This document shows, piece by piece, positions 1 through 64,000 of a stretch of DNA of 64,000 bases. The notes beneath the pieces were generated by a model. The model made no database searches and was not told where the DNA came from. It worked only from the letters and a program-made list of their open reading frames with translations. A program made the translations under genes and the position numbers. Origin of the DNA: Acidobacteriota bacterium (GTDB taxonomy: Bacteria; Acidobacteriota; Thermoanaerobaculia; Multivoradales; Multivoraceae); contig QQVD01000027.1 in the NCBI GenBank assembly GCA_003388555.1, positions 23,951 through 87,950 of the forward strand, in the 5' to 3' direction. The first letter of the stretch is position 1. Each line of letters opens with the position of its first letter.

Positions 1-14
1 AGCTCGCCGTCACC

Positions 15-1640
15 GTGCTGGTGACGGCGATCCTCGGTCTGCTCGCCCTGCTGGTGCGTTCTCTGCTCGCCGAGAGCGCCGTCTCGCCGCGCTGGGCCTA
101 TCTGCTGCCGGTGCTGTTGCCCTGGCTCTCGTCGGAGTTCGCCTGGCGCCTCGTGCGGCTACGTGCCGAGCTCGGCGCCCTGCTCCTGCTTCTCCTCTCC
201 CTGCACTGCGTGGTGCGACAGCGGGAGCGCTGGCTGGTGCCACTCGGCTTCCTCTTCGCCTGGAGCTACACCGCCTGGCACGCCTACCTCGGCCTCTTCG
301 GCCTGATCTTCGTCTGGCGCCTCCTGGTGCGTGACGATCGACGGCTGCAGATCCTCCTCTACCCGACTCTGGGAGTGTTCAGCGGCCTGGCCCTGCATCC
401 CCACTTCCCGCACAACCTGACGATCTGGGTGCTGCAGTCCTTCGACTACTTCCAGGGCAAGGCGGCCAACCTCGACGTCGGCAACGAGATCCAGCCGCAC
501 ACCACCGACCTCCTGCTGCGCATCGACGGCGGCCTGTTTCTGCTGGCGCTGGGGCTCTGGCTGGCGCGACGCCGTGCCGCCGTGCAGTTGCCGTCGTGGT
601 CTGCCTCTACGCTCGCGGTCGACGTCTGGGGCTGGGCGGCGGCGGTCTTCTGGGTGCTCTACCTGCTGATGGCGCGCTTCTCCATCTACGCCTTCCCCTT
701 CGGTCTGCTCTGGCTGCTCAGCCTGCTGGCCGCCAACGGCGGGTTCGAGCGCGTCAGCCGGCTCGGACGACTGCGCATCCCGCTGGCGCTCGTCCTCCTC
801 GTGGCCTGTCTGGCCGCCGCTCCCGAGACCACGAAGCAGATCGGCGAGTACCGCTTCCGCAACCACCCCGGGCCCGATCAGGTGCGGATCCGAGATCGCG
901 AAGAGCTGGCGCGGCGAATCCCCGACGGCGCCCATGTCGCTGCACGCTGGCAGCAGACTCCGCTCTATCTCTGGTGGGCGCCCCAGGGCGAGTACCTCAA
1001 CGTGCTCGATCCGATCTTCATGGCGCGCACCTACCCCGAGGCCTTCGACGCGCAGTGGCGGGTCTTCCACGGCCAGGAGCCCGACACGCCGCTGGTCCTG
1101 GCCCGCGACCTCGACTCGTCGTTCATAGCCTTCAATCCGACGGCGCCGGTCGGCAGCCTCTACCAGCGGCTGGAGAACGATCCGCGCATGGTCAAGGTCT
1201 GGCATGGCGTCAACGTGCTCTTCCGGGTGCAGCCGGGGGCAACGGAGTCGTTCGTGCGTGACTGGTCTCCGGTCGAGTCCGTGTCGGCAGTCGGACCGCC
1301 ACGGCTCGGTGCCGAGGTCTCGGCCGACCCCTGGCGCGCACTGCACGCCTACGTGCGCCTGCCGCAGCCCGAGCCCGCTCTGGAATCGCGCATCGAGTGT
1401 TCCGTGCTCGCCACGGCGCTACGGCTCGACGAGACCAGCCGCTTCGAGTTCGCGCCATGGGATCCGGTGAGCCTGTGGCGCAACGGCCAGCTGCTGCTCG
1501 ACGTGCGCACCTCACCAGGCGCCGTGCTGGGACGCGGCCTCGAGTTCGAGCTGCCGGCCGGCGAGCACACGCTGGCGGTGCGCCGCTGTGCTCCGGAAGA
1601 CCCGGCGGCCGGCTTCTTTCTGCGTCGGCTCGACGGTTGA
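15..1640 (+). CDS. Polytopic integral membrane protein with C-terminal soluble domain (partial at window start likely)
   Basis: Long ORF with many hydrophobic helices (LLALLVRSLL, LLPVLLPWL, FGLLWLLSLLAANG) followed by a hydrophilic ~250 aa domain; may continue upstream of base 1. No specific family recognised. Confidence 0.5.
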   Translation: MLVTAILGLLALLVRSLLAESAVSPRWAYLLPVLLPWLSSEFAWRLVRLRAELGALLLLLLSLHCVVRQRERWLVPLGFLFAWSYTAWHAYLGLFGLIFVWRLLVRDDRRLQILLYPTLGVFSGLALHPHFPHNLTIWVLQSFDYFQGKAANLDVGNEIQPHTTDLLLRIDGGLFLLALGLWLARRRAAVQLPSWSASTLAVDVWGWAAAVFWVLYLLMARFSIYAFPFGLLWLLSLLAANGGFERVSRLGRLRIPLALVLLVACLAAAPETTKQIGEYRFRNHPGPDQVRIRDREELARRIPDGAHVAARWQQTPLYLWWAPQGEYLNVLDPIFMARTYPEAFDAQWRVFHGQEPDTPLVLARDLDSSFIAFNPTAPVGSLYQRLENDPRMVKVWHGVNVLFRVQPGATESFVRDWSPVESVSAVGPPRLGAEVSADPWRALHAYVRLPQPEPALESRIECSVLATALRLDETSRFEFAPWDPVSLWRNGQLLLDVRTSPGAVLGRGLEFELPAGEHTLAVRRCAPEDPAAGFFLRRLDG

Positions 1641-1867
1641 CTGCCCATCCTCAGGCGCAGCTCGTTCCATGGCCCGCTGGAGCGGGCCGCGCTGCGGACG
1701 GTCGGCGCGCTCTCGGTCGGCGCGCCGCTGGCGCTGCGGCTGTCGCGCGGTGACGAGCCGGGCGACGACGGGTCATCGCCCGTCGATCGCTCGAACATCC
1801 GGGGTGGGGCTACGGTGCGGCGCTGCGCGTGGCGCCGGCCGCGAGGAGGTCCTCGGCGCAGCGCAGC

Positions 1868-4129
1868 TCAGCCGACCGTCGACCCGATCCGCACCACCAG
1901 CCACGCCCCGAGGTAGCCGAGGCCAGTCATGTAGAGCCAGGCGAGGATCGGCCAGCGCCAGGAACCGGTCTCGCGGCGCATCGTCGCCATGGTGGCGCCG
2001 CACTGGAGGCAGAAGGCGAAGAAGACCATCAGGCCGAGCGCCACGGGCAGGGTGAAGATCAACCTGCCATCGGGCCAGCGGGCGGTGCGCACCCTGTCGA
2101 TGAGCCCGGCGTCCTGCTCGTCGACTTCCGAGCCGAGGGCGTAGATCGTGCCTAGCGCGGCGAGCAGGACCTCGCGCGCCGGGAACGAGGCGATCACCGC
2201 CGAGGAGACCCGCCAGTCCCAACCCAGCGGCTCGAACAGGGGCTCGACCGCGCGTCCCATCTGGCCGAGATAGCTGCCCGCCAGCTGGGCGGCTTCCGCA
2301 TCGCGTGACGAGGGTGGCTCCGCCTCCGCCGAGACGCCGGGCACCGGCGCGGCCGAGGCCTCCACGGCGAGCTTCGAGGCGGCATCGCGCGGGAAGTAGG
2401 CGAGCGCCCAGACGACGACGGTGACCGCGAAGATGACCGTTCCGGCGCGGGTGAGGAACAACCGGCCGCGCTGCATCACCCGCAGGGCGAGCGAGCGCAG
2501 GTCGGGACGACGGTAGGGCGGCAGCTCGAGCAGGAAGGTCGGCGTCGGTCCGCGCAGCAGGCTGCGCTTGAGCAGCAGGGCGGTGGCGATGCCGCCGAGG
2601 ATCCCGAGCAGGTAGAGAGCGAAGAGAACCAGCCCCTGCAGGTTCACCGGGCCCCAGCTGCGCCGCGGCACGAAGGCGGCGATGAGGAACGCGTACACCG
2701 GCAGCCGCGCCGAACAGGTCATGAACGGAGCGGCCATGATCGTCGCCAGGCGGTCGCGTCGGTTGGGGATCACCCGGGTCGCCATGATGCCGGGGATGGC
2801 GCAGGCGAAGCTCGACAGCATGGGTAGGAACGACTGGCCCGACAGGCCGCACAGGCGCATCAGGCGGTCGACCAGGAAGGCCGCTCGCGCCATGTAGCCG
2901 GAGTCCTCGAGCAGCAGCAGGAAGGTGAACAGGATGAGGATCTGCGGCAGGAAGATCACCACCGCGCCGACCCCGGCGATGACGCCGTCGGCGAGCAGGC
3001 TGGCGAGCACCCCCTCCGGCAGGTTGGCGCGCACCAGGTCGGCGCACCAGCCGGTGGCGGCGTCGATCGCGTCCATCAGCGGTGTCGCCCAGGAGAACAC
3101 CGACTGGAAGACCACCGCCATGGTCAGGAAGAAGAGCAGGCTGCCCAGCACCGGGTGGCTGAGCAGATGGTCGGCGCGCAGGCGCCGCCGGGCGGCCGGA
3201 GAGTAGGCCGTGGCCTCGTCGCGCTCGACCACTCCAGCGAGCGCCTCGCGCACCCGCGCGTAGCGCGCCTCGGCCTCCAGCTCGGTGAGGCTCTTGCGCG
3301 GCGCCAGCGAGCGCAGCAGGTCGTGGCGCACCTCGGCCAGATCCCCACGCGTCGGCACTCCGAGGGCGTCGACCAGGCGACGCTCGAGCGCCCCGCCGAC
3401 GTCGATCAGCGAGCGCTCGACCAGCAGCTCACGGAAGGGCCCGGCGTCCCGGAAGGCGGCCGGATGGGCCGTCGCCCAGCGGCGCGCGGCCTGGCGCAGG
3501 GGCGGAATCGGCCCGGGTCTGTCGCCGGGCTGCTCCGGCACCACGTCGTCGAGCACGCGGTCGAGCTCGTGCGGCAGCAGGTCGAGACCGAAGCCGGTCA
3601 GCGCGCTCGTCACCACCACCGCAGCGCCGAGCTGCCGGGAGAGCCGCTCGGCGTCGATGACCTTGCCCTCCGCCCCCGCAGCGTCGAAGAGGTTGAGCGC
3701 CACCAGCAGGGGCAGGCCGAGCTCCTGCAGCTGGGTGACCAGGTAGAGCGAGCGTTCGAGCTGGGTCGCGTCGACGACGGCGATCACCGCGTCGGGTGGT
3801 GGCTCGCCGCCAGCCCCGGTGAGGAAGTCGAGGGCGATCTCCTCGTCGGGCGAGTGTGGTGCCAGAGCGTAGAGACCGGGCAGATCGACCAGGTCGATCC
3901 AGCGCCGCGGGGTGGGGAAGCGCCCGCGACCGAGATCGACGGTGACACCGGGCACGTTCGCCACCTTCTGGCGCAGACCCGTGAGGGCGTTGAACAGCGA
4001 AGTCTTGCCGGTGTTGGGGTTGCCGATCAGCGCCACCCGCGCCTGCCGGCCGGTGGAGAGCTGCACGAGCTCGGTGCGCCTGCGGCCGCGAGCTGGATCC
4101 CGCCGGCGCCGCCCGAACCGCCCGATCAT
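1868..4129 (-). CDS. feoB: Ferrous iron transporter FeoB (G-domain + polytopic membrane domain)
   Basis: N-terminal GTPase motifs VALIGNPNTGKTSLFNALTG (G1), DLPG (G3), followed by ~450 aa of TM helices typical of FeoB; real start may be an internal GTG near 4066. Confidence 0.9.
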   Translation of the reverse strand: MIGRFGRRRRDPARGRRRTELVQLSTGRQARVALIGNPNTGKTSLFNALTGLRQKVANVPGVTVDLGRGRFPTPRRWIDLVDLPGLYALAPHSPDEEIALDFLTGAGGEPPPDAVIAVVDATQLERSLYLVTQLQELGLPLLVALNLFDAAGAEGKVIDAERLSRQLGAAVVVTSALTGFGLDLLPHELDRVLDDVVPEQPGDRPGPIPPLRQAARRWATAHPAAFRDAGPFRELLVERSLIDVGGALERRLVDALGVPTRGDLAEVRHDLLRSLAPRKSLTELEAEARYARVREALAGVVERDEATAYSPAARRRLRADHLLSHPVLGSLLFFLTMAVVFQSVFSWATPLMDAIDAATGWCADLVRANLPEGVLASLLADGVIAGVGAVVIFLPQILILFTFLLLLEDSGYMARAAFLVDRLMRLCGLSGQSFLPMLSSFACAIPGIMATRVIPNRRDRLATIMAAPFMTCSARLPVYAFLIAAFVPRRSWGPVNLQGLVLFALYLLGILGGIATALLLKRSLLRGPTPTFLLELPPYRRPDLRSLALRVMQRGRLFLTRAGTVIFAVTVVVWALAYFPRDAASKLAVEASAAPVPGVSAEAEPPSSRDAEAAQLAGSYLGQMGRAVEPLFEPLGWDWRVSSAVIASFPAREVLLAALGTIYALGSEVDEQDAGLIDRVRTARWPDGRLIFTLPVALGLMVFFAFCLQCGATMATMRRETGSWRWPILAWLYMTGLGYLGAWLVVRIGSTVG

Positions 4130-4479
4130 CCGGAGCTCGTCTCGACCAGCACGAGCCGAGCCTCGCGGCGTCGCAGCGACAGAGCGAAGCCCAGCAGGCG
4201 GATCTCCAGCGGGTCACCCGCCGGGGCCCGCCGCACCATCTCGATCTCGATGCCGACCAGCAGCCCGAGGTGCATCAGGCGTTGTACGGAGCGGTCGTCG
4301 CGGTCGCGGAAGTCGATCACCCGTGCCTTGGCGCCGACCTCGAGCTCGGCGAGAGTCGAAGGCGAAGCACCTCCCGGGCCGGGCCTGTCTGCTGCGGTGG
4401 AGCGGAGGCGTGCAGTGGTGGTGGGGTCGGACATCGCGGTCGTCGGCAACGCGTCAGCAGCGGGCCGCCACAGGCGCAC
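4126..4479 (-). CDS. feoA: FeoA family ferrous iron transport protein
   Basis: Small SH3-like FeoA domain (LAELEVGAKARVIDF...LMHLGLLVGIEIEMVRRAPAGDPLEI) directly upstream of and overlapping feoB (ATGA); likely true start at the MSDPTTT methionine (~4435). Confidence 0.8.
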   Translation of the reverse strand: MRLWRPAADALPTTAMSDPTTTARLRSTAADRPGPGGASPSTLAELEVGAKARVIDFRDRDDRSVQRLMHLGLLVGIEIEMVRRAPAGDPLEIRLLGFALSLRRREARLVLVETSSG

Positions 4480-4599
4480 CCCGGCTCGATCGATATCGTG
4501 CGCCGGGAATCGTCCTGCCTTCCATGACCTAGGTCAAGCGGCGGCGCGGCCTTCTCGGCGCAGCGGTAGGATCACGAGGCGCGGCGGGTCGGAGAGGCG

Positions 4600-5508
4600 A
4601 TGCAGAGCAGTGGAGCAGAGGACGCCACGGCGGAAACGGCGGCCGCCCGAACGGTGCGGCGGGCGCTGATCCCGGCGGCCGGCCGCGGCACCCGGATGGC
4701 TCCCTTCTCGCGCCTGGCGCCCAAGGAGCTGGCGCCGATCGGCAGCGTCCCGGCGCTGCAGCTGGTGCTCGAGGAGATCGCTGCGGCGGGCCTGGTCGAG
4801 GTCGGCATCGTCGTCCGGCCGGGCAAGGCCGAGCTCATCGAGCGCTGCGTCGAGCAGACCGGGCCGCGAGCGGACGGCCCCGACCCGCGCCGCCTCGAGG
4901 TCACCTGGATCGAGCAGCCACAGCCGAGGGGACTGGGCGACGCCATCCTCTGCGCACAGGGATTCCTCCGTCGCGAGCCGTTCGCGCTGCTGCTGCCCGA
5001 CAACCTGCTGCTCGGGGCCGAGCACCGCCTCGCCGACCTGACGCGCCTCCACGCCGAGACGGGGCGCGACGTGCTCGGTGTGCTCGAGCTGGGTGCGGAG
5101 CAGAGCGGCGAGTACGGCAACTGCGGCCTCATCGACTACCGCGTCCCCGACCCGTCGAGGCCGCGGGTGCTCGAGCTGCTGCGGCTGCACGACAAGGGCC
5201 CCGGGCGTCTGCTGGTCGGCGAGGGCGAGGTCAAGCGGCGCACCTGCGGTCGCTACGTCTGCACTCCCGAGCTGCTCGACGAGCTGGACTCCGTGCGTGA
5301 AGAGATGCGTCGTCACGGAGCCGACGGAGAGCTCGACGAGGTGCCCGCCTACCAGCGCCTCATCGAGCGCCGAGGCGCCGTCGGCTACGTGCTCGCCGGC
5401 CCGCTGTTCGACGTCGGCTATCCGCTCGGCTACCTAGCCGCCTGTGCCTTCGAGTACCGGCGGCAGAGAGAGGCGTGGGATCGGAGCGAGCGGCCCTCGA
5501 GGGTCTAG
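4600..5508 (+). CDS. Sugar-1-phosphate nucleotidyltransferase, UTP-glucose-1-phosphate uridylyltransferase (GalU)-like
   Basis: N-terminal motif IPAAGRGTRMAPFSRLAPKELAPI matches the GalU/RmlA signature (IPAAGLGTRxLPxTKxxPKEMLPI); ~300 aa size typical. Confidence 0.75.
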   Translation: MQSSGAEDATAETAAARTVRRALIPAAGRGTRMAPFSRLAPKELAPIGSVPALQLVLEEIAAAGLVEVGIVVRPGKAELIERCVEQTGPRADGPDPRRLEVTWIEQPQPRGLGDAILCAQGFLRREPFALLLPDNLLLGAEHRLADLTRLHAETGRDVLGVLELGAEQSGEYGNCGLIDYRVPDPSRPRVLELLRLHDKGPGRLLVGEGEVKRRTCGRYVCTPELLDELDSVREEMRRHGADGELDEVPAYQRLIERRGAVGYVLAGPLFDVGYPLGYLAACAFEYRRQREAWDRSERPSRV

Positions 5509-6728
5509 ACCAGCCGCTGGCAGCTCGCTCCGGGACCGATCCTCACCTGCTCGATCCGCGGCGTGCGTGCGAAGTGCTGCTCGAAGCGCCGCGCGACGCA
5601 CCGGCCGACTCGATCGGCCTGGGCGGCGTGCACCACCGCGAGGATGGCGCCACCGAAGCCGGCGCCGCTGACCCTGGCGCCGACACAGCCGGGGTGCTCG
5701 TTGGCGGCGTCGGCGAGCAGATCGAGCTCCGGGATGCTCACCTCGTAGTCGTCGCGCGAGCTGGCGTGCGAGGCGCGCATGGCGGCTCCGAAGGTCTCGA
5801 GGTCGCCCTCGGCGAGTGCCCTGGCGCCGCGGCGCACCCGCTCGCACTCGCTGACCACGTGCCGGATCCGCTGCCCCAGTGGGGGATCGACGCAGGCCAT
5901 CGCACGCTCCAGCTCCTCGGCGGGAACGTCGCGCAGGGTGCGCAGCTCGGGCCAGAGTGTTCGCAGAGCCTGCGCCGCGGCGACGCACTCGTCGCGCCTC
6001 GAGTTGAAGCCGGAGCCGGCGAGGCGCCGCCGGACACCGGTGTCGACCAGCAGCAGCGCCAGGTCGCTCGGGAAGGGCACCTCGTGGTGGGTCTCGCTGC
6101 GGCAGTCGAGCAGCACGACGCCGCCCTCGCTGCCGTGCAGGCAGGCGTACGGGTCCATCAGGCCGCACTGCACACCGAGGTACTCGTTCTCCGAGCGCTG
6201 GGCGAAGCGCGCCCACTCGAGTCGTGACGTCGGCTCGTTCGCGGCGATGTCGAGGGCGTCGAGGAGCAGCAGCTGGGCGACGCTCAGCGCCGCCGACGAG
6301 GAGACGCCGATGCCGATCGGCAGGTCGCCGGCCACCGTGATCGCGACGCCGAAGTCGGCAGCGCGCCGCGCCGCGCAGCGCCAGTAGATCGTCGCCGGAC
6401 CGCGGAAGTAGTCGAGCCAGTCGGCGCGCTGAACCGGCCGCTGGGGAACCGGCGGCGCCAGGTCGTCGAGCGCGAAGGAGCCGTGGCGCTCGAGGTCGGC
6501 AGCCAGGACCTCGACCCGGCCGGCGGCGCCCTCGAGACGATGGGCGCACCCCCACAGCGCCCTGTCGATGGCTCCCGGCAGCACCAGCCCCTCGGAGTAG
6601 TCGATGTGGCCGCCGAGCAGGTTCACCCGGCCCGGCGCGCGGCACAGCGCCTCGGCGCCGCGTCCGAAGTGCTCGCGGTGTCGTGCGAGCACCCTGGCGG
6701 CGTCGGCGGGTAGGGGGGAGGAGTGCAT
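5505..6728 (-). CDS. galK: Galactokinase (GHMP kinase family)
   Basis: GalK signature GRVNLLGGHIDYSEG, GHMP ATP-binding loop PIGIGVSSSAALSVA, C-terminal GARVSGAGFGG motif. Confidence 0.85.
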   Translation of the reverse strand: MHSSPLPADAARVLARHREHFGRGAEALCRAPGRVNLLGGHIDYSEGLVLPGAIDRALWGCAHRLEGAAGRVEVLAADLERHGSFALDDLAPPVPQRPVQRADWLDYFRGPATIYWRCAARRAADFGVAITVAGDLPIGIGVSSSAALSVAQLLLLDALDIAANEPTSRLEWARFAQRSENEYLGVQCGLMDPYACLHGSEGGVVLLDCRSETHHEVPFPSDLALLLVDTGVRRRLAGSGFNSRRDECVAAAQALRTLWPELRTLRDVPAEELERAMACVDPPLGQRIRHVVSECERVRRGARALAEGDLETFGAAMRASHASSRDDYEVSIPELDLLADAANEHPGCVGARVSGAGFGGAILAVVHAAQADRVGRCVARRFEQHFARTPRIEQVRIGPGASCQRLV

Positions 6729-6810
6729 CTAGAATCGGCGCGAACCGGCGTTATCTCGAAGACTGGCGGCGGCTCTCGTTGCGGCCCGAGCCCCATTCTC
6801 GACAGCCAAG

Positions 6811-7992
6811 ATGCAGCAGTTTACGACCGACGCGCAGCCGTCACCGCAGGATCGGCTCGACCTCATCGAAGCGGCCTTCGAAGCCGCCGTCGACGCGATG
6901 GTGGTGATCGACTCGAACGGCAGGATGCTGCGGGTCAACGAAGCAGCCGTCGAGATGTTCGGCTACACCCGCGAGGAGTTGGTCGGTCGCGACGTGTCGA
7001 TCCTGATGCCGGAGCCCTACCGTAGCGAGCACGCGGGGTACCTCGCTCGCTACCTGGCGACCCTCGAACCGCGGATCATCGGCATCGGTCGTGAAGTGGA
7101 AGGACGGCGGCGCAATGGCGAGGTGTTCCCGCTCGACCTGTCGGTTGGAGAGGCCGCTGCGCTGGGCGATCGACTGTTCGTCGGCATCCTGCGCGACCTC
7201 TCGTCGCGGCGGAGACTCCAGCGCGAGCTCGTGGAGCGCCGGCTCGAGGCACAGCGGCACCGGGAGCGCCTCGCCCACGTCGACCGGATCTCCACCCTCG
7301 GCCAGATGGCGGCCGGCATCGCGCACGAGGTCAATCAGCCTCTCGGAGCGATCAACAACTACGCCCAGGCGGCGAGGATGCTGCTGGCCCGCGAGGCCCG
7401 GTCGGGAGACGACGACGATCGTCTCGGCCGGGTCGACGAGGTGCTGGCCAAGATCGGCGACCAGGCGCTGCGCGCCGGCGACGTGATCCGCCGGCTACGC
7501 GCCCTGGCGCGCGCGCAGCACGAGGAGATCGTGCGCGTCGATCTCGACGACGTGGTGCGTTCGACCCTCGAGCTGGCGCGCATCGAAGCGACCTCCGACG
7601 GCAGCTCGCTCGAGGTCGAGCTCGCCGGCGAGCTGCCGCCGGTGATGGCCGACCCGATCCAGATCCAGCAGGTGATCCTGAACCTGGTGCGCAACGGCGT
7701 CGAATCGCAGCGCACCGCCGGCCGCCCCGAGGAACCGATCCGTCTGCGCACTCTCCGGGACGGCGACTGGGTGCTGCTCGAGGTGGTCGACTGCGGTACC
7801 GGCATCTCGGAAGAGCTGGCGGATACGCTGTTCACGCCGTTCGTCTCCGGCAAGGAGGGCGGCATGGGGATGGGGCTCGCGATCAGCGAGTCGATCGTCC
7901 ACAACCACGAAGGCCAGCTGTCGTTCCGCAACAACCCGCGGAACGGAGCGACGTTCAGCATCAGACTGCCCAGCGCGGCGCAAGGGGATTGA
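6811..7992 (+). CDS. PAS-domain sensor histidine kinase (FixL-like)
   Basis: PAS fold (VVIDSNGRMLRVNEAAVEMFGYTREELVGRDVSILMP), H-box ISTLGQMAAGIAHEVNQPL, N/G boxes (LVRNGVES..., DCGTGI..., GGMGMGLAI). Confidence 0.8.
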   Translation: MQQFTTDAQPSPQDRLDLIEAAFEAAVDAMVVIDSNGRMLRVNEAAVEMFGYTREELVGRDVSILMPEPYRSEHAGYLARYLATLEPRIIGIGREVEGRRRNGEVFPLDLSVGEAAALGDRLFVGILRDLSSRRRLQRELVERRLEAQRHRERLAHVDRISTLGQMAAGIAHEVNQPLGAINNYAQAARMLLAREARSGDDDDRLGRVDEVLAKIGDQALRAGDVIRRLRALARAQHEEIVRVDLDDVVRSTLELARIEATSDGSSLEVELAGELPPVMADPIQIQQVILNLVRNGVESQRTAGRPEEPIRLRTLRDGDWVLLEVVDCGTGISEELADTLFTPFVSGKEGGMGMGLAISESIVHNHEGQLSFRNNPRNGATFSIRLPSAAQGD

Positions 7993-8026
7993 GGTTGCGG
8001 CGAGAGCACCTGGAAGGGCTGCAGCG

Positions 8027-8674
8027 ATGAGCGACGACACCGCGTCGGGGAAGCCGGACTCAGGCGAGGAGGAGGCGCCGCGGGTCTTCATCGTCGACGA
8101 CGACGAGGGCTTCCGCGACTCGATGGTGATGCTCTGCGACTCGGTGGGACTCGAAACCGAGGCGTTCGCCAGCGCCGCCGAGTTCCTGCGGCGTTTCTCG
8201 CCGGAGATGCGAGGATGCCTGCTGCTCGACGTGCGCATGCCCGGCATGAGTGGCCTCGAGTTGCAGCAGGAGCTGAGCCGCCGCAACAGCCGAGTGCCCA
8301 TCGTCTTCATGACCGGGCACGGCGACATCCCGATGGCGGTCGCCGCGATGAAGGCAGGCGCCGCCGACTTCCTCTCGAAGCCGTTCTCCCACCAGGAGCT
8401 GCTCGACCGCATCCACCGGGCGCTGCGCATCGGTGAGCGCGAGGAGGAGCCGAGGCGGCGCGAGGCGGAGGTGCGCGAGGCATACGAGCGGCTGACGCCG
8501 AGGGAGCAGGACGTCATGCACCTGGTGGTGCAGGGAGCGGCGAACAAGGTGATCGCCTCGCGTCTCGGCATCTCGCAGCGCACCGTCGAGATCCATCGGG
8601 CCCACGCTATGGAGAAGATGGAGGCCGACTCGCTGGCCGATCTGGTGCGCTCCGCCGTCGTGCTCGGGCTCTGA
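8027..8674 (+). CDS. Response regulator, receiver + LuxR-type HTH (FixJ/NarL family)
   Basis: Receiver motifs (VFIVDDDEGFRD, LLLDVRMPGMSGLEL, FLSKPF) and C-terminal LuxR HTH (LTPREQDVMHLVVQGAANKVIASRLGISQRTVEIHRAHAMEKM). Adjacent to PAS kinase. Confidence 0.85.
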   Translation: MSDDTASGKPDSGEEEAPRVFIVDDDEGFRDSMVMLCDSVGLETEAFASAAEFLRRFSPEMRGCLLLDVRMPGMSGLELQQELSRRNSRVPIVFMTGHGDIPMAVAAMKAGAADFLSKPFSHQELLDRIHRALRIGEREEEPRRREAEVREAYERLTPREQDVMHLVVQGAANKVIASRLGISQRTVEIHRAHAMEKMEADSLADLVRSAVVLGL

Positions 8675-8726
8675 CCGCCGAGCGGGAGGTCAGAAAGGTC
8701 GCGTGCGTCGTGACCGCGGTGTCGGC

Positions 8727-8744
8727 CTAGGTAGATCTCCCTAG
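8727..8744. promoter_or_regulatory. 18-bp near-perfect palindrome CTAGGTAGATCTCCCTAG in intergenic region
   Basis: 16/18 positions self-complementary, centred on AGATCT; lies 60 bp upstream of the 8804 ORF and downstream of the FixJ-like gene. Confidence 0.35.
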
Positions 8745-8803
8745 CCGCGTGTGCACAACTTCGGAATGGCCGTGCACCGGACGTCCCTCGTAGGCTGCCG
8801 AAG

Positions 8804-9292
8804 ATGATCGCCGCGCACTCAGCCGCCTCCGGCGACCGGCCGCGCGGGGTGAGGCCGGCCCTGCGGCCGCGCCCGATCCGTCGCGGCGCTGCCGTGGTGC
8901 TGGTCGGCGCGTCGCGGGCCACCGTGTCCGAGCTGGCGCGCCTGGTCGAGACGCTGGGTCTGCGATTGCACCACCGCTCGATGGCCCCGGGTCCCCTCGG
9001 CGGCCACTCTCCGGTCGAGCCGATCGCCCTGCTCGTCGACGGCTTCTGCTGGGGCCTTGGCCCCTCGGCTCTGGCGCCGACCCTGGGGGCTCTGCCCCGG
9101 GCCTGGTGGACGGTGCGGCGGGCCGCCCTGCTGGACCCGGGACAGGAGGAGCTGGTATCGACACTGATGGAGCTGGGGTGCGACGAGGTGTTCGAGCGAC
9201 CGATTCGCTCGCCGCGGCTGCACCGCTGGCTCGAGCGCTGCGCCTCGAACCATCGCGGCCGCCCCCTGCCGCCGATCCGAAGCGGCGCCTGA
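8804..9292 (+). CDS. Hypothetical protein with degenerate receiver-like (CheY-fold) sequence
   Basis: Pattern AAVVLVGAS...IALLVDGFCW...ELGCDEVFERPIRSPRLHRWLE resembles a receiver domain lacking a clear phospho-acceptor context; composition less Arg-biased than the overlapping antisense ORFs. Confidence 0.35.
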   Translation: MIAAHSAASGDRPRGVRPALRPRPIRRGAAVVLVGASRATVSELARLVETLGLRLHHRSMAPGPLGGHSPVEPIALLVDGFCWGLGPSALAPTLGALPRAWWTVRRAALLDPGQEELVSTLMELGCDEVFERPIRSPRLHRWLERCASNHRGRPLPPIRSGA

Positions 9293-9334
9293 AGGCCGAA
9301 CCCCCATCGAACCAAACGACCCAGGAGTGAGCCC

Positions 9335-10291
9335 ATGGATCGACCCCGACGCATCCTCTTCCCGACCGATCTCTCCGACGTCTCGCGCGCGGCGCTGCCC
9401 TATGCGGCGCAGCTGGCGAGAGGCTTCGACGCCGAGCTGCACGTGCTGCACGTCGACGAGCTGCACGACCTGTCCGACCACTGGCCGAACGCTCCCGGCA
9501 AGGACGAGCTGCTGGCGGCTCTGAACGAGGAGACCGGCGCCCTCTTCGACCGCCTGATCGCCTCGCTCGAGAAGGGCGATGGTGCCGAGCACGGGGTGCG
9601 TCTGCAGCGCGCCAGACGTCGCGCCATCGCCGCCGGGCCGGAGATCATCTACTACGCCCAGGAGAAGGACATCGATCTCATCGTGCTGTCGACCCACGGG
9701 CGGCGGGGACTGTCGCGGTGGGTCCTCGGCAGCGTCGCCGAAGAGGTGGTGCGCTACACCTCGCGCCCGGTGCTGACGGTGCCGGCCCGCGCCGAGGCGT
9801 CGCAGGGAACGCGTTGCCTGGTGCCGATCGACCTCTCGGAGCTCTCGCTCGACGCGCTGCGCGCCGCGGCCCAGCTGGCACGCACCACCGGCGCCGAGCT
9901 CGAGGTCTTCCACGTCGTCGAGAACCCGATGGCGCCGGTGGTGGTCGAGGGGTATCCGGAGATCCCCACGGTGCCGGTCGAGGAGCTGAAGAGAGCCGCC
10001 CAGGCGCAGATCGACAAGCTGCTCGGCAAGGTGGACCTCGACGGGCTCGACCACTCGGTGAACCTCGTCGAGGGGCGTGCCAAGTCGGCGATCCTCGAGC
10101 GCATCGAGCAGGGCGACATCGGCTTGGTGGTCCAGGGCTCGCACGGAGCCTCCGGTTTCACCCGGCTGCTGCTCGGCAGCGTCGCGGCCAAGGTGATGGC
10201 CCGCGCCACCTGTCCGGTACTCACCGTGAAGCACCCGAAGTCCGGCGCCGAGGACGAGGTGGCCGCGGCGCGTTCGCAGGCGAAGAGCTGA
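9335..10291 (+). CDS. Universal stress protein, tandem UspA domains
   Basis: Two UspA repeats each ending in the ATP-binding-like motif (VLSTHGRRGLSRWVLGSVAEEVVRYTSRPVLTV and VVQGSHGASGFTRLLLGSVAAKVMARATCPVLTV). Confidence 0.85.
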   Translation: MDRPRRILFPTDLSDVSRAALPYAAQLARGFDAELHVLHVDELHDLSDHWPNAPGKDELLAALNEETGALFDRLIASLEKGDGAEHGVRLQRARRRAIAAGPEIIYYAQEKDIDLIVLSTHGRRGLSRWVLGSVAEEVVRYTSRPVLTVPARAEASQGTRCLVPIDLSELSLDALRAAAQLARTTGAELEVFHVVENPMAPVVVEGYPEIPTVPVEELKRAAQAQIDKLLGKVDLDGLDHSVNLVEGRAKSAILERIEQGDIGLVVQGSHGASGFTRLLLGSVAAKVMARATCPVLTVKHPKSGAEDEVAAARSQAKS

Positions 10292-10303
10292 AGGAGGCCG
10301 AAG

Positions 10304-10762
10304 TTGGGCAACCAGGACAGTGGCGCGACCCCCTCCCGGGCGGTGCTCAAGGTCGCCGACCTGATGACGCCGGACGTCGCCTGGGTGAACGTCGACGAAG
10401 GGCTCGACACCGTGCGCAGTCTGATGGCCGATCTGCGCATCCGGCATCTGCCGGTGCTCGACGAGGACGGCGACCTCGCCGGCATCATCTCCGACCGCGA
10501 CCTGTTGCGTGCCTGCAGCTTCTTCGACGCGCACACCACCGCCGAGCAGGAGCGGCAGTGGCTCGGCTCGATGCGGGCGCGCGACATCATGACCGAGCAG
10601 GTGGCTACCGCCCTGGTCGACGAGGACATCCGCTCGGCGGCTCAGACCCTCTACGAGCTGAAGATCGGTTGCCTGCCGGTCACCGAGGCCGACGGCGTCG
10701 GGCGCGTCGTCGGCATCCTCACCGAGTCCGACTTCGTGCGGCTCTTCGCGGCGGGCGAGTGA
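10304..10762 (+). CDS. CBS-pair domain protein
   Basis: Two CBS motifs (VADLMTPDVAWVNVDEGLDTV...HLPVLDEDGDLAGIISDRDLL and ARDIMTEQVATALVDEDIRSAAQ...CLPVTEADGVGRVVGILTESDF); TTG start preceded by AGGAGG. Confidence 0.8.
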   Translation: MGNQDSGATPSRAVLKVADLMTPDVAWVNVDEGLDTVRSLMADLRIRHLPVLDEDGDLAGIISDRDLLRACSFFDAHTTAEQERQWLGSMRARDIMTEQVATALVDEDIRSAAQTLYELKIGCLPVTEADGVGRVVGILTESDFVRLFAAGE

Positions 10763-10789
10763 GCTCCCGTCGCACCGCGCCGCCTTCGA

Positions 10790-13235
10790 TCAGAAGTCCC
10801 AGCCGAACTGCACCCCGACGGTGCGTGGCGGCGCCCAGACCTGCACCGAGCCGGCCACCGAGAAGAAGATCTCGTTGACGATGTACTCCTCGTCGGTGAG
10901 GTTGCGCGCGTAGAGGCTGGCGAACCACGAACCGCGCTGGGGACGGTAGGAGAGCTGCGCCGCCAGCAGCTCGTAGGCGGGCTGGCCGAGGTTGCCGAAG
11001 CCGTCGTAGGCGACGTCGTCGGTGGCGTCGAGCTGCAGCCGCGTGGTGAGCGCGCCAGCCCGGCGCAGGTCCCAGCGGTGCTGCAAGGCGGCGCTGATCG
11101 AGTAGTCGGGCGCCCGGGGAAGCCCGTTGCCAGACAGGTCGCGCGTCGGCACCGCGGCGGCGGCCTGCGCCAGCAGCACCGGGTCGAAGATGCCCTGGGC
11201 CCGCAGCGCGTTCTGGGCCGCAGCGGCGGCCAGCGGATCCTGCGAGCGGAAGCTGTCGAACTCGTCGTCCAGCAGGGAGACGCCGAGGGTGAAGGTCAGT
11301 GCCCGGCTCGGCCGCGCCACCAGGTCGAGCTCGAGCCCGTTGACGGTGGCCTCGGCGGCGTTCTCCACGGTGGAGCGATCGGGGAAGAGGACCGCCACCT
11401 GCAGGTCGTCGTAGGCGTAGTTGAACAGCGCGCCGCGCAGGTCCAGGCGATCGTCCAGCAGCCGGGTCTTGAATCCGACCTCGGTGCTGAGGATGGTCTC
11501 CTCGTCGAAGGCGGGCTGCACGCTGATCGAGTTGAAGCCGCCGCTCTTGAAGCCGGTGGTCAGCGAAGCGTAGAGCAGGGTGCGCTCGCTCGGCCGGTAC
11601 TCGAGGCCGAGCTTCGGGGTCAGCGCGTCCCAGCCGCCCTCCTGGAGCTGGGTGAACGGCTGCTGCGTCTGGAAGTCGATCGTGGTCTGCAGGTGGCTCT
11701 TGTCGTCGTCGGTGTAGCGCAGGCCACCGGTGAGGGTCCAGCGGTCGCCGAGATGCCAGTACCCCTGGCCGTAGACGGCGTACGAGTCGGTCTCCAGATC
11801 GGTGACGAAGAAGTTGCCGGTCGAGACGTTGCCGGGCAGCGACAGGCCGAGGAAGGGGGCGATCGCGCTGTAGTAGTCGATGCCGCAGAGGAAGCTCGGT
11901 GCGATGAAGCCGAGCGAGCAGAAAGTCGACGGGTCGAAGAGGAAGAGGCCCGGGTTGTTGGCGAAGAAGTCGACCTCGAAGAGCGCCAGATCGGTGCGTG
12001 TGTCGATCTGGTTGAAGCCCTCTTCGTGAAAGAAGTAGACGCCGGCGATCCAGTCGGTGCGCTCGGTGCGGCCGTCGAGCTTGATCTCCTGCGACCACCA
12101 CTCTCCCTCGAGCTCCGAGAGGTTCTCGACGAAGTCGAGCGGAGTGCCGTCGATGTCCGCCTGGCGCAGCGAGTCGAAGTCGCGTAGGCCGGTGAGCGAC
12201 TGCAGGTTGACGCGCAGCGTCAGCACCCACGAGAGATCGAGCGAAAGGCCGTTCTCCTCGTAGGTCGCGATCGGAGGTACGTTCGCCGCGATGCGGTGCA
12301 CGTCGGCGGGGGCCGTCGGCAGCCCGTAGAAGCGCTGCAGGGTTCCCAGCGTGCTCAGCGGCGAGATGTCGCCCGGGCGCAGGTTGAAGTTGTTGTGGGC
12401 GTCGTCCTCGGTGAGGTCGCCGCGCAGCGTCAGGCTCACGGCGTCGGTCGGCAGCAACGTCAGGCCGAGCCGGAGGCTGTGTCCATCGAGGTTGTCGAAC
12501 CGGCGGTCGAGCAGCTCGTTGTAGGTGTAGTCCTCGTTCTGGGTCAGCGATCCGGCGAAGCGGGCCCAGACGCGCTCGCTGGCGGCACCGCCGACGGCCA
12601 GCTCGAGCTGGCTCTCGGTCGCCCCCGTGTCTTCGCTGTCGAGCTCGCCGTAGCTGGCGCTGATGCGCCCGCTGAGCTCGCGGCCCGGCGCCGTGGTCAG
12701 CACGTTGAGCGCGCCGCCGGTGGAGTTGCGGCCCCACAGCGTGCCCTGCGGACCGCGCAGCACCTCGACCCGTTCGAGGTCGAGGAACTGGTTGACGAAG
12801 CCCTGCGGCCGCGGCACGTAGAAGCCGTCGACGTAGAAGCCGACCGTCGACTCGGTGCCGAGCCCGAAGGTGTTCGAGCCGATGCCGCGGATCGAGATCG
12901 TCATCTCGCCGTTGCTGGGAGCCTGGCCGGTGACGACCATGCCCGGCGTCGAATCGGCGAGCTCCTGGAGGTCGTCGATGGCGCGCTCGTCCAGCTCCTC
13001 GCCGGAGACCGCGATCACCGAGATGGGCACCTCCTGGAGGTCCTGCTCGACCCGCTGCGCGGTGACGGTGACCGTCTCTTCGACCGGGTCGCTGGCCGGC
13101 TGCTGCGCGGCGGCTGGCAGCGAGCCGAGCAGCGTCGACGTGGAGCAGAGAGCTGCGGCGATCCACCCCGGCCGGGCGGGTCGCCGGCGCGGGCCGTGCG
13201 GAGTGGCGGATTCGTCGCGGTCTGGGTGCATCATG
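10790..13235 (-). CDS. TonB-dependent outer-membrane receptor
   Basis: Signal peptide then plug domain motifs (ETVTVTAQR, DSTPGMVV, EVLRGPQGTLWGRNSTGGALNV), ~800 aa beta-barrel, terminal aromatic ...GVQFGWDF. Start placed at the MMHPD methionines. Confidence 0.85.
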
Positions 13236-13471
13236 GTCGGGTCTCCGCGTTCGGACAGGGGACTGCTCGCTCCGTGCTGCGAGCCCTCTCGCCCCAAGGT
13301 CTCGACGAGACCGGCGCAGGTCGCAACGGTGCGTTCTGATTCGGTAGGGCGGTTGGCTGGCGCCCGTGCGGCAGCGTCGGCGCGCCGTCGGAGCCGGGCG
13401 CGGTCGGACCTTATACGACCGCGTCCAGCGCCGGGTTCAACGGCTCGCCGAAAGCCGCTATCGAACGGCGG

Positions 13472-15058
13472 TCATCCCCGCGGCAGGCCCAGGAGCTCGA
13501 ACATCGCCTGCCGGTCGGGACCTGCGGCGGGCGCCCGCAGCGGCTGCCGGGCCCACTCCGGCCTGACCCAGAAGGAGAGCACCCGCAACAGGATCCGCGG
13601 GTCCCCGAGCGCCAGGGCCGGGTCCTCGAGCATGTGGAAGCCGCGCATCAGCGCCCGCAGCACGGTGAGACTGCCGCGGCTGGCGACCAGCACCCCGTCC
13701 TCGACGAAGCTGCGACGCAGCCTCTGGCGCAGCCCTCGCATGGTGCCGCCCTCACGCAGTCTCGCCGCGCGCCGGATCGCCTCGCGGTCCTGCCGGGCCA
13801 TCGAGCGGTAGTGCGGCCGGATCTCGTCCTCCTGCGCCGCGGCGTAGCGCACCGCCCGCAGCACCGGATCGCCGACCTCGGCCAGCACCTCGGCGAGCAG
13901 GTGCGCCTGCAGGGCGCCGCTCGAGCATCCCCGGCCGTAGAGCGGGTTGGTGCGGATGGCGGAGTCGCCGACGGCGAAGAAGCCGAGCACCGACGGACGG
14001 CCGTCCTCGCTGCGGTACGAGATCCAGCGGCTCTCGAGGCCGCCCATCCCGTAGACCTTGGAGACCGGCTCGGCGCGGTCCGCCTCGATCCAACGTGCCG
14101 CCCCGGGGCAGGCCCGGCAGGCGGTGTCGAAGCCCTCCGTGGTCTGCACCGCGCGGCGCAGGGCGACCTCCTCCTCGGGCAGCGCGACGGTGACCGAGAA
14201 GTTGCCTCCGTCGGCCGGGAAGATGCCGAACTTGAAGTAGCCGAGGTCGCCGTTGCCTGGCAGGTCGCCGCGCGTCGGTTCGCAGCGCCCCTCGAGCAGG
14301 CGGTAGTGGCGGGTGAAGTAGAGGATTCCGGCGGGCGCCGACTGCTGCTCGCTGCGCACGCCCTGCTCGCCCAGCCAGGCCGGGAACCGGGTCGACTTGC
14401 CCGAGGCGTCGACGACCACGTCGAACTCCTGCTCGTGCAACTGGGCGTCCCCTGCGGCTTCGCCCGCCTTCGACCAGCGCAGCGCGGCGACGCGCGCGAT
14501 CCCCTCCGGTCCGGGCTCCAGGCGCACGCCGCGGATGGTGCGACCCGGATGGAAACGGACTCCACCGCGCCGCTCGACGAAGCGTCGCATCACCAGCTCG
14601 AGCGTGGTACGGCGGCTCGACAGGATGGTGAAGTCGTCGTCCTCCCGCCGCGGCACGTAGCGGGCCCTCAGAGCGGGTGGCAGGCCCTCTGCGAAGCGCA
14701 GCTCGCGACATCCGGCGGCGAGCAGCTCGCGCAGCAGATCGGGATAGCGGTCGCGGATCAGGTTGTAGAGCCGGGCCAGGAAGACGTGCGAATGACGCAG
14801 GTGGCTGACGCCCGGTCGCCGCCACGAGGCGAACGCCGCTTCGGGGTCGAGCGCGGTGTCCACCTCGTCGCGCTCGAAGAGCTCGATCTGGCGGTCCCCT
14901 GCGGCCTCCTGCATCGCGAGGGCGCAGGCCAGGCCGGCGATGCCGCCGCCGACGATGGCGATGCGCTCCGGCCCGGCGCCTCGCCCGCCCCCCTCGGTCG
15001 CGAGCGCGGCGGCGCGATCGTCAGTCGTCGCCAGCGGGTTGGAGGTGGTCTCGCGCAC
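13472..15058 (-). CDS. FAD-dependent oxidoreductase (monooxygenase/halogenase-like Rossmann protein)
   Basis: Dinucleotide-binding motif IAIVGGGIAGLACAL...ELFERD; ~500 aa; GDS motif (FFAVGDSAIRTNPLYGRG) typical of FAD flavoprotein monooxygenase/geranylgeranyl-reductase-like enzymes. Confidence 0.75.
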   Translation of the reverse strand: MRETTSNPLATTDDRAAALATEGGGRGAGPERIAIVGGGIAGLACALAMQEAAGDRQIELFERDEVDTALDPEAAFASWRRPGVSHLRHSHVFLARLYNLIRDRYPDLLRELLAAGCRELRFAEGLPPALRARYVPRREDDDFTILSSRRTTLELVMRRFVERRGGVRFHPGRTIRGVRLEPGPEGIARVAALRWSKAGEAAGDAQLHEQEFDVVVDASGKSTRFPAWLGEQGVRSEQQSAPAGILYFTRHYRLLEGRCEPTRGDLPGNGDLGYFKFGIFPADGGNFSVTVALPEEEVALRRAVQTTEGFDTACRACPGAARWIEADRAEPVSKVYGMGGLESRWISYRSEDGRPSVLGFFAVGDSAIRTNPLYGRGCSSGALQAHLLAEVLAEVGDPVLRAVRYAAAQEDEIRPHYRSMARQDREAIRRAARLREGGTMRGLRQRLRRSFVEDGVLVASRGSLTVLRALMRGFHMLEDPALALGDPRILLRVLSFWVRPEWARQPLRAPAAGPDRQAMFELLGLPRG

Positions 15059-15101
15059 GAGGCGGCATCATATGTTCCAAGGTGTCGCGCGGCCCCCGCG
15101 A

Positions 15102-15160
15102 CCCATCTGCCAGGACCCAGCTGCCAAGGACCCATCTGCCAAGGACCCATCTGCAGGAGA
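15102..15160. repeat. Tandem direct repeat, ~15-bp unit x ~4 (consensus CCCATCTGCCAAGGA) in divergent promoter
   Basis: CCCATCTGCCAGGA / CCCAGCTGCCAAGGA / CCCATCTGCCAAGGA / CCCATCTGCAGGAGA read directly; sits between the divergently transcribed FAD oxidoreductase and cupin/DUF1697 genes, ending at the cupin RBS. Confidence 0.6.
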
Positions 15161-15171
15161 GGAGTCGAGTC

Positions 15172-15732
15172 GTGAGTCGAGAGAAGCAGACGCAGGCAGG
15201 CGCGGGCTCGCCGTCCGGGCAGGAGTGCCCGCAGTTGGTGCGGCGTGCCGCCGCCGAAGCCTCGGAGGCCACTTTCCGCCATCCGTGGAACCCCCGCTCC
15301 GAGATCCGCGGCGCGGCGCTTTCGCGGCTGGCGGGCCTCGAGCGCGCCGGCGTCAGCCTGGCGCGTCTGGCGCCCGGCCGGGAGTCGTTCGCCTACCATC
15401 TGCACCACCGCGAGGAGGAGTGGATCTATGTCCTCTGCGGCCGCGGTGTGGCCCGCATCGACGGCACCGGGTACGAGGTCGAAGCGGGCGATTTCATCGG
15501 CTTTCCGACGCCCTCGGTGCCGCATCTGATGAGCAACCCGTTCGAGGAGGAGCTGGTCTACCTGATGGGCGGTGAGAACCTCGAGTACGAGATCGCCGAC
15601 TTCCCCGAGCTCGACCGCCGCATGCTGCGACGCGGCGACACGATCGAGATCTACCGGCTGAGCGCCGGCGAGCCCTTCCCGGCGGCGCCGTCGGCGAGGC
15701 CGGTCGACGACACCGATGGGGCCGAGGGCTGA
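15172..15732 (+). CDS. Cupin-domain protein
   Basis: Cupin motifs (FAYHLHHREEEWIYVLCGRGVARIDGTGYEVEAGDFIGFP); GTG start at 15172 preceded by GGAGAGGAG; annotated ORF start at 15082 runs through the tandem repeat and is probably too long. Confidence 0.7.
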   Translation: MSREKQTQAGAGSPSGQECPQLVRRAAAEASEATFRHPWNPRSEIRGAALSRLAGLERAGVSLARLAPGRESFAYHLHHREEEWIYVLCGRGVARIDGTGYEVEAGDFIGFPTPSVPHLMSNPFEEELVYLMGGENLEYEIADFPELDRRMLRRGDTIEIYRLSAGEPFPAAPSARPVDDTDGAEG

Positions 15733-16283
15733 TGCGGGCGGTCGCACTGCTGCGCGGCATCAACGTCGGCAAGGCGAAGCGCATCGCCATGGCCGACCTG
15801 CGACGGGTCGTCGAGCAGGTCGGTGGGCGGCAGGTCGCCACGCTGCTCGCCAGCGGCAACGTCGTCTTCACCACCGAGCTCGCCGAGCCGGCCGCGGCGC
15901 GGACCCTGCGCGAGGCGATCGCGGGCGAGCTCGGCGTCGAGTGCCGGGTCGGGGTGTGGTGCCAGGCGCGCTTCCGGAGCGTCGTCGACGAGGCCTTCGC
16001 GGCCTTCTCCGCTTTCCCGGAGATCGCGGCCGCGGCGCGCGAGCAGCCGTCCAGACTGCAGATCGCGCTCTATCTCGACGCCGCCGTGGCGCCGCGGCTA
16101 CAGCCGCTCGCCGAGCGCGACTGGGGCGACGAGGCGCTGCGGATCGGGGCCGATGCCGCCTTTGCCTGGTGTCCACGCGGCCTCAGCGGCGGCGAGCTCG
16201 CCGAAGAGCTGAACCGCGCCGCCGGCGCTTCCGTCACCGTGCGCAACGCAGCCACCGCGGGCCGGATCCTGGCGGCGCTGTGA
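15732..16283 (+). CDS. DUF1697 family protein
   Basis: N-terminus MRAVALLRGINVGKAKRIAMADL matches the DUF1697 signature (MxxYIALLRGINVGGKNK); start overlaps cupin stop (ATGA), suggesting an operon. Confidence 0.7.
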   Translation: MRAVALLRGINVGKAKRIAMADLRRVVEQVGGRQVATLLASGNVVFTTELAEPAAARTLREAIAGELGVECRVGVWCQARFRSVVDEAFAAFSAFPEIAAAAREQPSRLQIALYLDAAVAPRLQPLAERDWGDEALRIGADAAFAWCPRGLSGGELAEELNRAAGASVTVRNAATAGRILAAL

Positions 16284-16536
16284 GGCGTCGGGACGGCGGC
16301 GGGTCGTCGCTCGTCGTTGCCGCGTAGGGGATTCGCTCGTCGACTCGGTTCACACGGGCGCACGGCCGCCTGGCCCGGGTCGTACAATGGTGGGTTCCCG
16401 GGAGCGACGTGGCCCATCGTCCGGCGCGTCCGGATCGCGGGCAGACAGGGCAGACGACGGGTAAGGACGGGACGAGAGAACGCCAAGAGGCAGAGCTGAC
16501 GGAAGTCGCCACGCGCACAGAGCAGGGAGGATCGCC

Positions 16537-16719
16537 GTGCAGATCGATGACGAGACCTACCGCCGGATCGGCGAGCTGATCGAGAGCGATGAGAGCCCGG
16601 TCGGCATCGACGCCAAGAAGACCCACATCCTGATCCTGCACAAGCTGCAGCAGATCGAGGAGCGGCTGGCGCGGCTCGAGTCGGGTGTCGCGAGCCGCAC
16701 CGTCGGCAACGTGCCGTAG
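16537..16719 (+). CDS. Small acidic hypothetical protein (60 aa)
   Basis: GTG start 8 nt after AGGGAGG; composition (K, E, I, D-rich: MQIDDETYRRIGELIESDESPVGIDAKKTHILILHKLQQIEERLARLE) unlike high-GC noise; immediately upstream of the GST gene. Confidence 0.4.
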   Translation: MQIDDETYRRIGELIESDESPVGIDAKKTHILILHKLQQIEERLARLESGVASRTVGNVP

Positions 16720-16730
16720 GTACAGCGACC

Positions 16731-17450
16731 ATGTACGACCTCTACATCGCCAACAAGAACTACTCCTCCTGGTCGCTGCGCCCGTGGGTGCTGATGAGCG
16801 AGCTGCACATCCCGTTCCACGAGCGCCTCGAGTCGTTTCAAGGTGCCGACAACTGGTCGCGTTTCCGGCGCTTCTCGCCCACCGGCAAGGTGCCGACGCT
16901 GATCGTCTCGAACCCGAGCGAGGAGCGGCGCGCCGAGAAGGGCCTGGTGATCTGGGACTCGCTGGCGATCGCCGAGTTCCTCGCCGAGCGCCACGCCGGG
17001 GTGTGGCCCGAGGACCCGGCGGCGCGCGCCTGGGCCCGCTGCGCGGCAGCCGAGATGCACTCGGGCTTCCCCCAGCTGCGAGCCAACTGCTCGATGAACT
17101 GTGGCATCCGGGTGAAGCTGAACAGCGTCGGTCCACAGCTGCAGCGCGAGCTGGTGCGCCTCGACGAGCTGTGGGACGACGGGCTCGATCGTTTCGGTGG
17201 ACCGTTCCTGACCGGCACCGGCTTCACGGCGGTCGACGCCTTCTACGCTCCGGTCGCCTTCCGGGTGCAGAGCTACGGTCTCGAGATGGTGCAGAAGGCG
17301 CGTGAGTACGTCGACCTGCTGCTGGGCCTGGAGTCGATGCAGAGCTGGTACGAGGCGGCTCTGCGCGAGGAGTGGCGCGACGAGTCCCACGAGCGGGAGT
17401 GGCGGGCCATCGGTACCCTGGTGGACGATCTGCGCCGCAGCACGCGCTGA
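16731..17450 (+). CDS. Glutathione S-transferase family protein
   Basis: GST N-terminal thioredoxin-like fold (YSSWSLRPWVLMSELHIPF...GKVPTLIV) and alpha-helical C-terminal domain; ~240 aa. Confidence 0.8.
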   Translation: MYDLYIANKNYSSWSLRPWVLMSELHIPFHERLESFQGADNWSRFRRFSPTGKVPTLIVSNPSEERRAEKGLVIWDSLAIAEFLAERHAGVWPEDPAARAWARCAAAEMHSGFPQLRANCSMNCGIRVKLNSVGPQLQRELVRLDELWDDGLDRFGGPFLTGTGFTAVDAFYAPVAFRVQSYGLEMVQKAREYVDLLLGLESMQSWYEAALREEWRDESHEREWRAIGTLVDDLRRSTR

Positions 17451-17557
17451 AGCCCCACGGGTCGGGTGAGGCCGACCTGCCCCGGGCGGGTCCGAAGGAT
17501 TTGGGAGGTCTGCCCTCCGCAACGAAACCTATTTCCTTAGGAGACGTACGGGAGGTC

Positions 17558-18004
17558 ATGGCAAGACGTCCCAGCAAGACCCTGACCGACGCCGAGCTGC
17601 GCATCATGCAGGTGGTGTGGCGCAAGGGCCGCGCCACCGTGCGGCAGACCGCGGACGAAGTGCGCGAGCAGCGGGCGGTGGCCTACAACACCGTGCAGAC
17701 GATCATGGGGATCCTGGTCGACAAGGGCTACCTGAGGCGTCTCGCGGGCGACGGGCGGGCCTACGTCTACGAGCCGACAGTCAGCCGTGACGAGGCTCGC
17801 GCCGAGGCGCTCGGCCACCTGCTGGGCCGCTTCTTCGGCGGCTCGCGGCGCGAGCTGCTGCTCAACCTGATCGACCGCGAGCCGATCGCGGACTCGGAGC
17901 TCGACGAGCTGCGCGAGCTGCTCGGACCCGCGACTCCCTCGAGCGCCGAGGAGCCGGCCGATTCCGCCCCCGACCCCCGGTCGAGCGAGGAGGACCGCCG
18001 GTGA
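17558..18004 (+). CDS. BlaI/MecI/CopY family transcriptional repressor
   Basis: Winged-helix N-terminus LTDAELRIMQVVWRKGRATVRQTADEV...AYNTVQTIMGILVDKGYLRR characteristic of BlaI/CopY; stop overlaps downstream BlaR1-like gene (GTGA). Confidence 0.8.
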   Translation: MARRPSKTLTDAELRIMQVVWRKGRATVRQTADEVREQRAVAYNTVQTIMGILVDKGYLRRLAGDGRAYVYEPTVSRDEARAEALGHLLGRFFGGSRRELLLNLIDREPIADSELDELRELLGPATPSSAEEPADSAPDPRSSEEDRR

Positions 18005-19896
18005 TCCCCGACGTTGGCTCGTCTGGTTCGCCGTTCCTGGGGCCCCTGGTGGAGGTGATGCCGGTGTTCGAGTCCTGGGCGGCTCGCGGTGGGCCCTCGG
18101 TGCTCACCGAGACTCTGCTGGCCTGGGCCGTGCTCGGCACCCTCGCCGCCGCGGGGGTGGCCCTGGCGCTGCGACTCACCCGAGCCCTCAACGCGAGCAC
18201 CCGGGTGTGGATCTGGTCAGCGACTCTGATCCTGGTCGCGGCGATCCCCCTCACACCGCACCAGCTCGTTCGTGACAACGCCGAGGCCCTCGGCGCGCGC
18301 CTCGAACGCGCCGCGGCGGGCGCCGACCCCCGGATCTCCGAGTCCTCGCAGGCGCCTCCGTCGTCGACCGGTGGAGTGCCAGCGGCGAGCGGGCCGCTGC
18401 AGGGCGCCGATCTTCGATCCACCGCTGGCGACGGCGATCCCGCTCCCGGTCTCGCCGCCCTCGCAAGTCTCGCCGCGCGCTGGACGGCTCGGGTCCCGAC
18501 GTGGCTCGGCCTGGTCTACGCCGGCGTCTGGCTGATCCTCGCTGTCTGGCGCACGCTGCGCCTGGTCGGCGCCTGGGTCGAGGTCCGCCTCCTCGCCTCC
18601 GGCGCCGTGCCGGCTGCGACCGCGGACAGGCGCATGCTGTCGCGCCTCGCCGCCGAGGCCAAGGTGGATCCCGTCCCGCCGTTGCGCCGTCTGCGACGCC
18701 TCGAGGGACCCGCCTGCCTCGGCTGGACCTCGCCCTGGATCGCTCTGCCAGCGGACTGGCCGGGTGGTCTCGGCTGCGACGCGCGGCGTCACGCGCTGCT
18801 GCACGAGCTCGCCCACGCGGTGCGGCGAGACAGCCTCGTGGCGCTGGTGCAGCGTGTTCTCGAAGTGCTGCTCGCGGGGCACCCGGCGGCCTGGTGGATC
18901 TCGCGCCAGATCGATCTCGAGCGCGAGATCGCCTGTGACGACTGGGCGATCGCCCACTCCGGCGATTCTCCGGTCGGCTACGGCCGCAGCCTGCTGGAGC
19001 ACGTCGACGTCGTCCCCCTTCCACGGCCGATACCGGCTGCCGGCTACCTTCACCACCGCACCCGACTGCAACGGAGGATCCGCACCATGATCGACGCCAA
19101 CAGAGACCACCGCATCGCCGTTCGCCGTCTGCCGCTGACGCTGGCCACGGCGAGCCTCGGCATCGCACTGCTCGGCTCGGCGGCCGCCTGGCCGCGCCAG
19201 GGAGCCGTGGCCACCGCCACGACGGTGCACGCCGCCACCGTGGCCATGCCCGTCGCCAACGCTCCCGGCAGCGAGCGCCACCCGCGGCTGCGGGCCGACG
19301 ACGCGCCGCTCTACGCCACGATCCGGCGCGGTGACATCGATCTCACCCGGGCGCTGCTCGACGCCGGCGAGCCGGTGAACCAGGTCTGGCCCGGCGACGG
19401 CTCGCCGCTGATCGAGGCGGTGCGCTCCGGCTCCTCGGAGCTGCTGCGGCTGCTGCTCGACCGCGGCGCCGAGGTCGATCTCGGCGTCGGTGGCGACGGC
19501 ACGGCGATGATCGCCGCGGCGCGCCGTGGCGACGTCGAGATGGTCGAGCTGCTGCTCGCCTACGGCGCCGACGTCGACCACGCCGGTCGCGGCGGCGACG
19601 GCAATCCCCTGATCGCCGCCAGCCTCGCCGGCGACGTCGAGATGGCGAGGCTCCTGGTGGCGCGTGGCGCCCGCGTCGACATCCACGTGCCGGACGACGA
19701 CACGCCGCTGATCAACGCCGCCCAGCAGGGCCACGTCGAGATGGTGCGCTACCTGCTCGAGATCGGCGCCGACCCCGACCTCACCGGCGACTTCGATCGT
19801 CGCCTCGAAACCGTGCGCACGCCGTTGAACCAGGCTCTCGCGCGCGGTCACGACGAGGTCGCCGAGCTGTTGCGGCGCGCCGGGGCGCGTCGGTGA
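18001..19896 (+). CDS. BlaR1-type M56 peptidase signal transducer with C-terminal ankyrin-repeat domain
   Basis: N-terminal TM helices, M56 zinc motif HELAHAVRRD (HExxH), then 5-6 ankyrin repeats (DGSPLIEAVRSGSSELLRLLLDRGAEVD, GTAMIAAARRGDVEMVELLLAYGADVD, NPLIAASLAGDVEMARLLVARGARVD, TPLINAAQQGHVEMVRYLLEIGADPD). Confidence 0.8.
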   Translation: MIPDVGSSGSPFLGPLVEVMPVFESWAARGGPSVLTETLLAWAVLGTLAAAGVALALRLTRALNASTRVWIWSATLILVAAIPLTPHQLVRDNAEALGARLERAAAGADPRISESSQAPPSSTGGVPAASGPLQGADLRSTAGDGDPAPGLAALASLAARWTARVPTWLGLVYAGVWLILAVWRTLRLVGAWVEVRLLASGAVPAATADRRMLSRLAAEAKVDPVPPLRRLRRLEGPACLGWTSPWIALPADWPGGLGCDARRHALLHELAHAVRRDSLVALVQRVLEVLLAGHPAAWWISRQIDLEREIACDDWAIAHSGDSPVGYGRSLLEHVDVVPLPRPIPAAGYLHHRTRLQRRIRTMIDANRDHRIAVRRLPLTLATASLGIALLGSAAAWPRQGAVATATTVHAATVAMPVANAPGSERHPRLRADDAPLYATIRRGDIDLTRALLDAGEPVNQVWPGDGSPLIEAVRSGSSELLRLLLDRGAEVDLGVGGDGTAMIAAARRGDVEMVELLLAYGADVDHAGRGGDGNPLIAASLAGDVEMARLLVARGARVDIHVPDDDTPLINAAQQGHVEMVRYLLEIGADPDLTGDFDRRLETVRTPLNQALARGHDEVAELLRRAGARR

Positions 19897-21086
19897 GAGC
19901 GGGTCGTTCCGACTCGCGGCCGAGCCGGCGACGGATCGCTCCTCGTCGGGGTCTCCTCACCGCCCTGCTGGCGGTGTCGTCGGTGGCGACGGCCGCGGGG
20001 CAGTCGCCAGCCGACGGCAGGCGGCCGGCCGATCTCGAAGACGCGATCGAGCGCGCACGCGCCCTCGTCCAGGAGCGCCTCGCCGAGGGCGTGCCCGCCT
20101 TCTCGGTCGCGGTCGGCATCGGCGGCGACCTGGTCTGGGAGCAGGCCTTCGGGATCGCCGACGTCGAGTCCGGCCGCGCCGCGACACCGACGACGCTGTT
20201 CCGCATCGGCAGCACCAGCAAGCCGATCGCCGCCGCCGTCGCGGCGCGGATGGCGCAGCGGGATGATTTCTCCCTCGATCGCCCCATCGCCGAGCTCGCC
20301 GGCGGGCTCTACCCTCACCAGCCGTCGCCCTCGCTGGCGCAGCTGCTCTCGCACCAGGCCGGGGTGCGCCACTACCGGGGCGCCGAGTACGTGTCGAGGG
20401 AGCGCTACGCCTCGCTCGCGGCGGGGCTGGCGATCTTCCGCGACGATCCGCCGCTGTTCGAGCCCGGAGCCGGCTTCTCCTACTCGAGCTACGGCTTCAA
20501 CCTGGCCGGGGCGGTGCTCGAGCAGGTGTCCGGCCTCGAGTTCGGCGACCTGGCGGGCCGCGAGGTGTTCGAGCCTCTCGCCATGACACACACCCGGATC
20601 GACGATCCGACGATCTGGATCCCGGAGCGCGCCGCCTTCTACGTCGGCGGCTCCGACGGCCCCAGACCGGCGCTGCCGGTCGACGACTCCTACAAGGCGC
20701 CGTCGGGAGGTCTGCTGTCGACCGCCGCCGACCTGGTGCGCTTCGGCAGTGCCTTCCTGGCTCCGGGGTTCCTCGACGAGGCGATACTCGACCGGGTGCT
20801 CTCGCCGCTGCGCACGGCGGCCGGCGAAGAGACCGGCTACGGCCTCGGCTGGCGGGTCCGTGCCGCCGCCGAGACCTATCCGCGACTCGCGGTGCACCAC
20901 GGAGGCTCGTCGATGGGAGGCCGGTCGATGCTGGTGGTGCTCCCGGAGGCGGGTGTGGTCGTGGCGTTGCTGTGCAACTCGGGGAGCTACGAGAGCAAGG
21001 AGGCGGACGCCTTCGCGATCGCCGCCTGGTTCGCCGACTTGGCCGCCGCTCAGCCTTCCGCCAGCGCGGCGCGGAAGCCCGAGTAG
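19893..21086 (+). CDS. Serine hydrolase, class C beta-lactamase/PBP4*-like family
   Basis: Signal peptide, S-x-x-K motif (FRIGSTSKPIAAAV), YSN-like motif (FSYSSYGFNLAG), HGG...G motif (AVHHGGSSMGG); start overlaps BlaR1-like stop. Confidence 0.8.
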   Translation: MRAGRSDSRPSRRRIAPRRGLLTALLAVSSVATAAGQSPADGRRPADLEDAIERARALVQERLAEGVPAFSVAVGIGGDLVWEQAFGIADVESGRAATPTTLFRIGSTSKPIAAAVAARMAQRDDFSLDRPIAELAGGLYPHQPSPSLAQLLSHQAGVRHYRGAEYVSRERYASLAAGLAIFRDDPPLFEPGAGFSYSSYGFNLAGAVLEQVSGLEFGDLAGREVFEPLAMTHTRIDDPTIWIPERAAFYVGGSDGPRPALPVDDSYKAPSGGLLSTAADLVRFGSAFLAPGFLDEAILDRVLSPLRTAAGEETGYGLGWRVRAAAETYPRLAVHHGGSSMGGRSMLVVLPEAGVVVALLCNSGSYESKEADAFAIAAWFADLAAAQPSASAARKPE

Positions 21087-22563
21087 CGCGGCTGGTCGAT
21101 CGCCAGCTGGTTGACCACCGTGGTGCGCAGGTGGCGACGCAGTGCCTCGTCGGTGAGATCGATGCGGCCCTCCCGCAGGGCGGTGCAGAGTCGGGTGCGC
21201 AATCCGGCCAGGTCGGCCTCGTCGCCGCCGGGCCCAGCCTCTCCGGCGGCGCCGAGCAGCTCGACGAGGCGCAGTCGCTCGCGACGACGGTGCTCGGGGC
21301 CGATCAGCAGATCGCGGCGCACCACGTCCAGCGCGTTCGCGGCGACTCGCGCCAGGAAGCCGGCGCGTCCGGAGCTCGCCGGCATCACCTCGCCGCGCAG
21401 GTAGCCGGCGGCGGCGGCGACCAGCTCGTCGATGCGCGGCATCTCGGAGCCGCGCGCGTCGGGGCTCTCGCCCGGAGCTCGGGTGGCGCCGTCTTCGTCC
21501 GGCTCCACGAGGGTCTCCGGATCGGCGACGAGCTCGACCTCCCCGGGGATCAGCTCGCTCACCAGATCGACCTGGCACTCGCTGCTGCGCCTGCCGATCG
21601 CGGCGCGCTCCACCGACCGGTCCGGACCGCTGCGGAAGTGCTGCGCCATGCCGAGGCAGCCGATCGCCCACCAGAACGAGCCGAAGACGATCCAGAAGCG
21701 CAGGTGCCCACGGTCGATCTCGATCCCCGAGACCTCCCGGTAGCCGGCCAGCAGGTCGTCGATGCTGCCGAAGCCGCCGACCTCGAGCTGGCGCCGCCCG
21801 AAGCGCCAGGAGTTGACGCAGATCCACCCGAGGTCGCGCACCGGGTCGCCGACGTGGGCGATCTCCCAGTCGAGCACCGCGCGCACGCCGTCCTCTCCGA
21901 CCATCAGGTTGCCGTTGCGGAAGTCGTTGTGCACCAGAGTCTCGCGGGAGCTGTTCGGCAGATTGTCGAGGAGCCAGCGGGCGGCGTAGTCGATCATCGG
22001 CTGGGCGGTGCCCAGGCGCAGATAGCGCTCGTAGGTCTGGCTCACGTAGCGATCGGTCGGCATCCGCTCGAGCGCGCCCCGGAGCCCGCAGGCGTCGAGA
22101 TCGAGGGCGTGGATGCGCGCCAGGATCTCGCCGCACTGGCGGGCCAGGTGCGGGCGCACCTCGGCGAGCTCGGGAGAACGCACGATGCGCGCTCCCAGCG
22201 TCTCGCCCTCGAGCCACTGCATGACGAAGCCGACGCCGAGCTCGTCCTCCGGCGTGAGCACCCAGAGGACCTCGGGCTCCGGGATGCCGGCGGCGCCGGC
22301 GGCCTGCATCAGTGCCGCCTCGATCTCCAGCATGGGTCGGCCCTCGGCGGCGGCGGCGCCACGTCCCCCCGGGGCGCGGCGCAGGGCGAAGCTGCGCTCG
22401 CTCTTGTCCCTGGTCTCGACCCGCAGGCGGTAGGTCTCCTGACTGGCGCCGCCGCTGAGGCGCACGCCGGAGATCAGACGCTCTGCGCCGAGCCGCCGCC
22501 GCGCCAGGCGCTCGAAGCGTGCTTCGAGATCGTCGGGCGGCTGGTCGGCGTCGCCGTTCGCGG
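21050..22563 (-). CDS. Phosphotransferase (APH/CHK kinase-like) family protein
   Basis: Kinase-like motifs LVHNDFRNGNLMV (catalytic HxDxxxxN) and VLDWEIAHVGDPVRDLG (DxE/D metal site); start is the MSPTANGD methionine. The listed 875-aa ORF 21050..23677 is a spurious upstream extension of this gene into the adjacent ACAD region. Confidence 0.75.
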
Positions 22564-22569
22564 TGGGGC

Positions 22570-23847
22570 TCATCCGCGGTCTTCGTCGACGCCCTTGGGA
22601 GCGCGCTGCTTCATGAAGCCGAACATGTAGCCGGCGACGCGCCGCATCTGGATCTCCTCGGCACCTTCGGTGATCCGGTAGCGGCGGTGGTGGCGGTAGA
22701 TGTGCTCGAACGGCTTGTGGCGCGAGTAGCCGAGGCCGCCGTGCACCTGCATGGCGCGGTCGGCGGCCTCGCAGCACATCCGGTTCGACCAGTAGTTGCA
22801 CATCGACACCTTGTCGGAGACCGAGAAGTTGCCGTACGTGTCCATCTGCCAGGCCGTCTTGTGGATCAGGGCGCGCAGCATCTCGCACTGGGTCTGCAGC
22901 TCGACCAGCGGGAACTGGATCGCCTGGTTGGTCGCCAGCGCCTTGCCGAAGGGCTTGCGCACCTTGGCGTAGGCGACCGCCTGGTCGATGCAGAACTGTG
23001 CGGCGCCGAGCGAGGACGCAGCCTGGCGGATCCTGTTCTCGTTGAAGAAGTGCTGCACCACTCCGAGCCCGTTGCCCTCGCCGCCGAAGATCGCGTCGTC
23101 GGGCACGTGCACGTCGGTGAGCGAGATGCGTCCGTGGTCGGTGGGCATGTTGAAGGTCCAGAGCATCTCCTCGACCCGGAAGCCCTCGGCGTCGGTCGGC
23201 ACCAGGAAGGCGGTGATCCCCTTGCCGTCGCCGGCCTTGCCGCTGGTGCGCGCGAAGATCAGGTCGTAGGGCGCCTTGTGGATGCCGGTGTTCCAGGTCT
23301 TCTCGCCGTTGATCCGCCAGCCGTCTCCGTCGCGCACCGCGACGGTCTCCATGTGGGTGGCGTCCGAGCCGTGCTCGGGCTCGGTGATGCCGAAGGCGAA
23401 GCCCTTGCTGCCGTCGAGCAGGCCGGGCACCCAATCGCGCTTCTGCTCCTCGGTGCCGTACTCGATCATCAGCAGCACGCCGACGTTGTTGGCGACGATC
23501 GAGTGCTCGTTCTGCAGATCGTTGTGCAGCCCGAGGCCCTTCTTCGCCAGGTGCTCGCGGATGATCGCCATGCCGAGGTTGGTGCCGTTCTTGCCGCCGT
23601 ACTCCTCCGCCAGCGGGTAGCGGTAGTGGCCGGCGGCGTCGGCGCGGCGGCGCGCCTCGCGTAGCAACGCCTCCCACTCCTCGTTGGGCAGGCCGCCGCG
23701 ATCCCAGTCGGTGCGGGCGTCCTCGCGTCGGTGGTCGAAGAAGCGGATGTTGTCGTCCTGCTCCTCGAGCGGCTTGATCTCGCGTTGGATGAAGTCGTCG
23801 AGCTCGTCGAGGTAGGCAGCGATCTCGTCGGGGATGTCGAAGTTCAA
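22570..23847 (-). CDS. Acyl-CoA dehydrogenase
   Basis: ACAD N-terminal, middle beta-barrel (FGITEPEHGSDATHMETVA...DGWRINGEKTWNTG) and C-terminal (QVHGGLGYSR) motifs. Confidence 0.9.
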   Translation of the reverse strand: MNFDIPDEIAAYLDELDDFIQREIKPLEEQDDNIRFFDHRREDARTDWDRGGLPNEEWEALLREARRRADAAGHYRYPLAEEYGGKNGTNLGMAIIREHLAKKGLGLHNDLQNEHSIVANNVGVLLMIEYGTEEQKRDWVPGLLDGSKGFAFGITEPEHGSDATHMETVAVRDGDGWRINGEKTWNTGIHKAPYDLIFARTSGKAGDGKGITAFLVPTDAEGFRVEEMLWTFNMPTDHGRISLTDVHVPDDAIFGGEGNGLGVVQHFFNENRIRQAASSLGAAQFCIDQAVAYAKVRKPFGKALATNQAIQFPLVELQTQCEMLRALIHKTAWQMDTYGNFSVSDKVSMCNYWSNRMCCEAADRAMQVHGGLGYSRHKPFEHIYRHHRRYRITEGAEEIQMRRVAGYMFGFMKQRAPKGVDEDRG

Positions 23848-23985
23848 CGGGGGTCTCCTTGGCGCGAGGCGGTCGGCGGAGGGTGACGCGGGGATCGCAG
23901 GAGAGGATAGCCGGGACGGCGTTTTGGCCCTCGCCGAGAGGATGCGCCGCGAGGCGGGGGCAGTCCCTGCGAGGACTGATGCACG

Positions 23986-24138
23986 AAGAACGGCTGGCCG
24001 TTCGAGCTGGCGGTCACGGTCGGCGTCGGGGTGGAGACCTGCCGGTCACTCACGCCGCTGTGCACCGAGCTCCTCGACGCCGCCGACGACGCGGTCTACC
24101 GCGCCGAGCGCTCCGGCTGCAACCGGGTGAGCGCCTGA
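23986..24138 (+). pseudogene. Remnant C-terminal fragment of a GGDEF (diguanylate cyclase) domain
   Basis: Short frame translates to ...FELAVTVGVGVETCRSLTPLCTELLDAADDAVYRAERSGCNRVSA*, matching the conserved GGDEF C-terminus (S[IV]GVA...LLxxADxALYxAKxxGRNRV); preceded by an in-frame stop and no intact upstream domain. Confidence 0.35.
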
Positions 24139-24159
24139 CCAGGCAGGGTCCGTGAAGTC

Positions 24160-27100
24160 TCAGCGCGGCCGCTCGCTGGCGGCCGGGTCGCCCTCCGGTG
24201 CGCCGGTGTCCTCGCCCGCCGGAGTCGCGGTCTCGCTCTGCAGGCTCGCGGCGGCACCCTGCAGACTCGCGGTGTCCAGGCGCTTCAGGGTGTTCACCAG
24301 GTCCTTGAAGCGGTCTAGCTGCGACAGGGTGCGGTCGATGAGGGAGCGCAGACGCGGGTCGGGCTCGCCCTGCTGGCGGTTGGCCCAGCGCGAGATCCCG
24401 CGCACCAGCTCGAGCAGCTGCTCGGCGGTATCGCCTCCCAGGTCGTCGAGCACCTCGTGCACTCCGGAGCCGAGCGTCTGCACCACCCTGACGCTGGCGC
24501 CGGGGGCTCCCGCGTTCGCCGCCGCGGGGCGCTCCAGCGCCGAGAGTGCTCCGCCGATCCCCTGCAGCGAGCGCACCACCTGCGCCAGCTGGTCCGAGAG
24601 GCGCTCGCCGACTCCACCGAGGATCGGCTCGAGTGCGCCGGCGTCCGGCGCCCCGGTCGCGGCGCCGTGCGGGGTCCGCGCCAGCACCTCGGCGAGCTGC
24701 GCGGCGAGGGTGGCCGCCGCCGGCTGCAGCGTGCGCTCGAGACTCTGGCCCAGCGCCGTCGCCAGCGCCTGTGCGCTCTCCTCGTCCCCTGCCGGGGCCC
24801 GGCGCTCCTCCTCCTCGGCAGCGGTACGCTGCACCGCCGCCGAGGAGGCCTGGCCGATCGAGCGCTCGATGGAGCGCAACCCGTCGGCGACCAGACCGAG
24901 GGTGCCGGTGACCCGGGTGACCGGATCGTCCTCGGCGCCGCCGATGGCGCGCGCCCGTGCGTAGAGCTCGCGGATCTCCGCGATGCGACGGCGCTCGTCC
25001 ACATCGAGGACGCCGCGCAGCTCGCGCAGCCGGAGCAGATTCCACTCGGCGCCCTGGGTGAGCGTCTGGGCCTCGCCGAGGTAGTGGTCGTCGAGCAGCG
25101 CCTCGAGCTCCTGCTGGTTCATCACCGCCGAGATCCGGGCCGCCAGCTTGTTCATGTTGCGGTAGCTGCCCTGGAGCTGGAACGGCGGTTCGGTGCGGAA
25201 GCGCTCGTCCTGGGCCGCCGACTCGATGTAGAGCCGGTTGACCCGCAGCAGCACCTGCTGCACCCGCAGCAGATGGCGCAGCACCGAGAGCATCTCCTCG
25301 AGCTCGAGCGCCGAGTAGGGATGGCCCAGGTCGCTCTCGGCGTCGGCCTCGCCGCGCGCCATGCGCACCAGCACCCGCAGGTCGCGGGGGTCGCGGGCGG
25401 CGACCGGCGCCAGCACGCCGTTCGAGGTCAGCGAGTTCTCGAGGTAGGAGAGGGCGAAGAGGTCTTCCCGGCCCTCGAGCACGTCGCCCAGGTTGTAGAC
25501 GTCGGCGCGGTTGGCCAGCATGTCGGGAATCTGGAAGCGCTCACCCGACTCGGTGTAGGGATTGCCCGCCATGCAGACGCAGAAGCGCTTTCCTCGCAGG
25601 TCGTAGGTCCGGGTGCGGCCGCGCCACACCCCTTCGATGCGCCGCTGGCCGTCGCACAGCGAGATGAACTTCTGCAGCAGCTCGCTCGAGGTGTGCTGGA
25701 TGTCGTCGAGGTAGAGCAGCACGTTGTTGCCCATCTCGAGCGCCAGGTTGATCTTCTCCACCTCCTGGCGGGCGGTGGCGCTGCGTGCCTCGCTCGGATC
25801 GAGGGAGGTCACCGAGTGCCCGAGCGAAGGTCCGTTGACCTTGACGAAGACGAGGCCGAGCCGGCTGGCGATGTACTCCATCACCGTCGTCTTGCCGTAG
25901 CCCGGGGGGGAGATCAGCAGCAGCAGTCCCATCAGATCGGTGCGCTTGCCTTCGCCGGCGGCTCCGATCTGCTTCGCCAGGTTGTCGCCGATGAGCGGCA
26001 GGTAGACCTGGTCGAGCAGCTGGTTGCGGACGAACGAGCTCAGCACCCGGGGCTCGAACTCGTCGAGTCGCAGCACCTTGCGCTGGCGCTCGATCAGCTC
26101 GTGGCGCAGGCGCTGAAACTCGCGGAACGCCGGCACCCGCTCGCGGACGTAGCGGTCGTAGCGCGCCAGGGTCTCGTCGACGCGCAGACGCAGTCGTCCC
26201 CTGACGATGCGGCGATGACTCCCCAGGAGGCCCTCGACCTCCGTCTCCACCGCGGCGTGGCTCTCGCGCCGCGCCAGCTCCTCGCCGGCGGTGCGCAACG
26301 CCGCGACCAGCGGCACCTGGCGCCGCCTCCTGACCGCGAGGCGTCGTCCCTCGCCGTCGGCTGAGCTCTCCTCGCGGCGCACGAAGGCGCCGAGCCAGGA
26401 GGAGGCGACGGCGAACTTCTCGGCAGGATCCCCCGCCGCTGCCAGCTCCTCGGCGAGCGCCGTGTCGTTCTGGTGATCGCGCAGCGAGCGCACGAAGGCT
26501 GCCTCGAGCTCGAGCGCCTCGCCACCGACCACGAAGCGGGGGCCGCGCTCGCCCACCTCCTCGATCAGGTAGCGAGCGGCGGCGGACGGGTCGCAGCCTT
26601 CGAGGCGAGCCGATCTTTCTGCAAGGTCGGCGAGCAGCGGAGCGAGCTCGGCGACGAGCTCCGCGACGCGCGTGCCGCTGCCGTAGGCACGCCGCAGACG
26701 GTGCACTCCGGCGATGCGCCGCGCCCAGCGCCGCCTCTGCTCCTCCGACAGTCCGAGCTGCCAGCCGAGCAGCGCCAGAGCCCGGTCGACCGGCCGGTAG
26801 GCGAGCAGCTCGGCGGCCGAGTGGAGCCGCAGCAGGTGCTCGAGCAGGAGCGCCGCGTCGGCGTCGTGCACGCCGCGCTCGTAGCCCTCGTCGTAGCGTT
26901 CTGCGCTCGCGGCACGCACCACCTGGAGCAGCTCGCCGGAGTCGAGCGCCGCATGCAGATCGTCGAGACTCGGTGCAGCGTCGGCCATCCGGCGCGAGGG
27001 CGGCGACTCCGCGTCCTCTCCCTCTCCCGCCTCGTCGTCCGTCGCCGACTCCGCCTCGTCGCTCACCGCGAGGGCCCTCTCCGCCAGGGCCTCCTCGGCG

Positions 27101-30042
27101 CTGCGCAGCAACGAGGCGGCGAGGTACTCGCCGCGGTAGATCTGGTCGCTCTCGGAGACCAGGGTCTGCAGCCAGAGGTCGGGAGTGCCGATGAGCTGGT
27201 CTTCCGGCACCGGCTGGTAGAAGTCGGTGCCGCCGAGATGAAGGTCGAGCCGGCCATCGCGTGGCACCAGGGTGAGGTCGACCTGCTGCGTGTTGACCGA
27301 GAACCGGTGATCGCCGAAGCGGACCAGCTCGCTGCCGTCGCCGGTGGTCTCGAAGATCTCCTGGCGATCGCGCAGCGACCGTCCGGCCTCCTGCCGTGCC
27401 GCCAGCAGTGCGCCTTCGAGCTCGTCGGCCTTGACCACCTCTCCCAGCTCGCGCAGCCGCTCGCTCTGGTCGCGCAGCTTGGCGACCATCGGGTCGGAAG
27501 CGAAGAACGCGTTCAGGGCGTCCTGGTCGGAGACGCCCGCCACCCGCCGCCGCACGCCGTCGAGGATGCGCGCCGAGGCCTGCACCAGCTGCTCGCTCCG
27601 CCGCTGCCGCTGGTCGAGCAGCTGCTGCTTCTTGGCGCTGAGAGCCTCGTAGACCTCCTCGCGCTTGGTGACCAGGCGTTCGAGGAACTCGTCGAACTCG
27701 GCGTAGCGACCTTCGAGCTCCTCGAGCGCCACCATCAGCCGGCCCAGGGCATCGTCGCACTCCTCCGGCGTCGTCGCCATCTGGACGGCGCTCGAGACTC
27801 CCTGGCCAAAGAGCTTGAACTCGACCCCGAATTCGCCCACCGCCTCCTTCGAGCGCAGCTCGCGGCGCCGTGCGTCGAGGCGGGCGCGCACCCGGTTGAT
27901 CGAGCCCAGCACCTCGGAGATCGACTCGAGGATGGCGGTGCGCACCAGGGCGTCGTCGATCTCGAGATTGCTCGCCACCTCGGCCAGCAGTCGCACTCCC
28001 TGCTCGCGCTCGTCGAGCTCGCGCCGCAGAGGGTCGGCATCGACGACGCGGGCGACCGCGGCGGCCCGCTCCTCGAGCTCTCCGACCTCGCGGCGGAACG
28101 ACTCCAGCGCGTCGTCACGCTGCAGGAAGCGGGCGGTGGCCGCGGCCAGCGTCTCGGCCTGCGCGGCGACCTGCGTCTCGAGTCCGTCGAGGCGTTCGCG
28201 GTCGACGTAGCGCAGGTCGCGCAGGGTGATCAGCTGACCGCGCAGGGTGCGCAGCCGCGCCAGCCCGCGCACGAACTGGCTCGCCTCGGAGAAGCTCTGC
28301 GGCCTGACCTCGCGCTCGGCGAGGGTGACCTGAGCCGCTGCCTCGTCGAGCGACTCGCCGGCCTGGGCGCGCAGGCTCTCGACCTTCTGGTACTCGTCGA
28401 CCACGCGCTCGGCGGTGCCGCGCAGCTGCCTCACCAGCTCGTCGAGTGGACCCTCGGGCAGCCTCCCCTCGAGCTCTTCGCCGAGCTCGGCCTCGCCCAG
28501 CCAGTGGTAGCTGTCGAGCGCCCGACCGCACGCCCTGACCAGAGCGTGGTAGTGGGCAGAGCCGAGGCCTTCGCTCTCCTCCTTGCGCGCGGCGCGCACC
28601 AGGCTGAGCAGCTCGGCGACGGCGCGCACCAGCTCGGCGTTGCCGAGGCGCTCGAGGAAGGTGCTCGCCGAGGCCGCGGTGCCGCGCGCGGCGTACTCGT
28701 CGGTGCAGAACGGCGTCTGCCAGATCTGCATCGTGTGCACCCTGGTGGGCTCTTCGCCGGCGGCACGGAAGATCACCATCCTGCCGCTGTCGAAGATCGC
28801 GTAGCCGTTGCAGCGGATCGGTGTCTGCACCTGCTTGCGGATCAGGTTGTACGGCAGCAGCAGGGTGGCGCCCGAGCCGCGGTGGTGGAAGGCGTAGAGC
28901 ACGTCCTCCCCGTTGGGGGCGCGGATGCGGCGCACGAACTCGAGGTCGGTGATCTGCTGCTCGTAGACCTTGGTCTCGCCGCTCTGCAGGTGGTAGCCGC
29001 CGGGGAAGATGATGCCGTGGTCCTCGGGCAGCTGCTGGCAGGAGGAGCCGATCGCGTCGATCCGCTCGACGGAGCGGGTGCGGGTGTTGAAGACGAAGTG
29101 ACGCCAGCGGTCCTCGCGGAACGGCAGTACCCGCAGCAGGATCAGGGTGCCGAGCTCGGCGTAGTGGATCTCGGCGTCGTCGAGCGACTGGTCGGGATCG
29201 TCGACCGGCTCGCGGTAGATCCCGAGGCCGTCCTCGGTGTTGTTCTCGACCTTGATCGTCAGGTCGCCGCCGACGGTCTCGACGAAGACCTTGCCGAGCA
29301 CGTCGACGTGCGGGTGCTTGCCCGCCACGTGGTCCTCGCGCGATGTCGTCGTCCATTCGAAGTCGTGGGGCGGATCGAAGACGTGGTCGCGCTCGCCGCG
29401 GTTGTCGAGGTAGCGCGCCCCGCCGGGCTCGATCTGCCAGCGCAGCACCTTGTGGTCGTAGGCCGTGGCGCCGGTCTGGAAGACCGCCAGCAGTCGGCCT
29501 CCGAGATTGCGGAGCTGCAGCAGCCGAGTCGACTTGTAGTACTCGTAGAGCTCGCGAAAGTCGGCCTGGAAACGGCCGTCGTCGAGGAAGTCGGCGTCGA
29601 CGTCGCGGAAGGCGAACCGCGGCGGCGCCGCCGGCTCGTCGCTGCCGGCCCCGTCCGGACCGCCGTCGCCCGGCGTGTCGCCCTTCGCGTCGGGCCCCTC
29701 CTCGACGAAGCGGTGGCAGGAGAAGACATCGCCGACCTCGGTCTGCTTCTTGAGGCCGATGAAGACGTTGTAGCCGAAGAGCAGGCGGTCGCCGACGCGG
29801 GCGATGTCGCGCGGAACGCAGTTGTGCTCGGTACGGATGCGCACGCTGCCGATCACCGCGAGCTCGCTGCCGCCGAAGCGCTCTACGCGACGCTCGTTGA
29901 GCGCCTCCGCCGCCTGGCCGAGAGCCTCGGCCTGACGCCTCAGCCGCGCCGACAGAAGCTCGAAGGCGCCGCGGTCGACGGTCTGCCCGTCGGCAGCCTG
30001 CTCGGCTTCCGCGGTCGCTCTCTCGGTCTCGGATGCGCTCAC
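24160..30042 (-). CDS. Giant (1960 aa) protein with a single MoxR/ChlI-like AAA+ ATPase module, N-terminal beta-rich domain and extensive coiled-coil regions; family unassigned
   Basis: Uninterrupted 5.9-kb ORF, GTG start. Walker A LLLLISPPGYGKTTVMEYIASRLG, Walker B NVLLYLDDIQHTSSE, AAA_5-like sensor region CMAGNPYTESGERFQIPDMLANRADVYNLG (cf. ChlI/MoxR NP..E.G...L...LLDRF) around residues ~1290-1450. N-terminal ~500 aa beta-rich. Long heptad-like E/R/L/A-rich segments. Co-directional with flotillin and dehalogenase genes. Confidence 0.85.
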   Translation of the reverse strand: MSASETERATAEAEQAADGQTVDRGAFELLSARLRRQAEALGQAAEALNERRVERFGGSELAVIGSVRIRTEHNCVPRDIARVGDRLLFGYNVFIGLKKQTEVGDVFSCHRFVEEGPDAKGDTPGDGGPDGAGSDEPAAPPRFAFRDVDADFLDDGRFQADFRELYEYYKSTRLLQLRNLGGRLLAVFQTGATAYDHKVLRWQIEPGGARYLDNRGERDHVFDPPHDFEWTTTSREDHVAGKHPHVDVLGKVFVETVGGDLTIKVENNTEDGLGIYREPVDDPDQSLDDAEIHYAELGTLILLRVLPFREDRWRHFVFNTRTRSVERIDAIGSSCQQLPEDHGIIFPGGYHLQSGETKVYEQQITDLEFVRRIRAPNGEDVLYAFHHRGSGATLLLPYNLIRKQVQTPIRCNGYAIFDSGRMVIFRAAGEEPTRVHTMQIWQTPFCTDEYAARGTAASASTFLERLGNAELVRAVAELLSLVRAARKEESEGLGSAHYHALVRACGRALDSYHWLGEAELGEELEGRLPEGPLDELVRQLRGTAERVVDEYQKVESLRAQAGESLDEAAAQVTLAEREVRPQSFSEASQFVRGLARLRTLRGQLITLRDLRYVDRERLDGLETQVAAQAETLAAATARFLQRDDALESFRREVGELEERAAAVARVVDADPLRRELDEREQGVRLLAEVASNLEIDDALVRTAILESISEVLGSINRVRARLDARRRELRSKEAVGEFGVEFKLFGQGVSSAVQMATTPEECDDALGRLMVALEELEGRYAEFDEFLERLVTKREEVYEALSAKKQQLLDQRQRRSEQLVQASARILDGVRRRVAGVSDQDALNAFFASDPMVAKLRDQSERLRELGEVVKADELEGALLAARQEAGRSLRDRQEIFETTGDGSELVRFGDHRFSVNTQQVDLTLVPRDGRLDLHLGGTDFYQPVPEDQLIGTPDLWLQTLVSESDQIYRGEYLAASLLRSAEEALAERALAVSDEAESATDDEAGEGEDAESPPSRRMADAAPSLDDLHAALDSGELLQVVRAASAERYDEGYERGVHDADAALLLEHLLRLHSAAELLAYRPVDRALALLGWQLGLSEEQRRRWARRIAGVHRLRRAYGSGTRVAELVAELAPLLADLAERSARLEGCDPSAAARYLIEEVGERGPRFVVGGEALELEAAFVRSLRDHQNDTALAEELAAAGDPAEKFAVASSWLGAFVRREESSADGEGRRLAVRRRRQVPLVAALRTAGEELARRESHAAVETEVEGLLGSHRRIVRGRLRLRVDETLARYDRYVRERVPAFREFQRLRHELIERQRKVLRLDEFEPRVLSSFVRNQLLDQVYLPLIGDNLAKQIGAAGEGKRTDLMGLLLLISPPGYGKTTVMEYIASRLGLVFVKVNGPSLGHSVTSLDPSEARSATARQEVEKINLALEMGNNVLLYLDDIQHTSSELLQKFISLCDGQRRIEGVWRGRTRTYDLRGKRFCVCMAGNPYTESGERFQIPDMLANRADVYNLGDVLEGREDLFALSYLENSLTSNGVLAPVAARDPRDLRVLVRMARGEADAESDLGHPYSALELEEMLSVLRHLLRVQQVLLRVNRLYIESAAQDERFRTEPPFQLQGSYRNMNKLAARISAVMNQQELEALLDDHYLGEAQTLTQGAEWNLLRLRELRGVLDVDERRRIAEIRELYARARAIGGAEDDPVTRVTGTLGLVADGLRSIERSIGQASSAAVQRTAAEEEERRAPAGDEESAQALATALGQSLERTLQPAAATLAAQLAEVLARTPHGAATGAPDAGALEPILGGVGERLSDQLAQVVRSLQGIGGALSALERPAAANAGAPGASVRVVQTLGSGVHEVLDDLGGDTAEQLLELVRGISRWANRQQGEPDPRLRSLIDRTLSQLDRFKDLVNTLKRLDTASLQGAAASLQSETATPAGEDTGAPEGDPAASERPR

Positions 30043-30074
30043 TCGTCAGGGCTCGCGGTTCGGCGCCAGGGGTC

Positions 30075-30989
30075 TCACGGCAGCCAGTCGGCGATCGCGA
30101 GGCCGATCTCGTGCGGCGAGTCCTCCTGGAGGAAGTGGCTGCCGCGCACGGTGACTTCGCGCTGGTTCGGCCAGCGGCGGCAGAACTCGCGCTGGCTGCC
30201 GATCAGGATGGCTCCCGGGTCGGCGTCGATGAACAGCTTGGGGACGTTCGCCGAGGCGTCGCTGGCGAGCCACCCGGCGTAGTCGCCGACGAGAGCCGCG
30301 ACGTCGGCGGGCTCGCCCTCGATCGGGATCTGTCGCGGCCAGGTGAGGGTCGGCCTGCGACTCTCGCCAGGCTCGCGGAACGGTCGGCGGTAGACCTCCA
30401 TCTCGGCCTCGTCCAGCTGGCGGAGGATCGATCCGGGCAGTACCCGCTCGACGAAGACGTTCTTCTCCAGCACCATCTGCTCGCCGGCCGGCGAGCGGAA
30501 TCCCTGGAAGACGCCGCGCGCCGCCTCGGGCCAGTCGTCCCAGCTCTCGATCGGCCGCACGATCGCCTCCATGTAGGCGATGCCGCGCACCGCGTCGCGG
30601 TGCAGGTTGGCCCAGTGGAAGCCGAGCGCCGAGCCCCAGTCGTGGATCACCAGGGTCACGTCGCGCTCGACGCCGAGTGCGGCCAGGGCGGCGGCGAAGT
30701 AGTCGTAGTGCTCGGCGAAGGTGTAGCGATCGGGCCCGCCGGGCGCGAGCTTCTCGGAGTCGCCCATGCCGATCAGATCGAGGGCGATGCAGCGGCCCCG
30801 GTCCGCCAGGTGCGGCATGACGTTGCGCCACAGGTACGACGAGGTCGGGTTGCCGTGCTGGAAGAGGATCGGCCTGCCGGTGGCCTCACCGAGCTCGACG
30901 TAGGCCATCCTCCTGCCGAGCACCTCGACGATCTTCTTGGGCAGCTCGGCACGGCTGATGTCACTTCGGGTCGGGTCGCTGCTCATCAA
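30075..30989 (-). CDS. Haloalkane dehalogenase (alpha/beta hydrolase fold)
   Basis: DhaA/DhlA-type motifs: [23 protein letters not shown], nucleophile elbow [12 protein letters not shown]-terminal [13 protein letters not shown] (catalytic His). Confidence 0.85.
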
Positions 30990-31045
30990 TAGTCACTCCA
31001 CCACTTCGGCCACCGGCGAGGGAGCGCCGGCCCGGTTCCGACGCC

Positions 31046-32956
31046 TCAACCGCCACCGCCCTCCTCGCCCTGGTCCTCCTCGAGCAGCTTGGCCAGGGCG
31101 TCGCGCTGCGCCGGGGTGGCGCGCGGCAGACGACGGGCCAGCAGGGCGAGCAGCGCCAGGCTCTGGGCGTTGCCCGAGCTGGCCAGACCCGAGATCGCCT
31201 GGCGAACGTCCTCGGGCAGGCTGCGCTCGCCGTCGAGGTACTCCGACAGGGTCGCCTGCACGGTGCCGGAGCGGCCGACGAAGGCGTCGAGCGACTTGCC
31301 GGCCGAGATCGCGTTGACCAGGCGGTCGAGGAAGGCGCCGTCGCCGCCGACGATGTCGATGTTGGCCTGGCCGAGGGCGGTGGCCAGGACCTGCGCCTGG
31401 GCCTCGGCGACGCGGCGCTGGGCGTCGATCGCCTCGCTCTCCACCGCGCGCTCCTTCTCGATCCGCAGGCGGAACTCCTCGTGCTCGCGACTCGCCTCGT
31501 CGAGAGCCGCCATCGCCGTCGCCTTCTTCTCGATCCCTGCGGCCTCCGCAGTGAGCTTGGCCTCGATGGCCGACGCTTCGGCGGAGCCGGTCTCCCGAAC
31601 CACGTTGGCCTGCGCCCGCCCCTGCTTCTCGACCGCCGCGGCGTCCTCTTCCTTCACCCGCACCTCGGCCAGACCGCTGGCCGCCACCTCGGCCTGGATG
31701 CCCTCGGCGAGGCGGATCTTGGCCTGCGCCTCCTTGTCGGCGGCCTGCAGCTCGGCGTCCGCGAGGGTGAGCCTCTCGCGCGCCTTGAACTTGGCCGCCT
31801 CTTCCTGGGCCTCGGCCTTCTTGATGTCCTTGACCAGGATCTCCTGCGCCTCGGCCTCGGCACCGATGATCACGGCCTTCTTCTGACGGTTCGCCTCCTC
31901 GACGACGCGCAGCTCCTTGATGCGCTCCTCCTCCTCGGCCACCGTACGGTCGACCGCGACGCGTTCGCGGATGACGTCGGCGATCGCCTTCTTCTCGGTC
32001 TCGATCTCCTTCTCCTTGGCGATGCGCATCAGCTCGGTCTCGCGCTCGCGCGTGATCGCCTCGAGCTGCCGGTCCTTCTCGACCCGCTCGTTCTCGACCG
32101 CGACCACCCGTTCGCGGTTCTTCTTCGCCACCTCGACCTGGCGCTGCTTGTTCTCTTCGTTGATCGCGATCTCTTCGTCGGTGCGGATGCGGGCGCTCTC
32201 GGACTTGAGGCGCTCCTCGGCCTCCACCTTGCGCGTCTCGGCCTGCTCGCGCGCCTGCACCGTCGCGATCTCGCGCAGCTGCCTGGCCTCGGCGTCGGCC
32301 TGCTGCCGCTCGAGCTCGTAGATCGCCTCCTGCGCCTCGACGTCCTGCTTCTTGATCTGCTTGCGCTCGAAGTTCTGGAACTCGTTGGTGCGCACGTGCT
32401 CACGGGCGGTGAGCTCGGTGATCTTGCGGATGCCCTGCGCGTCGAGGATGTTGAACTCGTCGAGGGAGGAGAGCGGCGTCTGCTCGAGGAAGTCGATCGC
32501 CGCGTCCTCGAGGATGTAGCCGTTGAGGTCGCGGCCGATCACCCGGATGATCTGGTCGCGGAACTCCTCGCGCTTGGTGTAGAGATCGACGAAGTCGAGC
32601 TGCTTGCCGACCGTCTTCAGCGCCTCGGAGAACTTGGCGCTGAACAGCTGTTCGAGGGTCTGGTGATCGGAGGCGCGCCGGCAGCCGATCGACTGGGCGA
32701 CGCGGATGACGTCCTCGACCGTCTTGTTCACCCGCACGAAGAAGGCGACCTTGATGTCGGCGCGGATGTTGTCCTGACAGATCAGGCCCTCGGTGCCGCG
32801 GCGGTCGATCTCGATGGTCTGCAGGGAGATGTCCATCTCCTCGACCCGGTAGGCCATCGGGAAGACCAGCCGCGGCGTGAACGACACGCTGATCTTGCCG
32901 GGGCGGGTGACCACCAGGGCACGGCCCTGGTCGACCTTGCGATAGAACAACGCCAT
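31046..32956 (-). CDS. Flotillin-like SPFH/band-7 protein (YqiK/FloT-like) with long EA-rich coiled coil
   Basis: N-terminal membrane hairpin + SPFH domain (ALFYRKVDQGRALVVTRPGK...LQTIEIDRRGTEGLICQDNIRADIKVAFFVRV...) followed by ~350 aa of EAxxE coiled-coil repeats and flotillin C-terminal region; ATG at 32956 preceded by AGGAGAG. Confidence 0.85.
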   Translation of the reverse strand: MALFYRKVDQGRALVVTRPGKISVSFTPRLVFPMAYRVEEMDISLQTIEIDRRGTEGLICQDNIRADIKVAFFVRVNKTVEDVIRVAQSIGCRRASDHQTLEQLFSAKFSEALKTVGKQLDFVDLYTKREEFRDQIIRVIGRDLNGYILEDAAIDFLEQTPLSSLDEFNILDAQGIRKITELTAREHVRTNEFQNFERKQIKKQDVEAQEAIYELERQQADAEARQLREIATVQAREQAETRKVEAEERLKSESARIRTDEEIAINEENKQRQVEVAKKNRERVVAVENERVEKDRQLEAITRERETELMRIAKEKEIETEKKAIADVIRERVAVDRTVAEEEERIKELRVVEEANRQKKAVIIGAEAEAQEILVKDIKKAEAQEEAAKFKARERLTLADAELQAADKEAQAKIRLAEGIQAEVAASGLAEVRVKEEDAAAVEKQGRAQANVVRETGSAEASAIEAKLTAEAAGIEKKATAMAALDEASREHEEFRLRIEKERAVESEAIDAQRRVAEAQAQVLATALGQANIDIVGGDGAFLDRLVNAISAGKSLDAFVGRSGTVQATLSEYLDGERSLPEDVRQAISGLASSGNAQSLALLALLARRLPRATPAQRDALAKLLEEDQGEEGGGG

Positions 32957-33204
32957 CTCGTCTCTCCTGGGAACTCGGTTCCGGCGGCTGGCGATCGCTC
33001 GCACGGCGACCGCTCGCGGGTACGCGTCGGCGCGAGCCGAAGGGCGCCTCCGCGCTGCGCTCCTCTGCTACGGCTGGGGGAAGCCGTCTATTCTCCCACA
33101 GCGCCCGATCGCTCGGAAGAGTCGAAGGGGCGGCGGCACCGAGGAGGCCAGGGGGCCGCCGATGCCGATGCGGCGCGTCGGGCCGGCGCGACCTCTGAGC
33201 GACC

Positions 33205-34266
33205 TCAGCCGAGGTGCGCGGCGGCCGCCATCTCGCGCAGCTCCTCGGGTCCGCCCAGCACCTGGCGGTCGTAGCCGACGCGCTTGTACCAGAGGTGCAT
33301 GTCGCACTCCCAGGTGAAGCCGATGCCGCCGAAGACCTGGGTCGCCTGAGTGACCGCGAAGGTCGCCGTGTCGCACGCGTGCGCCTTGGCTAGAGAGACG
33401 AGCTCGCGCACCGCTGCGTCTTCCGGCGCGCTCGACTCGTCCCAAGCGTGGGCGGCGTACCAGAGCAGCGACTGCACCGGGTCGAGCTCGGCGAAGACCT
33501 CGGCGCAGACGTGCTGCACCGCCTGGAACGACCCGATGACGCGTCCGAACTGCTGGCGCTGCTTGGCGTAGTCGACCGCTGCCTCGAGGCCGCGCTGGGC
33601 GGCGCCGAAGGCATCGGCGGCGAGGGCGACGCGCGCCGCCTGGAGCGCCCGCTGCCTGGCGGAGATGGGCAGCCGGCCGAGACTCGCCTCGGCCTCGGCG
33701 CCGTCGAGACGCACCTCGGCGAGGCGCCGCGTCTCGTCGACGGTGAGCAGCGTCTCGATCGCGACGCCTTCGGCGTCGGGCGCGACCAGGTGGAGCTCGC
33801 CGTCGGCCTCGACCAGCAGCCGCTCGCAGACGCCGGCGTCGGCGACGTACGGCGCCAGGCAGCTCAGCCCGTCGCCACCGGGCACCGCGCCGAGCACCGG
33901 CGACAGCAGCAGCTCACCGGCGGCAAGGCGCTGCAGCAGGGGCTCCGTCCGGTCGACATCCTCGGCCGCCGCGAGCAGCAGCGGCGCCAGCACGTAGGCG
34001 CTGTGGAAACTCAGCGGACAGGCGGCACGGCCCAGCTCCTGAGCCACGACGGCGGAGTCGAGCAGGCCGAGGCCGGCGCCGCCCTGCTCCTCGCCCACCA
34101 GGAGACCGCAGACCCCCAGCTCGCCGAGCTCGCGGTGCAGCGAGCCGTCGTGTCCGGTGGTGGACTCCATGATCTCGCGCACCCGCGCGATCGGCACGTT
34201 GCGGTCGAGGTGCTCGCGCAGCGAACGCCGGAGTAGCTCCTGGGGTGGCGACAGCCCGAAGTCCAA
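33205..34266 (-). CDS. Acyl-CoA dehydrogenase family protein (short, ~350 aa)
   Basis: Starts with TTG -> (M)DFGLSPPQELLRRSL, classic ACAD N-terminus; C-terminal ACAD motif QVFGGIGFTWECDMHLWYKR. In a different frame from upstream ACAD; listed 838-aa ORF is a read-through artefact. Confidence 0.75.
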   Translation of the reverse strand: MDFGLSPPQELLRRSLREHLDRNVPIARVREIMESTTGHDGSLHRELGELGVCGLLVGEEQGGAGLGLLDSAVVAQELGRAACPLSFHSAYVLAPLLLAAAEDVDRTEPLLQRLAAGELLLSPVLGAVPGGDGLSCLAPYVADAGVCERLLVEADGELHLVAPDAEGVAIETLLTVDETRRLAEVRLDGAEAEASLGRLPISARQRALQAARVALAADAFGAAQRGLEAAVDYAKQRQQFGRVIGSFQAVQHVCAEVFAELDPVQSLLWYAAHAWDESSAPEDAAVRELVSLAKAHACDTATFAVTQATQVFGGIGFTWECDMHLWYKRVGYDRQVLGGPEELREMAAAAHLG

Positions 34267-34274
34267 AGCGGGCC

Positions 34275-35450
34275 TCAGCTCTTCGCCGCGCTGCGCGGCA
34301 GGCCGAGCCCGCGCTGGGCGATGATGTTCTTCTGGATCTGGGCGGTGCCGCCGCCGATGATCAGGCCGAGGGCGTACATGTACTGGATCTGCCACTCGCC
34401 GTCGTCGCGCACGTGCGCCGAGCCGCGGCGCAGGATGCCGCGTTCGCCCATCGCGTCGATCGCCAGGGCGCAGATGTCGTAGTTCAGCTGGCAGCCGTTG
34501 AGCTTGGTGATCAGCCCCGAGGCGCCGCTGTCGCGACCGCGCAGGCGGTCGGTCAACATGCGGTAGCGGTGGAACTTCATCGCCAGGGCCCTGGCGCGCA
34601 GCCGCATCAGCCGGTCGCGCCAGACGGGATGGTCGATCTTGCCGGTCTCCCGCAGGATGCGCTCGGCGCCGTCGAGGAAGGTCTCGGCCTGGGCCGAGCG
34701 CCCCAGCATGTCGCGCTCGAAGCGCAGCGTCGCGGTACCGATCTCCCAGCCCTGACCGGGCTCGCCGATGACGTTGCCGGCCGGTACCCGGGCGTCGGTG
34801 AAGAAGACCTCGTTGAAGTCCGACTCGCCGGTCATCTGGCGCATCGGCCGCACCTCGATGCCGGGGGTCTGCATCGGGATGACCATGTAGCTGATCCCGC
34901 CGTGCTTGCCGGCTTCCGGCTCGGTGCGGATCAGCCCGAACATCATGTCGGCGATCTGGGCGGTCGAGGTCCAGATCTTCTGCCCGTTGATCACGTAGTC
35001 GTCGCCGTCGCGGCGGCCCCGGGTCTGCAGGCTGGCGAGATCGCTGCCCGAGCCCGGCTCGCTGTAGCCCTGGCACCAGAGCAGTCGACCGCGCATCGTC
35101 GGCTCGACCCACAGCTGCTTCTGCTCCTCGTCGCCGTAGTGGAGCAGGGTGGGCACGAACATCGAGATGCCCTGGTTGGCGATCCCCTGCGAGACGCCGG
35201 CGCGCCGGAACTCCTCCTCGATGACCAGATCGCCGAGCAGGTCGGGCTGCTGGCCGGCGCCGCCGTAGCGCTCCGGGATGGTGCGGCCGACCCAGCCGCC
35301 GTCGACCAGCAGGTCCTGCCAGGCGAGCCGTTGCTCCATGGTGGCCCCGGAACCCGGCCCGGCCGGCACCGCCAGGTCGCGGTGGCGGTCGAGGAACGAA
35401 CGCACCTGCTGGCGCAGACCGTCGTACTCGGGCCCGATGTCGAGGTCCAT
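34275..35450 (-). CDS. Acyl-CoA dehydrogenase
   Basis: ACAD motifs: LWCQGYSEPGSGSDLASLQT, DDYVINGQKIWTS, IIGGGTAQIQKNIIAQRGLGLP. Confidence 0.85.
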   Translation of the reverse strand: MDLDIGPEYDGLRQQVRSFLDRHRDLAVPAGPGSGATMEQRLAWQDLLVDGGWVGRTIPERYGGAGQQPDLLGDLVIEEEFRRAGVSQGIANQGISMFVPTLLHYGDEEQKQLWVEPTMRGRLLWCQGYSEPGSGSDLASLQTRGRRDGDDYVINGQKIWTSTAQIADMMFGLIRTEPEAGKHGGISYMVIPMQTPGIEVRPMRQMTGESDFNEVFFTDARVPAGNVIGEPGQGWEIGTATLRFERDMLGRSAQAETFLDGAERILRETGKIDHPVWRDRLMRLRARALAMKFHRYRMLTDRLRGRDSGASGLITKLNGCQLNYDICALAIDAMGERGILRRGSAHVRDDGEWQIQYMYALGLIIGGGTAQIQKNIIAQRGLGLPRSAAKS

Positions 35451-35468
35451 CCGCCAGCGCTCCGGTGC

Positions 35469-36338
35469 TCAGTCGAGCAGGTCGACCAGAGTGGACTCGA
35501 TGCGCTCGAATCCCTTGGCGCCGGTGAACCGTCCGACCTCGCGGTCGCCCCGGTAGACGATGGCGGTGGGCAGCCCGGTGACCTCGAGGGCGCGGACCTC
35601 GGCGTCCTGCCAGCCCTCCGGCGGATAGTCGATGCCGTAGTAGTCGAAGTCGATCCCTGCGCCGCGCAGCGACTCCTCGAGCTTCAGCGCGTGCGGCAGG
35701 TAGTGCTTGCAGTGGCCGCACCAGCTGCCGAAGACGATGCGCACCCGCACCGGCTGCTCGAGCGCCGTCAGCTTGGCCACCTGCGCCGGGTCGACGCGGT
35801 ACTCCCGCATGCCGGTGCGGTAGGCCGGCGAGTGCTGGAGGAGGTCGCCGAGCTCACGCGGGCCGAGCAGCGGCGGCTTGGGGCGCAGACGGGCGTTCTC
35901 GGGAGCCGGGAGGATCAGCTCGTGGCCGTCCTGGGTGAAGTCGCCGACGTAGGTGCGCTCGGCGTCCTCGCGCAGGTCGATCTCGTCGTCGCCGCGCAGA
36001 AGACCGGCCTCGGCCACCTGGTCGACCCGCTGAGTGCGGGCGAAGACGAGCAGCGGCGCCGGCAGCACCTCGCTCTCGACCAGCAGGGCGGCGGCTCGCT
36101 GCGAGAGAGCGATCTCGGCGTCGACCGGCTCGCCGTCGATGGTCAGCTGGTACTCGCCGCTCGGCACGAAACCGGAGAGCACTCCGTGCGACTGGCCCGG
36201 AGAGGCCGCGGGCGCTACAGCGGCGACGATCGCTGCTGCGATCGGCAGGCTCCCGCGGCGCCCCAGGCGCTGCCAGCGTGAGCGGTGGTCGCCCGCGTCC
36301 GCGGCCCGGCGATGCTGAAGGAGGGTGAGGTCGTTCAT
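35469..36338 (-). CDS. Thioredoxin-fold protein (CxxC, TlpA/DsbE-like) with N-terminal signal/anchor
   Basis: Active-site motif IVFGSWCGHCKHYLPH and downstream cis-Pro region (GLPTAIVY). Confidence 0.7.
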   Translation of the reverse strand: MNDLTLLQHRRAADAGDHRSRWQRLGRRGSLPIAAAIVAAVAPAASPGQSHGVLSGFVPSGEYQLTIDGEPVDAEIALSQRAAALLVESEVLPAPLLVFARTQRVDQVAEAGLLRGDDEIDLREDAERTYVGDFTQDGHELILPAPENARLRPKPPLLGPRELGDLLQHSPAYRTGMREYRVDPAQVAKLTALEQPVRVRIVFGSWCGHCKHYLPHALKLEESLRGAGIDFDYYGIDYPPEGWQDAEVRALEVTGLPTAIVYRGDREVGRFTGAKGFERIESTLVDLLD

Positions 36339-36491
36339 GGCGGCATCCCTGCTCGTGGGGGCGTCACGTCACACCTTGGCCGGCGACGCCCGGTGATCAG
36401 CGGCGATGCTATCGCGGGGACCACGGCGCTGCGGCCCGGGCGGCGGCACGGCGCCGCGGTGCAGGTCTGGTGGAGGAGGGCGGAGGAGGGC

Positions 36492-37230
36492 CTACGGCTC
36501 CTGCTCGCCCGGGGCGAACAGGAAGAGGTGCTGACTCGGCAGCGAGGTGACGAGTCGGCGCAGCTCGAACCCGGCCGGCAGCCACTCCTTCTTCACCTGT
36601 TCGATCGACATGCGGTGCTCTGGCCTGATCCACGCCGCGCTTTCTCCCTCGAGCCGGTACTCGACCAGGGCCGCGACGCCGTCGTGGCGCAGCGCCCGGC
36701 GCATGGCTGCGAGCATCGGCTCGGGGCGGGCGAACTCGTGGTAGACGTCGACCAGCAGGATGAGGTCGACCGACGCCGGCGCCAGCTTGGGATCGTCCAC
36801 CGCGCCGAGCACGTAGTCGATGTTCGCGATCCCCTCGGACTCGGCGAGCCGGCGGGCGATCTCGAGCATCTCGGGCTGGATGTCGACGCACAGCACACGG
36901 CCCTCGGGTCCCACCTTCGACGCCATCCTGCGGGCGTGGTAGCCGCTGCCGCATCCCATGTCGACCGCGGTGTCGCCGGGCTCGAGGGGCAGCAGGGCGA
37001 GCAGCGCCGCGGGATCCTCCTCCTCGATCCGGCTGTCGCGCTCCAGCCAGCTGGCGCCGTGGAAGCTCATCACTCCCGCGATCTCGCGCCCTGCGTAGGT
37101 GCGCTCCTCGCCGGACTGCGCGAGGAGGCTCGGAGCGAGGAGGAGCGAGGTGAGAGCGAGAGCGAGAGCGAGCGCGGTGGCGAGGCAGAGCGGGCGCGTC
37201 GTTTCGGCCGGCTGGAGACGTGGGGTCATG
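36492..37230 (-). CDS. Secreted class I SAM-dependent methyltransferase
   Basis: Signal peptide (LALALALTSLLLAPSLLAQS), SAM motif I TAVDMGCGSGYHARRMA, motif II VLCVDIQ, motif III DLILLVDVYHEF. Confidence 0.7.
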
Positions 37231-37616
37231 GTGCGCTCCTGGAGTCGTTCGGCGGTCGGGCGACCGGGTGGCTCGCCGCGCGGGGCGGCACGGCAGCGGC
37301 GTGCGGGGTCTTCCCGCAGGCTGTCCCGGGTGTGGGTGTGAGGAGGGAGCGATCGCGGCAACGAAGTTTGCCGCACGAGCCCGCGATCCCGTCGCCGACT
37401 GCAGTTCGGTGACGGCCAGCGAACGGTTGCGCCGCGGCGACCCGGACCCTCCGCGGCAGTGTGCCGGGAACAGTCGGCGGTGCCGTGGCGTAGTGTGCAC
37501 GAGATCCCGAAGGGCACGACGGCACCCCGTCGCAGCGCCGGCAGGGCCTCGGCCCGTGCCTTCGCAGCGCGACGTCGGTCCGCGCACCCCCCCAGATTCC
37601 ACCAGAGGAGTTGTCA

Positions 37617-39775
37617 TGAAAGTCGAGAACGCGGAACTTCGGACCCTTGGCGCAGGCGGGTTGCGCGCCTCGATCGCGACCCTCGTCCTGCTCGTCGCGG
37701 CGGCCAGCGCGCCGGCCCAGGAGCCGGCGGAGCTGCCGGGCCACTGGGAGGGGGCCATCGAGATCCCCGGATCGCCGCTCGCCTTCGACGTCGATCTCGT
37801 GCTCGGCGAGGACGGGGCCTGGAGCGGCGACATCTCGATTCCGGCGCAGGGCGCCAAGGACGTGCCGCTGAAGGACCTCGCGATCGATGACGGCCGCATC
37901 CGCTTCGTGATCCCGGGCGTCCCGGGCGAGCCGACCTTCGACGGCGCCATCGAGGGCGAGGAGATCTCCGGCGACTTCACCCAGGGCGGGCAGTCGCTGA
38001 GCTTCTCGATGAGCGCCGGCGAGGATCTGGGCGAGAGGGCTCGCGCGGCCCTCGAAGGCATCGACGAGTACGTCGAGAAGGTGCTCGCGACCTTCGGCGT
38101 GCCCGGCGCCGCCGTCTCCGTGGTCGCCGGCGACGAGGTGGTGCTCGAGCGCGGCTACGGGGTGCGCGACGTCGAGAGTGGCGAGGCGGTGACTGCAGAC
38201 ACGCTGTTCGCGATCGGATCGACCTCCAAGGCCTTCACCGCCTTCGTTCTCGGCACTCTGGTCGACGAGGGACTGCTCGAGTGGGACGAGCCGGTGCGCG
38301 AGTACCTGCCCGACTTCCGGCTCTGGGACGAGCACGCCACCCAGCGCCTCAAGGTGCGCGACCTGCTGATCCACAGCTCGGGGCTGCCGCGCCACGACCT
38401 GGTCTGGTACGGCTCGGACGCCAGCCGAGCCGAGCTCTTCGCGCGCCTGCGCCACCTCGAGCCGACCCGCGATCTCGGCGAGGAGTACCAGTACCAGAAC
38501 CTCATGTTCATGACCGCGGGATGGCTCGCCGAGCGCATCACCGGCAAGACCTGGGAGGAGTTGGTGCGAGAGCGCATCTTCGAGCCTCTCGGCATCGAGC
38601 GCGCGAACTTCTCGGTCGAGGAGTCCGGGCGCGACGCCGACGCCGCCACGCCGCACCAGGTGGAGGACCGCACGGCGAAGCCGGTGCCCTTCCGCAACAT
38701 CGACGCGATCGGCCCGGCCGGCTCGATCAACGCCTCGGCGACCTCGGCATCGAAGTGGATGCAGATGCTGCTCAGCGGCGGCGAGTTCGGCGGTGAGCGC
38801 CTGATCGAGTCCGCGACGCTGCGCGAGATGGTCACCAACCACATGGCGATCGGGGCCTTTCCCGAGGACCAGACCTCGATGGTGATGGGCTACGGCCTTG
38901 GCTGGGTGCTCGAGGCGCACCGCGGCAAGTTCCTAGCCCATCACGGCGGCGGGATCGACGGCTTCATCTCGTGGATCGCGATCGCGCCGCGCGAGCGCTT
39001 CGGAGTGGCGGTCTACACCAACGGCGCCGGCATGAACCCGGTGCCGACGGTGGTCGGCCGCGCCATCCTCGACCGCGTTCTCGGCCTCGCCGAGCGCGAG
39101 GAGATCGACTACCTGGCCAAGGCCGAGGAGAACCTGAAGCAGTTCGCCGAGGCGCAGGCGAAGCAGGAGGAGAGCGAGCAGGAACGGCGGATCGAAGGCA
39201 CCAGCCCGAGCCGCGCGCTGGCCGAGTACGCCGGAGAGTACGAGCACCCCGGCTACGGAGCGGTGAAGGTGACCCTCGATGGCGAGTCCCTGGCGCTGGA
39301 GTACAACGGCATGCGAGCCGGTCTCGAGCACTGGCACTACGACACCTTCAGCGCGGTGGCCCGGAACGAGAGCGAAGAGGACCTCGAGGACACCAAGATC
39401 CTCTTCCGAGCCGACGTCGACGGTCACATCGTCGAGGCGCTGGTCGCCCTCGAGCAGACCCTGCCGCCGATCGTGCTCGAGAAGGCGCCCGACGCCAGGC
39501 TCACCGATCCTGGGTACCTGCAGCGCTTCGTCGGCCGCTACCAGCTCGACGAGCAGATCGCCGTCGTCAGCCTGGCCGGCGACCGGCTCAAGGTCGCCCT
39601 GCCCGGCCAGCCGGTCTACACCCTGGAGCCCGAGCAGGGCTCCGAGTTCGCACTCGAAGGCCTGCCCGGCTTCTCGCTCGAGTTCCAGTTCGCCGAAGGC
39701 GGCGAGGAGACCGTCAGCGGTGCGCGCTTCATCCAGCCCAACGGCATCTTCGAGGCGACGCGGATCGAGGAGTAG
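37617..39775 (+). CDS. Large secreted serine hydrolase (beta-lactamase/PBP-related) with additional N- and C-terminal domains
   Basis: Signal peptide; S-x-x-K (LFAIGSTSKAFTAFVLG), YQN-like (EYQYQNLMF), HGG motif (LAHHGGGIDGF); ~720 aa, so ~300 extra residues beyond a canonical class C fold. Confidence 0.8.
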
Positions 39776-39796
39776 GTCGCAGCCCGGTCATCGCGG

Positions 39797-41209
39797 TCAT
39801 CCCGGTGGATCGGGACCGCTCTCCACCTCCTCCTCGACGTCGTGCACCCACAGAGCGACGACGACCGCGGCGGCGGAGATCGCCGCGCCGAGCAGGAACG
39901 ATCCCGGCAGGCGGTTCGGATCGCCGCCGTAGGCGACGGTCATCGCGGTGATGCCGAAGGCGACACCGACCTGGTTCATCAGCCGCGCCGAGGCGGTGGC
40001 GATGCCGAGGTCCTCGAGCGGCACCGAGCTCGACAGCGCCGTGGTCAGGGGCGGGATGCAGACTCCCTGGCCGACGCCCTGCAGCATCAGGCCGACGCCG
40101 ATGGTGACCAGGGTGGCGGCCGACCCGGCCTGGCTGCCGTAGGCGAGCACCAGCATCGAGGCGGTGATCACCACGGTGCCGAGCAGCGCGGCGCGGCGCT
40201 CGCCGATGCGCTCGCCGAGGCGGCCGCCGACCGGCGAGGAGATGGTCAGCGAGACGGTGCGGATGGCCATGAACAGCGCCGCCGCGGTGATCGTCATCTC
40301 GAAGCGGGCGAGGAGCAGGAACGGAGCGAGCACGAAGGCGCCCATGTAGGCCGCTCCCTGCAGCATGTTGGAGAGCAGCGGCGCGGTGAAGTTGCGCTCG
40401 CGGAAGAAGCCGAGCGGCAGCAGCGGCCGGGCGACGCGCCGCTCGACGAGCACGAAGAGGACCGCCGCGACCGCGCCGAACGCAAAGCAGCCGAGCAGGA
40501 GGGGGCTGGTCAGGCCCAGCTCGCGCGCCTGGCTGAGGCCGTACATCGAGGCGCCGACCGCGACGGTGAGGGTGGCGGCGCCGAGCAGGTCGAAGCGCAC
40601 CGACTGGCGCGGCGTCTCTCGCAGGACGAAGACGGCGAAGGCGAGGGCCACGAAGCCGAAGAGCCCCTGCAGCAGGAAGACGATGCGCCAGCCGAAGGCG
40701 TCGACCAGCGGCCCGCCGGCGATCAGGCCCAGTGCCGGCGCACCGGCGCCGACCATCGACCACCAGCCCATCGCGCGGTTGCGTTGCCGTGGCGCGAACT
40801 CGCGGAAGATGAGCGCCATCGAGCTCGGCTGGGTGGCGCCGCCGAGCACTCCCGCGACGATGCGCAGGGCGATCAGCGATCCGGCGCTCCAGGCGAAGGC
40901 GGTGGCCACCGATGCCGCGGCGCCGCCGAGCGAACCGAGCAGGTAGATCCGCCGGTGGCCGTGCAGGTCGCCGAGCTTGCCGAGCACCGGCAGGGCGACG
41001 GCAGAGAAGAGGATCGGTCCGGTGACCGCCCAGGCCATCGTGGTCTCGGAGGAGCCCAGCTCGTCGCTGAGCAGCCGCAACGACACGGTCAGGATGGTGA
41101 ACGAGAAGTTCGTCGCGAACATCCCCATGAGTGCGGTCACCAGCACCCACTGGGGGTAGCGACCGCGCGCCTCGAGCGCGGCGACGACGTCGGTGCGGCG
41201 GAGAAGCAA
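39797..41209 (-). CDS. MFS transporter (DHA2/EmrB-like, 14 TM predicted)
   Basis: MFS signature GKLGDLHGHRRIYLLG (motif A) and repeated TM helices throughout 470 aa. Confidence 0.85.
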   Translation of the reverse strand: MLLRRTDVVAALEARGRYPQWVLVTALMGMFATNFSFTILTVSLRLLSDELGSSETTMAWAVTGPILFSAVALPVLGKLGDLHGHRRIYLLGSLGGAAASVATAFAWSAGSLIALRIVAGVLGGATQPSSMALIFREFAPRQRNRAMGWWSMVGAGAPALGLIAGGPLVDAFGWRIVFLLQGLFGFVALAFAVFVLRETPRQSVRFDLLGAATLTVAVGASMYGLSQARELGLTSPLLLGCFAFGAVAAVLFVLVERRVARPLLPLGFFRERNFTAPLLSNMLQGAAYMGAFVLAPFLLLARFEMTITAAALFMAIRTVSLTISSPVGGRLGERIGERRAALLGTVVITASMLVLAYGSQAGSAATLVTIGVGLMLQGVGQGVCIPPLTTALSSSVPLEDLGIATASARLMNQVGVAFGITAMTVAYGGDPNRLPGSFLLGAAISAAAVVVALWVHDVEEEVESGPDPPG

Positions 41210-41946
41210 CCGTGGAGCTCCAGGGGCCTGGGAGAGGGTGCCCGCCGGCCGTGTCCCGTCGGGCCGCGGTGCGGCGAGGATGCAGCAGGAGGAGAGGTGT
41301 TGCGGGAGGCTGCGCGAGCGGAGGGCTTCCCGGGGGGTGGCGACGCGGGAGGCAGTCTACGACCGGCCGACGGGTTCGACGAGGCGACGTGGTGCGGCGA
41401 ACGATCACCATCGCCGGTGCTGACTCCGGCCGTCGCCGTGGCGACGGGCCGACTGCGTTCGGCGAAGGACCGGGAGACGAGGGCGATCGCGGCGGTTGAT
41501 CCATGCCCGGCGCCTCCGGTGTCAGGTGAATCGGCAGCCCGAACCGAGGAGGCAAGGCCCTCGAGGGCAGAGGCACGGCAGGACCGGTGAACCGGCCCTG
41601 CTGCCCTCCTGGCGCAGTGCCGGGGCTGTGGCCGAGGTCACTTCGTGTCACACCGAACGCACCGACTCGAACCTGGCGAGCGGATTGCAGCATGACAAGA
41701 TCTGCCGGTTCTCGTCCGCGTTCGTCCTACCCAGTGACCGGCGGTCGTGTCCCGCCCCGGAAGTCCGGGGCGCCCGGAGCCCAGGGACGGTCGCCGTGCT
41801 GCGGCGGTATCGCCAGCGGCGGCAGGTCCCGGAATCGTCGGAGTGCCCGTCCTTGGGTCCACGACGCGCTGCAGGTCGCCCTCGGACCCCCGTCGCGCCC
41901 CGACTGCAAATGGGCTGCGCCCTCGACGCCCCCGTCCCTGGATCGG

Positions 41947-42022
41947 CTCCGACCCGCTCCGACCCCGCTCCGACCCCGCTTCGACCCCACTCCGACCCCA
42001 CTCCGACCCCACTTCGATTCAC
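41947..42022. repeat. Tandem 11-bp direct repeat x ~7 (CTCCGACCCCR) in long divergent intergenic region
   Basis: ctccgacccg/ctccgaccccg/ctccgaccccg/cttcgaccccA/ctccgaccccA/ctccgaccccA/cttcgattcac read directly; ~75 bp upstream of the GAF-kinase start codon. Confidence 0.6.
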
Positions 42023-42096
42023 CTCGGTCCGAATCGATCCGCCGCTCCGAACGGGCGGCTCCGGTCGGCTACGCCTGACCCGAACCTCGAACGACG

Positions 42097-43755
42097 ATGT
42101 TCCGCTCCACCGCACCCCCCTCCCGCCTCACCGCGGCCGAGCGACTCGAGCGCCTGCGCGCCTTCGCCGCCGCTGCGGGAGAGCAGGACAACCTCGACGA
42201 CCTGCTGTGGACGCTCGCCGAGCAGATCGGGCGGCTGCTCGGCTACGAGGACTGCGTCATCTACCTGCGCAACGGCGACGTGCTCGAGCAGGTCGCCGCC
42301 TTCGGCGTCAAGACGGCCGCTCCAGGGAGGGTGCAGGAGCCGATCGCAGTGCCGGTGGGCCAAGGCATCGTCGGCACCGTGGCTCTCACCGGCGAGCCCG
42401 AGCTGGTCGCCGACACCCGCTGCGACCGGCGCTACATCGCCGACCAGTTCGAGGGTGCGTCCGAGCTCGCGGTGCCGATCCGCTTCGAGGGCCGCACCAT
42501 CGGTGTGCTCGACTCCGAAGCCTCGCTTCCCGGCTTCTTCGGCCAGGATGACCTGAAGCTGTTCGAGACGATCGCCGACATCGCCGCGGTGCGCATCGCC
42601 TGGCTGCGCTCGGAGCGGCGCCGTCAGAGCGAGCTGGAGAACGGGCACGAGGAGCGCCTCGAGGCTCTGGGTCGTCTCGGCGGCGGCATCGCCCACGACA
42701 TCAACAACCAGCTCGCGGTGCTGGCGCTCAGCGCCGAGCTGGCGCGGCACGCAGACACCGCTGCGGAGCAGGAAGAGGCGCTCGCCGAGATCGACGACGC
42801 GGTCACGGCGATCCGCTCCATCACCAGGCGACTGCAGGTCTTCTCGTCGGGAGGCGCACCGCTGCGCGAGCCCCTCGAGCTGGGGCCGTTGGTGCGCCAG
42901 GTCCTGGCTTCGATGGAGCTGCCCGTCGCGATCGCACTCGAGGTCCGCGAGGAGCACGATCTGCCCTGGATCCAGGGAGATCCGGCGCAGCTGCGCGAGG
43001 TCGTCGAGGGCCTGGTGAGCAACGCCGTCGAGGCGATGGAGGGGCGCGGCCGGCTGCGGATCGAGCTGATCTGCCCGGGACGCGAGACCGCCGAGCCGAG
43101 CCTCGCGCTGCTCATCCGCGACGATGGGCCGGGAGTCGACGCGGTGGCTCGAGGGCGTCTGTTCGACCCCTACTTCTCCTCGCGCGGGCCCGGCCGTGGC
43201 CTGGGGCTGGCGACCGCCTACTGGATCGTCCTCCGGCACGGCGGTCGGCTCGAGCTGCTCGAGAGGGGCGCGGCCACCGGCGCCGCGTTCCAGGTCACCC
43301 TGCCCGCGATCGTCGGGCGGGTCGCGATGCCGGAGAGCGTGCAATCCGAAGCGACGCAGGACGCCGTCGTCGCGCGACCGCTGCGTATTCTCGTGCTCGA
43401 CGACGAGGAGCCGATTCGCCGTCTCATCGTGCGCCTGCTCCAGCGCCACGGTCACCGCATCGAAACGATCGCCGACGGTGGTGAGGCGGCCGGCAAGTGG
43501 GAGGCGTCGCTGGCTGCGGGCGACCCCTTCGACCTCGCCCTCTTCGATCTGGTCATCGAGGGCGGTGTCGGTGGCGCCGAGGCCCTGCGGCAGGTGCTCG
43601 AGGTCGACCCCGGGGCTCGCGCGGTGGTCATGAGCGGCCACAGTGACGACCAGGTGATGGCGCGTCATCGCGAGCACGGCTTCGTGGCGCGGCTCGAGAA
43701 GCCGTTCGATGCCCGGACCCTCGAGCGGGCCCTGGCCGTGGCGCGGCGATCCTGA
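42097..43755 (+). CDS. Hybrid sensor histidine kinase: GAF domain + HisKA/HATPase + C-terminal receiver
   Basis: GAF (GIVGTVALTGEPELVADTRCDRRYI...), H-box LGRLGGGIAHDINNQLAVL, G-boxes (DDGPGV, GRGLGLA), receiver (ILVLDDEEPIRRL...DLALFDLVI...EKPFD). Confidence 0.8.
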   Translation: MFRSTAPPSRLTAAERLERLRAFAAAAGEQDNLDDLLWTLAEQIGRLLGYEDCVIYLRNGDVLEQVAAFGVKTAAPGRVQEPIAVPVGQGIVGTVALTGEPELVADTRCDRRYIADQFEGASELAVPIRFEGRTIGVLDSEASLPGFFGQDDLKLFETIADIAAVRIAWLRSERRRQSELENGHEERLEALGRLGGGIAHDINNQLAVLALSAELARHADTAAEQEEALAEIDDAVTAIRSITRRLQVFSSGGAPLREPLELGPLVRQVLASMELPVAIALEVREEHDLPWIQGDPAQLREVVEGLVSNAVEAMEGRGRLRIELICPGRETAEPSLALLIRDDGPGVDAVARGRLFDPYFSSRGPGRGLGLATAYWIVLRHGGRLELLERGAATGAAFQVTLPAIVGRVAMPESVQSEATQDAVVARPLRILVLDDEEPIRRLIVRLLQRHGHRIETIADGGEAAGKWEASLAAGDPFDLALFDLVIEGGVGGAEALRQVLEVDPGARAVVMSGHSDDQVMARHREHGFVARLEKPFDARTLERALAVARRS

Positions 43756-43840
43756 GCGGTACGGTCGCTCGGCCTCAGCGACGCCGCGGTCCGGTTGCGC
43801 CAAAGGTGAGCCGGCCGCACGCGCGATTGCGTCGACCCGA

Positions 43841-44737
43841 TCAGAACCCCTGGTCGGAGAAGGTCTCGCAGGCCTGGCGGATGTCGCTGGAGGCGAGGCC
43901 CTCGCGCAGCCAGTGCTGGCGTTGCTCCGACGAGCCGTGGGTCCACGACTCCGGCACCACGTAGCCTTGCGAGCGCTTCTGGATGTTGTCGTCGCCGATG
44001 GCCGCGGCGGCACGCAGGCCCTCCTCGACGTCGCCCGGCTCGAGCAGAGCCTGACGCCGGTGCGCCTGCGCGGCCCAGAATCCGGCCAGGCAGTCGGCCT
44101 GCAGCTCGAGGCGCACCGACAGCTGGTTCGCCTGTTCCCGCGACGTGCGCGCTTGCATCTGTCGTACCTGGGTGGAGATGCCGAGCAGGTTCTGGACGTG
44201 GTGGCCGACCTCGTGCGCGATCACGTACGCCTGCGCGAAATCGCCCGGGGCACCGAACCGGCGCGACAGCTGGTCGAAGAACGACAGGTCGATGTAGATC
44301 TTGCGGTCCGCCGGACAGTAGAACGGGCCGACGGCGGCCGAGTTGAAGCCGCAGTCCGAGTCGACCGAATCGGTGAACAGCACCAGGCCGGGCTCCTGGT
44401 ACTGCAGCCCGAGCTGCGGGAACGCCTCGTGCCAGATCTCCTCGGTGCTGCGCAGCACGACGGCGGCGAACTGCCCCAGCTCATCGGACGGCGGCGCCGC
44501 ATCGGCTGGCGGCAAGCCCACGTCGGCGCTCGGCGCCGAGGCGCCCGAGAGCAGCTGCAGCAGCGCCGCCGGGTCGTTGCCGGTGAGCACCGCGAAGACG
44601 ATCACTAGCAGGAGCCCGCCGCAGCCGATCGAGCCGACCCGGCCGCCGGTGCCGCTGGGCAGCCGCATGCCACCGCCGCGGCCTCGGCCTCGGCGATCCT
44701 CGACGTTGCGGCTCTGCTGCCTGCCTCTCCAGCGCAT
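43841..44737 (-). CDS. Putative neutral zinc metallopeptidase (YpfJ/Zn_peptidase_2 family)
   Basis: HExxH motif VIAHEVGHHVQNLLG in a ~290 aa protein with N-terminal TM segment (GLLLVIVFAVL); architecture typical of YpfJ-like peptidases. True start may be the internal MRLPSG methionine. Confidence 0.7.
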   Translation of the reverse strand: MRWRGRQQSRNVEDRRGRGRGGGMRLPSGTGGRVGSIGCGGLLLVIVFAVLTGNDPAALLQLLSGASAPSADVGLPPADAAPPSDELGQFAAVVLRSTEEIWHEAFPQLGLQYQEPGLVLFTDSVDSDCGFNSAAVGPFYCPADRKIYIDLSFFDQLSRRFGAPGDFAQAYVIAHEVGHHVQNLLGISTQVRQMQARTSREQANQLSVRLELQADCLAGFWAAQAHRRQALLEPGDVEEGLRAAAAIGDDNIQKRSQGYVVPESWTHGSSEQRQHWLREGLASSDIRQACETFSDQGF

Positions 44738-44944
44738 GACGGATCTCCTGCCGAGTCGGCGGCGAGCTCCCGGCGTCTGGTCGCGGGGCTCGTGGCGGGC
44801 GCGAGTCTACGCTGCGCGGCGCTGGCAGCGCGTAGCCGGTCGGTGACCGCCGGTCCTCCATCGGGTCGCAGGGCGGTGCAGGCGAGTGCATGGCAGAGTC
44901 GGGGCGACGACGCTCTCCCCGACCGACGACTCTCCTCGACGCCG

Positions 44945-46021
44945 ATGAACACCGACGAGCTGCGCCGGACCCTGCGCGACTTTCCGCGCGTCTCGCTGGC
45001 GCGCCTGCCGACGCCGGTGGTCGAGCTGCCGCGCCTGGCCGCTGCGGCGGGCGCTCGCCGGCTGCTCTGCAAGGCGGACCACGAGACCGGGCTCGCCTTC
45101 GGCGGCAACAAGGTGCGGCAGCTCGAGTTCTCGCTCGGCGCCGCCCGGTCCGAAGGCGCCGACACGGTGCTGATCACCGGCGCGGTGCAGAGCAACTACG
45201 TGCGCTGCGCGGCGGCCGCCGCGGCGCGACTCGGCATGGCCTGCCACGTGCAGCTCGAGGCGCGGGTGCCGCGACAGGACGCCGGTTACCGGACCTCGGG
45301 CAACGTGCTGCTCGATCGCCTGCTCGGGGCGATCGTGCACGAGTACCCGGAGGGCGAGGACGAGGCCGGGGCCGACGCGGCGATGGAGCGGCTCGCCGAA
45401 CGACTGGCCGCCGAGGGTCGTCGCCCCTACCTGGTCCGTCTGGCGCCCGGGCCGCCGCCGCTCGGTGCTCTCGCCTACGTCGAGGCCGCCGCCGAGCTCC
45501 TCGAGCAGGGGGCGCTCGAAGAGATCGCCGAGATCGTGGTCGGCTCGGGCAGCGGGCACACCCACGCCGGGCTGCTGGTCGGGCTGCGCAGGCTGGGGCA
45601 GCGCACGCCGGTCTGTGGGGTCTGCGTGCGTCGTCCCGCCGGCGCCCAGGCCGAGAGGATCGCGGCGCGCTGCCGCGAGGTCGAGCAGCTGCTCGGCGGG
45701 CCGTCGGGCGAAGGTGGCGTGACCGCGACCGACGTCGTCGTCGACGACGCGGTGCTGGCCCCCGGTTACGGACGCTTGAGCTCCGCGGTGCGTGGCGCCA
45801 TGCAGCTCGCGGCGCGCAGCGAGGGACTGCTGCTCGATCCGGTCTACACCGGACGGGCGATGGCGGGTCTGCTGCGGCGCGCTGCCGCGCGCCGCCGTGC
45901 CGGAAGTCCGGGGTCGTTCCTTTTCCTGCACACCGGAGGACTGCCTGCCCTCTTCGCCTACGGCGACGAGGTGCTCGCCAGCTCCGCGGCGGTGGAGGGA
46001 GCCAGCTCGGCGACGGGGTAG
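44945..46021 (+). CDS. PLP-dependent D-cysteine desulfhydrase / ACC deaminase family protein
   Basis: Signature FGGNKVRQLEFSLGAA (GGNKxRKLE of DcyD/ACC deaminase), Lys of PLP site, SGSGHT glycine loop. Confidence 0.8.
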   Translation: MNTDELRRTLRDFPRVSLARLPTPVVELPRLAAAAGARRLLCKADHETGLAFGGNKVRQLEFSLGAARSEGADTVLITGAVQSNYVRCAAAAAARLGMACHVQLEARVPRQDAGYRTSGNVLLDRLLGAIVHEYPEGEDEAGADAAMERLAERLAAEGRRPYLVRLAPGPPPLGALAYVEAAAELLEQGALEEIAEIVVGSGSGHTHAGLLVGLRRLGQRTPVCGVCVRRPAGAQAERIAARCREVEQLLGGPSGEGGVTATDVVVDDAVLAPGYGRLSSAVRGAMQLAARSEGLLLDPVYTGRAMAGLLRRAAARRRAGSPGSFLFLHTGGLPALFAYGDEVLASSAAVEGASSATG

Positions 46022-47241
46022 CCAGCGGTGGCGAGAGCCTGCTCGAGGTCCACGAGGCTGGCCGAGCCGGAGACCGTGACCAGACCGGCGGGCCGGTCGA
46101 CGTCGGCACGCACGACGCCGGGCACCGCGAGCAACGCTCCCTCGACGCGCCGTGCGCAGCCGTCGCAGGTCATGCCGGTGACCGCGAGGTGGCGACCGGG
46201 GGGCGATCCGGATCCGGAGCGAGAGCCCCGCCAGCGGCGGGCCAGCCGCAGGGCGTCTTCGAACGCGAAGCGGGCGAGCAGCGCCAGGAGCAGCATGGCG
46301 GCGGCAACGGCCCACCACGAGACGCCGTGCTCGTGGCCCTGGCGCAGTGCCTCCTGGGCCGGGATCAGGCGCTCGAACAGCACCCCGGCGAGCAGGCTGC
46401 CGACCACCAGAACGGTCAGATAGACGCCCAGCACGCGGGCGCCGAAGCCGCGCAGCACGGCTCCGAGCGTCGCCACGTTGGTCGCCGGTCCGGCCATCAG
46501 GAAGACCAGTGCGGCGCCGGCCGGCATGCCGCCCGCGACCAGGGCGGCGGCGATCGGGACCGAGGCGGTGGCGCAGACGTACAGAGGCAGCGAGACGGCG
46601 AGCGCCACCAGGCCGGCGCCGAGGGGACCGAGCGCGCCGAGGCCGGCGAGCACCCGTTCCGGGACCAGGACGTCGATCAGGGCGCTGATCACGACGCCGA
46701 CCACCAGCCAGCCCCAGATCGTCTGCAGCAGCTCGAGACCGTAGCGGCAGAGTTCGATCGGCCAGGGCCGGCGGGGCCCGGAGTCGTCGTCGCCGCCGTC
46801 GGTGCGGAGGCGGGCGTCGCCGCCCTCGGGCACCAGGTCGGCCCACCAGCCGCCGACCACCCCGAGCACCGCCGCAGCCGCCACCTTGAACAGTGCGAAG
46901 GGCCAGCCGAGGAACGAGGCGCTGACCAGGATCGAGTCGACCCCCGTCTCGGGCGTCGAGATCATGAAGCCGATCGAAGCCCCACGGCTGGCGCCTTCGC
47001 GGCGCAACCCGAGGCCGGCCGGGATGACCCCGCACGAACAGAGCGGCATCGGCACCCCGACCAGCACCGCCTTGACCACCCCCCAACGCCCCTGCAGCGC
47101 GCCGCGCACCAGCCTGCGGGGGAGGGCCACGTGGAGCACACCGGCGACCAGGGTGCCGAGGAGCAGCCAGGGAGCGAGCTCGAGCAGGATCTCCCAGCAG
47201 GAGGCGGCGAGCTGCTCGATCGCAGGAACCGCCGCGCTCAC
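45958..47241 (-). CDS. Predicted permease (COG0701/DUF318-like) fused to C-terminal heavy-metal-associated (HMA) domain
   Basis: ~330 aa polytopic permease with paired Cys (PMPLCSCGVIP; LPLYVCATASVP) followed by HMA motif LAVTGMTCDGCARRVEGAL; GTG start assigned; 3' end overlaps convergent dcyD-like gene. Confidence 0.7.
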   Translation of the reverse strand: MSAAVPAIEQLAASCWEILLELAPWLLLGTLVAGVLHVALPRRLVRGALQGRWGVVKAVLVGVPMPLCSCGVIPAGLGLRREGASRGASIGFMISTPETGVDSILVSASFLGWPFALFKVAAAAVLGVVGGWWADLVPEGGDARLRTDGGDDDSGPRRPWPIELCRYGLELLQTIWGWLVVGVVISALIDVLVPERVLAGLGALGPLGAGLVALAVSLPLYVCATASVPIAAALVAGGMPAGAALVFLMAGPATNVATLGAVLRGFGARVLGVYLTVLVVGSLLAGVLFERLIPAQEALRQGHEHGVSWWAVAAAMLLLALLARFAFEDALRLARRWRGSRSGSGSPPGRHLAVTGMTCDGCARRVEGALLAVPGVVRADVDRPAGLVTVSGSASLVDLEQALATAGYPVAELAPSTAAELASTSSP

Positions 47242-47365
47242 GGAGTCGCTCCGATGGCGCGCGGGCCTTCGTGTGAGGCCCGGGTCCCCGTGCGGAAGGG
47301 GCCGACGTCGGATGGGTTCGGCTCGACGCCGGGCCACGGCGCAGCGATCGCTCCGACCGTGCGAC

Positions 47366-47659
47366 TCACCGCCCGGTGATCCCCGCGAAGCGCTCGAACA
47401 CCTGGAGCAGCTCCGTCACCTGCTGCTGACGCTCGGAATCGTCGCCGCTGCGCATGGCGTCGGCGACGCACGTCTCGACGTGGGTGCCGAGCAGCAACTG
47501 GCCGACCTTGCCGAGAGCACCGCGCACCGCGGCGATCTGGATCAGCACGTCGACGCACGGCTGGTCGTCCTCGATCATGCGGCGGATGCCGCTCAGCTGG
47601 CCCTCGGCTCGCTTCAACCGTTGCACGAGCCGTCGTGTCTCCTGCTGCCGTTGGTGCAT
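47366..47659 (-). CDS. csoR: CsoR/RcnR/FrmR-family metal-sensing transcriptional repressor
   Basis: ~97 aa all-helical; family motifs LKRAEGQLSGIRRMIEDDQPCVDVLIQIAAVRGAL (W/Cys-x... C-H-C ligand positions: C45, H70?, C74 context ...THVETCVADAM). Confidence 0.8.
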   Translation of the reverse strand: MHQRQQETRRLVQRLKRAEGQLSGIRRMIEDDQPCVDVLIQIAAVRGALGKVGQLLLGTHVETCVADAMRSGDDSERQQQVTELLQVFERFAGITGR

Positions 47660-47683
47660 TCGCGAAACCTCCCGGAGTCGACT

Positions 47684-47700
47684 ATACCCATACGGGGTAT
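47684..47700. promoter_or_regulatory. CsoR-type operator ATACCC-ATACG-GGGTAT
   Basis: Perfect 6-bp inverted arms ATACCC/GGGTAT around a 5-bp spacer, 25 bp upstream of csoR start; closely resembles the B. subtilis copZA CsoR box (ATACCCTACGGGGGTAT). Confidence 0.6.
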
Positions 47701-47987
47701 TGGTATCAACGGGTTGCCGGCGATCGCGCGGCCCGTCTGTGTCATCGGGCCACGGGCGTGGACTCGGGCCGAGCCGACGGGCGCTATGCTCGAAGGCCGC
47801 GGTGCGGTGCGAGTCCCCGTGGATGCCTCCGACTGCCCGGGTCGCGGCCGTCGCGGTCGCGGCGCCCCTCGCCGGCGCCGCGTGGAAACGGTGGAGATCA
47901 CCGCCACGACCGTGCGCGCCACGGTCGACGACGCCGGGCTTCCCGAGGGCGAAACTAGCGCTGCTGGAAGGCCGTAGGAGGTGTGCT

Positions 47988-48941
47988 GTGGCACGTCAGC
48001 TGGCACGAGAGATCATCTTCGCGATCGGCGACAACATGCGGGAGGGTCTCGAACCGCTGTTGACCAAGACCCTGGCGCCGTCGCTCTACCAGGTCTACCT
48101 GCATCGCGAGGACTACGACCGTCTGCGCACCATCTTCCCGCAGATCGAGGAGGAGGCCCGTCTGCACCTCGACCAGCAGCTCGAGCGGCTCGACCAGGAG
48201 GCGGTGCCGGTGGCGCGCAAGGTGCGTGGCAAGCTGCCCGAACGTCTGCGCGGCGGCGACGACGGCGCCCCTGTGTCGCGTCATGTGCCGGCGGAGGGCG
48301 CCTGGCACTTCCGCTTCCAGGAGGACCCCAACGAGTCGCTGGAGCCGGGCGAGATCGAGGTCGTCTCCGAGCTGGCGGTCGGCGAGCTCCCCGACTACGG
48401 AGGCGGCAGCGCCACCCAGCGCATCGCGGTGTCGACGACGCGTCGGCTCGGCCGCAGCGCGACGCGCCGCCAGAGCACCGGCGAGTCGGCGACCTCCTCC
48501 GGCGCCGAATCGGCTGACGCGGTTGCGCGGCCGGCACCCGAAGTCGACATGGACCGCACCCTCGCCTCCGCCCGGCTGGTGCCGCCGCCGCTGGTCGGCG
48601 TGCTGCGCTGGCAGGACGACGACGGCGATCACCGTTTCGAGCTCGACAAGTCCGAGATCTTCGTCGGTCGCGGCGCCGTCGACGTCTGGGTCGACGTGCG
48701 GGTGCGCAGCAAGGCCGACGTCTCCAGGCGCCACCTGCGCATCGAACGGCGGGAGCCTGAGCCGGGCGCCGAGGCCGCGCGGCGCTACTGGGTCGAGGAC
48801 CTCAGTCAGTTCGGGACCCGGCTGAACGGCGAGGAGCTCGATAGGCAGAGCCCGGTCGAGCTGCCCCCGAATGCGGTGCTCGAGCTCGCCTCCGTCCTCG
48901 AGCTGCGCTTCTCGGTGGAGCCTTCCGAGGCAGCGCGATGA
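47988..48941 (+). CDS. FhaA-like protein: N-terminal DUF3662 + C-terminal FHA domain
   Basis: GTG start after AGGAGG; N-terminus (REIIFAIGDNMREG...YQVYLHREDYDRL) resembles mycobacterial FhaA DUF3662; C-terminal FHA core (FELDKSEIFVGRGAVDVWVDVRVRSKADVSRRHLRIER...FGTRLNGEEL). Confidence 0.7.
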   Translation: MARQLAREIIFAIGDNMREGLEPLLTKTLAPSLYQVYLHREDYDRLRTIFPQIEEEARLHLDQQLERLDQEAVPVARKVRGKLPERLRGGDDGAPVSRHVPAEGAWHFRFQEDPNESLEPGEIEVVSELAVGELPDYGGGSATQRIAVSTTRRLGRSATRRQSTGESATSSGAESADAVARPAPEVDMDRTLASARLVPPPLVGVLRWQDDDGDHRFELDKSEIFVGRGAVDVWVDVRVRSKADVSRRHLRIERREPEPGAEAARRYWVEDLSQFGTRLNGEELDRQSPVELPPNAVLELASVLELRFSVEPSEAAR

Positions 48942-49029
48942 AGCCTCTGCGCCGCACCGCGCGGCGACGCGCCCACGTGGCTCTCGTGCCGGTTCCTGCC
49001 GCGGCGAAGCGCCCTCGGGGGCCCCGGCG

Positions 49030-50952
49030 ATGAGCGACTCCGTGGCCGGCGAGGGCCTGCGCATCGCCTGGAAGAGCGACGTCGGCACCCAGCGCGAGGG
49101 CAACGAGGACGTCGTCGTCTGCGAGCCGGAGCTCGGCCTGTTCGCGGTGATCGACGGCGTCGGTGGCGAGGTCGCCGGAGAGCGCGGCGCCGCCGAGGCG
49201 GCCGAGATCCTGCGCCGCCGGCTGCGCCGCGAGGAGGGCTCGACCGAGCGCCAGGTGCGCGAGGCGGTAGCGCTGGCGAACAACCGGCTCTACGAGCTCT
49301 CCGAGGACGATCCGTCGCTGCGCGGCATGTCGTGCGTGTTGACCGTGGCGCTCTTGCGTGCGCAGGAGATCGTCGTCGGCCACGTCGGCGACACCCGGCT
49401 CTACCTGATCGATCAGGACGGCATGCAGAAGGTCACCAGCGACCACTCTCCGGTCGGCCAGATGGAGGAGCTGGGCGAGCTCAGCGAGGCGGAGGCGATG
49501 CGCCACCCGCGACGCAACGAAATCTTCCGCGACGTCGGCAGCGCCTGGCGGGAGCCCGACGACGCAGACTTCCTGGAGATCTACCGCCGCGACTTCCCCG
49601 GCCAGGTGGCGATGCTGATCTGCTCCGACGGGCTGACCGACCAGGTCGGGACCGCGAAGATCCTCGAGGTCGTGCGGCGGTGCGCCGGACATCCGGGCGT
49701 CGCGGTCGACGAGTTGGTTCGCCTGGCCAACGAGGCCGGTGGCAAGGACAACGTCTCGCTGGTGCTGGTCGAGGGAGAGGACTTCGCGGCCGAGGTCCTC
49801 TACTCCGAGCGAGGCGCCGACGAGCTCGGCGACACCCGCCGACTGCAGACCGGCGACGCGCACGCAGCGCGGCAGGCCGGCAGCGAGGGCGCCCGGCTCG
49901 CCGTTGCCGGGGCGTCGGTGGGAGATCCCGGCCCGCCGGCGCCGAGGCGCTCCGCTGCCGCCGCGACCCATGGCCCGAGAGGCAGTGGCGACCGGCCGGC
50001 CGCCCTGCGCGGCGCCGCGGCGGCGCGCACCTCACGAATCCGCACCGTCGCCGGGGTGGCGGCGCTGGCCGCACTGCTGCTGCTCGGCTGGCTCCTGCTG
50101 GGCAAGCCGGGTGCGCCTCCGGCGGTGGAACGTGCGGCCGATCGCGTGACCCGGCGGATCGGTCTGGGTCCGGCCTGGACCCTCGAGGTCGGCCCCGGAC
50201 GCGGCTACGAGACCATCGGCGCGGCGCTCGCCGACGCCCTCGGCGGGGATACGGTGCTGGTCGACGACGGCACCTACCGCGAGCGCCTGGAGCTGCGCTC
50301 GGGGGTCAGCGTGCGGGCACGCAACCCACGGGCGGTGGTGCTCGAGACCGCCGCCGAGAGCAGCGCCGACGATGGCGCCGCGGTGCTCGCCGAGAGGGTG
50401 CGCAACGCCCGCCTCGAAGGGATCAGCATCGCCGTCTCCGGCGAGGCGGCGTCTGGGGCAGCGGGCAGCGACGCCGGCCTGCCGGTGGCGCTGCGGTTGA
50501 TCGATGCCCGAGTCGAGCTCAGCGACCTGGAGATCTCCGGCTCCACCGATGCCGCCATCGAGGCGCTCGGCGCCGACGACAGCATCATCGTCCGCTCCTA
50601 CCTCCGCGACCACCGCGGCGCCTGCGTCCGGATCGCGCCGCGTGCCACCACCGAGGTGCTCGAGAACCTCTTCGTGCGCTGCGGCCAGGATGGATCGCAG
50701 CCGGCGATCGACGCGCGGGAGGCGATCGGAGCCGTGGTGCGAGGCAACGACTTCCGAGACAACCGGGTGGCGCTGTGGGCGGGGCTGAGGCCGCTCGAGG
50801 AGCTGCAGTTGGTCAACGACTTCGACCTCGATCCGGATCAGCAGGTGGTGTCTGGACCGCCGCTGAGGGAGCCGACGCCACCGGCCACCGACGGCGCCGC
50901 GACCGGAGCCGGTGCGGGAGGCGGCGGCGGCAGTGGAGGAGGCTCGGATTGA
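49030..50952 (+). CDS. PP2C-family Ser/Thr phosphatase fused to TM helix and extracytoplasmic right-handed beta-helix domain
   Basis: PP2C motifs (GTQREGNEDVVV, FAVIDGVGGEVAGERGA, LICSDGLTDQV, GGKDNVSLVLV) in residues 1-245; TM (VAGVAALAALLLLGWLLLG); C-terminal ~280 aa with parallel beta-helix-like repeats (GTYRERLELRSGVSVRA, ARLEGISIAVSG, VELSDLEISGS, NLFVRCG...). Confidence 0.8.
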   Translation: MSDSVAGEGLRIAWKSDVGTQREGNEDVVVCEPELGLFAVIDGVGGEVAGERGAAEAAEILRRRLRREEGSTERQVREAVALANNRLYELSEDDPSLRGMSCVLTVALLRAQEIVVGHVGDTRLYLIDQDGMQKVTSDHSPVGQMEELGELSEAEAMRHPRRNEIFRDVGSAWREPDDADFLEIYRRDFPGQVAMLICSDGLTDQVGTAKILEVVRRCAGHPGVAVDELVRLANEAGGKDNVSLVLVEGEDFAAEVLYSERGADELGDTRRLQTGDAHAARQAGSEGARLAVAGASVGDPGPPAPRRSAAAATHGPRGSGDRPAALRGAAAARTSRIRTVAGVAALAALLLLGWLLLGKPGAPPAVERAADRVTRRIGLGPAWTLEVGPGRGYETIGAALADALGGDTVLVDDGTYRERLELRSGVSVRARNPRAVVLETAAESSADDGAAVLAERVRNARLEGISIAVSGEAASGAAGSDAGLPVALRLIDARVELSDLEISGSTDAAIEALGADDSIIVRSYLRDHRGACVRIAPRATTEVLENLFVRCGQDGSQPAIDAREAIGAVVRGNDFRDNRVALWAGLRPLEELQLVNDFDLDPDQQVVSGPPLREPTPPATDGAATGAGAGGGGGSGGGSD

Positions 50953-53123
50953 GCCGCCAGCCGGCATCCGCGGCGGCCTACACCATCGGCCGCTTCGAGC
51001 TGCGTCGTCACCTGGGACGCGGCGCCATGGGGGACGTCGAGCTGGTGTGGGATCCACGCAGCGGCCGCGAAGTGGCGCTCAAGTGGATGCGTCTCGAATC
51101 CAGCGATCCGGATGCGTTGGCTGCCGAGCGTCAGGGCGCCGAGCTGCAGCGTCGCGTCGCCGAGATCGCCCCGCAGGTCGCCGGAGTCTGGGAATACGGC
51201 GAGCTCGACGACGACCTGCGCGGCAGACTGCTCTACGTGGCGATGGAGTACGTCGACGGCGTCGACCTGGTGACCGTGCTGCGCGACCAGGCTGGTAGGG
51301 CCCTGGCGCTACCGCGGGCTCTGCACATCGCCGACGAGCTGCTCAGCGTGCTGGCGACGCTGCACGAGTACGAGACCGAGATCGACGGGCGCCGCATCAA
51401 GTGCGTGCTGCACGGCGACATCAAGCCGGAGAACCTGCGCCTGCAGCCGGGCGAAGGCGGGGAGAGACTGCGCATCCTCGACTTCGGCGTCGCCAAGCAC
51501 CTGACCCTGACCCGTCAGGCGACCCGCAACCTGTTCGGTTCCTATCCCTACACGCCGCCCGAGCGGCTGCGCACCGGCATGGTCGACGAGCGCTCCGACC
51601 TGTGGGCGGCGGGGGTCATCCTCTACCAGATGCTCGCCGGCCGCTCGCCGTACGCGGCGACCTCGGCCGAGCAGCTCGAGCGCGAGCTACGCACCCGGCC
51701 GGCGACGCCCCTGGGCGAGGCGGTCGTCAGCGGGGCGTACCCAGATCCACTGTTGCGGCTGGTCGATCGCTCGCTCGCCTTCGATGCGCAGGACCGGTTC
51801 TCCTCCGCCCGGGAGATGCGCGAGGCGCTGCGTGGAGTGGAGATCTCGCCAGAAGCCGGTGCCGCCTCGCCGGCCGGCCAGCCGGCGGCTGGCAGGTTCC
51901 CGCCGTCGGCGCCGCCGACCGCCGACGAGGCCACCCGACGCACCGCGTCGACCGGCGCCTCGGAGGCAGACGACGTCGAAGCGACCCGGCGCACCGCGCC
52001 GCTCGCTCCGGTGCCCCTGCCGACTGCGGAGGCACCGCCGGGACTGCCGCCGCTGCCGGGAGTGGCGGCGCCGCCATCCTCCTCGCAGACACGGCGCACC
52101 GTGCCGCCGCCGCCACCACGCTCGAGCTCCGGCGAGACCCGCGGCCGGCGACCTGGCGCGGTGGCGCCGACGACCTCCTCCGCCTCCGGGACCGGATCCG
52201 CCGCGGCGCCGGAATCGTCGGTCACGCCGGCTCAGGCGTCCTCCACCCGCCGCACCTCGGGCCGTCGTCGCCGGCGGCTGCCGCGCTGGCTGTGGATCGG
52301 CGCCATGATCTTCCTGGTGCTGCAGTACTCCGCCCACAACGCAGCCCGCTCGGTTGTCGCCGAGGTGACGAGCGAGGCCCGGCCCGATGTCGACCAGGCG
52401 CTGTCGGCGTACCGTTTCGCTGCCCGCATGCGCCCGTTCGATCTCGGCCTGGGTGAGGCGCGCCGCGCGCTGCGCGGAGCGCTGGTCGAGTCGGCGGAGC
52501 AGGTGATCGCCGCCTTCTCGGGTGAGGCGGCGGTGCCGCGCCAACGCGACTGGCAGCAGGCCCACGAGCACCTGAGGGCCGCCATCCAGCTGGGCCGGGA
52601 CGACGACGGGGTGCGCGCCCGGCTGCACTACACGCAGGCGCACGACGATCGCATCGCGGCGCGCTCGGCGTGGAACGAACGCGACCGGGACGGCGCCCGC
52701 AACCTCTGGAACCGGTCGATCCAGGGCTTCGAGCGGGCCGCGGAGCTCGATCCGGAGTGGCCCGACCCCTATCTCGGCCTGGCGCGCATCCACGCCTACG
52801 AGGTGTTCGACCTGGGGCGCCTCGAACAGGCGCTGCGCTCGGCCCTCGGCCGCGGCTACACCTGGGCCGACCGCGAGAAGGCGCAGCTCGCGGACGCCCA
52901 CCGCACGCAGGCCCGGCGCCTGGTCTCGGACGCCGACGAGCTGCGCGGCAGCGACGTCGAACGCGAGCGCGACCTGCTGCTCGAGGCGCGCGACCACCTG
53001 GCGCTGGCGGTGTCGATGTACGAGCAGATCCCCGGCTTCGGCAACGCAGCGCAGAACCGCGATCTGGCGCGCACCGCGATCGACGAGATCGAGCAGCGGC
53101 TCGGTGGCCGGAGACGCCTGTGA
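50949..53123 (+). CDS. Ser/Thr protein kinase with TM segment and C-terminal helical (TPR-like) domain
   Basis: Gly loop LGRGAMGDV, VAIK-like VALKW, catalytic HGDIKPENL, DFG (ILDFGVA), APE-like (TPPERL); TTG start overlaps PP2C stop (TTGA); Pro/Ser/Thr-rich linker then TM (WLWIGAMIFLVL) and ~270 aa helical domain. Confidence 0.8.
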   Translation: MSRQPASAAAYTIGRFELRRHLGRGAMGDVELVWDPRSGREVALKWMRLESSDPDALAAERQGAELQRRVAEIAPQVAGVWEYGELDDDLRGRLLYVAMEYVDGVDLVTVLRDQAGRALALPRALHIADELLSVLATLHEYETEIDGRRIKCVLHGDIKPENLRLQPGEGGERLRILDFGVAKHLTLTRQATRNLFGSYPYTPPERLRTGMVDERSDLWAAGVILYQMLAGRSPYAATSAEQLERELRTRPATPLGEAVVSGAYPDPLLRLVDRSLAFDAQDRFSSAREMREALRGVEISPEAGAASPAGQPAAGRFPPSAPPTADEATRRTASTGASEADDVEATRRTAPLAPVPLPTAEAPPGLPPLPGVAAPPSSSQTRRTVPPPPPRSSSGETRGRRPGAVAPTTSSASGTGSAAAPESSVTPAQASSTRRTSGRRRRRLPRWLWIGAMIFLVLQYSAHNAARSVVAEVTSEARPDVDQALSAYRFAARMRPFDLGLGEARRALRGALVESAEQVIAAFSGEAAVPRQRDWQQAHEHLRAAIQLGRDDDGVRARLHYTQAHDDRIAARSAWNERDRDGARNLWNRSIQGFERAAELDPEWPDPYLGLARIHAYEVFDLGRLEQALRSALGRGYTWADREKAQLADAHRTQARRLVSDADELRGSDVERERDLLLEARDHLALAVSMYEQIPGFGNAAQNRDLARTAIDEIEQRLGGRRRL

Positions 53124-56100
53124 GCCACGTGGCTGCTCGGCGGAGAACGCGATGGTCGTGACCCGGCGCAGCGCCGCGCCGCAGCCGGACGCGGCGCGCA
53201 CCCGTCGGCGGGCGCCCGTGTCCGGCGCGCGCGGCGGTGGCTTCGCTGGCCTCGGTGACTGGGGCCGTGCACGTCGTCGCGAGCGCTGGGCGCTGCTGGC
53301 GATCACGCTGCTGACCGTGCTTGCGGCCCACCTGGTGACTCATCGCAGCCTCGAGCGCGCCGAGCGGACCTTCTCGGGTTGGGACGGGGGTCCCGGTGTG
53401 CCGGGGTCGGCGGAAGACGTCGCCGCCGAGACCGCGGCGGCCTCGCCGGCGAGCTCACCGCTGGACCTCAACCGCATCGAGGATGCTGGCGAGCTCGAAG
53501 CGGTTCTCGGCGCCTGGAGCGATCCCCGCGAGCGACGACTGATCGCCGAGAGCGTGCTGGCGGCGCGCGACGCCGTCGGTCCGTTCCCCAACGTCGGAGC
53601 GTTGGCCGCCCTCTCCGTCGGCGGCGAGGAGGTCGCGGGCCGCTCCTACCCGAGACTCGGGCCGCGGCTCGAGGCCGAGCTCGCGGCGCTTTCCGCCGCG
53701 GCAGGCGGCAGCGATCCCGCCGCAGCGGCGCCCGAGGTGGCTCTCTTCTCGGCCGCCGAGCTGAGGACGCTCAAGCCGCTGGTGGTGGTGCGTCAGGGGG
53801 ACTCGGTGCGCCGCCTGCTGCGCGGCTGGACCCTGCTCCTGATCGCCGCTCTGTGGAGCGTGCATCTGATCTGGACGGCGTTCGCTCCCCAGATCGACGA
53901 GGCGTTGCTGCCCGCGGCCGCGGCTCTCGTCGGTCTCGGCCTGCTGATGATGGTGGCGGTGCGCGACCCGCTGCGCGACCTGGTGCTCGCCGGTCGATTC
54001 GTCCAGGGAGCGGTCGCCGGGCTGGCGCTGTGCTGCGTCGTCGCGATGATCCCGCTGCAGCGACTGCGGCTGCAGCGACACGCTGCCTGGGCGCTGGTCG
54101 CGGCGTTCGGCCTGTCGGTGCTGCTGCTCCTCTTCGGCAGCGGTCCCGGCAACAGCGACGCCAAGGTGAACCTGTTCGGCTTCCAGCCGGTCGAGGCGAT
54201 CAAGCTGCTGGTGGCCGTGTTCCTGGCCGGTTACCTCGCCGAACGGTGGGAGCTGCTGCGCGAGGTCGAGGAGCGGCGCAGCGAGCTGCGGCCGCTCGGC
54301 AACAGACTGAGCGTGCCGCGTCTCGAGTACCTGGCTCCGCCGGCGGTCGCCATCGCGGCGGTGCTCGCCTTCTTCTTCTTGCAGAAGGACCTCGGGCCGG
54401 CGCTGGTGATCGGCGGCCTCTTCCTGATCCTCTACAGCACCGCCCGCCGCCGGGTCGGCCTCGCGCTGGCGAGCACGGCGGTGCTGCTGCTGGGCTTCTG
54501 GGTCGGCTACCTCCTGGGCGTGCCGGCGACGGTGCGCGGACGCATCGAGATGTGGTTGTCGCCGTGGAGCAGCGACTTCCGCGGCGGTGACCATCTGGCG
54601 CATTCGCTCTGGGCGTTCGGCTCCGGGGGGCTGCTCGGTCGGGGTCTCGGTCGCGGTGATGCGGGCTTCGTGCCGGAGGCCCACACCGACATGGTGCTTG
54701 CGGCCCTCGGCGAGGAGCTCGGCGCTTTCGGCGTGCTGCTGGCGCTCGGCCTGTACGCGCTGATCTGCTGGCGGGCCCTGCACGCCGTGCGGCGCGCCGC
54801 GGGTGCCTTCGGCTTCTTCCTCGGCCTCGGCCTGGTGGTGGCGATGGTGCTGCAGATCGTTCTCATCGTCGGCGGTGTGCTCGGGCTGCTGCCCCTCTCC
54901 GGCGTGGTGACGCCGTTCCTCTCCTACGGCCGCTCCTCGATGCTGGCCAACTTCGTCGCCCTGGGTGCGATCGCTTCACTGAGCGCCGCGGCGCGAGAGG
55001 GCGCGTCGGAGAGCACCGCGGTGACGGCGCTGCGCCCGGCGCTGCGTCCGATCGCCGTCGCGTTCGCGCTCGTCGGTGTGGTACTCGCCGCCCGCGTCCT
55101 CTGGCTGCAGGGCGTCGCCGCCGATCGAGTCGCCGCCCGGGCGACGTTGGCGCTGCAGGCCGATGGCGAGCGCCGCCACGCCTACAATCCTCGGCTGCTC
55201 CAGATCGCGCGGCAGATCGGGCGTGGCGCCATCGTCGATCGCAACGGCATCGTGCTGGCGACCAGTGCCCGCGGCGATCTCGGCACCCACGCCGCGATCT
55301 TCGCCGAGCTCGGACTCGACGACCTGACCCGGCGCTCGCTGCGGCAGGCCGACGAGCGGCTCTATCCCCTCGGGGGTTACGCCTTCCATCTCCTCGGAGA
55401 CCTCAATGCGCGCCGTGGCTGGGGGGCGCCGAACAGCTCCTACCTCGAGCGCGATCTGTCACCTTGGCTGCAGGGTTTCTCGGTCGCCGCGAGCGGCGTC
55501 GCCGGTGCAGGCGGCGCCGGAGGCTCCGGGACCACGGCGCCGCTCGATCACTCGCCGCTGCTTCCGCTGCTGCGCCACGGCTTCGAGTCGCGGCGCCGCG
55601 ACGTGCAGGAGCTGCTGGCGCGCGATCGCACCCTGCGCACCACGGTCGACGCCCGGCTGCAGGTGGCCGCGGCGCGTATCCTGGAGAGCGCGGTGGCGCG
55701 GGCCGACGCCCGCCGCGGCGCGCTGGTGGCGCTCGACGCGGAGACCGGCGCCGTGCTCGCTCTCGTCAGCGTGCCCTGGCCGACGCTCGACGCCGAGGAG
55801 CCTCCCCCGGACGAGGCTCTGCTCGACCGGGTGCGTTACGGCCTCTACCCGCCGGGATCGACCTTCAAGCTGGTGACGGCGATCGCTGCGCAGCGGCGGG
55901 GAGTCGGCGATCGCGAATACGTCTGTGAGCGGCTGGGGGACGGGCGGGCCGGCCAGCAGGTGCGCGGCTGGGGTCGCCCCATCCGTGACGATCCGAGGGT
56001 GCAGCGGCCTCATGGCCGGGTGGACCTGGAGCGCGGGATCGCGGTGTCCTGCAACGCCTACTTCGCGCAGCTGGCGGTCTACGACGTCGGCGCACGGGCG

Positions 56101-56619
56101 CTGCTCGAGACGGCAGCAGAGCTCGGCATCGACGTCGCGTCACCGAACACACCCGAGGCGCTCGCCGATGCGCTGCCGCAGGCGGCCTACGGTCAGGGAC
56201 AGGTCGTCGCCTCGCCGCTGGAGATGGCGCGCGTCGCGGCGACCGTGGCGACGGGCGGGCTGCTGCCCGAGGCCCACTGGGTCGAGGGTGGGGCCGAAGG
56301 GCCGGCCGCCGAGCCGCGGCGGCTGATCTCGCCGCAGGAGGCGCAGCGCCTCGCGGAGGCGATGCGCAGGGTGGTCAGCGAGGGCTCGGCGTCGCGGGCG
56401 TTGGCCGGCCTGCTGCCAGCGGTCGCCGGCAAGACCGGTACCGCCGAGGTCGCCGGCGCGCCGTCGCACGCCTGGTTCGTCGGTTTCGCGCCGTACTCGG
56501 CTGGCGGCCGCCGCATCGCCATCGCGGTGCTGATCGAGAACGGCGGCTACGGCGGTCTCGAAGCCGCTGGCGCCGCCGGACGCCTGGTGCAGGCGGCGAG
56601 CCGTCTGGGGATCCTCTGA
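53104..56619 (+). CDS. Fused SEDS glycosyltransferase (RodA/FtsW-like) - class B penicillin-binding protein (transpeptidase), single 1171-aa ORF
   Basis: No stop between domains. SEDS region (...PSEFAK-like QPVEAIKLLVAVFLAGYLA, DLGPALVIGG, TDMVLAALGEELG, LPLSGVVTPFLSYGRSSM). Then TM + PBP2-like transpeptidase with S-x-x-K (PGSTFKLV), S-x-N (SCNAYF) and K-T-G (KTGTAEV). N-terminal ~240 aa extension contains HhH-like motifs (DLNRIEDAGELEAVLG). Confidence 0.8.
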   Translation: MAGDACEPRGCSAENAMVVTRRSAAPQPDAARTRRRAPVSGARGGGFAGLGDWGRARRRERWALLAITLLTVLAAHLVTHRSLERAERTFSGWDGGPGVPGSAEDVAAETAAASPASSPLDLNRIEDAGELEAVLGAWSDPRERRLIAESVLAARDAVGPFPNVGALAALSVGGEEVAGRSYPRLGPRLEAELAALSAAAGGSDPAAAAPEVALFSAAELRTLKPLVVVRQGDSVRRLLRGWTLLLIAALWSVHLIWTAFAPQIDEALLPAAAALVGLGLLMMVAVRDPLRDLVLAGRFVQGAVAGLALCCVVAMIPLQRLRLQRHAAWALVAAFGLSVLLLLFGSGPGNSDAKVNLFGFQPVEAIKLLVAVFLAGYLAERWELLREVEERRSELRPLGNRLSVPRLEYLAPPAVAIAAVLAFFFLQKDLGPALVIGGLFLILYSTARRRVGLALASTAVLLLGFWVGYLLGVPATVRGRIEMWLSPWSSDFRGGDHLAHSLWAFGSGGLLGRGLGRGDAGFVPEAHTDMVLAALGEELGAFGVLLALGLYALICWRALHAVRRAAGAFGFFLGLGLVVAMVLQIVLIVGGVLGLLPLSGVVTPFLSYGRSSMLANFVALGAIASLSAAAREGASESTAVTALRPALRPIAVAFALVGVVLAARVLWLQGVAADRVAARATLALQADGERRHAYNPRLLQIARQIGRGAIVDRNGIVLATSARGDLGTHAAIFAELGLDDLTRRSLRQADERLYPLGGYAFHLLGDLNARRGWGAPNSSYLERDLSPWLQGFSVAASGVAGAGGAGGSGTTAPLDHSPLLPLLRHGFESRRRDVQELLARDRTLRTTVDARLQVAAARILESAVARADARRGALVALDAETGAVLALVSVPWPTLDAEEPPPDEALLDRVRYGLYPPGSTFKLVTAIAAQRRGVGDREYVCERLGDGRAGQQVRGWGRPIRDDPRVQRPHGRVDLERGIAVSCNAYFAQLAVYDVGARALLETAAELGIDVASPNTPEALADALPQAAYGQGQVVASPLEMARVAATVATGGLLPEAHWVEGGAEGPAAEPRRLISPQEAQRLAEAMRRVVSEGSASRALAGLLPAVAGKTGTAEVAGAPSHAWFVGFAPYSAGGRRIAIAVLIENGGYGGLEAAGAAGRLVQAASRLGIL

Positions 56620-56651
56620 CCGCGTAGCGGAGCCGTAACGGAGAAGGACCG

Positions 56652-57887
56652 ATGCAGCGAGAAGACGAGGAGAGGCGGGCGTTGGCGGCGACCGATCGGG
56701 AGCGCCCGAGCGGCGAGGACGAGGCCTCCGCGGAGCAGACCTCGGAGCCTTCCGTCGAAGACGCCGGGGAGTCGACCTCAGAGCGGCCTCCCCGGTCCGT
56801 CGCCGGCCCGCACCGGTCGTCCTCCGGCGAGAAGGAGGACGGAGGCGATCCGGGCGGCGCGGCGGATGGTGGAGGTGAGGTCGAGGTCGCCGTCGAACGG
56901 CAGGGCGCGCCGGCGTCTTCGGCCGCCGCGAGCGCCGGGTCCGGCAGCGCCGAAACACCGAGTCGGGTCGAGGGCTGGTGGCGCCGCTTCGATGCCTGGC
57001 GGTCTCGCCTGCAGCAGCCGTGGCGCAGCGGCGACTCCCTGGTCGAGCTGACGCAGGCGGTGCGTCGCGACCTCGAGAGGACCCTGGAGCCGCTGGGCGG
57101 CGGCCGGAGGGTCTTTCCCTACGCGGGGGTCGTGGTGGTCCTGCAGCCGCGCGGCCCCGAGCAGGAGACCCTCTACCGCGCTGCCCTCGCCGAAGGTTGG
57201 CAGGAGCAGCTGCGCGAAGCGGTGGTCGAGCGCCTGCACGAGGCCGGCGCCCGACTGGATCGGCTCGATCTCGAGGTCCAAGTCCAGGTCGAGGAGCCCG
57301 AAGTGGACCCGGCCGAGGGCGCTTCGAGGTCGGCCTCGCCGGGCGAGTCCGCCGACGCCGGCCCCGCCTACCGACTCGAGCTGGTGCCGTTTCGCGAGGG
57401 CGATGCGGCGCGTCGGGCAGCGTCTGCCGGCGGGGAGGGCGATCGCGAAGGCGCGGCGGGCGGCGCTGCACCGGTGGATCGGGGCGAGGCGACGCCTCTA
57501 CGTCTGGTGGTCGAGGAGGGCGCTGCGCAGCAGGACGTCTACGAGTTCGAAGGCGGCTCCTCCCCCCGCATCGCGATCGGTCGCATGCGCGACGTCTTCG
57601 ACCAGCACGGCCGGATCCGAAGGCGCAACGATCTCGCCTTCGAGGACGACGGCGAGGTCAACGGCACCGTCTCCCGCGAGCACGCGCAGATCGCCTATCA
57701 GGCCGGTACCGACGACTACTGGTTGATCGACGATCGCAGCTCGTACGGCACCCGCATCTTCCGCGACGGCCGCGCGATCGAGGTCAGCAGTCGCGACCGG
57801 CGCGGCATCCGACTGCGCCAGGACGACCGCATCTACCTGGGTCGCGCCGTGCTTCGGGTCGAGCTCGGTCCGGCCGCAGCTGGATGA
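56652..57887 (+). CDS. Second FhaA-like protein (DUF3662-like N-terminus, acidic linker, C-terminal FHA domain)
   Basis: FHA core RIAIGRMRDV...NDLAFEDDGEVNGTVSREHAQIAYQAGTDDYWLIDDRSSYGTRIF; N-terminal region (LTQAVRRDLERTLEPLGGGRRVFPYAGVVVVLQP) resembles DUF3662. Confidence 0.75.
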   Translation: MQREDEERRALAATDRERPSGEDEASAEQTSEPSVEDAGESTSERPPRSVAGPHRSSSGEKEDGGDPGGAADGGGEVEVAVERQGAPASSAAASAGSGSAETPSRVEGWWRRFDAWRSRLQQPWRSGDSLVELTQAVRRDLERTLEPLGGGRRVFPYAGVVVVLQPRGPEQETLYRAALAEGWQEQLREAVVERLHEAGARLDRLDLEVQVQVEEPEVDPAEGASRSASPGESADAGPAYRLELVPFREGDAARRAASAGGEGDREGAAGGAAPVDRGEATPLRLVVEEGAAQQDVYEFEGGSSPRIAIGRMRDVFDQHGRIRRRNDLAFEDDGEVNGTVSREHAQIAYQAGTDDYWLIDDRSSYGTRIFRDGRAIEVSSRDRRGIRLRQDDRIYLGRAVLRVELGPAAAG

Positions 57888-57920
57888 ACCGGGCTTCGAC
57901 GCGGCGGCGCCGGGGCGTGG

Positions 57921-58733
57921 TCAGCGCGGCAGGCGCAGCACCTGCCCGGGTCGGATCGTCGCCGAGCGCAGCGAATTGGTGCGCTTGAGCGCGCCGACCG
58001 AGGTGTCGTGGCGCTTGGCGATCGCCCACAGGGTGTCGCCCTGCGCCACCCGGACCACGTCGGGGCGCTCGGGCTCGCCCTGCCGGAGGCGCGCCACGTA
58101 GTCCTTGTACTGGGTCGGGAAGAGGGCGACGTGGTAGTGCGGAGGGCGCGATTCGTAGGCTGCCTCGAGGACCCTGCGACCCTCGAGATGCAGCAGCACG
58201 CCTTCGAGCCAACGGCGGCAGGAGCGTGAGCGGCTGCGGCGCAGATCGATGCCCATTCCCGCCTGGTGCACCGAGTTGCGCGACGCGTTCGGCGGCTGCT
58301 CGAGCCGTGGCCGGGTCAACGAGGTGACCACCAGCTTCTCGTCGCAGGCGGCTCGGTACTGATTGGAGAGCCGCTCGATGAAGAGCACCACTTCAGGGCG
58401 AGCGTAGGGATACGAGACCCCAGAGAGCTCGAAGTTGCGGTTCGGCGAGACCCTGATGAGGTAGCCGCGATCGGCGAACTGTTTGACCTGGGTGCCGGTG
58501 CGCAGGAAGGTGAAGTCGTGGTCGCGCGCGACCTGGACCTGGCGCGACATCGCCGAGGAGCTCGGGCGCAGCGACTGCGCACCCACCGACGAGGCGAGCA
58601 GGACGAGCAGCGCCACGACCGGGAGAGCGGCGGCGATCGCGCGACGAGGCTGAGGGGATCGGCTCGGCGGCTTCATCGGCTCCAGGAGGTTCGAGCGATT
58701 CGGCAGGGAGGGCTTCGGCGACGACGAGCGCAA
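57921..58733 (-). CDS. Secreted LysM-domain protein
   Basis: Signal peptide; C-terminal LysM (VVRVAQGDTLWAIAKRHDTSVGALKRTNSLRSATIRPGQVLRLP); real start possibly the internal MKPPSRS methionine (~58676). Confidence 0.65.
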   Translation of the reverse strand: MRSSSPKPSLPNRSNLLEPMKPPSRSPQPRRAIAAALPVVALLVLLASSVGAQSLRPSSSAMSRQVQVARDHDFTFLRTGTQVKQFADRGYLIRVSPNRNFELSGVSYPYARPEVVLFIERLSNQYRAACDEKLVVTSLTRPRLEQPPNASRNSVHQAGMGIDLRRSRSRSCRRWLEGVLLHLEGRRVLEAAYESRPPHYHVALFPTQYKDYVARLRQGEPERPDVVRVAQGDTLWAIAKRHDTSVGALKRTNSLRSATIRPGQVLRLPR

Positions 58734-58997
58734 ACAAACCCAGAGACGGAGTCGGCGGCGCGTGCTTGCGCGGCCGCCGGAGCAGCGCCACAGCGTCGAT
58801 CCCGAGGGTCGGTTTGCTGCGTCTATCCTACGCGTTTTCTAGCAATTCTGTTTCGCCAGCGGGGAAGCGACGGCAGCGCGCCGGGCGAAGGGCTCCGACG
58901 GGTGCCGTCGGCGGTCGCCCCGTCGCGCCTTTCCCCTACGGACCGGTGCCGTCGTTTCTCCTCCCGGCTCTTCGCCAGGGGCGCCCTGCGCGAAGGG

Positions 58998-59711
58998 TTA
59001 CGGGCTCTCGACCGAGATCAGCTCGACCTCGAAGATCAGCGCTTCGTTGGGGCCGAACTTGGCGCCCGGAGGCGACTGCTGCCCGTAGGCGAGGCCGGCT
59101 GGGATGAACAGCTTGTACTTGGCACCCGGGCTCATCAGCTGCAGTCCCTCGGTCCACCCGGGGATCACCTGGCCGAGTCCGAAGGTGACCGGCTCGCCGC
59201 GCTGCACCGAGCTGTCGAAGACCTCGCCGTCGATCGTGGTGCCGTGGTAGTGCACCGTCACCCGGTCGGTGGCGGCCGGCTTGGCGCCCTCGCCCGACTC
59301 GATCACCTCGTACTGCAGACCGCTGTCGGTGGTCACGACGCCCTCGCGCTGCGCGTTCTCGGCGAGGAACGCCTCGCCCGCGGCGAGGTTCTCCTGACCC
59401 TCCGCCTGCATCCGCGCCTGGCGCTGCTGCATGAGCTGCTGCTGGAACTGCTGCAGGGTCTGGCCGATCTCCTGGTCGGTGAGCTGGAGATCCTCGCCGG
59501 CGATCGCCTCCCGTAGGCCACGCACCAGCATGTCGACGTCGATGTCCGAGGCGTCCTGAGCCAACTGCTGCCCGAAGTTGACGCCGATGGCGTAGGCCGC
59601 CTTCTGCTCGAAGGTCTCGAGCGAGCCCTCCTGGGCGCTGGTCGGGGAGTCGGCGCAGGCGGTGAAGAGGAGCGCTGTGGTGGCGAAGGCGATGCGGAGA
59701 GCTGCAGTCAT
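58998..59711 (-). CDS. FKBP-type peptidyl-prolyl cis-trans isomerase (FkpA/Mip-like, lipoprotein signal)
   Basis: Lipobox LLFTAC; N-terminal dimerisation helices; FKBP core TDSGLQYEVIESGEGAKP...VTVHYHGTTIDGEVFDSS...VIPGWTEGLQLMSPGAKYKLFIPAGLAYG. Confidence 0.8.
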   Translation of the reverse strand: MTAALRIAFATTALLFTACADSPTSAQEGSLETFEQKAAYAIGVNFGQQLAQDASDIDVDMLVRGLREAIAGEDLQLTDQEIGQTLQQFQQQLMQQRQARMQAEGQENLAAGEAFLAENAQREGVVTTDSGLQYEVIESGEGAKPAATDRVTVHYHGTTIDGEVFDSSVQRGEPVTFGLGQVIPGWTEGLQLMSPGAKYKLFIPAGLAYGQQSPPGAKFGPNEALIFEVELISVESP

Positions 59712-59959
59712 GGGATCCTCGCGAGCCGCTTCGTCGTGGTCGGCCTCGTCCTCGGCGGCGGATCGATCCGACGCATTGAGACGCACGCAACCTCGCGCTG
59801 GGAGCGGCAGTTTGGTTGGGGAGAGTTCAGGGACGTGGGGCGAAGTGGAGCGGGGCGCAGCGGCTGCCCGGATGGGGAGGCTGCAGAGCGCCGTGCCGGC
59901 CGTCGCCGAGTTCCAGCGGTGCCCGCGGACTTCTGGGACACCCACGTTCGCGGAGCAGT

Positions 59960-60688
59960 CTAGCCGCGCGCCAGCTTCTCGAACCAGGAGCGGTAGACGC
60001 GCGTTGGCTGGGCGCCCATCAGCACGCCGGCCGACTTGGCCTCGGGGTCCGTGACTTCGGCCCGCACCGCAGGGGCGCCCGAGGCGCCGAAGAATAGGGC
60101 CTCACGGTGCTCCGCCCGTACGCGGGCCTCCCAACGTGACGCGTCTCGGGGGCATTCCCCCAGTCCGGCGTGACGCCAGAGATCAGCGAGCACGTCTGCC
60201 GAGGTGATGTCGCGGTGGTCGCGGAAGTAGGCTTCGAACAGCGAGCGGTGCAGCGCCTCGGCGCGGCGACCCAGAGGCCGCGTCTCGGCATCAGTCGTGT
60301 CGTCGGAGCGACCGCCCGCCTGCTGGAGCTCGCGCTCTCGCGCCTCCTGCATCCAGAGATGCGGCGGCAGGCTGTGCGAAGGGGGGCCGTCGTCGCTCGA
60401 CCATCCCGGGCGGAAGCCCGCCGCGGGCTCCTCCTCGGCGGCGCGCCGCCACGAGCCGGTGTAGTCGCGGAACTGCTCGAGAGACCTCGGGCTGGCGGCC
60501 TGCTCGGGGCGCAGCAGGAAGCTCTTCCAGCGCAGCTCGAGTCTCTGCCCAGAGGCAGCCAGCTCGTCCTGGAGCGCTCGCAGACGGACCTCTGCGACCC
60601 AGCACCAGGGTCAGAGGTAGTCGGAGTAGACGACCAGGGTGACTTCTCGGAGGGTGTCGGTGCTGTCGTTGGGGTCGTCGTTGCGCAT
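59960..60688 (-). CDS. FrnE/DsbA-like thiol-disulfide oxidoreductase, candidate selenoprotein (in-frame TGA at 60611-60613 in active-site motif U-P-W-C)
   Basis: ATG at 60688 -> MRNDDPNDSTDTLREVTLVVYSDYL-TGA-PWCWVAE...; same frame continues without other stops into the 59960..60352 ORF (..LMGAQPTRVYRSWFEKLARG*), giving a ~240-aa DsbA-family protein. DsbA/FrnE consensus is SD(V/Y)xCPWC, so TGA occupies the nucleophilic Cys position. Confidence 0.6.
60575..60600 (-). ncRNA. SECIS-like stem-loop 13 nt downstream of the in-frame UGA
   Basis: mRNA: UGA CCCUGGUGCUGGG UCGCAGA GGUCCG UCUGCGA; 7-bp perfect stem, 6-nt loop containing GU, appropriate spacing for a bacterial SECIS. Confidence 0.4.
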
Positions 60689-60919
60689 GCGGTGCCCGGG
60701 GCAGCCGGGGGAGGTCGTTGCCTGAGTCTAGTCGCTGGCGTGAGGTGCCGCTCTACGGCGACGACCGTCCGCGCGACGTCAGCGGGGCCGCCGAATGCGT
60801 ATCCCGAGAGTGAACAGGCAGCCGACGATCCGAACCGGCGCCCCCCGGGATCCGGACATTCGCTGTGCGATGAAAGATCGAGCGTGCTTGCCGACCGCGA
60901 ACTCCGGGAGGGCAGACCG

Positions 60920-61417
60920 ATGATCACGAAGCAACCACCGAGCGTCCGCGTCCTGACTCCGCTGCTCGTGCTGGCGACGCTGATCCTGGCGGAAGCCGCA
61001 GCGGCGCAGCCGGTTCTTCCGGCCGTCACCAAAGGCGCAGGAATCTTCTCCGGCCCCCTCGACGTCTGTCTGATGCCGGCTCCGCCGGCCCCGGCAGTTC
61101 CGATCCCCTATACGGCGGTCGTCGTCGAATCCGGTGGCGGTTTCGCCAAGAAGGGCGACAAGGTGAAGATCAAGATCCGCGGCGAAGGTCTCGAGAGGAT
61201 CGGCTCGGTGGAGCTCTACCAGAACGGCCGCAAGGTCACCAACATCAAGGCGATGCTCCAGCGCCCGCGAGCGGGAATGCGGAACTCGACCGAGCGCGAG
61301 CTGACGCTGACCGTGGTCCGCGTCTTGCCCGCTCCTCTCGAGACGATCCGAATCCGCAGGCGCGTATCGACGGCGCCGGTCCTCTTCGAGCACCGAATCC
61401 CGGTGAACGCCATGTAG
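60920..61417 (+). CDS. Small secreted hypothetical protein (165 aa) with Lys-rich beta segment
   Basis: ATG after GGGAGG; signal peptide (LLVLATLILAEAAAAQP); unusual Lys-rich stretch (GGGFAKKGDKVKIKIRGEG) in a Lys-poor proteome. Confidence 0.45.
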   Translation: MITKQPPSVRVLTPLLVLATLILAEAAAAQPVLPAVTKGAGIFSGPLDVCLMPAPPAPAVPIPYTAVVVESGGGFAKKGDKVKIKIRGEGLERIGSVELYQNGRKVTNIKAMLQRPRAGMRNSTERELTLTVVRVLPAPLETIRIRRRVSTAPVLFEHRIPVNAM

Positions 61418-61478
61418 CCGGCGTTCGAGCTCGGGGCCGCTCCGCGGCACACGAGCCGATCGGCGTAGAGTCAGGGCC

Positions 61479-62282
61479 GTGATGGCCGAAGACCCCGGCA
61501 GCGGCGCCTGGCACGGCACCTCCTGGCAGTTCCCCGATCCCGACGAGAACGGCGCCCCAGACGTCGTCGGGCTGGGCGCCGATCTCGAGCCCGGCACCCT
61601 GATGACGGCGTACTGCAAGGGCATCTTCCCGATGCCGCTGTGCGCCGGCGGCCCGATCGCCTGGTGGTCGCCCGATCCGCGCGCGGTGCTCGAGCCCGAA
61701 CGCCTGCACGTCGGTCGCAGCCTGCGCAAGGCGGCGCGGCGCTACCGGGTGCGGGTCGACGCCGCCTTCGAGGCGGTGATCGACGCCTGCGCCGACCCGT
61801 TGCGGCCCAACGGCTGGATCGACCGCAGGATCCGCGACGCCTACGTCCGCCTGCACCGCCTCGGCCTGGCACACTCGGTCGAGGCCTGGGACGACGACGG
61901 CCTGGCCGGGGGCCTCTACGGCGTTTCGATCGGCGGTTTCTTCGCCGGCGAGTCGATGTTCTTCCACCGCCGCGACGGCTCCAAGGTCGCGCTGCTCGGA
62001 CTCGTCGAGAGACTGGCGGGCGCCGGGGACGGCGTGCTGCTCGACGTACAGTTCCTCACCCCTCACCTGCGCAGCCTGGGGGCGCGCGAGATCCGCCGAA
62101 CTGAGTACCTGCGGCGGCTGCAACGGGCGCTGGCGCTGCCGGCGCTCGACTGGCGGGCCGGGGCCGCCGCGCCTGACCGGATGGCGGTGTCTGGGAGACT
62201 GTCGGAGCTCCGCCCGCCGCAACCGCGGGGCGACGACGAAGCTGGAGGCCGAGCCGATGAGCGACGCGACGGGAACTCCTGA
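61479..62282 (+). CDS. aat: Leucyl/phenylalanyl-tRNA--protein transferase
   Basis: Signature YCKGIFPMPLCAGGPIAWWSPDPRAVL...GLAHSVEAWDDDGLAGGLYGVSIGGFFAGESMF matches L/F-transferase. Confidence 0.8.
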   Translation: MMAEDPGSGAWHGTSWQFPDPDENGAPDVVGLGADLEPGTLMTAYCKGIFPMPLCAGGPIAWWSPDPRAVLEPERLHVGRSLRKAARRYRVRVDAAFEAVIDACADPLRPNGWIDRRIRDAYVRLHRLGLAHSVEAWDDDGLAGGLYGVSIGGFFAGESMFFHRRDGSKVALLGLVERLAGAGDGVLLDVQFLTPHLRSLGAREIRRTEYLRRLQRALALPALDWRAGAAAPDRMAVSGRLSELRPPQPRGDDEAGGRADERRDGNS

Positions 62283-63321
62283 CCAGGACGGCTGCGAGCA
62301 CGAAGCGGCGCTGACCCGCCGCACTCTGGTGCTGGACGGGGGCGTGCGCATCCATGCCCTTCTCGCCGGGCCGGAGAACCACGACGCCTCCGTCGAGCTC
62401 CCGCCGCTGGTGCTGTTCGTGCACGGCTTCCCCGAGTCCTGGTACTCCTGGCGGCACCAGCTCCGCGCCGTCGCCGCCGGCGGTTGGCGCGCCGCGGCGA
62501 TCGACGTCCGCGGCTACGGCCGCTCCTCGAAGCCGGTACGGATCGACGAGTACCGGATGCTGCGCCTGGTTGCAGACGTCGTCGGCGTCGCCGACGCGCT
62601 GGCGCCCGAGACCCGCGTCTACCTGGTCGGCCACGACTGGGGTGCCCCGATCGTCTGGAACTCGGCCCTGCTGCGACCGGACCGCTTCGCCGGTGTCGCC
62701 GGGCTCAGCGTGCCCTGGGCTCCCACCACCGCCACCCGGCCGAGCGAGGCGTTCCGGGCGATGGCCGGAGAGCGCGAGTTCTACATCGAGGTCTTCCAGC
62801 AACCGGGCCGGGCCGAGGCCGAGATCGAGCGCGACGTGCGCGGCTGGCTGCTCGGCTTCTACTTCAGCGCCTCGGGCGACGCTCCTGCCGGCACCAACAT
62901 CGCGTTGGTGGAGCGTGGCGGCGAGGTGCGCTCGAAGCTGGTGTATCCCGAGGACGGCACGATGCCCGCGTGGCTGACCGAGGAGGATCTCGACTTCTAC
63001 GTCGCCGAGTTCGAGCGCAGCGGCTTCACCGGCGGGTTGAACCGCTACCGCAACGTCGACCGCGACTGGGAGGACTTCGCGGCTTTCCGCCGACGGCCGA
63101 TCGAGATCCCGTCGCTCTTCATCGGCGGCGGCAAGGACGGGCCCACCGTCTGGGGGCGCCCGGCGATCGACCGCTTCGGCGACACCCTGCCGGGTCTGCG
63201 TGGCTGCCACATCCTCGACGGCTGCGGCCACTGGATCCAGCAGGAACGCGCCGCTGAGGTCAACCGCCTGCTGCTCGACTTCCTGGCTGCCTGCGAGCAG
63301 CGCCGGACGGCCGTCGAGTAG
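62257..63321 (+). CDS. Epoxide hydrolase-like alpha/beta hydrolase
   Basis: Motifs LFVHGFPESWYSWRHQ (HGxP, oxyanion), nucleophile elbow VGHDWGAPI, C-terminal GCGHWIQQERAAEVN (catalytic His). Confidence 0.8.
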   Translation: MSDATGTPDQDGCEHEAALTRRTLVLDGGVRIHALLAGPENHDASVELPPLVLFVHGFPESWYSWRHQLRAVAAGGWRAAAIDVRGYGRSSKPVRIDEYRMLRLVADVVGVADALAPETRVYLVGHDWGAPIVWNSALLRPDRFAGVAGLSVPWAPTTATRPSEAFRAMAGEREFYIEVFQQPGRAEAEIERDVRGWLLGFYFSASGDAPAGTNIALVERGGEVRSKLVYPEDGTMPAWLTEEDLDFYVAEFERSGFTGGLNRYRNVDRDWEDFAAFRRRPIEIPSLFIGGGKDGPTVWGRPAIDRFGDTLPGLRGCHILDGCGHWIQQERAAEVNRLLLDFLAACEQRRTAVE

Positions 63322-63737
63322 ACGTCGGAGGGAACTTCGGGGCTCCGATCGGTCAGCGCCTGGTCCGGATCGATTCCGCTCGGCCAGTGCAATGCGGCGT
63401 CGCGATCAGGGCCCTGGGTGACCATCCATGCTGGCACCGGGTCCTCCTCGGAGCGGGCCCGCGGGCCCTGCCACGGTCGTCCCGCCCGCCCCGCCTGACC
63501 TGCCGTCTCTCGATCCCTCTACCTCCGGTCTTCTCGAAGATTCTCCGACTTTTCTCGGTGTCGATGACCGATGGCGCCACTCGATCTCGTATGTATCGAG
63601 TGAAGGAACCACATCACGGGAGCCGTCGCGCCCCCTGAGGTCGGTCGTGGACTCGCAGATCAGAGATCGGCGGGTCCCGCAGGCGATCGACCCTGCGGCG
63701 GCCCGGCCAGAGAACCCCAACCCAGGAGGGAGAACGA

Positions 63738-64000
63738 ATGAACCCGAGCGGATCCGATCGAACAGTCCCCCGCATCCCCACCGTCCTGCTGGCGCTCTGC
63801 GCGCTGGTGGCGCTCGGCACTGGCGGCGCGCTGGCGGCGCCACCCGCCGGCACCATCGTCGACATCGAGAACACCGGCGACAAGCTGCTGTTCTACCCGG
63901 CGGTCGAATTCGAGCGCATGATCCTCACCGTCACCGGCCCCTGCGGCTACGAGTTCCGCCAGGTCACCAAGGACCGGGAGATGGTCTTCGCGCTCGACGA
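63738..64000 (+). CDS. Secreted hypothetical protein (partial, runs off window end)
   Basis: ATG after AGGAGGGAG; signal peptide (VLLALCALVALGTGGALAAP); no family recognised in the 87 aa visible. Confidence 0.4.
   Translation, partial: MNPSGSDRTVPRIPTVLLALCALVALGTGGALAAPPAGTIVDIENTGDKLLFYPAVEFERMILTVTGPCGYEFRQVTKDREMVFALD

Follow-up and report, generated by a model that had tools for sequence, protein, structure and literature searches.

The gene order conserved around them supports a genuine functional pairing of the YqiK-type flotillin and the giant AAA+ ATPase encoded in the window (the whole 64,000-nucleotide stretch of DNA that was analysed), and we infer that the two rather probably serve membrane homeostasis, as a flotillin scaffold with an AAA+ remodeller dedicated to it. 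A flotillin gene was located immediately upstream of the ATPase gene and on the same strand in 150 of 153 evaluable loci (about 98%), namely in all 79 genome loci and in 71 of the 74 metagenome loci, which together covered at least four phyla (Actinomycetota, Myxococcota, Acidobacteriota and Proteobacteria), and the two genes were mostly separated by −8 to +200 nt. Thus, the pairing claimed in a preliminary description of this DNA stands, as homologues of the giant protein, far from never lying near SPFH genes, did so in nearly every locus. The reverse comparison, starting from flotillin homologues, revealed the ATPase gene as the next gene in three of three cases, and 41 of the 73 top flotillin matches on contigs measuring 12 kb or more apparently shared their contig with top ATPase matches, equal-sized contigs serving as proxy. 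Three metagenome loci (L098, L105 and L128) carried the ATPase gene with no flotillin gene within 4–7 kb, indicating that the ATPase can exist without a flotillin beside it.

All three co-directional minus-strand ORFs of the preliminary description were found real and intact at the positions given there. The flotillin gene (SPFH2 type; 31046–32956, 636 aa, ATG start) has a reading frame that stays open to 33004, and is followed by the gene of a haloalkane dehalogenase of the HLD-II subfamily (LinB/DmbA type; 30075–30986/30989, 303 aa) and by the ATPase gene (24160–30042, 1960 aa, GTG start). The close spacing reported earlier was evident, although the gaps measured 59 nt, with the dehalogenase ATG at 30986 preceded by GGAG, and 32 nt instead of 57 and 33 bp. 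Third-position GC was alike in the three ORFs (0.92–0.94), which fits real genes in a genome of 71% GC. Metabolic genes, acyl-CoA dehydrogenases, flank the operon. The intergenic region between the upstream acyl-CoA dehydrogenase gene and the flotillin gene (32957–33204, minus strand) is the site at which the YqiJ/NfeD-like gene and the flotillin transmembrane (TM) helix codons of most relatives would be expected. Reading of its sequence revealed an Arg-rich in-frame stretch upstream of the flotillin gene, closed by a stop codon, and neither an Rfam family nor a sigma-70-like site was detected in it.

The identity of the flotillin was borne out by comparison with E. coli YqiK, to which BLASTP aligned 423 aa at 27% identity (2e-28), starting from YqiK residue 29 directly past the YqiK TM helix, and by hhalign (99.9%, E 3e-33). 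A Pfam scan of the window flotillin itself gave no match; among its homologues, Band_7 was recognized in 6 of 34 and Flot in 1 of 34. An identical protein is deposited at NCBI as 'flotillin family protein [Acidobacteria bacterium]'. Besides its SPFH domain, the protein has a long helical region rich in E, A, K and R and, C-terminally, a region containing IDIVGGDG; it possesses no hydrophobic segment and no N-terminal TM helix (maximum KD19 1.24); likewise, no TM segment was predicted in the dehalogenase or in the giant protein (maximum KD19 1.09 in the latter). All other complete flotillins compared keep the TM helix, the only exceptions being the window and four relatives whose ATPases share 53–57% identity, and these five also have in common the absence of NfeD. 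The window therefore falls within a sub-clade of Acidobacteria whose flotillin has lost the TM helix and which has no NfeD-like gene. The earlier remark that NfeD is missing holds for the window and this sub-clade but not generally, since a YqiJ/NfeD-like gene, weakly resembling E. coli YqiJ, was present in 73 of 81 loci, where it usually precedes the flotillin gene. With the helix lost and the NfeD-like partner absent, any membrane contact would have to be peripheral here, as it is in eukaryotic flotillins, or the assembly would be soluble, and membrane association of the window's pair is thus putative.

The giant protein had been described as an architecture outside any named family. It proved to combine the Pfam families DUF3686, DUF7902 and AAA, is named 'DNA repair ATPase' at NCBI, and belongs to a family of more than 6500 homologue clusters. 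Conservation extends from residue 31 to about residue 1710 and is followed by a variable, low-complexity C-terminal tail (aa ∼1740–1960; 24163–24825, minus strand) with column conservation of 0.1–0.4 versus 0.6–0.9 elsewhere. The DUF3686 domain (aa 41–513; 28504–29922, minus strand) comprises a long helix, a divergent beta-propeller and a helical bundle; the AlphaFold model of this N-terminus (pLDDT 86.5) showed roughly seven four-stranded blades, which confirms the propeller and is in line with the beta-rich N-terminus noticed before. DUF7902 (PF25472, E 1.5e-25; aa 644–728; 27859–28113, minus strand) lies within a charged helical middle region (aa ∼520–1330) for which no sequence homologue was found in the PDB, even by profile search. 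The flanks of the AAA+ core, previously called heptad-like, are indeed E/R/A/L-rich and helical in the model, but their 3.5-residue periodicity is patchy and heptads were not confirmed.

A single AAA+ module (Pfam AAA and AAA_5; aa ∼1340–1700; 24943–26025, minus strand) contains all the motifs reported for the giant ORF, i.e. ISPPGYGKT, LYLDDIQH and MAGNPYTESGERFQIPDMLANRADVY. Its Walker A (GYGKTT), Walker B (LYLDD, a DD variant), sensor-1 (N1494) and arginine (R1512) showed no variation in sets of 18 and 46 homologues. The model of the module (pLDDT 80.7) displayed a pre-sensor-1 beta-hairpin at model residues 238–251, and Foldseek retrieved NorQ (3.8e-7, TM 0.60–0.63), CbbQ2, RuvB and MCM. 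The AAA+ fold is thereby confirmed, the module is nearest to MoxR, RuvB and MCM, and the earlier 'MoxR-type' label is reasonable, with RuvB and MCM nearly equal to the top-ranking NorQ and CbbQ. Although these MoxR family members match the core best in structure (E 4e-7, target TM 0.60–0.63) and share the pre-sensor-1 hairpin, the window ATPase has only 14% sequence identity to NorQ/CbbQ, is 6–7 times longer and carries DD in Walker B; no VWA partner was observed among the neighbour genes scanned. From its sequence, the DD in place of DE might indicate slow, switch-like hydrolysis instead of a processive motor.

The flotillin and ATPase genes are the core of a widespread bacterial module, which usually runs from a YqiJ/NfeD-like membrane protein through the YqiK-type flotillin to the DUF3686 propeller/helical/AAA+ ATPase; some Proteobacteria add YjfI-PspA on the upstream side and a PLD-like hydrolase on the downstream side. 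PspA was encoded upstream in 16 genome loci and DUF2170 (YjfI) in 13, as well as in about 20 metagenome loci, and a PLD-like gene was found downstream in nine genome loci and about six metagenome loci; no PspA, YjfI, PLD or NfeD gene is present within the window. This linkage with PspA, YjfI and YqiJ in other genomes agrees with the membrane-associated remodelling machine envisaged in the preliminary description. In the mechanism that we propose, the SPFH domain and the long E/A-rich helix would let the flotillin oligomerise, like solved SPFH assemblies, and form a ring or dome at the membrane, on its cytoplasmic side. SPFH cages with AAA+ partners (PMC12048511) and a flotillin dome (bioRxiv 10.1101/2024.05.09.593390) are documented. 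The ATPase would be cytoplasmic and presumably hexameric, docking by means of its N-terminal propeller and its long helical arm, and would use ATP to remodel the flotillin assembly or proteins held there, either by assembly/disassembly or by extraction. Beyond what the gene identities, the conserved adjacency, the intact ATPase motifs and the lost anchor show, we infer a physical interaction, an oligomeric state, a remodelling activity and a role in membrane stress.

Such a pair would be a further instance of the recurrent SPFH-plus-AAA+ pairing, whose best-understood precedent is HflK/C-FtsH, where an SPFH protein is likewise linked genetically and functionally to an AAA+ enzyme (PMC12048511). 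In that system, FtsH is a membrane-anchored protease and the cage is periplasmic, whereas the window ATPase is soluble, lacks a protease domain, belongs to another AAA+ branch and carries a propeller. HflK/C-FtsH also provides the established case of SPFH cages enclosing and regulating an AAA+ enzyme (PMC12048511), and it is conceivable, albeit considerably less probable than the remodelling proposed above, that the relation is reversed, with the flotillin assembly serving the ATPase as a regulatory enclosure or platform and the true substrates of the ATPase being proteins other than the flotillin itself, e.g. PspA/ESCRT-III-like polymers or misfolded membrane proteins. The PspA linkage (the 16 genome and about 20 metagenome loci) and the propeller, a typical module for binding substrates or adaptors, speak for this; the ATPase, however, has neither protease domain nor TM segment, and PspA is missing from the window. 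This reading amounts to another form of that coupling, and the data do not separate it from the scaffold-remodeller explanation. From sequence, the action may run in either direction, the flotillin being acted on by the ATPase or being its organiser.

An anti-phage or other conflict system, with the giant coiled-coil ATPase as its sensor or its effector and, in the genomes that have one, a PLD-like nuclease, is improbable. PADLOC did return weak matches to Lamassu LmuB (residues 535–902, E 1e-4) and, at the P-loop, to IetA and mad8, the PLD-like neighbour in locus L066 gave its best matches, none of which reached the cutoff, with NucT nuclease models and DISARM DrmC, and a toxin-antitoxin pair lies within the L078 operon. 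Yet no PADLOC model was convincing, the LmuB match reflecting coiled-coil-like similarity, and the flanks are stable within genera, with shared flanking clusters in 7–8 loci, including L012 and L015 of Nonomuraea. Moreover, the module retains 45–70% identity across phyla, which sets it apart from defence islands with their fast evolution, its partners (flotillin, YqiJ, PspA and YjfI) are membrane-homeostasis genes, and those flanking the window operon are metabolic. The secretion or defence accessory considered earlier found no support, the PADLOC matches being weak coiled-coil or P-loop noise.

The dehalogenase was correctly recognized in the preliminary description: it scored 421 bits with NCBIfam NF002938 (cutoff 241), matched 7pw1 at 2e-134 and LinB (1cv2) at 6e-123 in the PDB, and its motifs HGNP, HDWG, YMEA and GSHFLQED are readable. 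Its full-length match above the equivalog cutoff and conserved catalytic motifs ally it with LinB/DmbA, from which it differs in its unusual setting inside a flotillin-ATPase operon. A dehalogenase gene between the pair was found in the window only (0 of 80 genome loci, 0 of 80 metagenome loci and 0 of four close relatives), so that the three genes do not form the conserved unit suggested before. Judging from gene order, the dehalogenase is a lineage-specific insertion outside the conserved machine, though probably co-transcribed with the pair. That all three genes form one unit, with an HLD-type hydrolase whose substrate, hydrophobic or halogenated and perhaps lipid-like, would be processed within the flotillin assembly or beside it, is even less probable than a defence function. 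In L001/L088, a bona fide but non-orthologous HLD-I gene (NF002043, 362 bits versus a cutoff of 265) has its start 8 nt ahead of the stop codon of the ATPase gene, and an HLD-like alpha/beta hydrolase gene follows the PLD-like gene in the L066 operon; as dehalogenase genes are rare, two independent recruitments would exceed chance expectation, which we roughly put at about 0.03–0.07. The three cases, however, occupy three different positions, no HLD was encoded in any of the 80 metagenome loci, in 77 of 80 genome loci or in the four closest relatives, and the question, prompted by the window itself, is subject to ascertainment bias. Furthermore, the junction also takes clearly unrelated insertions, such as an NYN gene and an MNT/HepT toxin-antitoxin pair in L078 and unrelated genes in L040. 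Given the two other loci, the dehalogenase may have a sporadic accessory role.

A DNA-repair or SMC/MukB-like ATPase with an incidental flotillin neighbour, as implied by the name in use at NCBI and Pfam and by RuvB among the top structural matches and weak P-loop matches of the AAA+ core, is very improbable, because the flotillin adjacency in 150 of 153 loci cannot be incidental and the RuvB likeness is limited to the generic core (18 bits versus a cutoff of 282). Moreover, SMC and ABC heads are missing, the one AAA+ module comes late in the chain, the analysis revealed no DNA-binding domain, and repair genes were never conserved neighbours. In our judgement, the name seems to be a transferred annotation that no evidence supports.

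The operon type is already known from comparative genomics. Ravi et al. (2024; mSystems, PMC11237479) described computationally, as an extended Psp system, an operon of Band-7/flotillin, YqiJ/YuaF and a 'beta-propeller + coiled-coil + AAA+ ATPase', with a functional prediction matching the present one; experiments were not reported and Pfam names not given, and our literature search found no experimental work on the operon and no mention of DUF3686 or DUF7902. The window shares its flotillin type and ATPase architecture with that operon and matches what the paper terms the 'abbreviated operon'; the same YjfI/DUF2170, PspA, YqiJ-like and PLD partners were recovered here in related loci. In the E. 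coli yqiJ-yqiK and B. subtilis yuaF-floT operons, a short NfeD accompanies an SPFH2 flotillin (Hinderhofer et al., 2009; PMC2636767). The window flotillin is homologous to YqiK over the SPFH domain and coiled coil and its relatives keep the upstream YqiJ-like gene, but its identity to YqiK does not exceed 27%, an ATPase gene is missing from the E. coli operon, and the window copy is without TM helix and NfeD partner. Compared with the operon of Ravi et al., the window is devoid of PspA, YjfI, YqiJ/YuaF and PLD, its flotillin has no TM helix and a dehalogenase gene stands between the core genes. The window copy thus departs from the usual form in its missing membrane anchor and its extra dehalogenase gene.

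The three open reading frames postulated in the preliminary description were found on the minus strand where it had placed them. The flotillin gene (31046-32956) encodes 636 aa counted from its ATG, the ORF remaining open to position 33004; the dehalogenase gene (30075-30986 or 30989) encodes 303-304 aa; and the giant ORF (24160-30042) encodes 1960 aa from a GTG start two codons past an in-frame TGA. The genes are separated by intergenic gaps of 59 and 32 nt, show a third-position GC of 0.92-0.94 in a window of 71% GC, and were recovered identically when genes were called independently on an ENA contig of 100% identity. A hydrophobicity scan revealed no TM-compatible stretch in any of the three products. 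A promoter scan returned no promoters, terminator-like sites were no more frequent than in a shuffled control, and no Rfam match was detected between positions 20000 and 37000.

On the same strand, one acyl-CoA dehydrogenase gene (22570-24045) lies downstream of the cluster and two adjacent ones (33205 to ∼34270 and 34275-35468) lie upstream, so that in this organism only the cluster is embedded in genes of lipid/acyl-CoA metabolism; a thioredoxin-domain gene is also located upstream, within 33205-36368 (minus strand). The wider window resembles an ordinary Gram-negative chromosome, with genes for FeoB, a TonB-dependent receptor, histidine kinases and an MFS transporter. A predicted 1347-aa ORF on the plus strand (52576-56619) combines FtsW/RodA/SpoVE (aa 449-806) with a penicillin-binding transpeptidase (aa 1048-1333) and, as read, would be an unusual single-chain SEDS-bPBP arrangement, although it may be mis-joined. 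Another plus-strand ORF (17791-19896) joins a BlaR1-type M56 peptidase domain to C-terminal ankyrin repeats. The ∼2.6 kb between 19900 and 22570 are covered solely by long ORFs that overlap one another on the two strands (19848-22217, minus; 20972-22630, plus; 21050-23677, minus), none of which passed a codon-position GC filter; the two scanned against Pfam (19848-22217 and 20972-22630) gave no match.

A profile of the giant protein, scanned against one genome per species, yielded over 600 matches, of which 80 loci were kept. In 79 of these a flotillin 45-70% identical to that of the window was encoded on the same strand directly upstream of the ATPase, and in the eightieth no DNA was available upstream of the ATPase. 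A metagenome scan provided 80 further loci, 74 of them with sufficient upstream DNA; flotillin was present in 71, and PspA together with YjfI in about 20. Thus, genomes and metagenomes taken together, flotillin adjoins the ATPase in 150 of 153 family loci, which makes this association one of the tightest gene linkages observable, and the pair claimed in the preliminary description is real. The case named there as telling against it, ATPase homologues that never adjoin SPFH genes, did not arise. The three metagenome exceptions carry unrelated genes upstream of the ATPase; in one of them (L128, 4494-6295, on a contig of 39% GC) these are genes for an AIM24-family protein and an M48 (HtpX-like) peptidase, immediately upstream on the same strand, without flotillin. 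In the reverse direction, starting from flotillin, three of three previously unseen homologues had a DUF3686 ATPase gene behind them and a gene of ∼230 aa in front. In the window the flotillin gene also lies upstream of the ATPase gene on the same strand, at a distance of 1003 nt because the dehalogenase gene is inserted between them. Clustering of all ORFs revealed a third conserved gene just upstream of flotillin in 73 of 81 loci, whose product of about 225 aa has TM helices in its N-terminal part and a beta-rich domain at the C-terminus, and weakly resembles Escherichia coli YqiJ. In gammaproteobacterial loci this trio is preceded by DUF2170 (YjfI) and PspA genes and followed by a PLD-like gene.

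The intervening gene encodes a haloalkane dehalogenase of the HLD-II type in which every catalytic motif is present. It scored 421 bits with the HLD-II equivalog model NF002938 (cutoff 241), and residues 18-302 matched PDB 7pw1 (2e-134) and LinB (6e-123). An Asn motif, HDWG (Asp, Trp), YMEAIV (Glu) and GSHFLQED (His) can be read from the sequence, and by analogy with LinB these supply the catalytic pentad, with Asp as nucleophile, His as base, Glu as acid, and Asn and Trp binding the halide. The preliminary description had taken the dehalogenase as a member of a three-gene operon. Its GC3 equals that of the neighbouring genes, and neither repeats nor insertion scars were seen beside it. A dehalogenase between the core genes was found in the window only, and in none of the 80 genome loci, the 80 metagenome loci or the four nearest relatives; a conserved three-gene operon was therefore rejected, and a functional unit including the dehalogenase is unlikely. 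Unrelated genes split the same junction in Lampropedia hyalina (L078, 6895-9989; an NYN-domain protein and an MNT/HepT toxin-antitoxin pair) and in a Myxococcales MAG (L040, 3578-9941; envelope genes OmpA, DUF11 and CopD-like), indicating that the flotillin-ATPase junction tolerates passenger genes. The dehalogenase should nevertheless not be dismissed outright, given two further occurrences. In a deltaproteobacterial MAG (L001, 15651-16544, equivalent to L088, 15902-16798) a bona fide HLD-I, non-orthologous to the HLD-II of the window, begins 8 nt ahead of the ATPase stop codon, and in a Lysobacteraceae MAG (L066, 15426-17167) the ATPase gene is followed by a PLD/NucT-like gene and then by an HLD-like hydrolase closing the operon. 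No HLD accessory was present in the 80 metagenome loci. HLD-type genes are a possible recurrent accessory of the operon.

The architecture of the giant protein, which the preliminary description did not recognise as a named family, turned out to be that of a catalogued, uncharacterised family, as Pfam detected DUF3686 (PF12458, 652 bits; residues 41-513, E 5e-196), DUF7902 (PF25472, 90 bits; residues 644-728) and, over their cutoffs, AAA and AAA_5 (residues 1374-1498), in the order and at the length (about 1600-2000 aa) typical of the family. Its matches fall into more than 6500 clusters at 90% identity, the listed homologues being 48-57% identical over 87-98% of its length. Among 1.84 billion representative proteins searched, DUF3686 occurred in 733 clusters, almost always at the N-terminus of proteins of 1600-2000 aa. 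Conservation extends from residue 31 to about residue 1710, the final 220 residues being variable, and Walker A (GYGKTT), Walker B (LYLDD), N1494 and R1512 show no variation across homologues. The family-wide Walker B is of the hhhhDD form (LYLDDIQH, aa 1446-1447) instead of the usual DE, and is invariant in 46 homologues. It resembles the DnaA-type DDIQ motif, and such a Walker B may confer slow, switch-like ATP hydrolysis. Over its middle 800 residues the protein is charged and helical, and no relative of this part was detectable in the PDB. A scan for heptads in the E/R/A/L-rich flanks of the AAA+ core gave a patchy 3.5-residue periodicity. Two further invariant motifs lie outside the named domains, namely ERYDEGYERGxHDxD (aa ∼1049-1062) and HRFSVNTQ...LTLVPR...GTDFY (aa ∼910-940), the latter within a brief stretch rich in beta structure. 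When the conserved middle region (aa 885-1335, including the former motif) was compared as a profile with PDB sequences, nothing significant was found. With the whole protein, a PDB sequence search gave only P-loop-level matches, to p97, Rix7 and VAT.

A predicted model of residues 1231-1762 (pLDDT 80.7) has the canonical fold of AAA+ proteins, a beta-hairpin preceding the sensor-1 strand. In Foldseek, NorQ and CbbQ2, both of the MoxR family, came nearest (E about 4e-7, target TM 0.60-0.63), with RuvB and MCM close behind at similar E-values. Of the two MoxR features of the core, a pre-sensor-1 hairpin and a helix-2 insert, the model shows the hairpin but no clear helix-2 beta insert. MoxR proteins also have a VWA-domain partner, and no VWA domain was found among the Pfam-scanned window neighbours or the scanned conserved neighbour clusters. 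An SMC/MukB-like protein was rejected: SMC, MukB and RecN proteins combine a hinge with a split ABC head (Walker A N-terminal, signature motif and Walker B C-terminal), whereas the giant protein has one contiguous AAA+ module (residues 1340-1700), matched neither SMC_N nor an ABC domain, and gave only a weak coiled-coil match to LmuB. Where a source names the homologues, they are called 'DNA repair ATPase', and the reading of the giant protein as a repair enzyme draws on nothing beyond this name and the generic AAA+ likeness to RuvB.

Only a head-to-head alignment to E. coli YqiK settled the identity of the flotillin (BLASTP 2e-28; hhalign 99.9%, E 3e-33), as the protein itself had no match in Pfam, NCBIfam, PADLOC or PDB sequences; a profile of 34 homologues compared with PDB sequences also gave nothing. 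The flotillin of the window has an SPFH (Band 7) domain homologous to those of known flotillins, and six of these 34 homologues reached Pfam Band_7 (best E 5e-11). Its E/A/K/R-rich helical region aligns to that of YqiK, Pfam Flot being weakly matched by one of the 34 (0.006), and the NCBI entry for the identical protein reads 'MAG: flotillin family protein [Acidobacteria bacterium]'. An N-terminal membrane anchor, either TM helix or hairpin, is absent, no hydrophobic segment being found in the protein. It begins at the residue just past the TM helix of YqiK and of all other complete homologues, except four relatives which also lack the helix, and the in-frame sequence upstream is Arg-rich and ended by a stop codon. 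Furthermore, tblastn (E ≤ 10) detected no NfeD/YqiJ/YuaF-type gene in the window, although 73 of 81 related loci carry one. Both the TM-less and the NfeD-less state recur in these four relatives, the nearest examined (ATPase identity 53-57%), of which at least two come from Acidobacteriota assemblies. The two traits therefore characterise a sub-clade and are due neither to faulty assembly nor to a single deletion event, and a one-off truncation of the flotillin was rejected on the same grounds. About a dozen clusters among the top flotillin matches listed (622-648 aa, 68-78% identity) fit the short form in length, their N-termini having been partly checked.

Exactly this neighbourhood has already been described (Ravi et al., 2024, PMC11237479; preprint 2020), including more widespread 'abbreviated operons' without PspA. 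As the CesT/Tir (YjfI)-PspA dyad is not represented in the 64-kb window by any PspA or DUF2170 match, the window fits only the abbreviated class. The flotillin-YqiJ/YuaF pairing, without the ATPase, was reported by Hinderhofer et al. (2009, PMC2636767). No experimental study of a DUF3686 ATPase was found in the literature, searches on DUF3686, DUF7902, flotillin with DNA repair ATPase, and bacterial flotillin with AAA+ and propeller returned no publication, and no ATPase of this kind is named in a survey of the SPFH proteins of P. aeruginosa published in 2026. The window operon is thus an anchor-less, NfeD-less, dehalogenase-carrying form of a known, experimentally untouched operon type. A membrane-related role, as proposed in the preliminary description, is probably right; PspA and YjfI are linked to the pair in other loci and point to envelope stress. 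A defence role of the module, also raised there, finds support at the level of noise and is improbable.

Solved SPFH assemblies (the eukaryotic flotillin 44-mer, HflK/C and QmcA-YbbJ) are described as membrane-apposed domes of SPFH domain and coiled coil, and HflK/C is described as enclosing and regulating the AAA+ protease FtsH (PMC12048511). By analogy with these assemblies, and from the invariant ATPase motifs, we propose that this flotillin subfamily has the DUF3686 protein as its ATP-driven partner, which would dock via its propeller and helical arm and remodel the flotillin scaffold or the clients of the scaffold. We infer this whole mechanism, including interaction, oligomeric state and substrate, from context and fold. 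Eukaryotic flotillins work without a TM helix or NfeD partner, and in the window clade the scaffold would do likewise. It is conceivable, if rather improbable, that the anchor-less flotillin forms a soluble or peripheral SPFH dome with its own megadalton-scale AAA+ remodeller, HLD-type hydrolases acting on hydrophobic cargo held in the assembly, as a non-proteolytic cytoplasmic counterpart of HflK/C-FtsH.

Thousands of annotated proteins thus bear, in 'DNA repair ATPase', what is probably a misleading name. The molecular role of bacterial flotillins is still unclear, and a dedicated ATPase, travelling with one flotillin subfamily across the more than 600 matches in a one-genome-per-species collection, offers a concrete experimental handle, as ATP-dependent assembly, disassembly or client extraction is directly testable. 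The anchor-less, NfeD-less sub-clade constitutes a natural experiment on whether the flotillin-ATPase partnership needs a TM helix and NfeD.

What the first reader, a model, noticed from the sequence alone, without database searches (positions are those of the whole stretch)
53104..56619. Single-polypeptide fusion of a SEDS glycosyltransferase (RodA/FtsW) and its class B PBP transpeptidase
RodA-PBP2 and FtsW-PBP3 normally act as separate, cognate pairs. Here one 1171-aa ORF encodes an N-terminal HhH-like extension, a complete SEDS polytopic domain, a TM anchor, and a PBP2-like transpeptidase (SxxK PGSTFK, SxN SCNAYF, KTG KTGTAEV). No stop or frameshift separates the domains. A covalent polymerase-crosslinker is a natural experiment on SEDS-bPBP coupling and is at least uncommon.
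Basis: seen in the sequence. Interest (0 to 1): 0.6.

Follow-up and report, generated by a model that had tools for sequence, protein, structure and literature searches.

The report
Natural SEDS–class B PBP fusion protein
One gene really does encode both halves of a cell-wall-building machine (glycan polymerase plus cross-linker) on a single protein, but this is a conserved gene family in Acidobacteriota and such fusions have already been described, so it is a good natural example and not a new kind of system.

Summary
One uninterrupted ORF encodes a complete SEDS glycosyltransferase, a 19-residue cytoplasmic linker, a TM anchor, a class B PBP pedestal and a transpeptidase. All catalytic motifs are intact. 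The likely start is ATG 53152, giving 1155 aa and not 1171.

It is not a frameshift artefact. Codon-position GC is unbroken across the junction. The identical gene occurs in two independent assemblies. All 120 listed homologues carry both Pfam domains. 123 of the 150 best 50%-identity cluster representatives match continuously across the junction.

The gene is the fourth of a five-gene operon: FhaA-like FHA, membrane PP2C, membrane Ser/Thr kinase, fusion, FHA. About 70 of 80 Acidobacteriota genome loci keep the same order. Its parts list matches the actinobacterial fhaA-fhaB-pstP-rodA-pbpA-pknA-pknB cluster.

Natural SEDS-bPBP chimeras were catalogued in 2025 (PMC12516126), including one flanked by a kinase and a phosphatase. 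Engineered RodA-PBP2 fusions work (PMC6207328).

Verdict: a real, conserved new member of a known kind. The HhH add-on is the only part that seems undescribed. Interest is moderate to low.

The parts
47988..48941 (+). FHA protein 1 (FhaA-like). The likely start is GTG 47988. The mechanical ORF starts at 47454, but its first ~178 codons look non-coding.
   Evidence: Pfam FHA E 1.8e-9 at the C-terminus. The N-terminal part hits FhaA_N PF12401 at E 1.7e-4, 22.4 bits, below the cut-off of 25. AGGAGG lies upstream of GTG 47988. Syntenic in most related loci.
49030..50952 (+). Membrane-anchored PP2C Ser/Thr phosphatase with a ~270-aa C-terminal extracytoplasmic domain (weakly beta-helix-like).
   Evidence: Pfam PP2C E 5e-14. 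NCBIfam Stp1/IreP PP2C at 180 bits, below the 230 cut-off. Weak Beta_helix hit E 0.0065. Start inferred at ATG 49030.
50949..53123 (+). Membrane Ser/Thr protein kinase (non-RD, 'HGD') with a TM helix and a TPR-like extracytoplasmic C-terminus. The TTG start overlaps the PP2C stop codon.
   Evidence: Pfam Pkinase E 7e-32. Called as a 724-aa gene in public assemblies. The TTGA overlap and the GGAGGAGG Shine-Dalgarno sequence are seen. Weak TPR_11 hit.
53152..53286 (+). Fusion residues 1-45: Arg-rich, disordered cytoplasmic tail with the conserved N-terminal motif M-x-V-T-R-S-T-A-A.
   Evidence: Thr4 is present in 41 of 48 homologues. Net charge +9. pLDDT ~40.
53287..53343 (+). Extra TM helix (residues 46-64), not part of the SEDS fold.
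   Evidence: Hydropathy peak. AF2 places a long helix at 35-75.
53449..53826 (+). (HhH)2 domain of ComEA/GspK type (residues 100-225), inferred to be periplasmic.
53830..53886 (+). Second extra TM helix (residues 227-245), which returns the chain to the cytoplasm before SEDS TM1.
   Evidence: Hydropathy. The FtsW alignment starts at residue ~248, so SEDS TM1 is 252-270.
53905..54993 (+). SEDS glycosyltransferase domain, TM1-TM10 (residues 252-614), with QPVE348xxK351 and PEAHTD513.
54994..55050 (+). Cytoplasmic linker of 19 residues between SEDS TM10 and the PBP anchor.
   Evidence: Continuous in all 48 aligned homologues, with variable length of roughly 12-40 residues. No GC3 frame break.
55051..55107 (+). 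bPBP membrane anchor TM helix (residues 634-652).
   Evidence: Hydropathy score 2.46. AF2 helix 622-655.
55108..55716 (+). Class B PBP non-penicillin-binding (pedestal) module (residues 653-855), with RGxIxDRNG, RxYPxGG, ExxxxxxLxG and TxDxxLQ.
   Evidence: G692, D696, R697, R736, Y738, P739, E766, R767, L773, G775, D833 and L836 are invariant in 48 sequences. Pfam PBP_dimer gives only a faint hit, E 0.018. Foldseek alignments span 510-550 columns against whole soluble bPBPs; M. tuberculosis PBPA fits best at rmsd 5.1-5.5 A.
55717..56619 (+). Transpeptidase domain (residues 856-1155) plus stop codon: S903-T-F-K906, S966-C-N968, K1094-T-G1096.
56652..57887 (+). FHA protein 2 (411 aa), the last gene of the operon.
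   Evidence: Pfam FHA E 2.4e-6. GGAGAAGG Shine-Dalgarno sequence upstream. Found immediately downstream of the fusion in about 76 of the 80 related loci; the few without it mostly end just after the fusion gene.

Best explanation
Gene 53152..56619 encodes a genuine single-chain peptidoglycan synthase. A SEDS glycosyltransferase (10 TM helices) polymerises lipid II. A 19-residue cytoplasmic linker and one TM helix tether it covalently to a complete class B PBP (pedestal plus transpeptidase) that cross-links the new strand in the periplasm. The fusion follows the native topology of the two-protein complex, because the SEDS C-terminus and the bPBP N-terminus are both cytoplasmic. It therefore fixes 1:1 stoichiometry and co-localisation. 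In front of the SEDS domain the protein carries a family-specific add-on. This add-on is a disordered Arg-rich cytoplasmic tail with a conserved Thr motif, followed by two extra TM helices that bracket a periplasmic ComEA-type (HhH)2 domain. The gene is the fourth of a five-gene operon (FhaA-like FHA, membrane PP2C, membrane Ser/Thr kinase, fusion, FHA) that is conserved across Acidobacteriota. The window organism is probably a member of the class Thermoanaerobaculia. My proposed mechanism is as follows. The kinase and phosphatase sense the envelope through their extracytoplasmic TPR-like and beta-helix-like domains. They set the phosphorylation state of cytoplasmic Thr residues, with the conserved N-terminal tail of the synthase as the best candidate. 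The FHA proteins read that state to switch or localise synthase activity, as PknB, PstP and FhaA do for cell-wall synthesis in Actinobacteria. What is shown: the gene is intact, the architecture and catalytic motifs are conserved, the folds match, and the operon is conserved. What is inferred: enzymatic activity, the periplasmic location of the HhH domain, the phospho-regulation and its target, and whether this is the main elongation synthase or an accessory one.
Against: There is no biochemical or genetic evidence for this protein or any member of its family. The protein scores below every NCBIfam equivalog cut-off: FtsW 190 against 337.5, RodA 156 against 336.7, PBP2 161 against 455. It therefore cannot be assigned to the elongation or the division machinery. 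The rest of the genome was not available, so I could not check whether canonical RodA/PBP2 and FtsW/FtsI also exist. The kinase lacks PASTA domains, and the operon has one kinase, not two, in a different gene order from Actinobacteria. The regulatory analogy is therefore compositional and homology of the whole cluster is not demonstrated. Five of 80 loci keep the fusion plus FHA2 without the upstream FHA/PP2C/kinase trio. The phospho-acceptor site is a guess based on conservation. The HhH domain has no assigned ligand, and by eye its hairpin glycines (GIG) appear to be lost. The linker could be cleaved after membrane insertion.
Confidence: 0.8

Rival explanations
1. Assembly or sequencing artefact: two adjacent genes (a SEDS gene and a bPBP gene) were merged by a collapsed frameshift or a lost stop codon near 54950-55100.
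For: The sequence is metagenome-derived, and read-level data could not be inspected. One public assembly of a relative (L083) does show the operon chopped into pieces, so indel errors occur in this kind of data, although there they split genes and do not merge them.
Against: Codon-position GC shows no phase change. The gene is identical in two independent assemblies. All 120 listed homologues at 45-55% identity and all 80 genome loci have the same continuous architecture. The linker aligns without interruption in 48 sequences. 123 of 150 cluster representatives match across the junction.
Confidence: 0.01
2. The fusion is the organism's housekeeping elongation synthase. Under this view it is the RodA-PBP2 orthologue in fused form, with no separate RodA/PBP2 pair, and not an additional or specialised synthase.
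Against: There is no mreBCD or rlmH neighbourhood in the 64-kb window. The protein scores below the RodA and PBP2 equivalog cut-offs, and the SEDS half scores higher against the FtsW model than against the RodA model. The examples in PMC12516126 coexist with canonical pairs. The genome complement was not testable here.
Confidence: 0.35
3. The polypeptide is a precursor. The short cytoplasmic linker is cleaved after membrane insertion, so the working enzyme is an ordinary non-covalent SEDS-bPBP pair and the fusion only guarantees co-translation and 1:1 stoichiometry.
For: The linker varies in length and sequence (roughly 12-40 residues). A minor fraction of the engineered E. coli RodA-PBP2 fusion is cleaved (PMC6207328, supplementary figure S5 legend).
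Against: No conserved cleavage motif is visible in the linker alignment. Engineered fusions work uncleaved. No protease gene is part of the conserved operon.
Confidence: 0.08
4. One or both halves are catalytically inactive or act on a polymer other than peptidoglycan, so the protein is a scaffold or sensor within the kinase module and not a synthase.
For: The protein falls below all equivalog cut-offs. It carries unusual add-on domains. It sits inside a signalling operon.
Against: The core catalytic residues of both active sites are invariant across 48 sequences at ~50% identity, including D513, S903/K906, SCN and KTG. Only E348 (44 of 48) and K351 (40 of 48) vary slightly. Both folds are complete.
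Confidence: 0.04

Closest known systems
Natural 'bifunctional class B' SEDS-TPase chimeras catalogued from InterPro (PMC12516126, Microlife 2025): Rhodococcus jostii 947 aa (GTase-pedestal-TPase), Senegalimassilia faecalis 931 aa, Pedobacter ginsengisoli 1341 aa (flanked by a Ser/Thr kinase and a phosphatase)
   Same: PF01098 and PF00905 lie on one chain in the order GTase, then pedestal, then TPase, as in R. jostii. Kinase and phosphatase neighbours are present, as for P. ginsengisoli.
   Different: This family is acidobacterial and ~1100-1150 aa long. It has recognisable class B pedestal motifs, whereas the Pedobacter protein is described as lacking a pedestal. It also carries an N-terminal module of two TM helices plus an (HhH)2 domain, and a fixed five-gene operon with two FHA proteins. 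Neither feature is mentioned in the passages of that paper I read. The paper's supplementary protein list was not available, so I could not check whether acidobacterial members are already listed.
Engineered RodA-PBP2 fusion of E. coli (GGGS x3 linker; PMC6207328; structure PMC10449877) and the SpoVE-SpoVD fusion of B. subtilis
   Same: The connectivity is the same: SEDS C-terminus to bPBP N-terminus through a short cytoplasmic linker. The engineered versions are functional in vivo and in vitro.
   Different: Those fusions are artificial. This one is natural and evolutionarily fixed, and it has extra N-terminal domains.
Actinobacterial fhaA-fhaB-pstP-rodA-pbpA-pknA-pknB cluster (M. tuberculosis Rv0014c-Rv0020c)
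   Same: The parts list is the same: two FHA proteins (one with a sub-threshold FhaA_N hit), a PP2C phosphatase, a SEDS protein, a bPBP and a membrane Ser/Thr kinase. The PBP half is structurally closest to M. tuberculosis PBPA.
   Different: Here the SEDS and bPBP genes are fused, there is one kinase and not two, the kinase ectodomain is TPR-like with no PASTA domains, the phosphatase has a large ectodomain, the gene order differs, and the host is a diderm phylum.
Class A PBPs (bifunctional GT51 + TPase)
   Same: One polypeptide carries both glycan polymerase and transpeptidase activities.
   Different: The glycosyltransferase here is an integral-membrane SEDS fold, not the soluble GT51 fold. 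A class B pedestal is present.
ComEA / GspK / PsbU extracytoplasmic (HhH)2 domains
   Different: There is no significant sequence-family hit. The domain has net charge -5 in the window protein and a family median of +2. By eye, the canonical GIG hairpins are not conserved. Here the domain is inserted between two TM helices of a cell-wall synthase.

Membership tests
SEDS (FtsW/RodA/SpoVE, PF01098) | Sequence match above the Pfam gathering threshold | tested here: met
   190.9 bits against a cut-off of 26.4, covering profile positions 8-354 of 356.
SEDS (FtsW/RodA/SpoVE, PF01098) | Complete 10-TM SEDS fold | tested here: met
SEDS (FtsW/RodA/SpoVE, PF01098) | Catalytic Asp in the P-E-x-H-T-D motif, and the Q-P-x-E-x-x-K motif | tested here: met
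   PEAHTD513 aligns with PEAHTD of P. aeruginosa FtsW and PERHTD of E. coli RodA. D513 is invariant in 48 of 48, E348 is kept in 44 of 48 and K351 in 40 of 48.
SEDS (FtsW/RodA/SpoVE, PF01098) | Lipid II glycosyltransferase activity | not testable with these tools
   Requires biochemistry.
FtsW equivalog (TIGR02614) / RodA equivalog (TIGR02210) | Score above the NCBIfam equivalog cut-off | tested here: not met
   FtsW 190.3 against 337.5; RodA 156.0 against 336.7. The protein is therefore not filed as either.
Class B PBP | Transpeptidase domain with SxxK, SxN and KTG | tested here: met
Class B PBP | N-terminal TM anchor followed by a non-penicillin-binding (pedestal) module with class B motifs (RGxIxDRNG, RxYPxG, ExxxxxxLxG, TxDxxxQ; motif definitions recalled from the Goffin and Ghuysen classification) | tested here: met
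   TM helix at 634-652. Motifs at 691-699, 736-742, 766-775 and 831-837 are invariant or nearly so.
Class B PBP | Pfam PBP_dimer (PF03717) or PBPA_dimer (PF21922) above threshold | tested here: not met
   PBP_dimer gives only E 0.018, 15.9 bits against a cut-off of 24.4. PBPA_dimer gives no hit. The pedestal is divergent at the sequence-profile level.
PBP2/MrdA equivalog (TIGR03423) | Score above the equivalog cut-off | tested here: not met
   160.7 against 455.
Natural SEDS-bPBP chimeras ('bifunctional bPBP', PMC12516126) | SEDS GTase domain and bPBP TPase domain in the same protein | tested here: met
Actinobacterial-type FHA/PstP/RodA/PbpA/Pkn cell-wall signalling cluster | Co-operonic FHA protein(s), PP2C, Ser/Thr kinase, SEDS and bPBP | tested here: met
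   The arrangement is conserved in about 70 of 80 loci.
Actinobacterial-type FHA/PstP/RodA/PbpA/Pkn cell-wall signalling cluster | PASTA-domain kinase (PknB type) | tested here: not met
   No PASTA hit. The C-terminus gives only weak TPR hits.
Actinobacterial-type FHA/PstP/RodA/PbpA/Pkn cell-wall signalling cluster | FhaA architecture (FhaA_N + FHA) | tested here: inconclusive
   FHA1 N-terminal part: FhaA_N E 1.7e-4, 22.4 bits, below the cut-off of 25. FHA2: no N-terminal hit.
Actinobacterial-type FHA/PstP/RodA/PbpA/Pkn cell-wall signalling cluster | Phosphorylation of the synthase, or FHA binding to it | not testable with these tools
   Only a conserved Thr motif in the cytoplasmic tail is available.
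ComEA-type (HhH)2 domain | Two helix-hairpin-helix motifs forming the five-helix (HhH)2 fold | tested here: met
ComEA-type (HhH)2 domain | Sequence-family membership and DNA-binding hairpins (GIG) | tested here: not met
   No HhH Pfam family reaches E < 0.01; only T2SSK at E 0.019. There is no significant PDB sequence hit. The hairpin glycines are not evident in the alignment (judged by eye).

The most novel reading that the evidence does not exclude
The acidobacterial family may be a distinct, self-contained class of cell-wall synthase. In this reading, the covalently fused SEDS-bPBP is switched on and off by its own dedicated kinase/phosphatase/FHA module through the conserved N-terminal Thr tail. 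Its periplasmic (HhH)2 domain, a fold otherwise used to grip DNA or polymers outside the cytoplasm, would bind the nascent or template glycan strand (or an activator). That would replace MreC/RodZ-type or FtsQLB-type activation. If so, it would be a minimal, regulatable SEDS machine in a diderm phylum.
Probability: 0.15. Interest if true: 0.65.

Novelty: new member of a known kind. Interest (0 to 1): 0.35.

Why it matters
How SEDS polymerases are coupled to their bPBP partners, and how they are activated, is an active question in cell-wall biology. Researchers have had to engineer RodA-PBP2 fusions to study this. A natural fusion that has been fixed over long evolutionary time, and exists in hundreds of sequence variants, offers three things. 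It gives ready-made material for structural and biochemical work. It gives a deep alignment for covariation analysis of the SEDS-pedestal interface. It also gives a built-in hypothesis about regulation by Ser/Thr phosphorylation outside the Actinobacteria. One carrier, Occallatibacter savannae AB23, is cultured. The limits are that the concept of such fusions is already published, that the protein is annotated generically in NCBI, and that nothing here contradicts current models.

Tried and rejected
1. Frameshift or assembly artefact: rejected.

2. GTG 53104 as the start codon: rejected in favour of ATG 53152.

3. Assigning the SEDS half to FtsW or RodA and the PBP half to PBP2 or FtsI through NCBIfam: every score is far below the equivalog cut-offs, so no assignment was made.

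4. Sequence-level identification of the N-terminal domain: Pfam gave only noise-level hits, and a PDB profile search gave nothing significant. Only the fold search resolved it.

5. A profile search of the HhH domain against 5.8 billion proteins returned only 13 short ORFs. One that I checked lies in a chopped-up copy of the same operon. This gave no evidence that the domain occurs in other architectures, although the word-index pre-filter limits that conclusion.

6. The AFDB fold search, intended to list named UniProt fusions, was unavailable.

7. The supplementary table of PMC12516126, which lists the chimeras, is not held.

8. Literature searches for this operon in Acidobacteria found nothing specific.

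9. A search for a second SEDS or bPBP gene in the window found none.

10. The context of a distant Rhodothermales fusion is different: a kinase is nearby, but no FHA or PP2C gene was called. The five-gene operon is therefore not universal for all fusions.
Full report
**Observation**

The window has ~72% GC. The ORF 53104..56619 (+) exists as described and translates to 1171 aa from GTG. Pfam places FTSW_RODA_SPOVE at 273-630 (E 4e-56) and Transpeptidase at 872-1157 (E 5e-38) on the same chain. A sequence search of the PDB matches the first half to P. aeruginosa FtsW and to E. coli and T. thermophilus RodA. It matches the second half to T. thermophilus PBP2, M. tuberculosis PBPA and many PBP3 structures.

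**Start codon**

GTG 53104 lies inside the 3' end of the upstream kinase gene, whose stop is TGA 53121-53123. ATG 53152 has GGAG 6 nt upstream. The database copy of this protein (P0001, 100% identical, 1155 aa) starts at that ATG. Homologue N-termini align from that Met with a conserved M-x-V-T-R-S-T-A-A motif. I therefore take the gene as 53152..56619, 1155 aa, and use that numbering below.

**Is the fusion real?**

- GC at third codon positions stays at 0.80-0.98 in the ORF frame along the whole gene.
- The identical gene (0 mismatches) is present on contigs from two separate ENA assemblies: ERZ869936 (84 kb, coverage 16) and ERZ869938 (195 kb, coverage 19).
- All 120 listed homologues (45-55% identity, ~1050-1170 aa) carry both Pfam domains.
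- All 80 loci fetched from species-representative genomes encode the SEDS and PBP parts contiguously.
- In a 48-sequence alignment, the linker between SEDS TM10 and the PBP anchor is short, variable and never interrupted.
- In an exhaustive HMMER scan of 1.84 billion cluster representatives, 123 of the 150 best hits have one continuous match crossing the junction.

The artefact hypothesis is effectively excluded, although I could not inspect the reads themselves.

**Anatomy**

Hydropathy, the residue-level alignment to FtsW and RodA and an AF2 model (pLDDT 84.7, pTM 0.80) give the following layout:

| Residues | Feature |
|---|---|
| 1-45 | Disordered, Arg-rich tail (net charge +9), taken as cytoplasmic |
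| 46-64 | Extra TM helix |
| ~100-225 | Folded domain |
| 227-245 | Second extra TM helix |
| 252-614 | SEDS TM1-TM10, with QPVE348xxK351 and PEAHTD513 |
| 615-633 | Cytoplasmic linker |
| 634-652 | bPBP anchor TM helix |
| 653-855 | Pedestal |
| 856-1155 | Transpeptidase |

The SEDS N- and C-termini are cytoplasmic in all solved structures. It follows that the 100-225 domain and the whole PBP part must be periplasmic. This is an inference, consistent with the positive-inside distribution.

Pfam's PBP_dimer model barely registers on the pedestal (E 0.018). The classical class B motifs are nevertheless present and invariant or nearly so: RGxIxDRNG at 691-699, RxYPxGG at 736-742, E766-R-x5-L-x-G775 and TxDxxLQ at 831-837. 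The motif definitions come from my recollection of the Goffin and Ghuysen classification.

D513, S903, K906, S966-C-N968 and K1094-T-G1096 are invariant in 48 of 48 sequences. Both active sites are therefore under purifying selection.

**The N-terminal extension**

A separate AF2 model of residues 100-225 (pLDDT 91.4) matches:

Three of these (ComEA, GspK, PsbU) are extracytoplasmic (HhH)2 modules. Sequence methods see nothing significant. The domain has net charge -5 in this protein and a family median of +2. By eye, the GIG hairpins are not kept. DNA binding is therefore doubtful and the ligand is unknown.

A profile search found this domain only in short ORFs, and the one I inspected lies in a fragmented copy of the same operon. 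About a third of the top cluster representatives (48 of 150) cover this domain. Others carry different N-terminal add-ons. One example is a 1307-aa Rhodothermales protein, for which one fragmentary cluster member is annotated as containing a carboxypeptidase-like regulatory domain.

**Context**

The gene is the fourth of five co-directional, tightly spaced genes:

- an FHA protein (likely 47988-48941, whose N-terminal part hits FhaA_N just below threshold);
- a PP2C phosphatase with a TM helix and a weakly beta-helix-like ectodomain (49030-50952);
- a Ser/Thr kinase with a TM helix and a TPR-like ectodomain (50949-53123; its TTG start overlaps the phosphatase stop codon);
- the fusion;
- a second FHA protein (56652-57887).

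tblastn of these proteins against the 80 related loci shows the same order, FHA1-PP2C-STK-fusion-FHA2, in about 70 of them. These loci span Thermoanaerobaculia, Holophagales, Bryobacterales, Acidobacteriaceae (including the cultured Occallatibacter savannae AB23), Solibacter and others. Five loci keep only the fusion plus FHA2.

The window organism itself is not among the representatives. Its best synteny, including the downstream DUF5715-LysM gene, is with Ca. Multivoraceae and related Thermoanaerobaculia. There is no second SEDS or bPBP gene in the window.

**Mechanism**

The parts list equals that of the actinobacterial fhaA-fhaB-pstP-rodA-pbpA-pknA-pknB cluster, in which Ser/Thr phosphorylation and FHA readers control cell-wall synthesis (PMC3989709). 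I therefore propose that the acidobacterial operon is a self-contained, phospho-regulated peptidoglycan synthase module. The most plausible phospho-acceptor and FHA docking site is the disordered cytoplasmic N-tail, where Thr4 is conserved in 41 of 48 sequences. This step is inference.

The connectivity itself is compatible with activity. The engineered E. coli RodA-PBP2 fusion restores rod shape and polymerises lipid II, and a SEDS-bPBP fusion works in B. subtilis sporulation (PMC6207328).

The protein falls below all NCBIfam equivalog cut-offs for FtsW, RodA and PBP2. I cannot say whether it is the housekeeping elongation synthase or an accessory one, because that needs the rest of a carrier genome.

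**Comparison with what is known, and novelty**

Natural SEDS-TPase chimeras have been published. PMC12516126 (Microlife 2025) retrieved 117 such InterPro proteins and named them putative bifunctional class B synthases. It showed examples from Rhodococcus, Senegalimassilia, Paraphotobacterium and Pedobacter. The Pedobacter example is flanked by Ser/Thr kinase and phosphatase genes.

The kind is therefore known, and this protein is in NCBI under a generic FtsW/RodA/SpoVE name. Three points seem not to have been described in the passages I could read or in my literature searches:

- the size and taxonomic coherence of the acidobacterial family;
- its fixed five-gene operon with two FHA proteins;
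- the module of two TM helices plus an (HhH)2 domain in front of the SEDS domain.

I rate it a new member of a known kind. A specialist would find it useful and not surprising.

**Verdict**

Interest is 0.35. The most novel reading that remains open is a minimal SEDS machine with its own phospho-switch and a glycan- or activator-binding periplasmic HhH domain. I give that reading about 15% probability.

Noticed in passing
window 47454-48941 (+): The mechanical ORF for the first FHA protein is 495 aa, but its first ~178 codons translate to Ser/Arg/Cys/Trp-rich sequence that looks non-coding. GTG 47988, with AGGAGG upstream, gives a 317-aa FhaA-like protein (sub-threshold FhaA_N hit plus FHA).
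   Followed up: partly
window 49030-50952 and 50949-53123 (+): Both the PP2C phosphatase and the Ser/Thr kinase are membrane proteins with sizeable conserved ectodomains (weakly beta-helix-like and TPR-like). The kinase is non-RD (HGD) and has no PASTA domains. Its TTG start overlaps the phosphatase TGA stop (TTGA), which suggests translational coupling.
   Followed up: partly
L026, L052, L063, L070, L079 (related genome loci): These five loci keep the fusion gene and the downstream FHA gene but have no FHA1/PP2C/kinase trio within 10 kb upstream. The operon has therefore been broken or rearranged in some lineages.
   Followed up: no
L013 5551-9671: A Holophagales locus carries two tandem copies of the kinase gene upstream of the fusion, reminiscent of the pknA/pknB pair of Actinobacteria.
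   Followed up: no
L084 (Rhodothermales, GCA_002425155.1) 8001-11924: A distant 1307-aa SEDS-PBP fusion (41% identity over residues 247-1154) has a different N-terminal add-on and a different neighbourhood: a short Pkinase gene, caspase-like Peptidase_C14/FGE-sulfatase genes and DUF4384, with no FHA or PP2C gene called.
   Followed up: partly
L083 (GCA_037975565.1) 6001-10116: The same operon appears chopped into separate ORFs: N-extension 214 aa, SEDS 444 aa and transpeptidase fragments. This is either a frameshift-rich assembly or a decaying copy. It is the source of the short hits to the HhH-domain profile.
   Followed up: partly
window 57921-58733 (-): A DUF5715 + LysM protein with a weak Peptidase_M74/MepA-like hit lies convergent to the operon and is probably a peptidoglycan-binding hydrolase. 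It is syntenic at 62-64% identity only in a Ca. Multivoraceae locus (L037) and an Acidobacteriota locus (L064), which hints at the taxonomic position of the window organism.
   Followed up: partly
window 37220-39775 (+): An 851-aa protein with a Beta-lactamase-family (PF00144) domain and DUF3471. It is a serine hydrolase of the penicillin-recognising superfamily, 13 kb upstream of the synthase operon. No link to the operon was examined.
   Followed up: no
   Followed up: no

Follow-up and report, generated by a model that had tools for sequence, protein, structure and literature searches.

The window, as the whole stretch of 64,000 nucleotides analysed here is called, carries on its minus strand a DsbA-like gene of 242 codons with an in-frame TGA as codon 26, and this gene very probably encodes a selenoenzyme. 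The UGA would be read as selenocysteine (Sec) by SelB and Sec-tRNA(Sec) acting on a stem-loop of the mRNA, and the product would be a cytoplasmic FrnE-like oxidoreductase with a U-P-W-C active site, Sec26 being the attacking and Cys29 the resolving residue. The locus is most likely an additional member of a selenoprotein family known since 2005. The following features were assigned, together with the evidence used:

59960-60688, minus strand: predicted selenoprotein coding sequence, 242 codons including one UGA (Sec26), ending with TAG (frame, third-position GC, Pfam, alignment, AlphaFold)
60686-60688, minus strand: ATG start, the sole ATG, GTG or TTG in frame between the upstream stop and the UGA (translation)
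60611-60613, minus strand: in-frame TGA, read as Sec, residue 26 (homologue alignment, identical contigs, TGA relatives)
60602-60613, minus strand: U-P-W-C redox motif of Sec26, Pro27, Trp28 and Cys29 (translation, alignment)
60568-60609, minus strand: extended stem-loop of about 40 nt that begins directly after the UGA and is formed by the lower stem CCUGG/CCAGG and the upper hairpin (minimum free energy structure)
60578-60597, minus strand: upper SECIS-like hairpin, 7-bp stem UCGCAGA/UCUGCGA with loop GGUCCG, 13 nt past the UGA (folding)
60275-60334, minus strand: lineage-specific insertion of 20 residues, RELQQAGGRSDDTTDAETRP, residues 119-138 in the helical domain (alignment)
59960-60352, minus strand: fragment, the 130-aa "hypothetical protein" REJ84691.1 / REK08893.1 of GenBank (database look-up)

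The frame extends from ATG 60688-60686 to TAG 59962-59960, and the TGA at 60613-60611 is its sole interruption, thus confirming the initial annotation, which had described the frame as otherwise open up to this ATG. Translation across the TGA gave MRNDDPNDSTDTLREVTLVVYSDYL-TGA-PWCWVAEVRLRAL..., and a further stretch after the stop reads PWCWVAEVRLRALQDEL.... The open reading frame 59960-60352 begins at the first ATG, GTG or TTG past the TGA, 86 codons downstream (M113), and represents the last 130 of the 242 codons, hence the C-terminal part only, as had been proposed. A truncation by gene callers had also been predicted, and GenBank indeed lists just this tail. The GC content of the window is 71%, and third-position GC is a strong frame indicator in such DNA. 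Its value in the same frame was 0.92 upstream of the TGA, 0.83 downstream of M113 and 0.87 between the two; the coding composition is uniform on both sides of the TGA. TGA is the usual stop in the window and ends 29 of 37 coding segments, thus a genome-wide code change is excluded and a recoding at codon 26 must be local. The start at 60688 is a predicted one, since neither a Shine-Dalgarno nor a sigma-70 consensus was seen upstream of the ATG. A promoter and terminator scan of positions 59600-61000 found nothing. Divergent from the selenoprotein gene runs an ORF of 165 amino acids on the plus strand (60920-61417); all assemblies list it as a gene, and Pfam gave no match.

With Cys put for the stop, the translated frame matched the Pfam family DSBA (PF01323) with E = 8e-15 and 55.6 bits versus a cutoff of 25.6. 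The above-threshold match flanks the TGA on both sides, and the DsbA identity claimed for the full frame was thereby confirmed. A large protein collection contained 439 relatives. The best of them, "DsbA family" proteins of about 205 amino acids, shared 41-52% identity over 92-95% of the query. Among 18 full-length homologues the TGA codon aligned with the first Cys of an invariant YSDYL-C-PWC, in agreement with the earlier placement of the TGA at the nucleophilic Cys of the CPWC motif. An upstream part unrelated to DsbA had been named as a sign of a real truncation or pseudogene; this was checked, and the 25 codons upstream of the TGA align with the beta1 strand and the motif of the full-length homologues. 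All 34 of the 34 invariant family columns are kept in the window protein despite an identity of only about 50% to its nearest relatives. These positions include W54, LLRP at 58-61, F73, Y76, T77, W80, the PP-S-P-H residues (102-110) of the GPPSHSxPPH motif and P206 in the cis-Pro loop. The 20-residue insertion is missing in 21 of 21 aligned homologues, a second insertion of 6 residues is located at about 212-217, and the protein deviates at three near-invariant positions adjoining the longer insertion. The acidic 20-residue insertion might give this copy a changed partner specificity. NCBIfam has no model for the family of the window protein and returned a single match of 12 bits to Rcas_1661_fam_Se.

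An AlphaFold model built on the homologue alignment reached a pLDDT of 91.9 and a pTM of 0.88. Its N-terminal part comprises a strand (16-22), U26-P-W-C29 at the start of a helix (28-45) and a second strand (50-56), followed by a helical domain (70-199), the strands 207-212 and 222-224 and a helix (229-241). The DsbA architecture is predicted with confidence: a helical domain interrupts the thioredoxin fold, and the redox motif stands at the start of helix 1. Located between the strand 16-22 and the helix 28-45 of the model, U-P-W-C occupies the place of the CxxC in proteins with a thioredoxin fold. The 20-residue insertion was modelled at a pLDDT of about 81-82 and leaves the fold undisturbed. 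The top fold matches were FrnE, SCO1869, YjbH, VP2116 and DsbM, all of them cytoplasmic DsbA-like proteins. Judged by inspection only, a signal peptide is absent: the acidic, hydrophilic N-terminus MRNDDPNDSTDTLRE runs straight into beta1. A C-terminal CxxxxC tail is also absent; the protein ends with ...YRSWFEKLARG, and the sole other Cys is located in LGECPRD.

The TGA is an inherited feature of the gene. Seven assembled contigs, drawn from at least six samples of the acidobacterial MAG, carry the complete gene with its TGA and without a single base difference, which excludes an assembly error. The window protein was found exactly in the "Acidobacteria bacterium" MAG GCA_003385675.1 (contig QQUW01000010.1), and further exact protein matches occurred in several ENA and Logan assemblies. 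Homologues that look N-terminally truncated in the databases, P0006 (Thermoanaerobaculia), P0119 (Acidobacteriota) and P0013, have an in-frame ...VYSDYL-TGA-PWC... upstream of the called start, and the loci L001-L003 carry TGA at the codon of Sec26. A pattern scan for DYL-TGA-PWC in one genome per GTDB species revealed at least 113 DsbA-like genes whose frame stays intact for about 190 codons past the TGA (113 of 120 among the matches listed). Among these matches the TGA forms came from Methylomirabilota/Rokubacteria, Binatia, Acidimicrobiia (including the sponge-associated Poriferisodalis), Rubrobacterales, Acidobacteriota, Chloroflexota, Tectomicrobia and others. The comparison of the U/C column suggested by the initial annotation separated Cys forms with Cys at this position from L001-L003 and at least 113 species genomes with TGA. 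Nearest relatives of the window gene in BLAST were mostly TGA forms. In a neighbour-joining tree of 111 TGA and 85 Cys forms, the window gene was placed within a clade of eight that consists of TGA forms throughout; the TGA was thus inherited from the ancestor of this clade and did not arise by a recent nonsense mutation.

A SECIS-like hairpin had been described in the initial annotation, and it exists at 60597-60578, 13 nt after the UGA, with the stem and loop proposed; as evidence on its own it is weaker than had been implied, the 86-nt region being no more stable than shuffled sequences (z = -0.3). The upper hairpin has an energy of -10.8 kcal/mol with the loop starting at nt +23 and is present in the minimum free energy and centroid folds alike. 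About 19% of synonymous recodings with the codon usage of the window match its stability with a loop at nt 21-25, and the stability of the window hairpin by itself is not significant. The plain minimum free energy did not discriminate between TGA forms (-11.0 kcal/mol) and Cys forms (-11.1 kcal/mol), and a position-specific test was used instead. The best simple hairpin had its loop start at nt 22-24 after the U of the UGA in 90 of 111 TGA forms; in Cys forms the loop start was scattered. A positioned hairpin, defined by an energy of at most -7.5 kcal/mol and a loop start at nt 21-25, was observed in 78 of the 111 TGA forms (70%) versus 21 (19%) expected from synonymous recoding, and in 26 of 85 Cys forms (31%) versus 13 (16%) expected. 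The Fisher test between TGA and Cys forms gave p = 3e-8, with the reservation that related sequences were counted as independent and family-level p-values are consequently too small. The Cys set is richer in GC (0.71 versus 0.65), which renders the contrast conservative. A lower stem of the CCUGG/CCAGG kind was present in 63% of TGA forms versus 35% of Cys forms.

Covariation was analysed in 24 TGA forms with the pairing register of the window. Compensatory pairs were CG (6), AU (5) and UA (5) at columns 17-36, and CG (14) and UA (8) at columns 18-35. The covariation score of 0.335 compares with 0.209 in shuffles, none of 500 reaching 0.335, and with at most 0.104 in slid controls. This set was picked for forming the hairpin, so the percentage of paired positions is biased, while the compensatory pattern is unbiased. 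The closest TGA relatives have the register and loop of the window together with compensatory changes. Where A-U pairs are needed, the stem of the window uses rare codons, namely GCA (4.8% of Ala), CGT (7.3% of Arg) and CGA (5.7% of Arg); CGA stands at the same stem place in the loci L001, L066, L082, L092 and L096. Position, loop and codon choice of the hairpin are significant only at the family level. An Rfam search of the whole 64-kb window at the gathering threshold matched no family, SECIS and tRNA-Sec included, and with E <= 10 the region 60480-60700 yielded neither of these two, the sole match being a chance ASdes.

Genes for selA, selB, selD or tRNA-Sec and a second selenoprotein were not present in the 64-kb window and about 18 kb of flanks, but these about 82 kb are a small part of a genome of presumably several Mb, so the absence of the machinery there says little. 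ARAGORN found no tRNA in the window or the right flank, and the Pfam analysis of 36 coding segments of the window plus the precomputed domains of the flanks revealed no SelA, SelB, SelD or known selenoprotein family. The DsbA gene was the only one in the window with a long, start-less, coding-like leader after a TGA. Abutting ORFs in the same frame (8735-10762, 10790-15067 and 34275-36368) were considered as recoded TGAs and rejected as ordinary adjacent genes. Across the TGA of 8735-10762 (plus strand) unknown, Usp and CBS segments abut in the same frame, and in 34275-36368 (minus strand) a thioredoxin-domain protein is followed by an acyl-CoA dehydrogenase; both are ordinary genes because a start codon lies within 4-14 codons of the TGA and the domain architectures are separate.

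A cell-wall and signalling cluster at 47430-57884 resembles the actinobacterial fhaA-pstP-rodA-pbpA-pkn locus; its genes code for two FHA proteins, a PP2C phosphatase and a Ser/Thr kinase (about 50953-52576). The cluster also includes, at 52576-56616, a single gene of roughly 1155-1171 amino acids that joins an FtsW/RodA domain to a PBP transpeptidase. A very large protein of 1961 amino acids at 24163-30045 (minus strand) combines DUF3686 ("ATPase involved in DNA repair", E = 5e-196) with DUF7902 and an AAA ATPase domain. On the plus strand, 17791-19893 encodes a fusion protein with a BlaR1-type M56 peptidase domain and, at its C-terminus, ankyrin repeats, and sulfatase and sulfotransferase genes lie just to the right of the window. 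The ankyrin-fused peptidase and the sulfatase and sulfotransferase genes are hints of a host-associated lifestyle, for example in a sponge.

For the source organism we infer Sec decoding from the intact gene, the kept stem-loop and the inheritance within the TGA clade. A rival reading is that of a relic, in which the TGA form was inherited, the Sec machinery has since been lost and translation ends at codon 26 of a young pseudogene. We consider this unlikely, although the lack of Sec machinery in the about 82 kb read would agree with it, as would the unusual insertions, the departures at some near-invariant residues and a window hairpin that is not significant alone. The 242-codon frame is intact with all 34 invariant residues and full coding composition, the hairpin has been kept with three rare codons at stem positions, and the AlphaFold model is confident; a loss of Sec would need to be very recent, and a reading of about 82 kb tells very little on the machinery where the genome presumably measures several Mb.

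That the UGA is decoded by other means, for example as Trp or Cys through near-cognate read-through or under a genome-wide code change, is very improbable. The TGA ends most genes of the window, so there is no reassignment, and Sec recoding is marked by just this combination of a catalytic Cys position and a positioned stem-loop with G in its loop (PMC1088965); nothing specific speaks in favour of the other decodings. The identity of seven contigs from at least six samples, the TGA at the same codon throughout the clade of eight, hence an ancestral one, and at least 113 further species with the same arrangement have largely refuted a fresh nonsense mutation of TGC to TGA in an ordinary DsbA gene of the Cys form, and likewise an error of sequencing or assembly. 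This reading is hardly credible, even though TGC is the usual Cys codon at such GC, a single base change would suffice and GenBank annotates the 130-aa tail only.

Selenocysteine insertion thus stands as the preferred reading, and a catalytic sequence may be proposed. The UGA at 60613-60611 would be recoded during translation, with the mRNA stem-loop at 60609-60568 (apical loop GGUCCG) as putative recruiter of SelB with Sec-tRNA(Sec); the source genome would accordingly be expected to possess selA, selB, selC and selD. In the protein, the selenolate of Sec26 is the likely nucleophile in the attack on disulfides of the substrate, and the mixed selenenylsulfide would be resolved by Cys29. The redox direction and the substrates are assigned presumptively. 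The FrnE C-terminal tail being absent, recycling is presumably achieved by a thioredoxin-type or low-molecular-weight thiol system.

For the annotation, the 130-aa "hypothetical protein" has to be corrected to the tail of a 242-aa selenoenzyme, and a selenoenzyme at this locus implies the use of selenocysteine by the acidobacterial MAG. Public calls of TGA forms start just past the CPWC and are named "DsbA family protein" or remain unnamed. Truncated calls are P0006, P0013, P0119 and that of the window, P0123, and at the loci L001, L002 and L003 the calls cover 2061-2624, 3001-3579 and 3001-3537. The truncation of TGA forms is systematic across many phyla, including the loci L012-L131. With TGA forms in at least 113 species, selenoproteome and redox-enzyme inventories are thereby understated, in particular for Methylomirabilota/Rokubacteria, Binatia, Acidimicrobiia, Rubrobacterales and Acidobacteriota. 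The knowledge of Sec decoding and of DsbA chemistry is unchanged by the finding.

A rough neighbour-joining tree required at least 20 switches between Sec and Cys. The Cys-form homologues (L132-L251) have a hairpin at the SECIS position at about twice the expected rate (31% versus 16%). It is conceivable, though rather doubtful, that the conserved A-A-V-R-L-R after the CPWC, written in GC-rich codons, partly hard-wires a SECIS-like hairpin at a suitable distance and that this DsbA group is a pre-adapted hot spot for changes from TGC to TGA. If true, a single such change would make a working selenoprotein in this group, and the wide spread, at least 113 species among the matches listed, would be explained. 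Two modest points may go beyond the known literature: the widespread truncation of the subfamily, and a coding sequence that partly pre-forms the hairpin together with many Sec/Cys switches.

Selenoproteins of the DsbA-like type with a UxxC motif, assigned to COG2761, the COG of FrnE, were reported in 2005 from the Sargasso Sea with 9 sequences, under the name "DsbA-like protein" (PMC1088965). They were also present in the sequenced genomes of Anaeromyxobacter, Desulfovibrio and Desulfotomaculum (PMC1794560), are represented as "DsbA 1" with 63 sequences in the GOS selenoproteome (PMC2398784) and are named "DsbA-like protein form 1" in a review of 2026 (PMC13188914). The initial annotation was thus right in calling FrnE-like selenoproteins a recognised family, as COG2761 proteins with UxxC appear in three of these sources (PMC1088965, PMC2398784, PMC13188914). 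The window protein shares with them the Pfam family DSBA and Sec as the first residue of UxxC, where it replaces the nucleophilic Cys, and the gene shares widespread Cys-form homologues and a stem-loop with a G in its loop directly after the UGA. COG, Pfam and motif suggest membership in the same subfamily as published representatives such as NIP15863.1 and AACY01178397. The window copy differs by its origin from an acidobacterial MAG and by the insertions of 20 and 6 amino acids, which were not seen in relatives.

Among solved structures, FrnE of Deinococcus radiodurans (DR_0659; 5cnw, 5co3, 5xwh) is the closest by sequence, 5cnw being the best PDB match with E = 7.5e-18. It is also among the top fold matches with a TM of about 0.6, at an identity of only 16-19% in the structural alignments, so the likeness to FrnE claimed earlier was upheld. 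Both proteins belong to the cytoplasmic, FrnE-like branch of the DsbA family (PF01323, COG2761, cd03024) with a CP(W/F)C site near the N-terminus (U-P-W-C in the window) and a helical insertion domain; the active site of the D. radiodurans protein has Cys, whereas Sec is predicted for the window protein. D. radiodurans FrnE is active as a disulfide isomerase and as a reductase and plays a role under oxidative and cadmium stress (PMC8945050). Its C-terminal CxxxxC tail was proposed to regenerate the active site and is present in many FrnE members, but not in all, S. roseofulvus and D. maricopensis FrnE lacking it (PMC8945050). Like these two, the window protein, ending with ...WFEKLARG, is without the tail. 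In contrast to D. radiodurans FrnE, the group of the window protein has its own invariant motifs WRSFLLRP and GPPSHSxPPH.

The RNA element corresponds to the fdhF-type SECIS of E. coli in being a stem-loop of about 40 nt right after the UGA, inside the coding region, with a small apical loop containing G (GGUCCG in the window) about 20 nt past the UGA. We take the loop of the window to resemble the GGUC-containing apical loop of the fdhF SECIS. The stem register varies among the subfamilies (48, 50 or 51). Compared with bacterial SECIS elements, the window element has no Rfam SECIS match, and its role as recruiter of SelB is putative. Different from the fdhF type, a part of its pairing potential is imposed by the A-A-V-R-L-R peptide and is found in some Cys forms as well.
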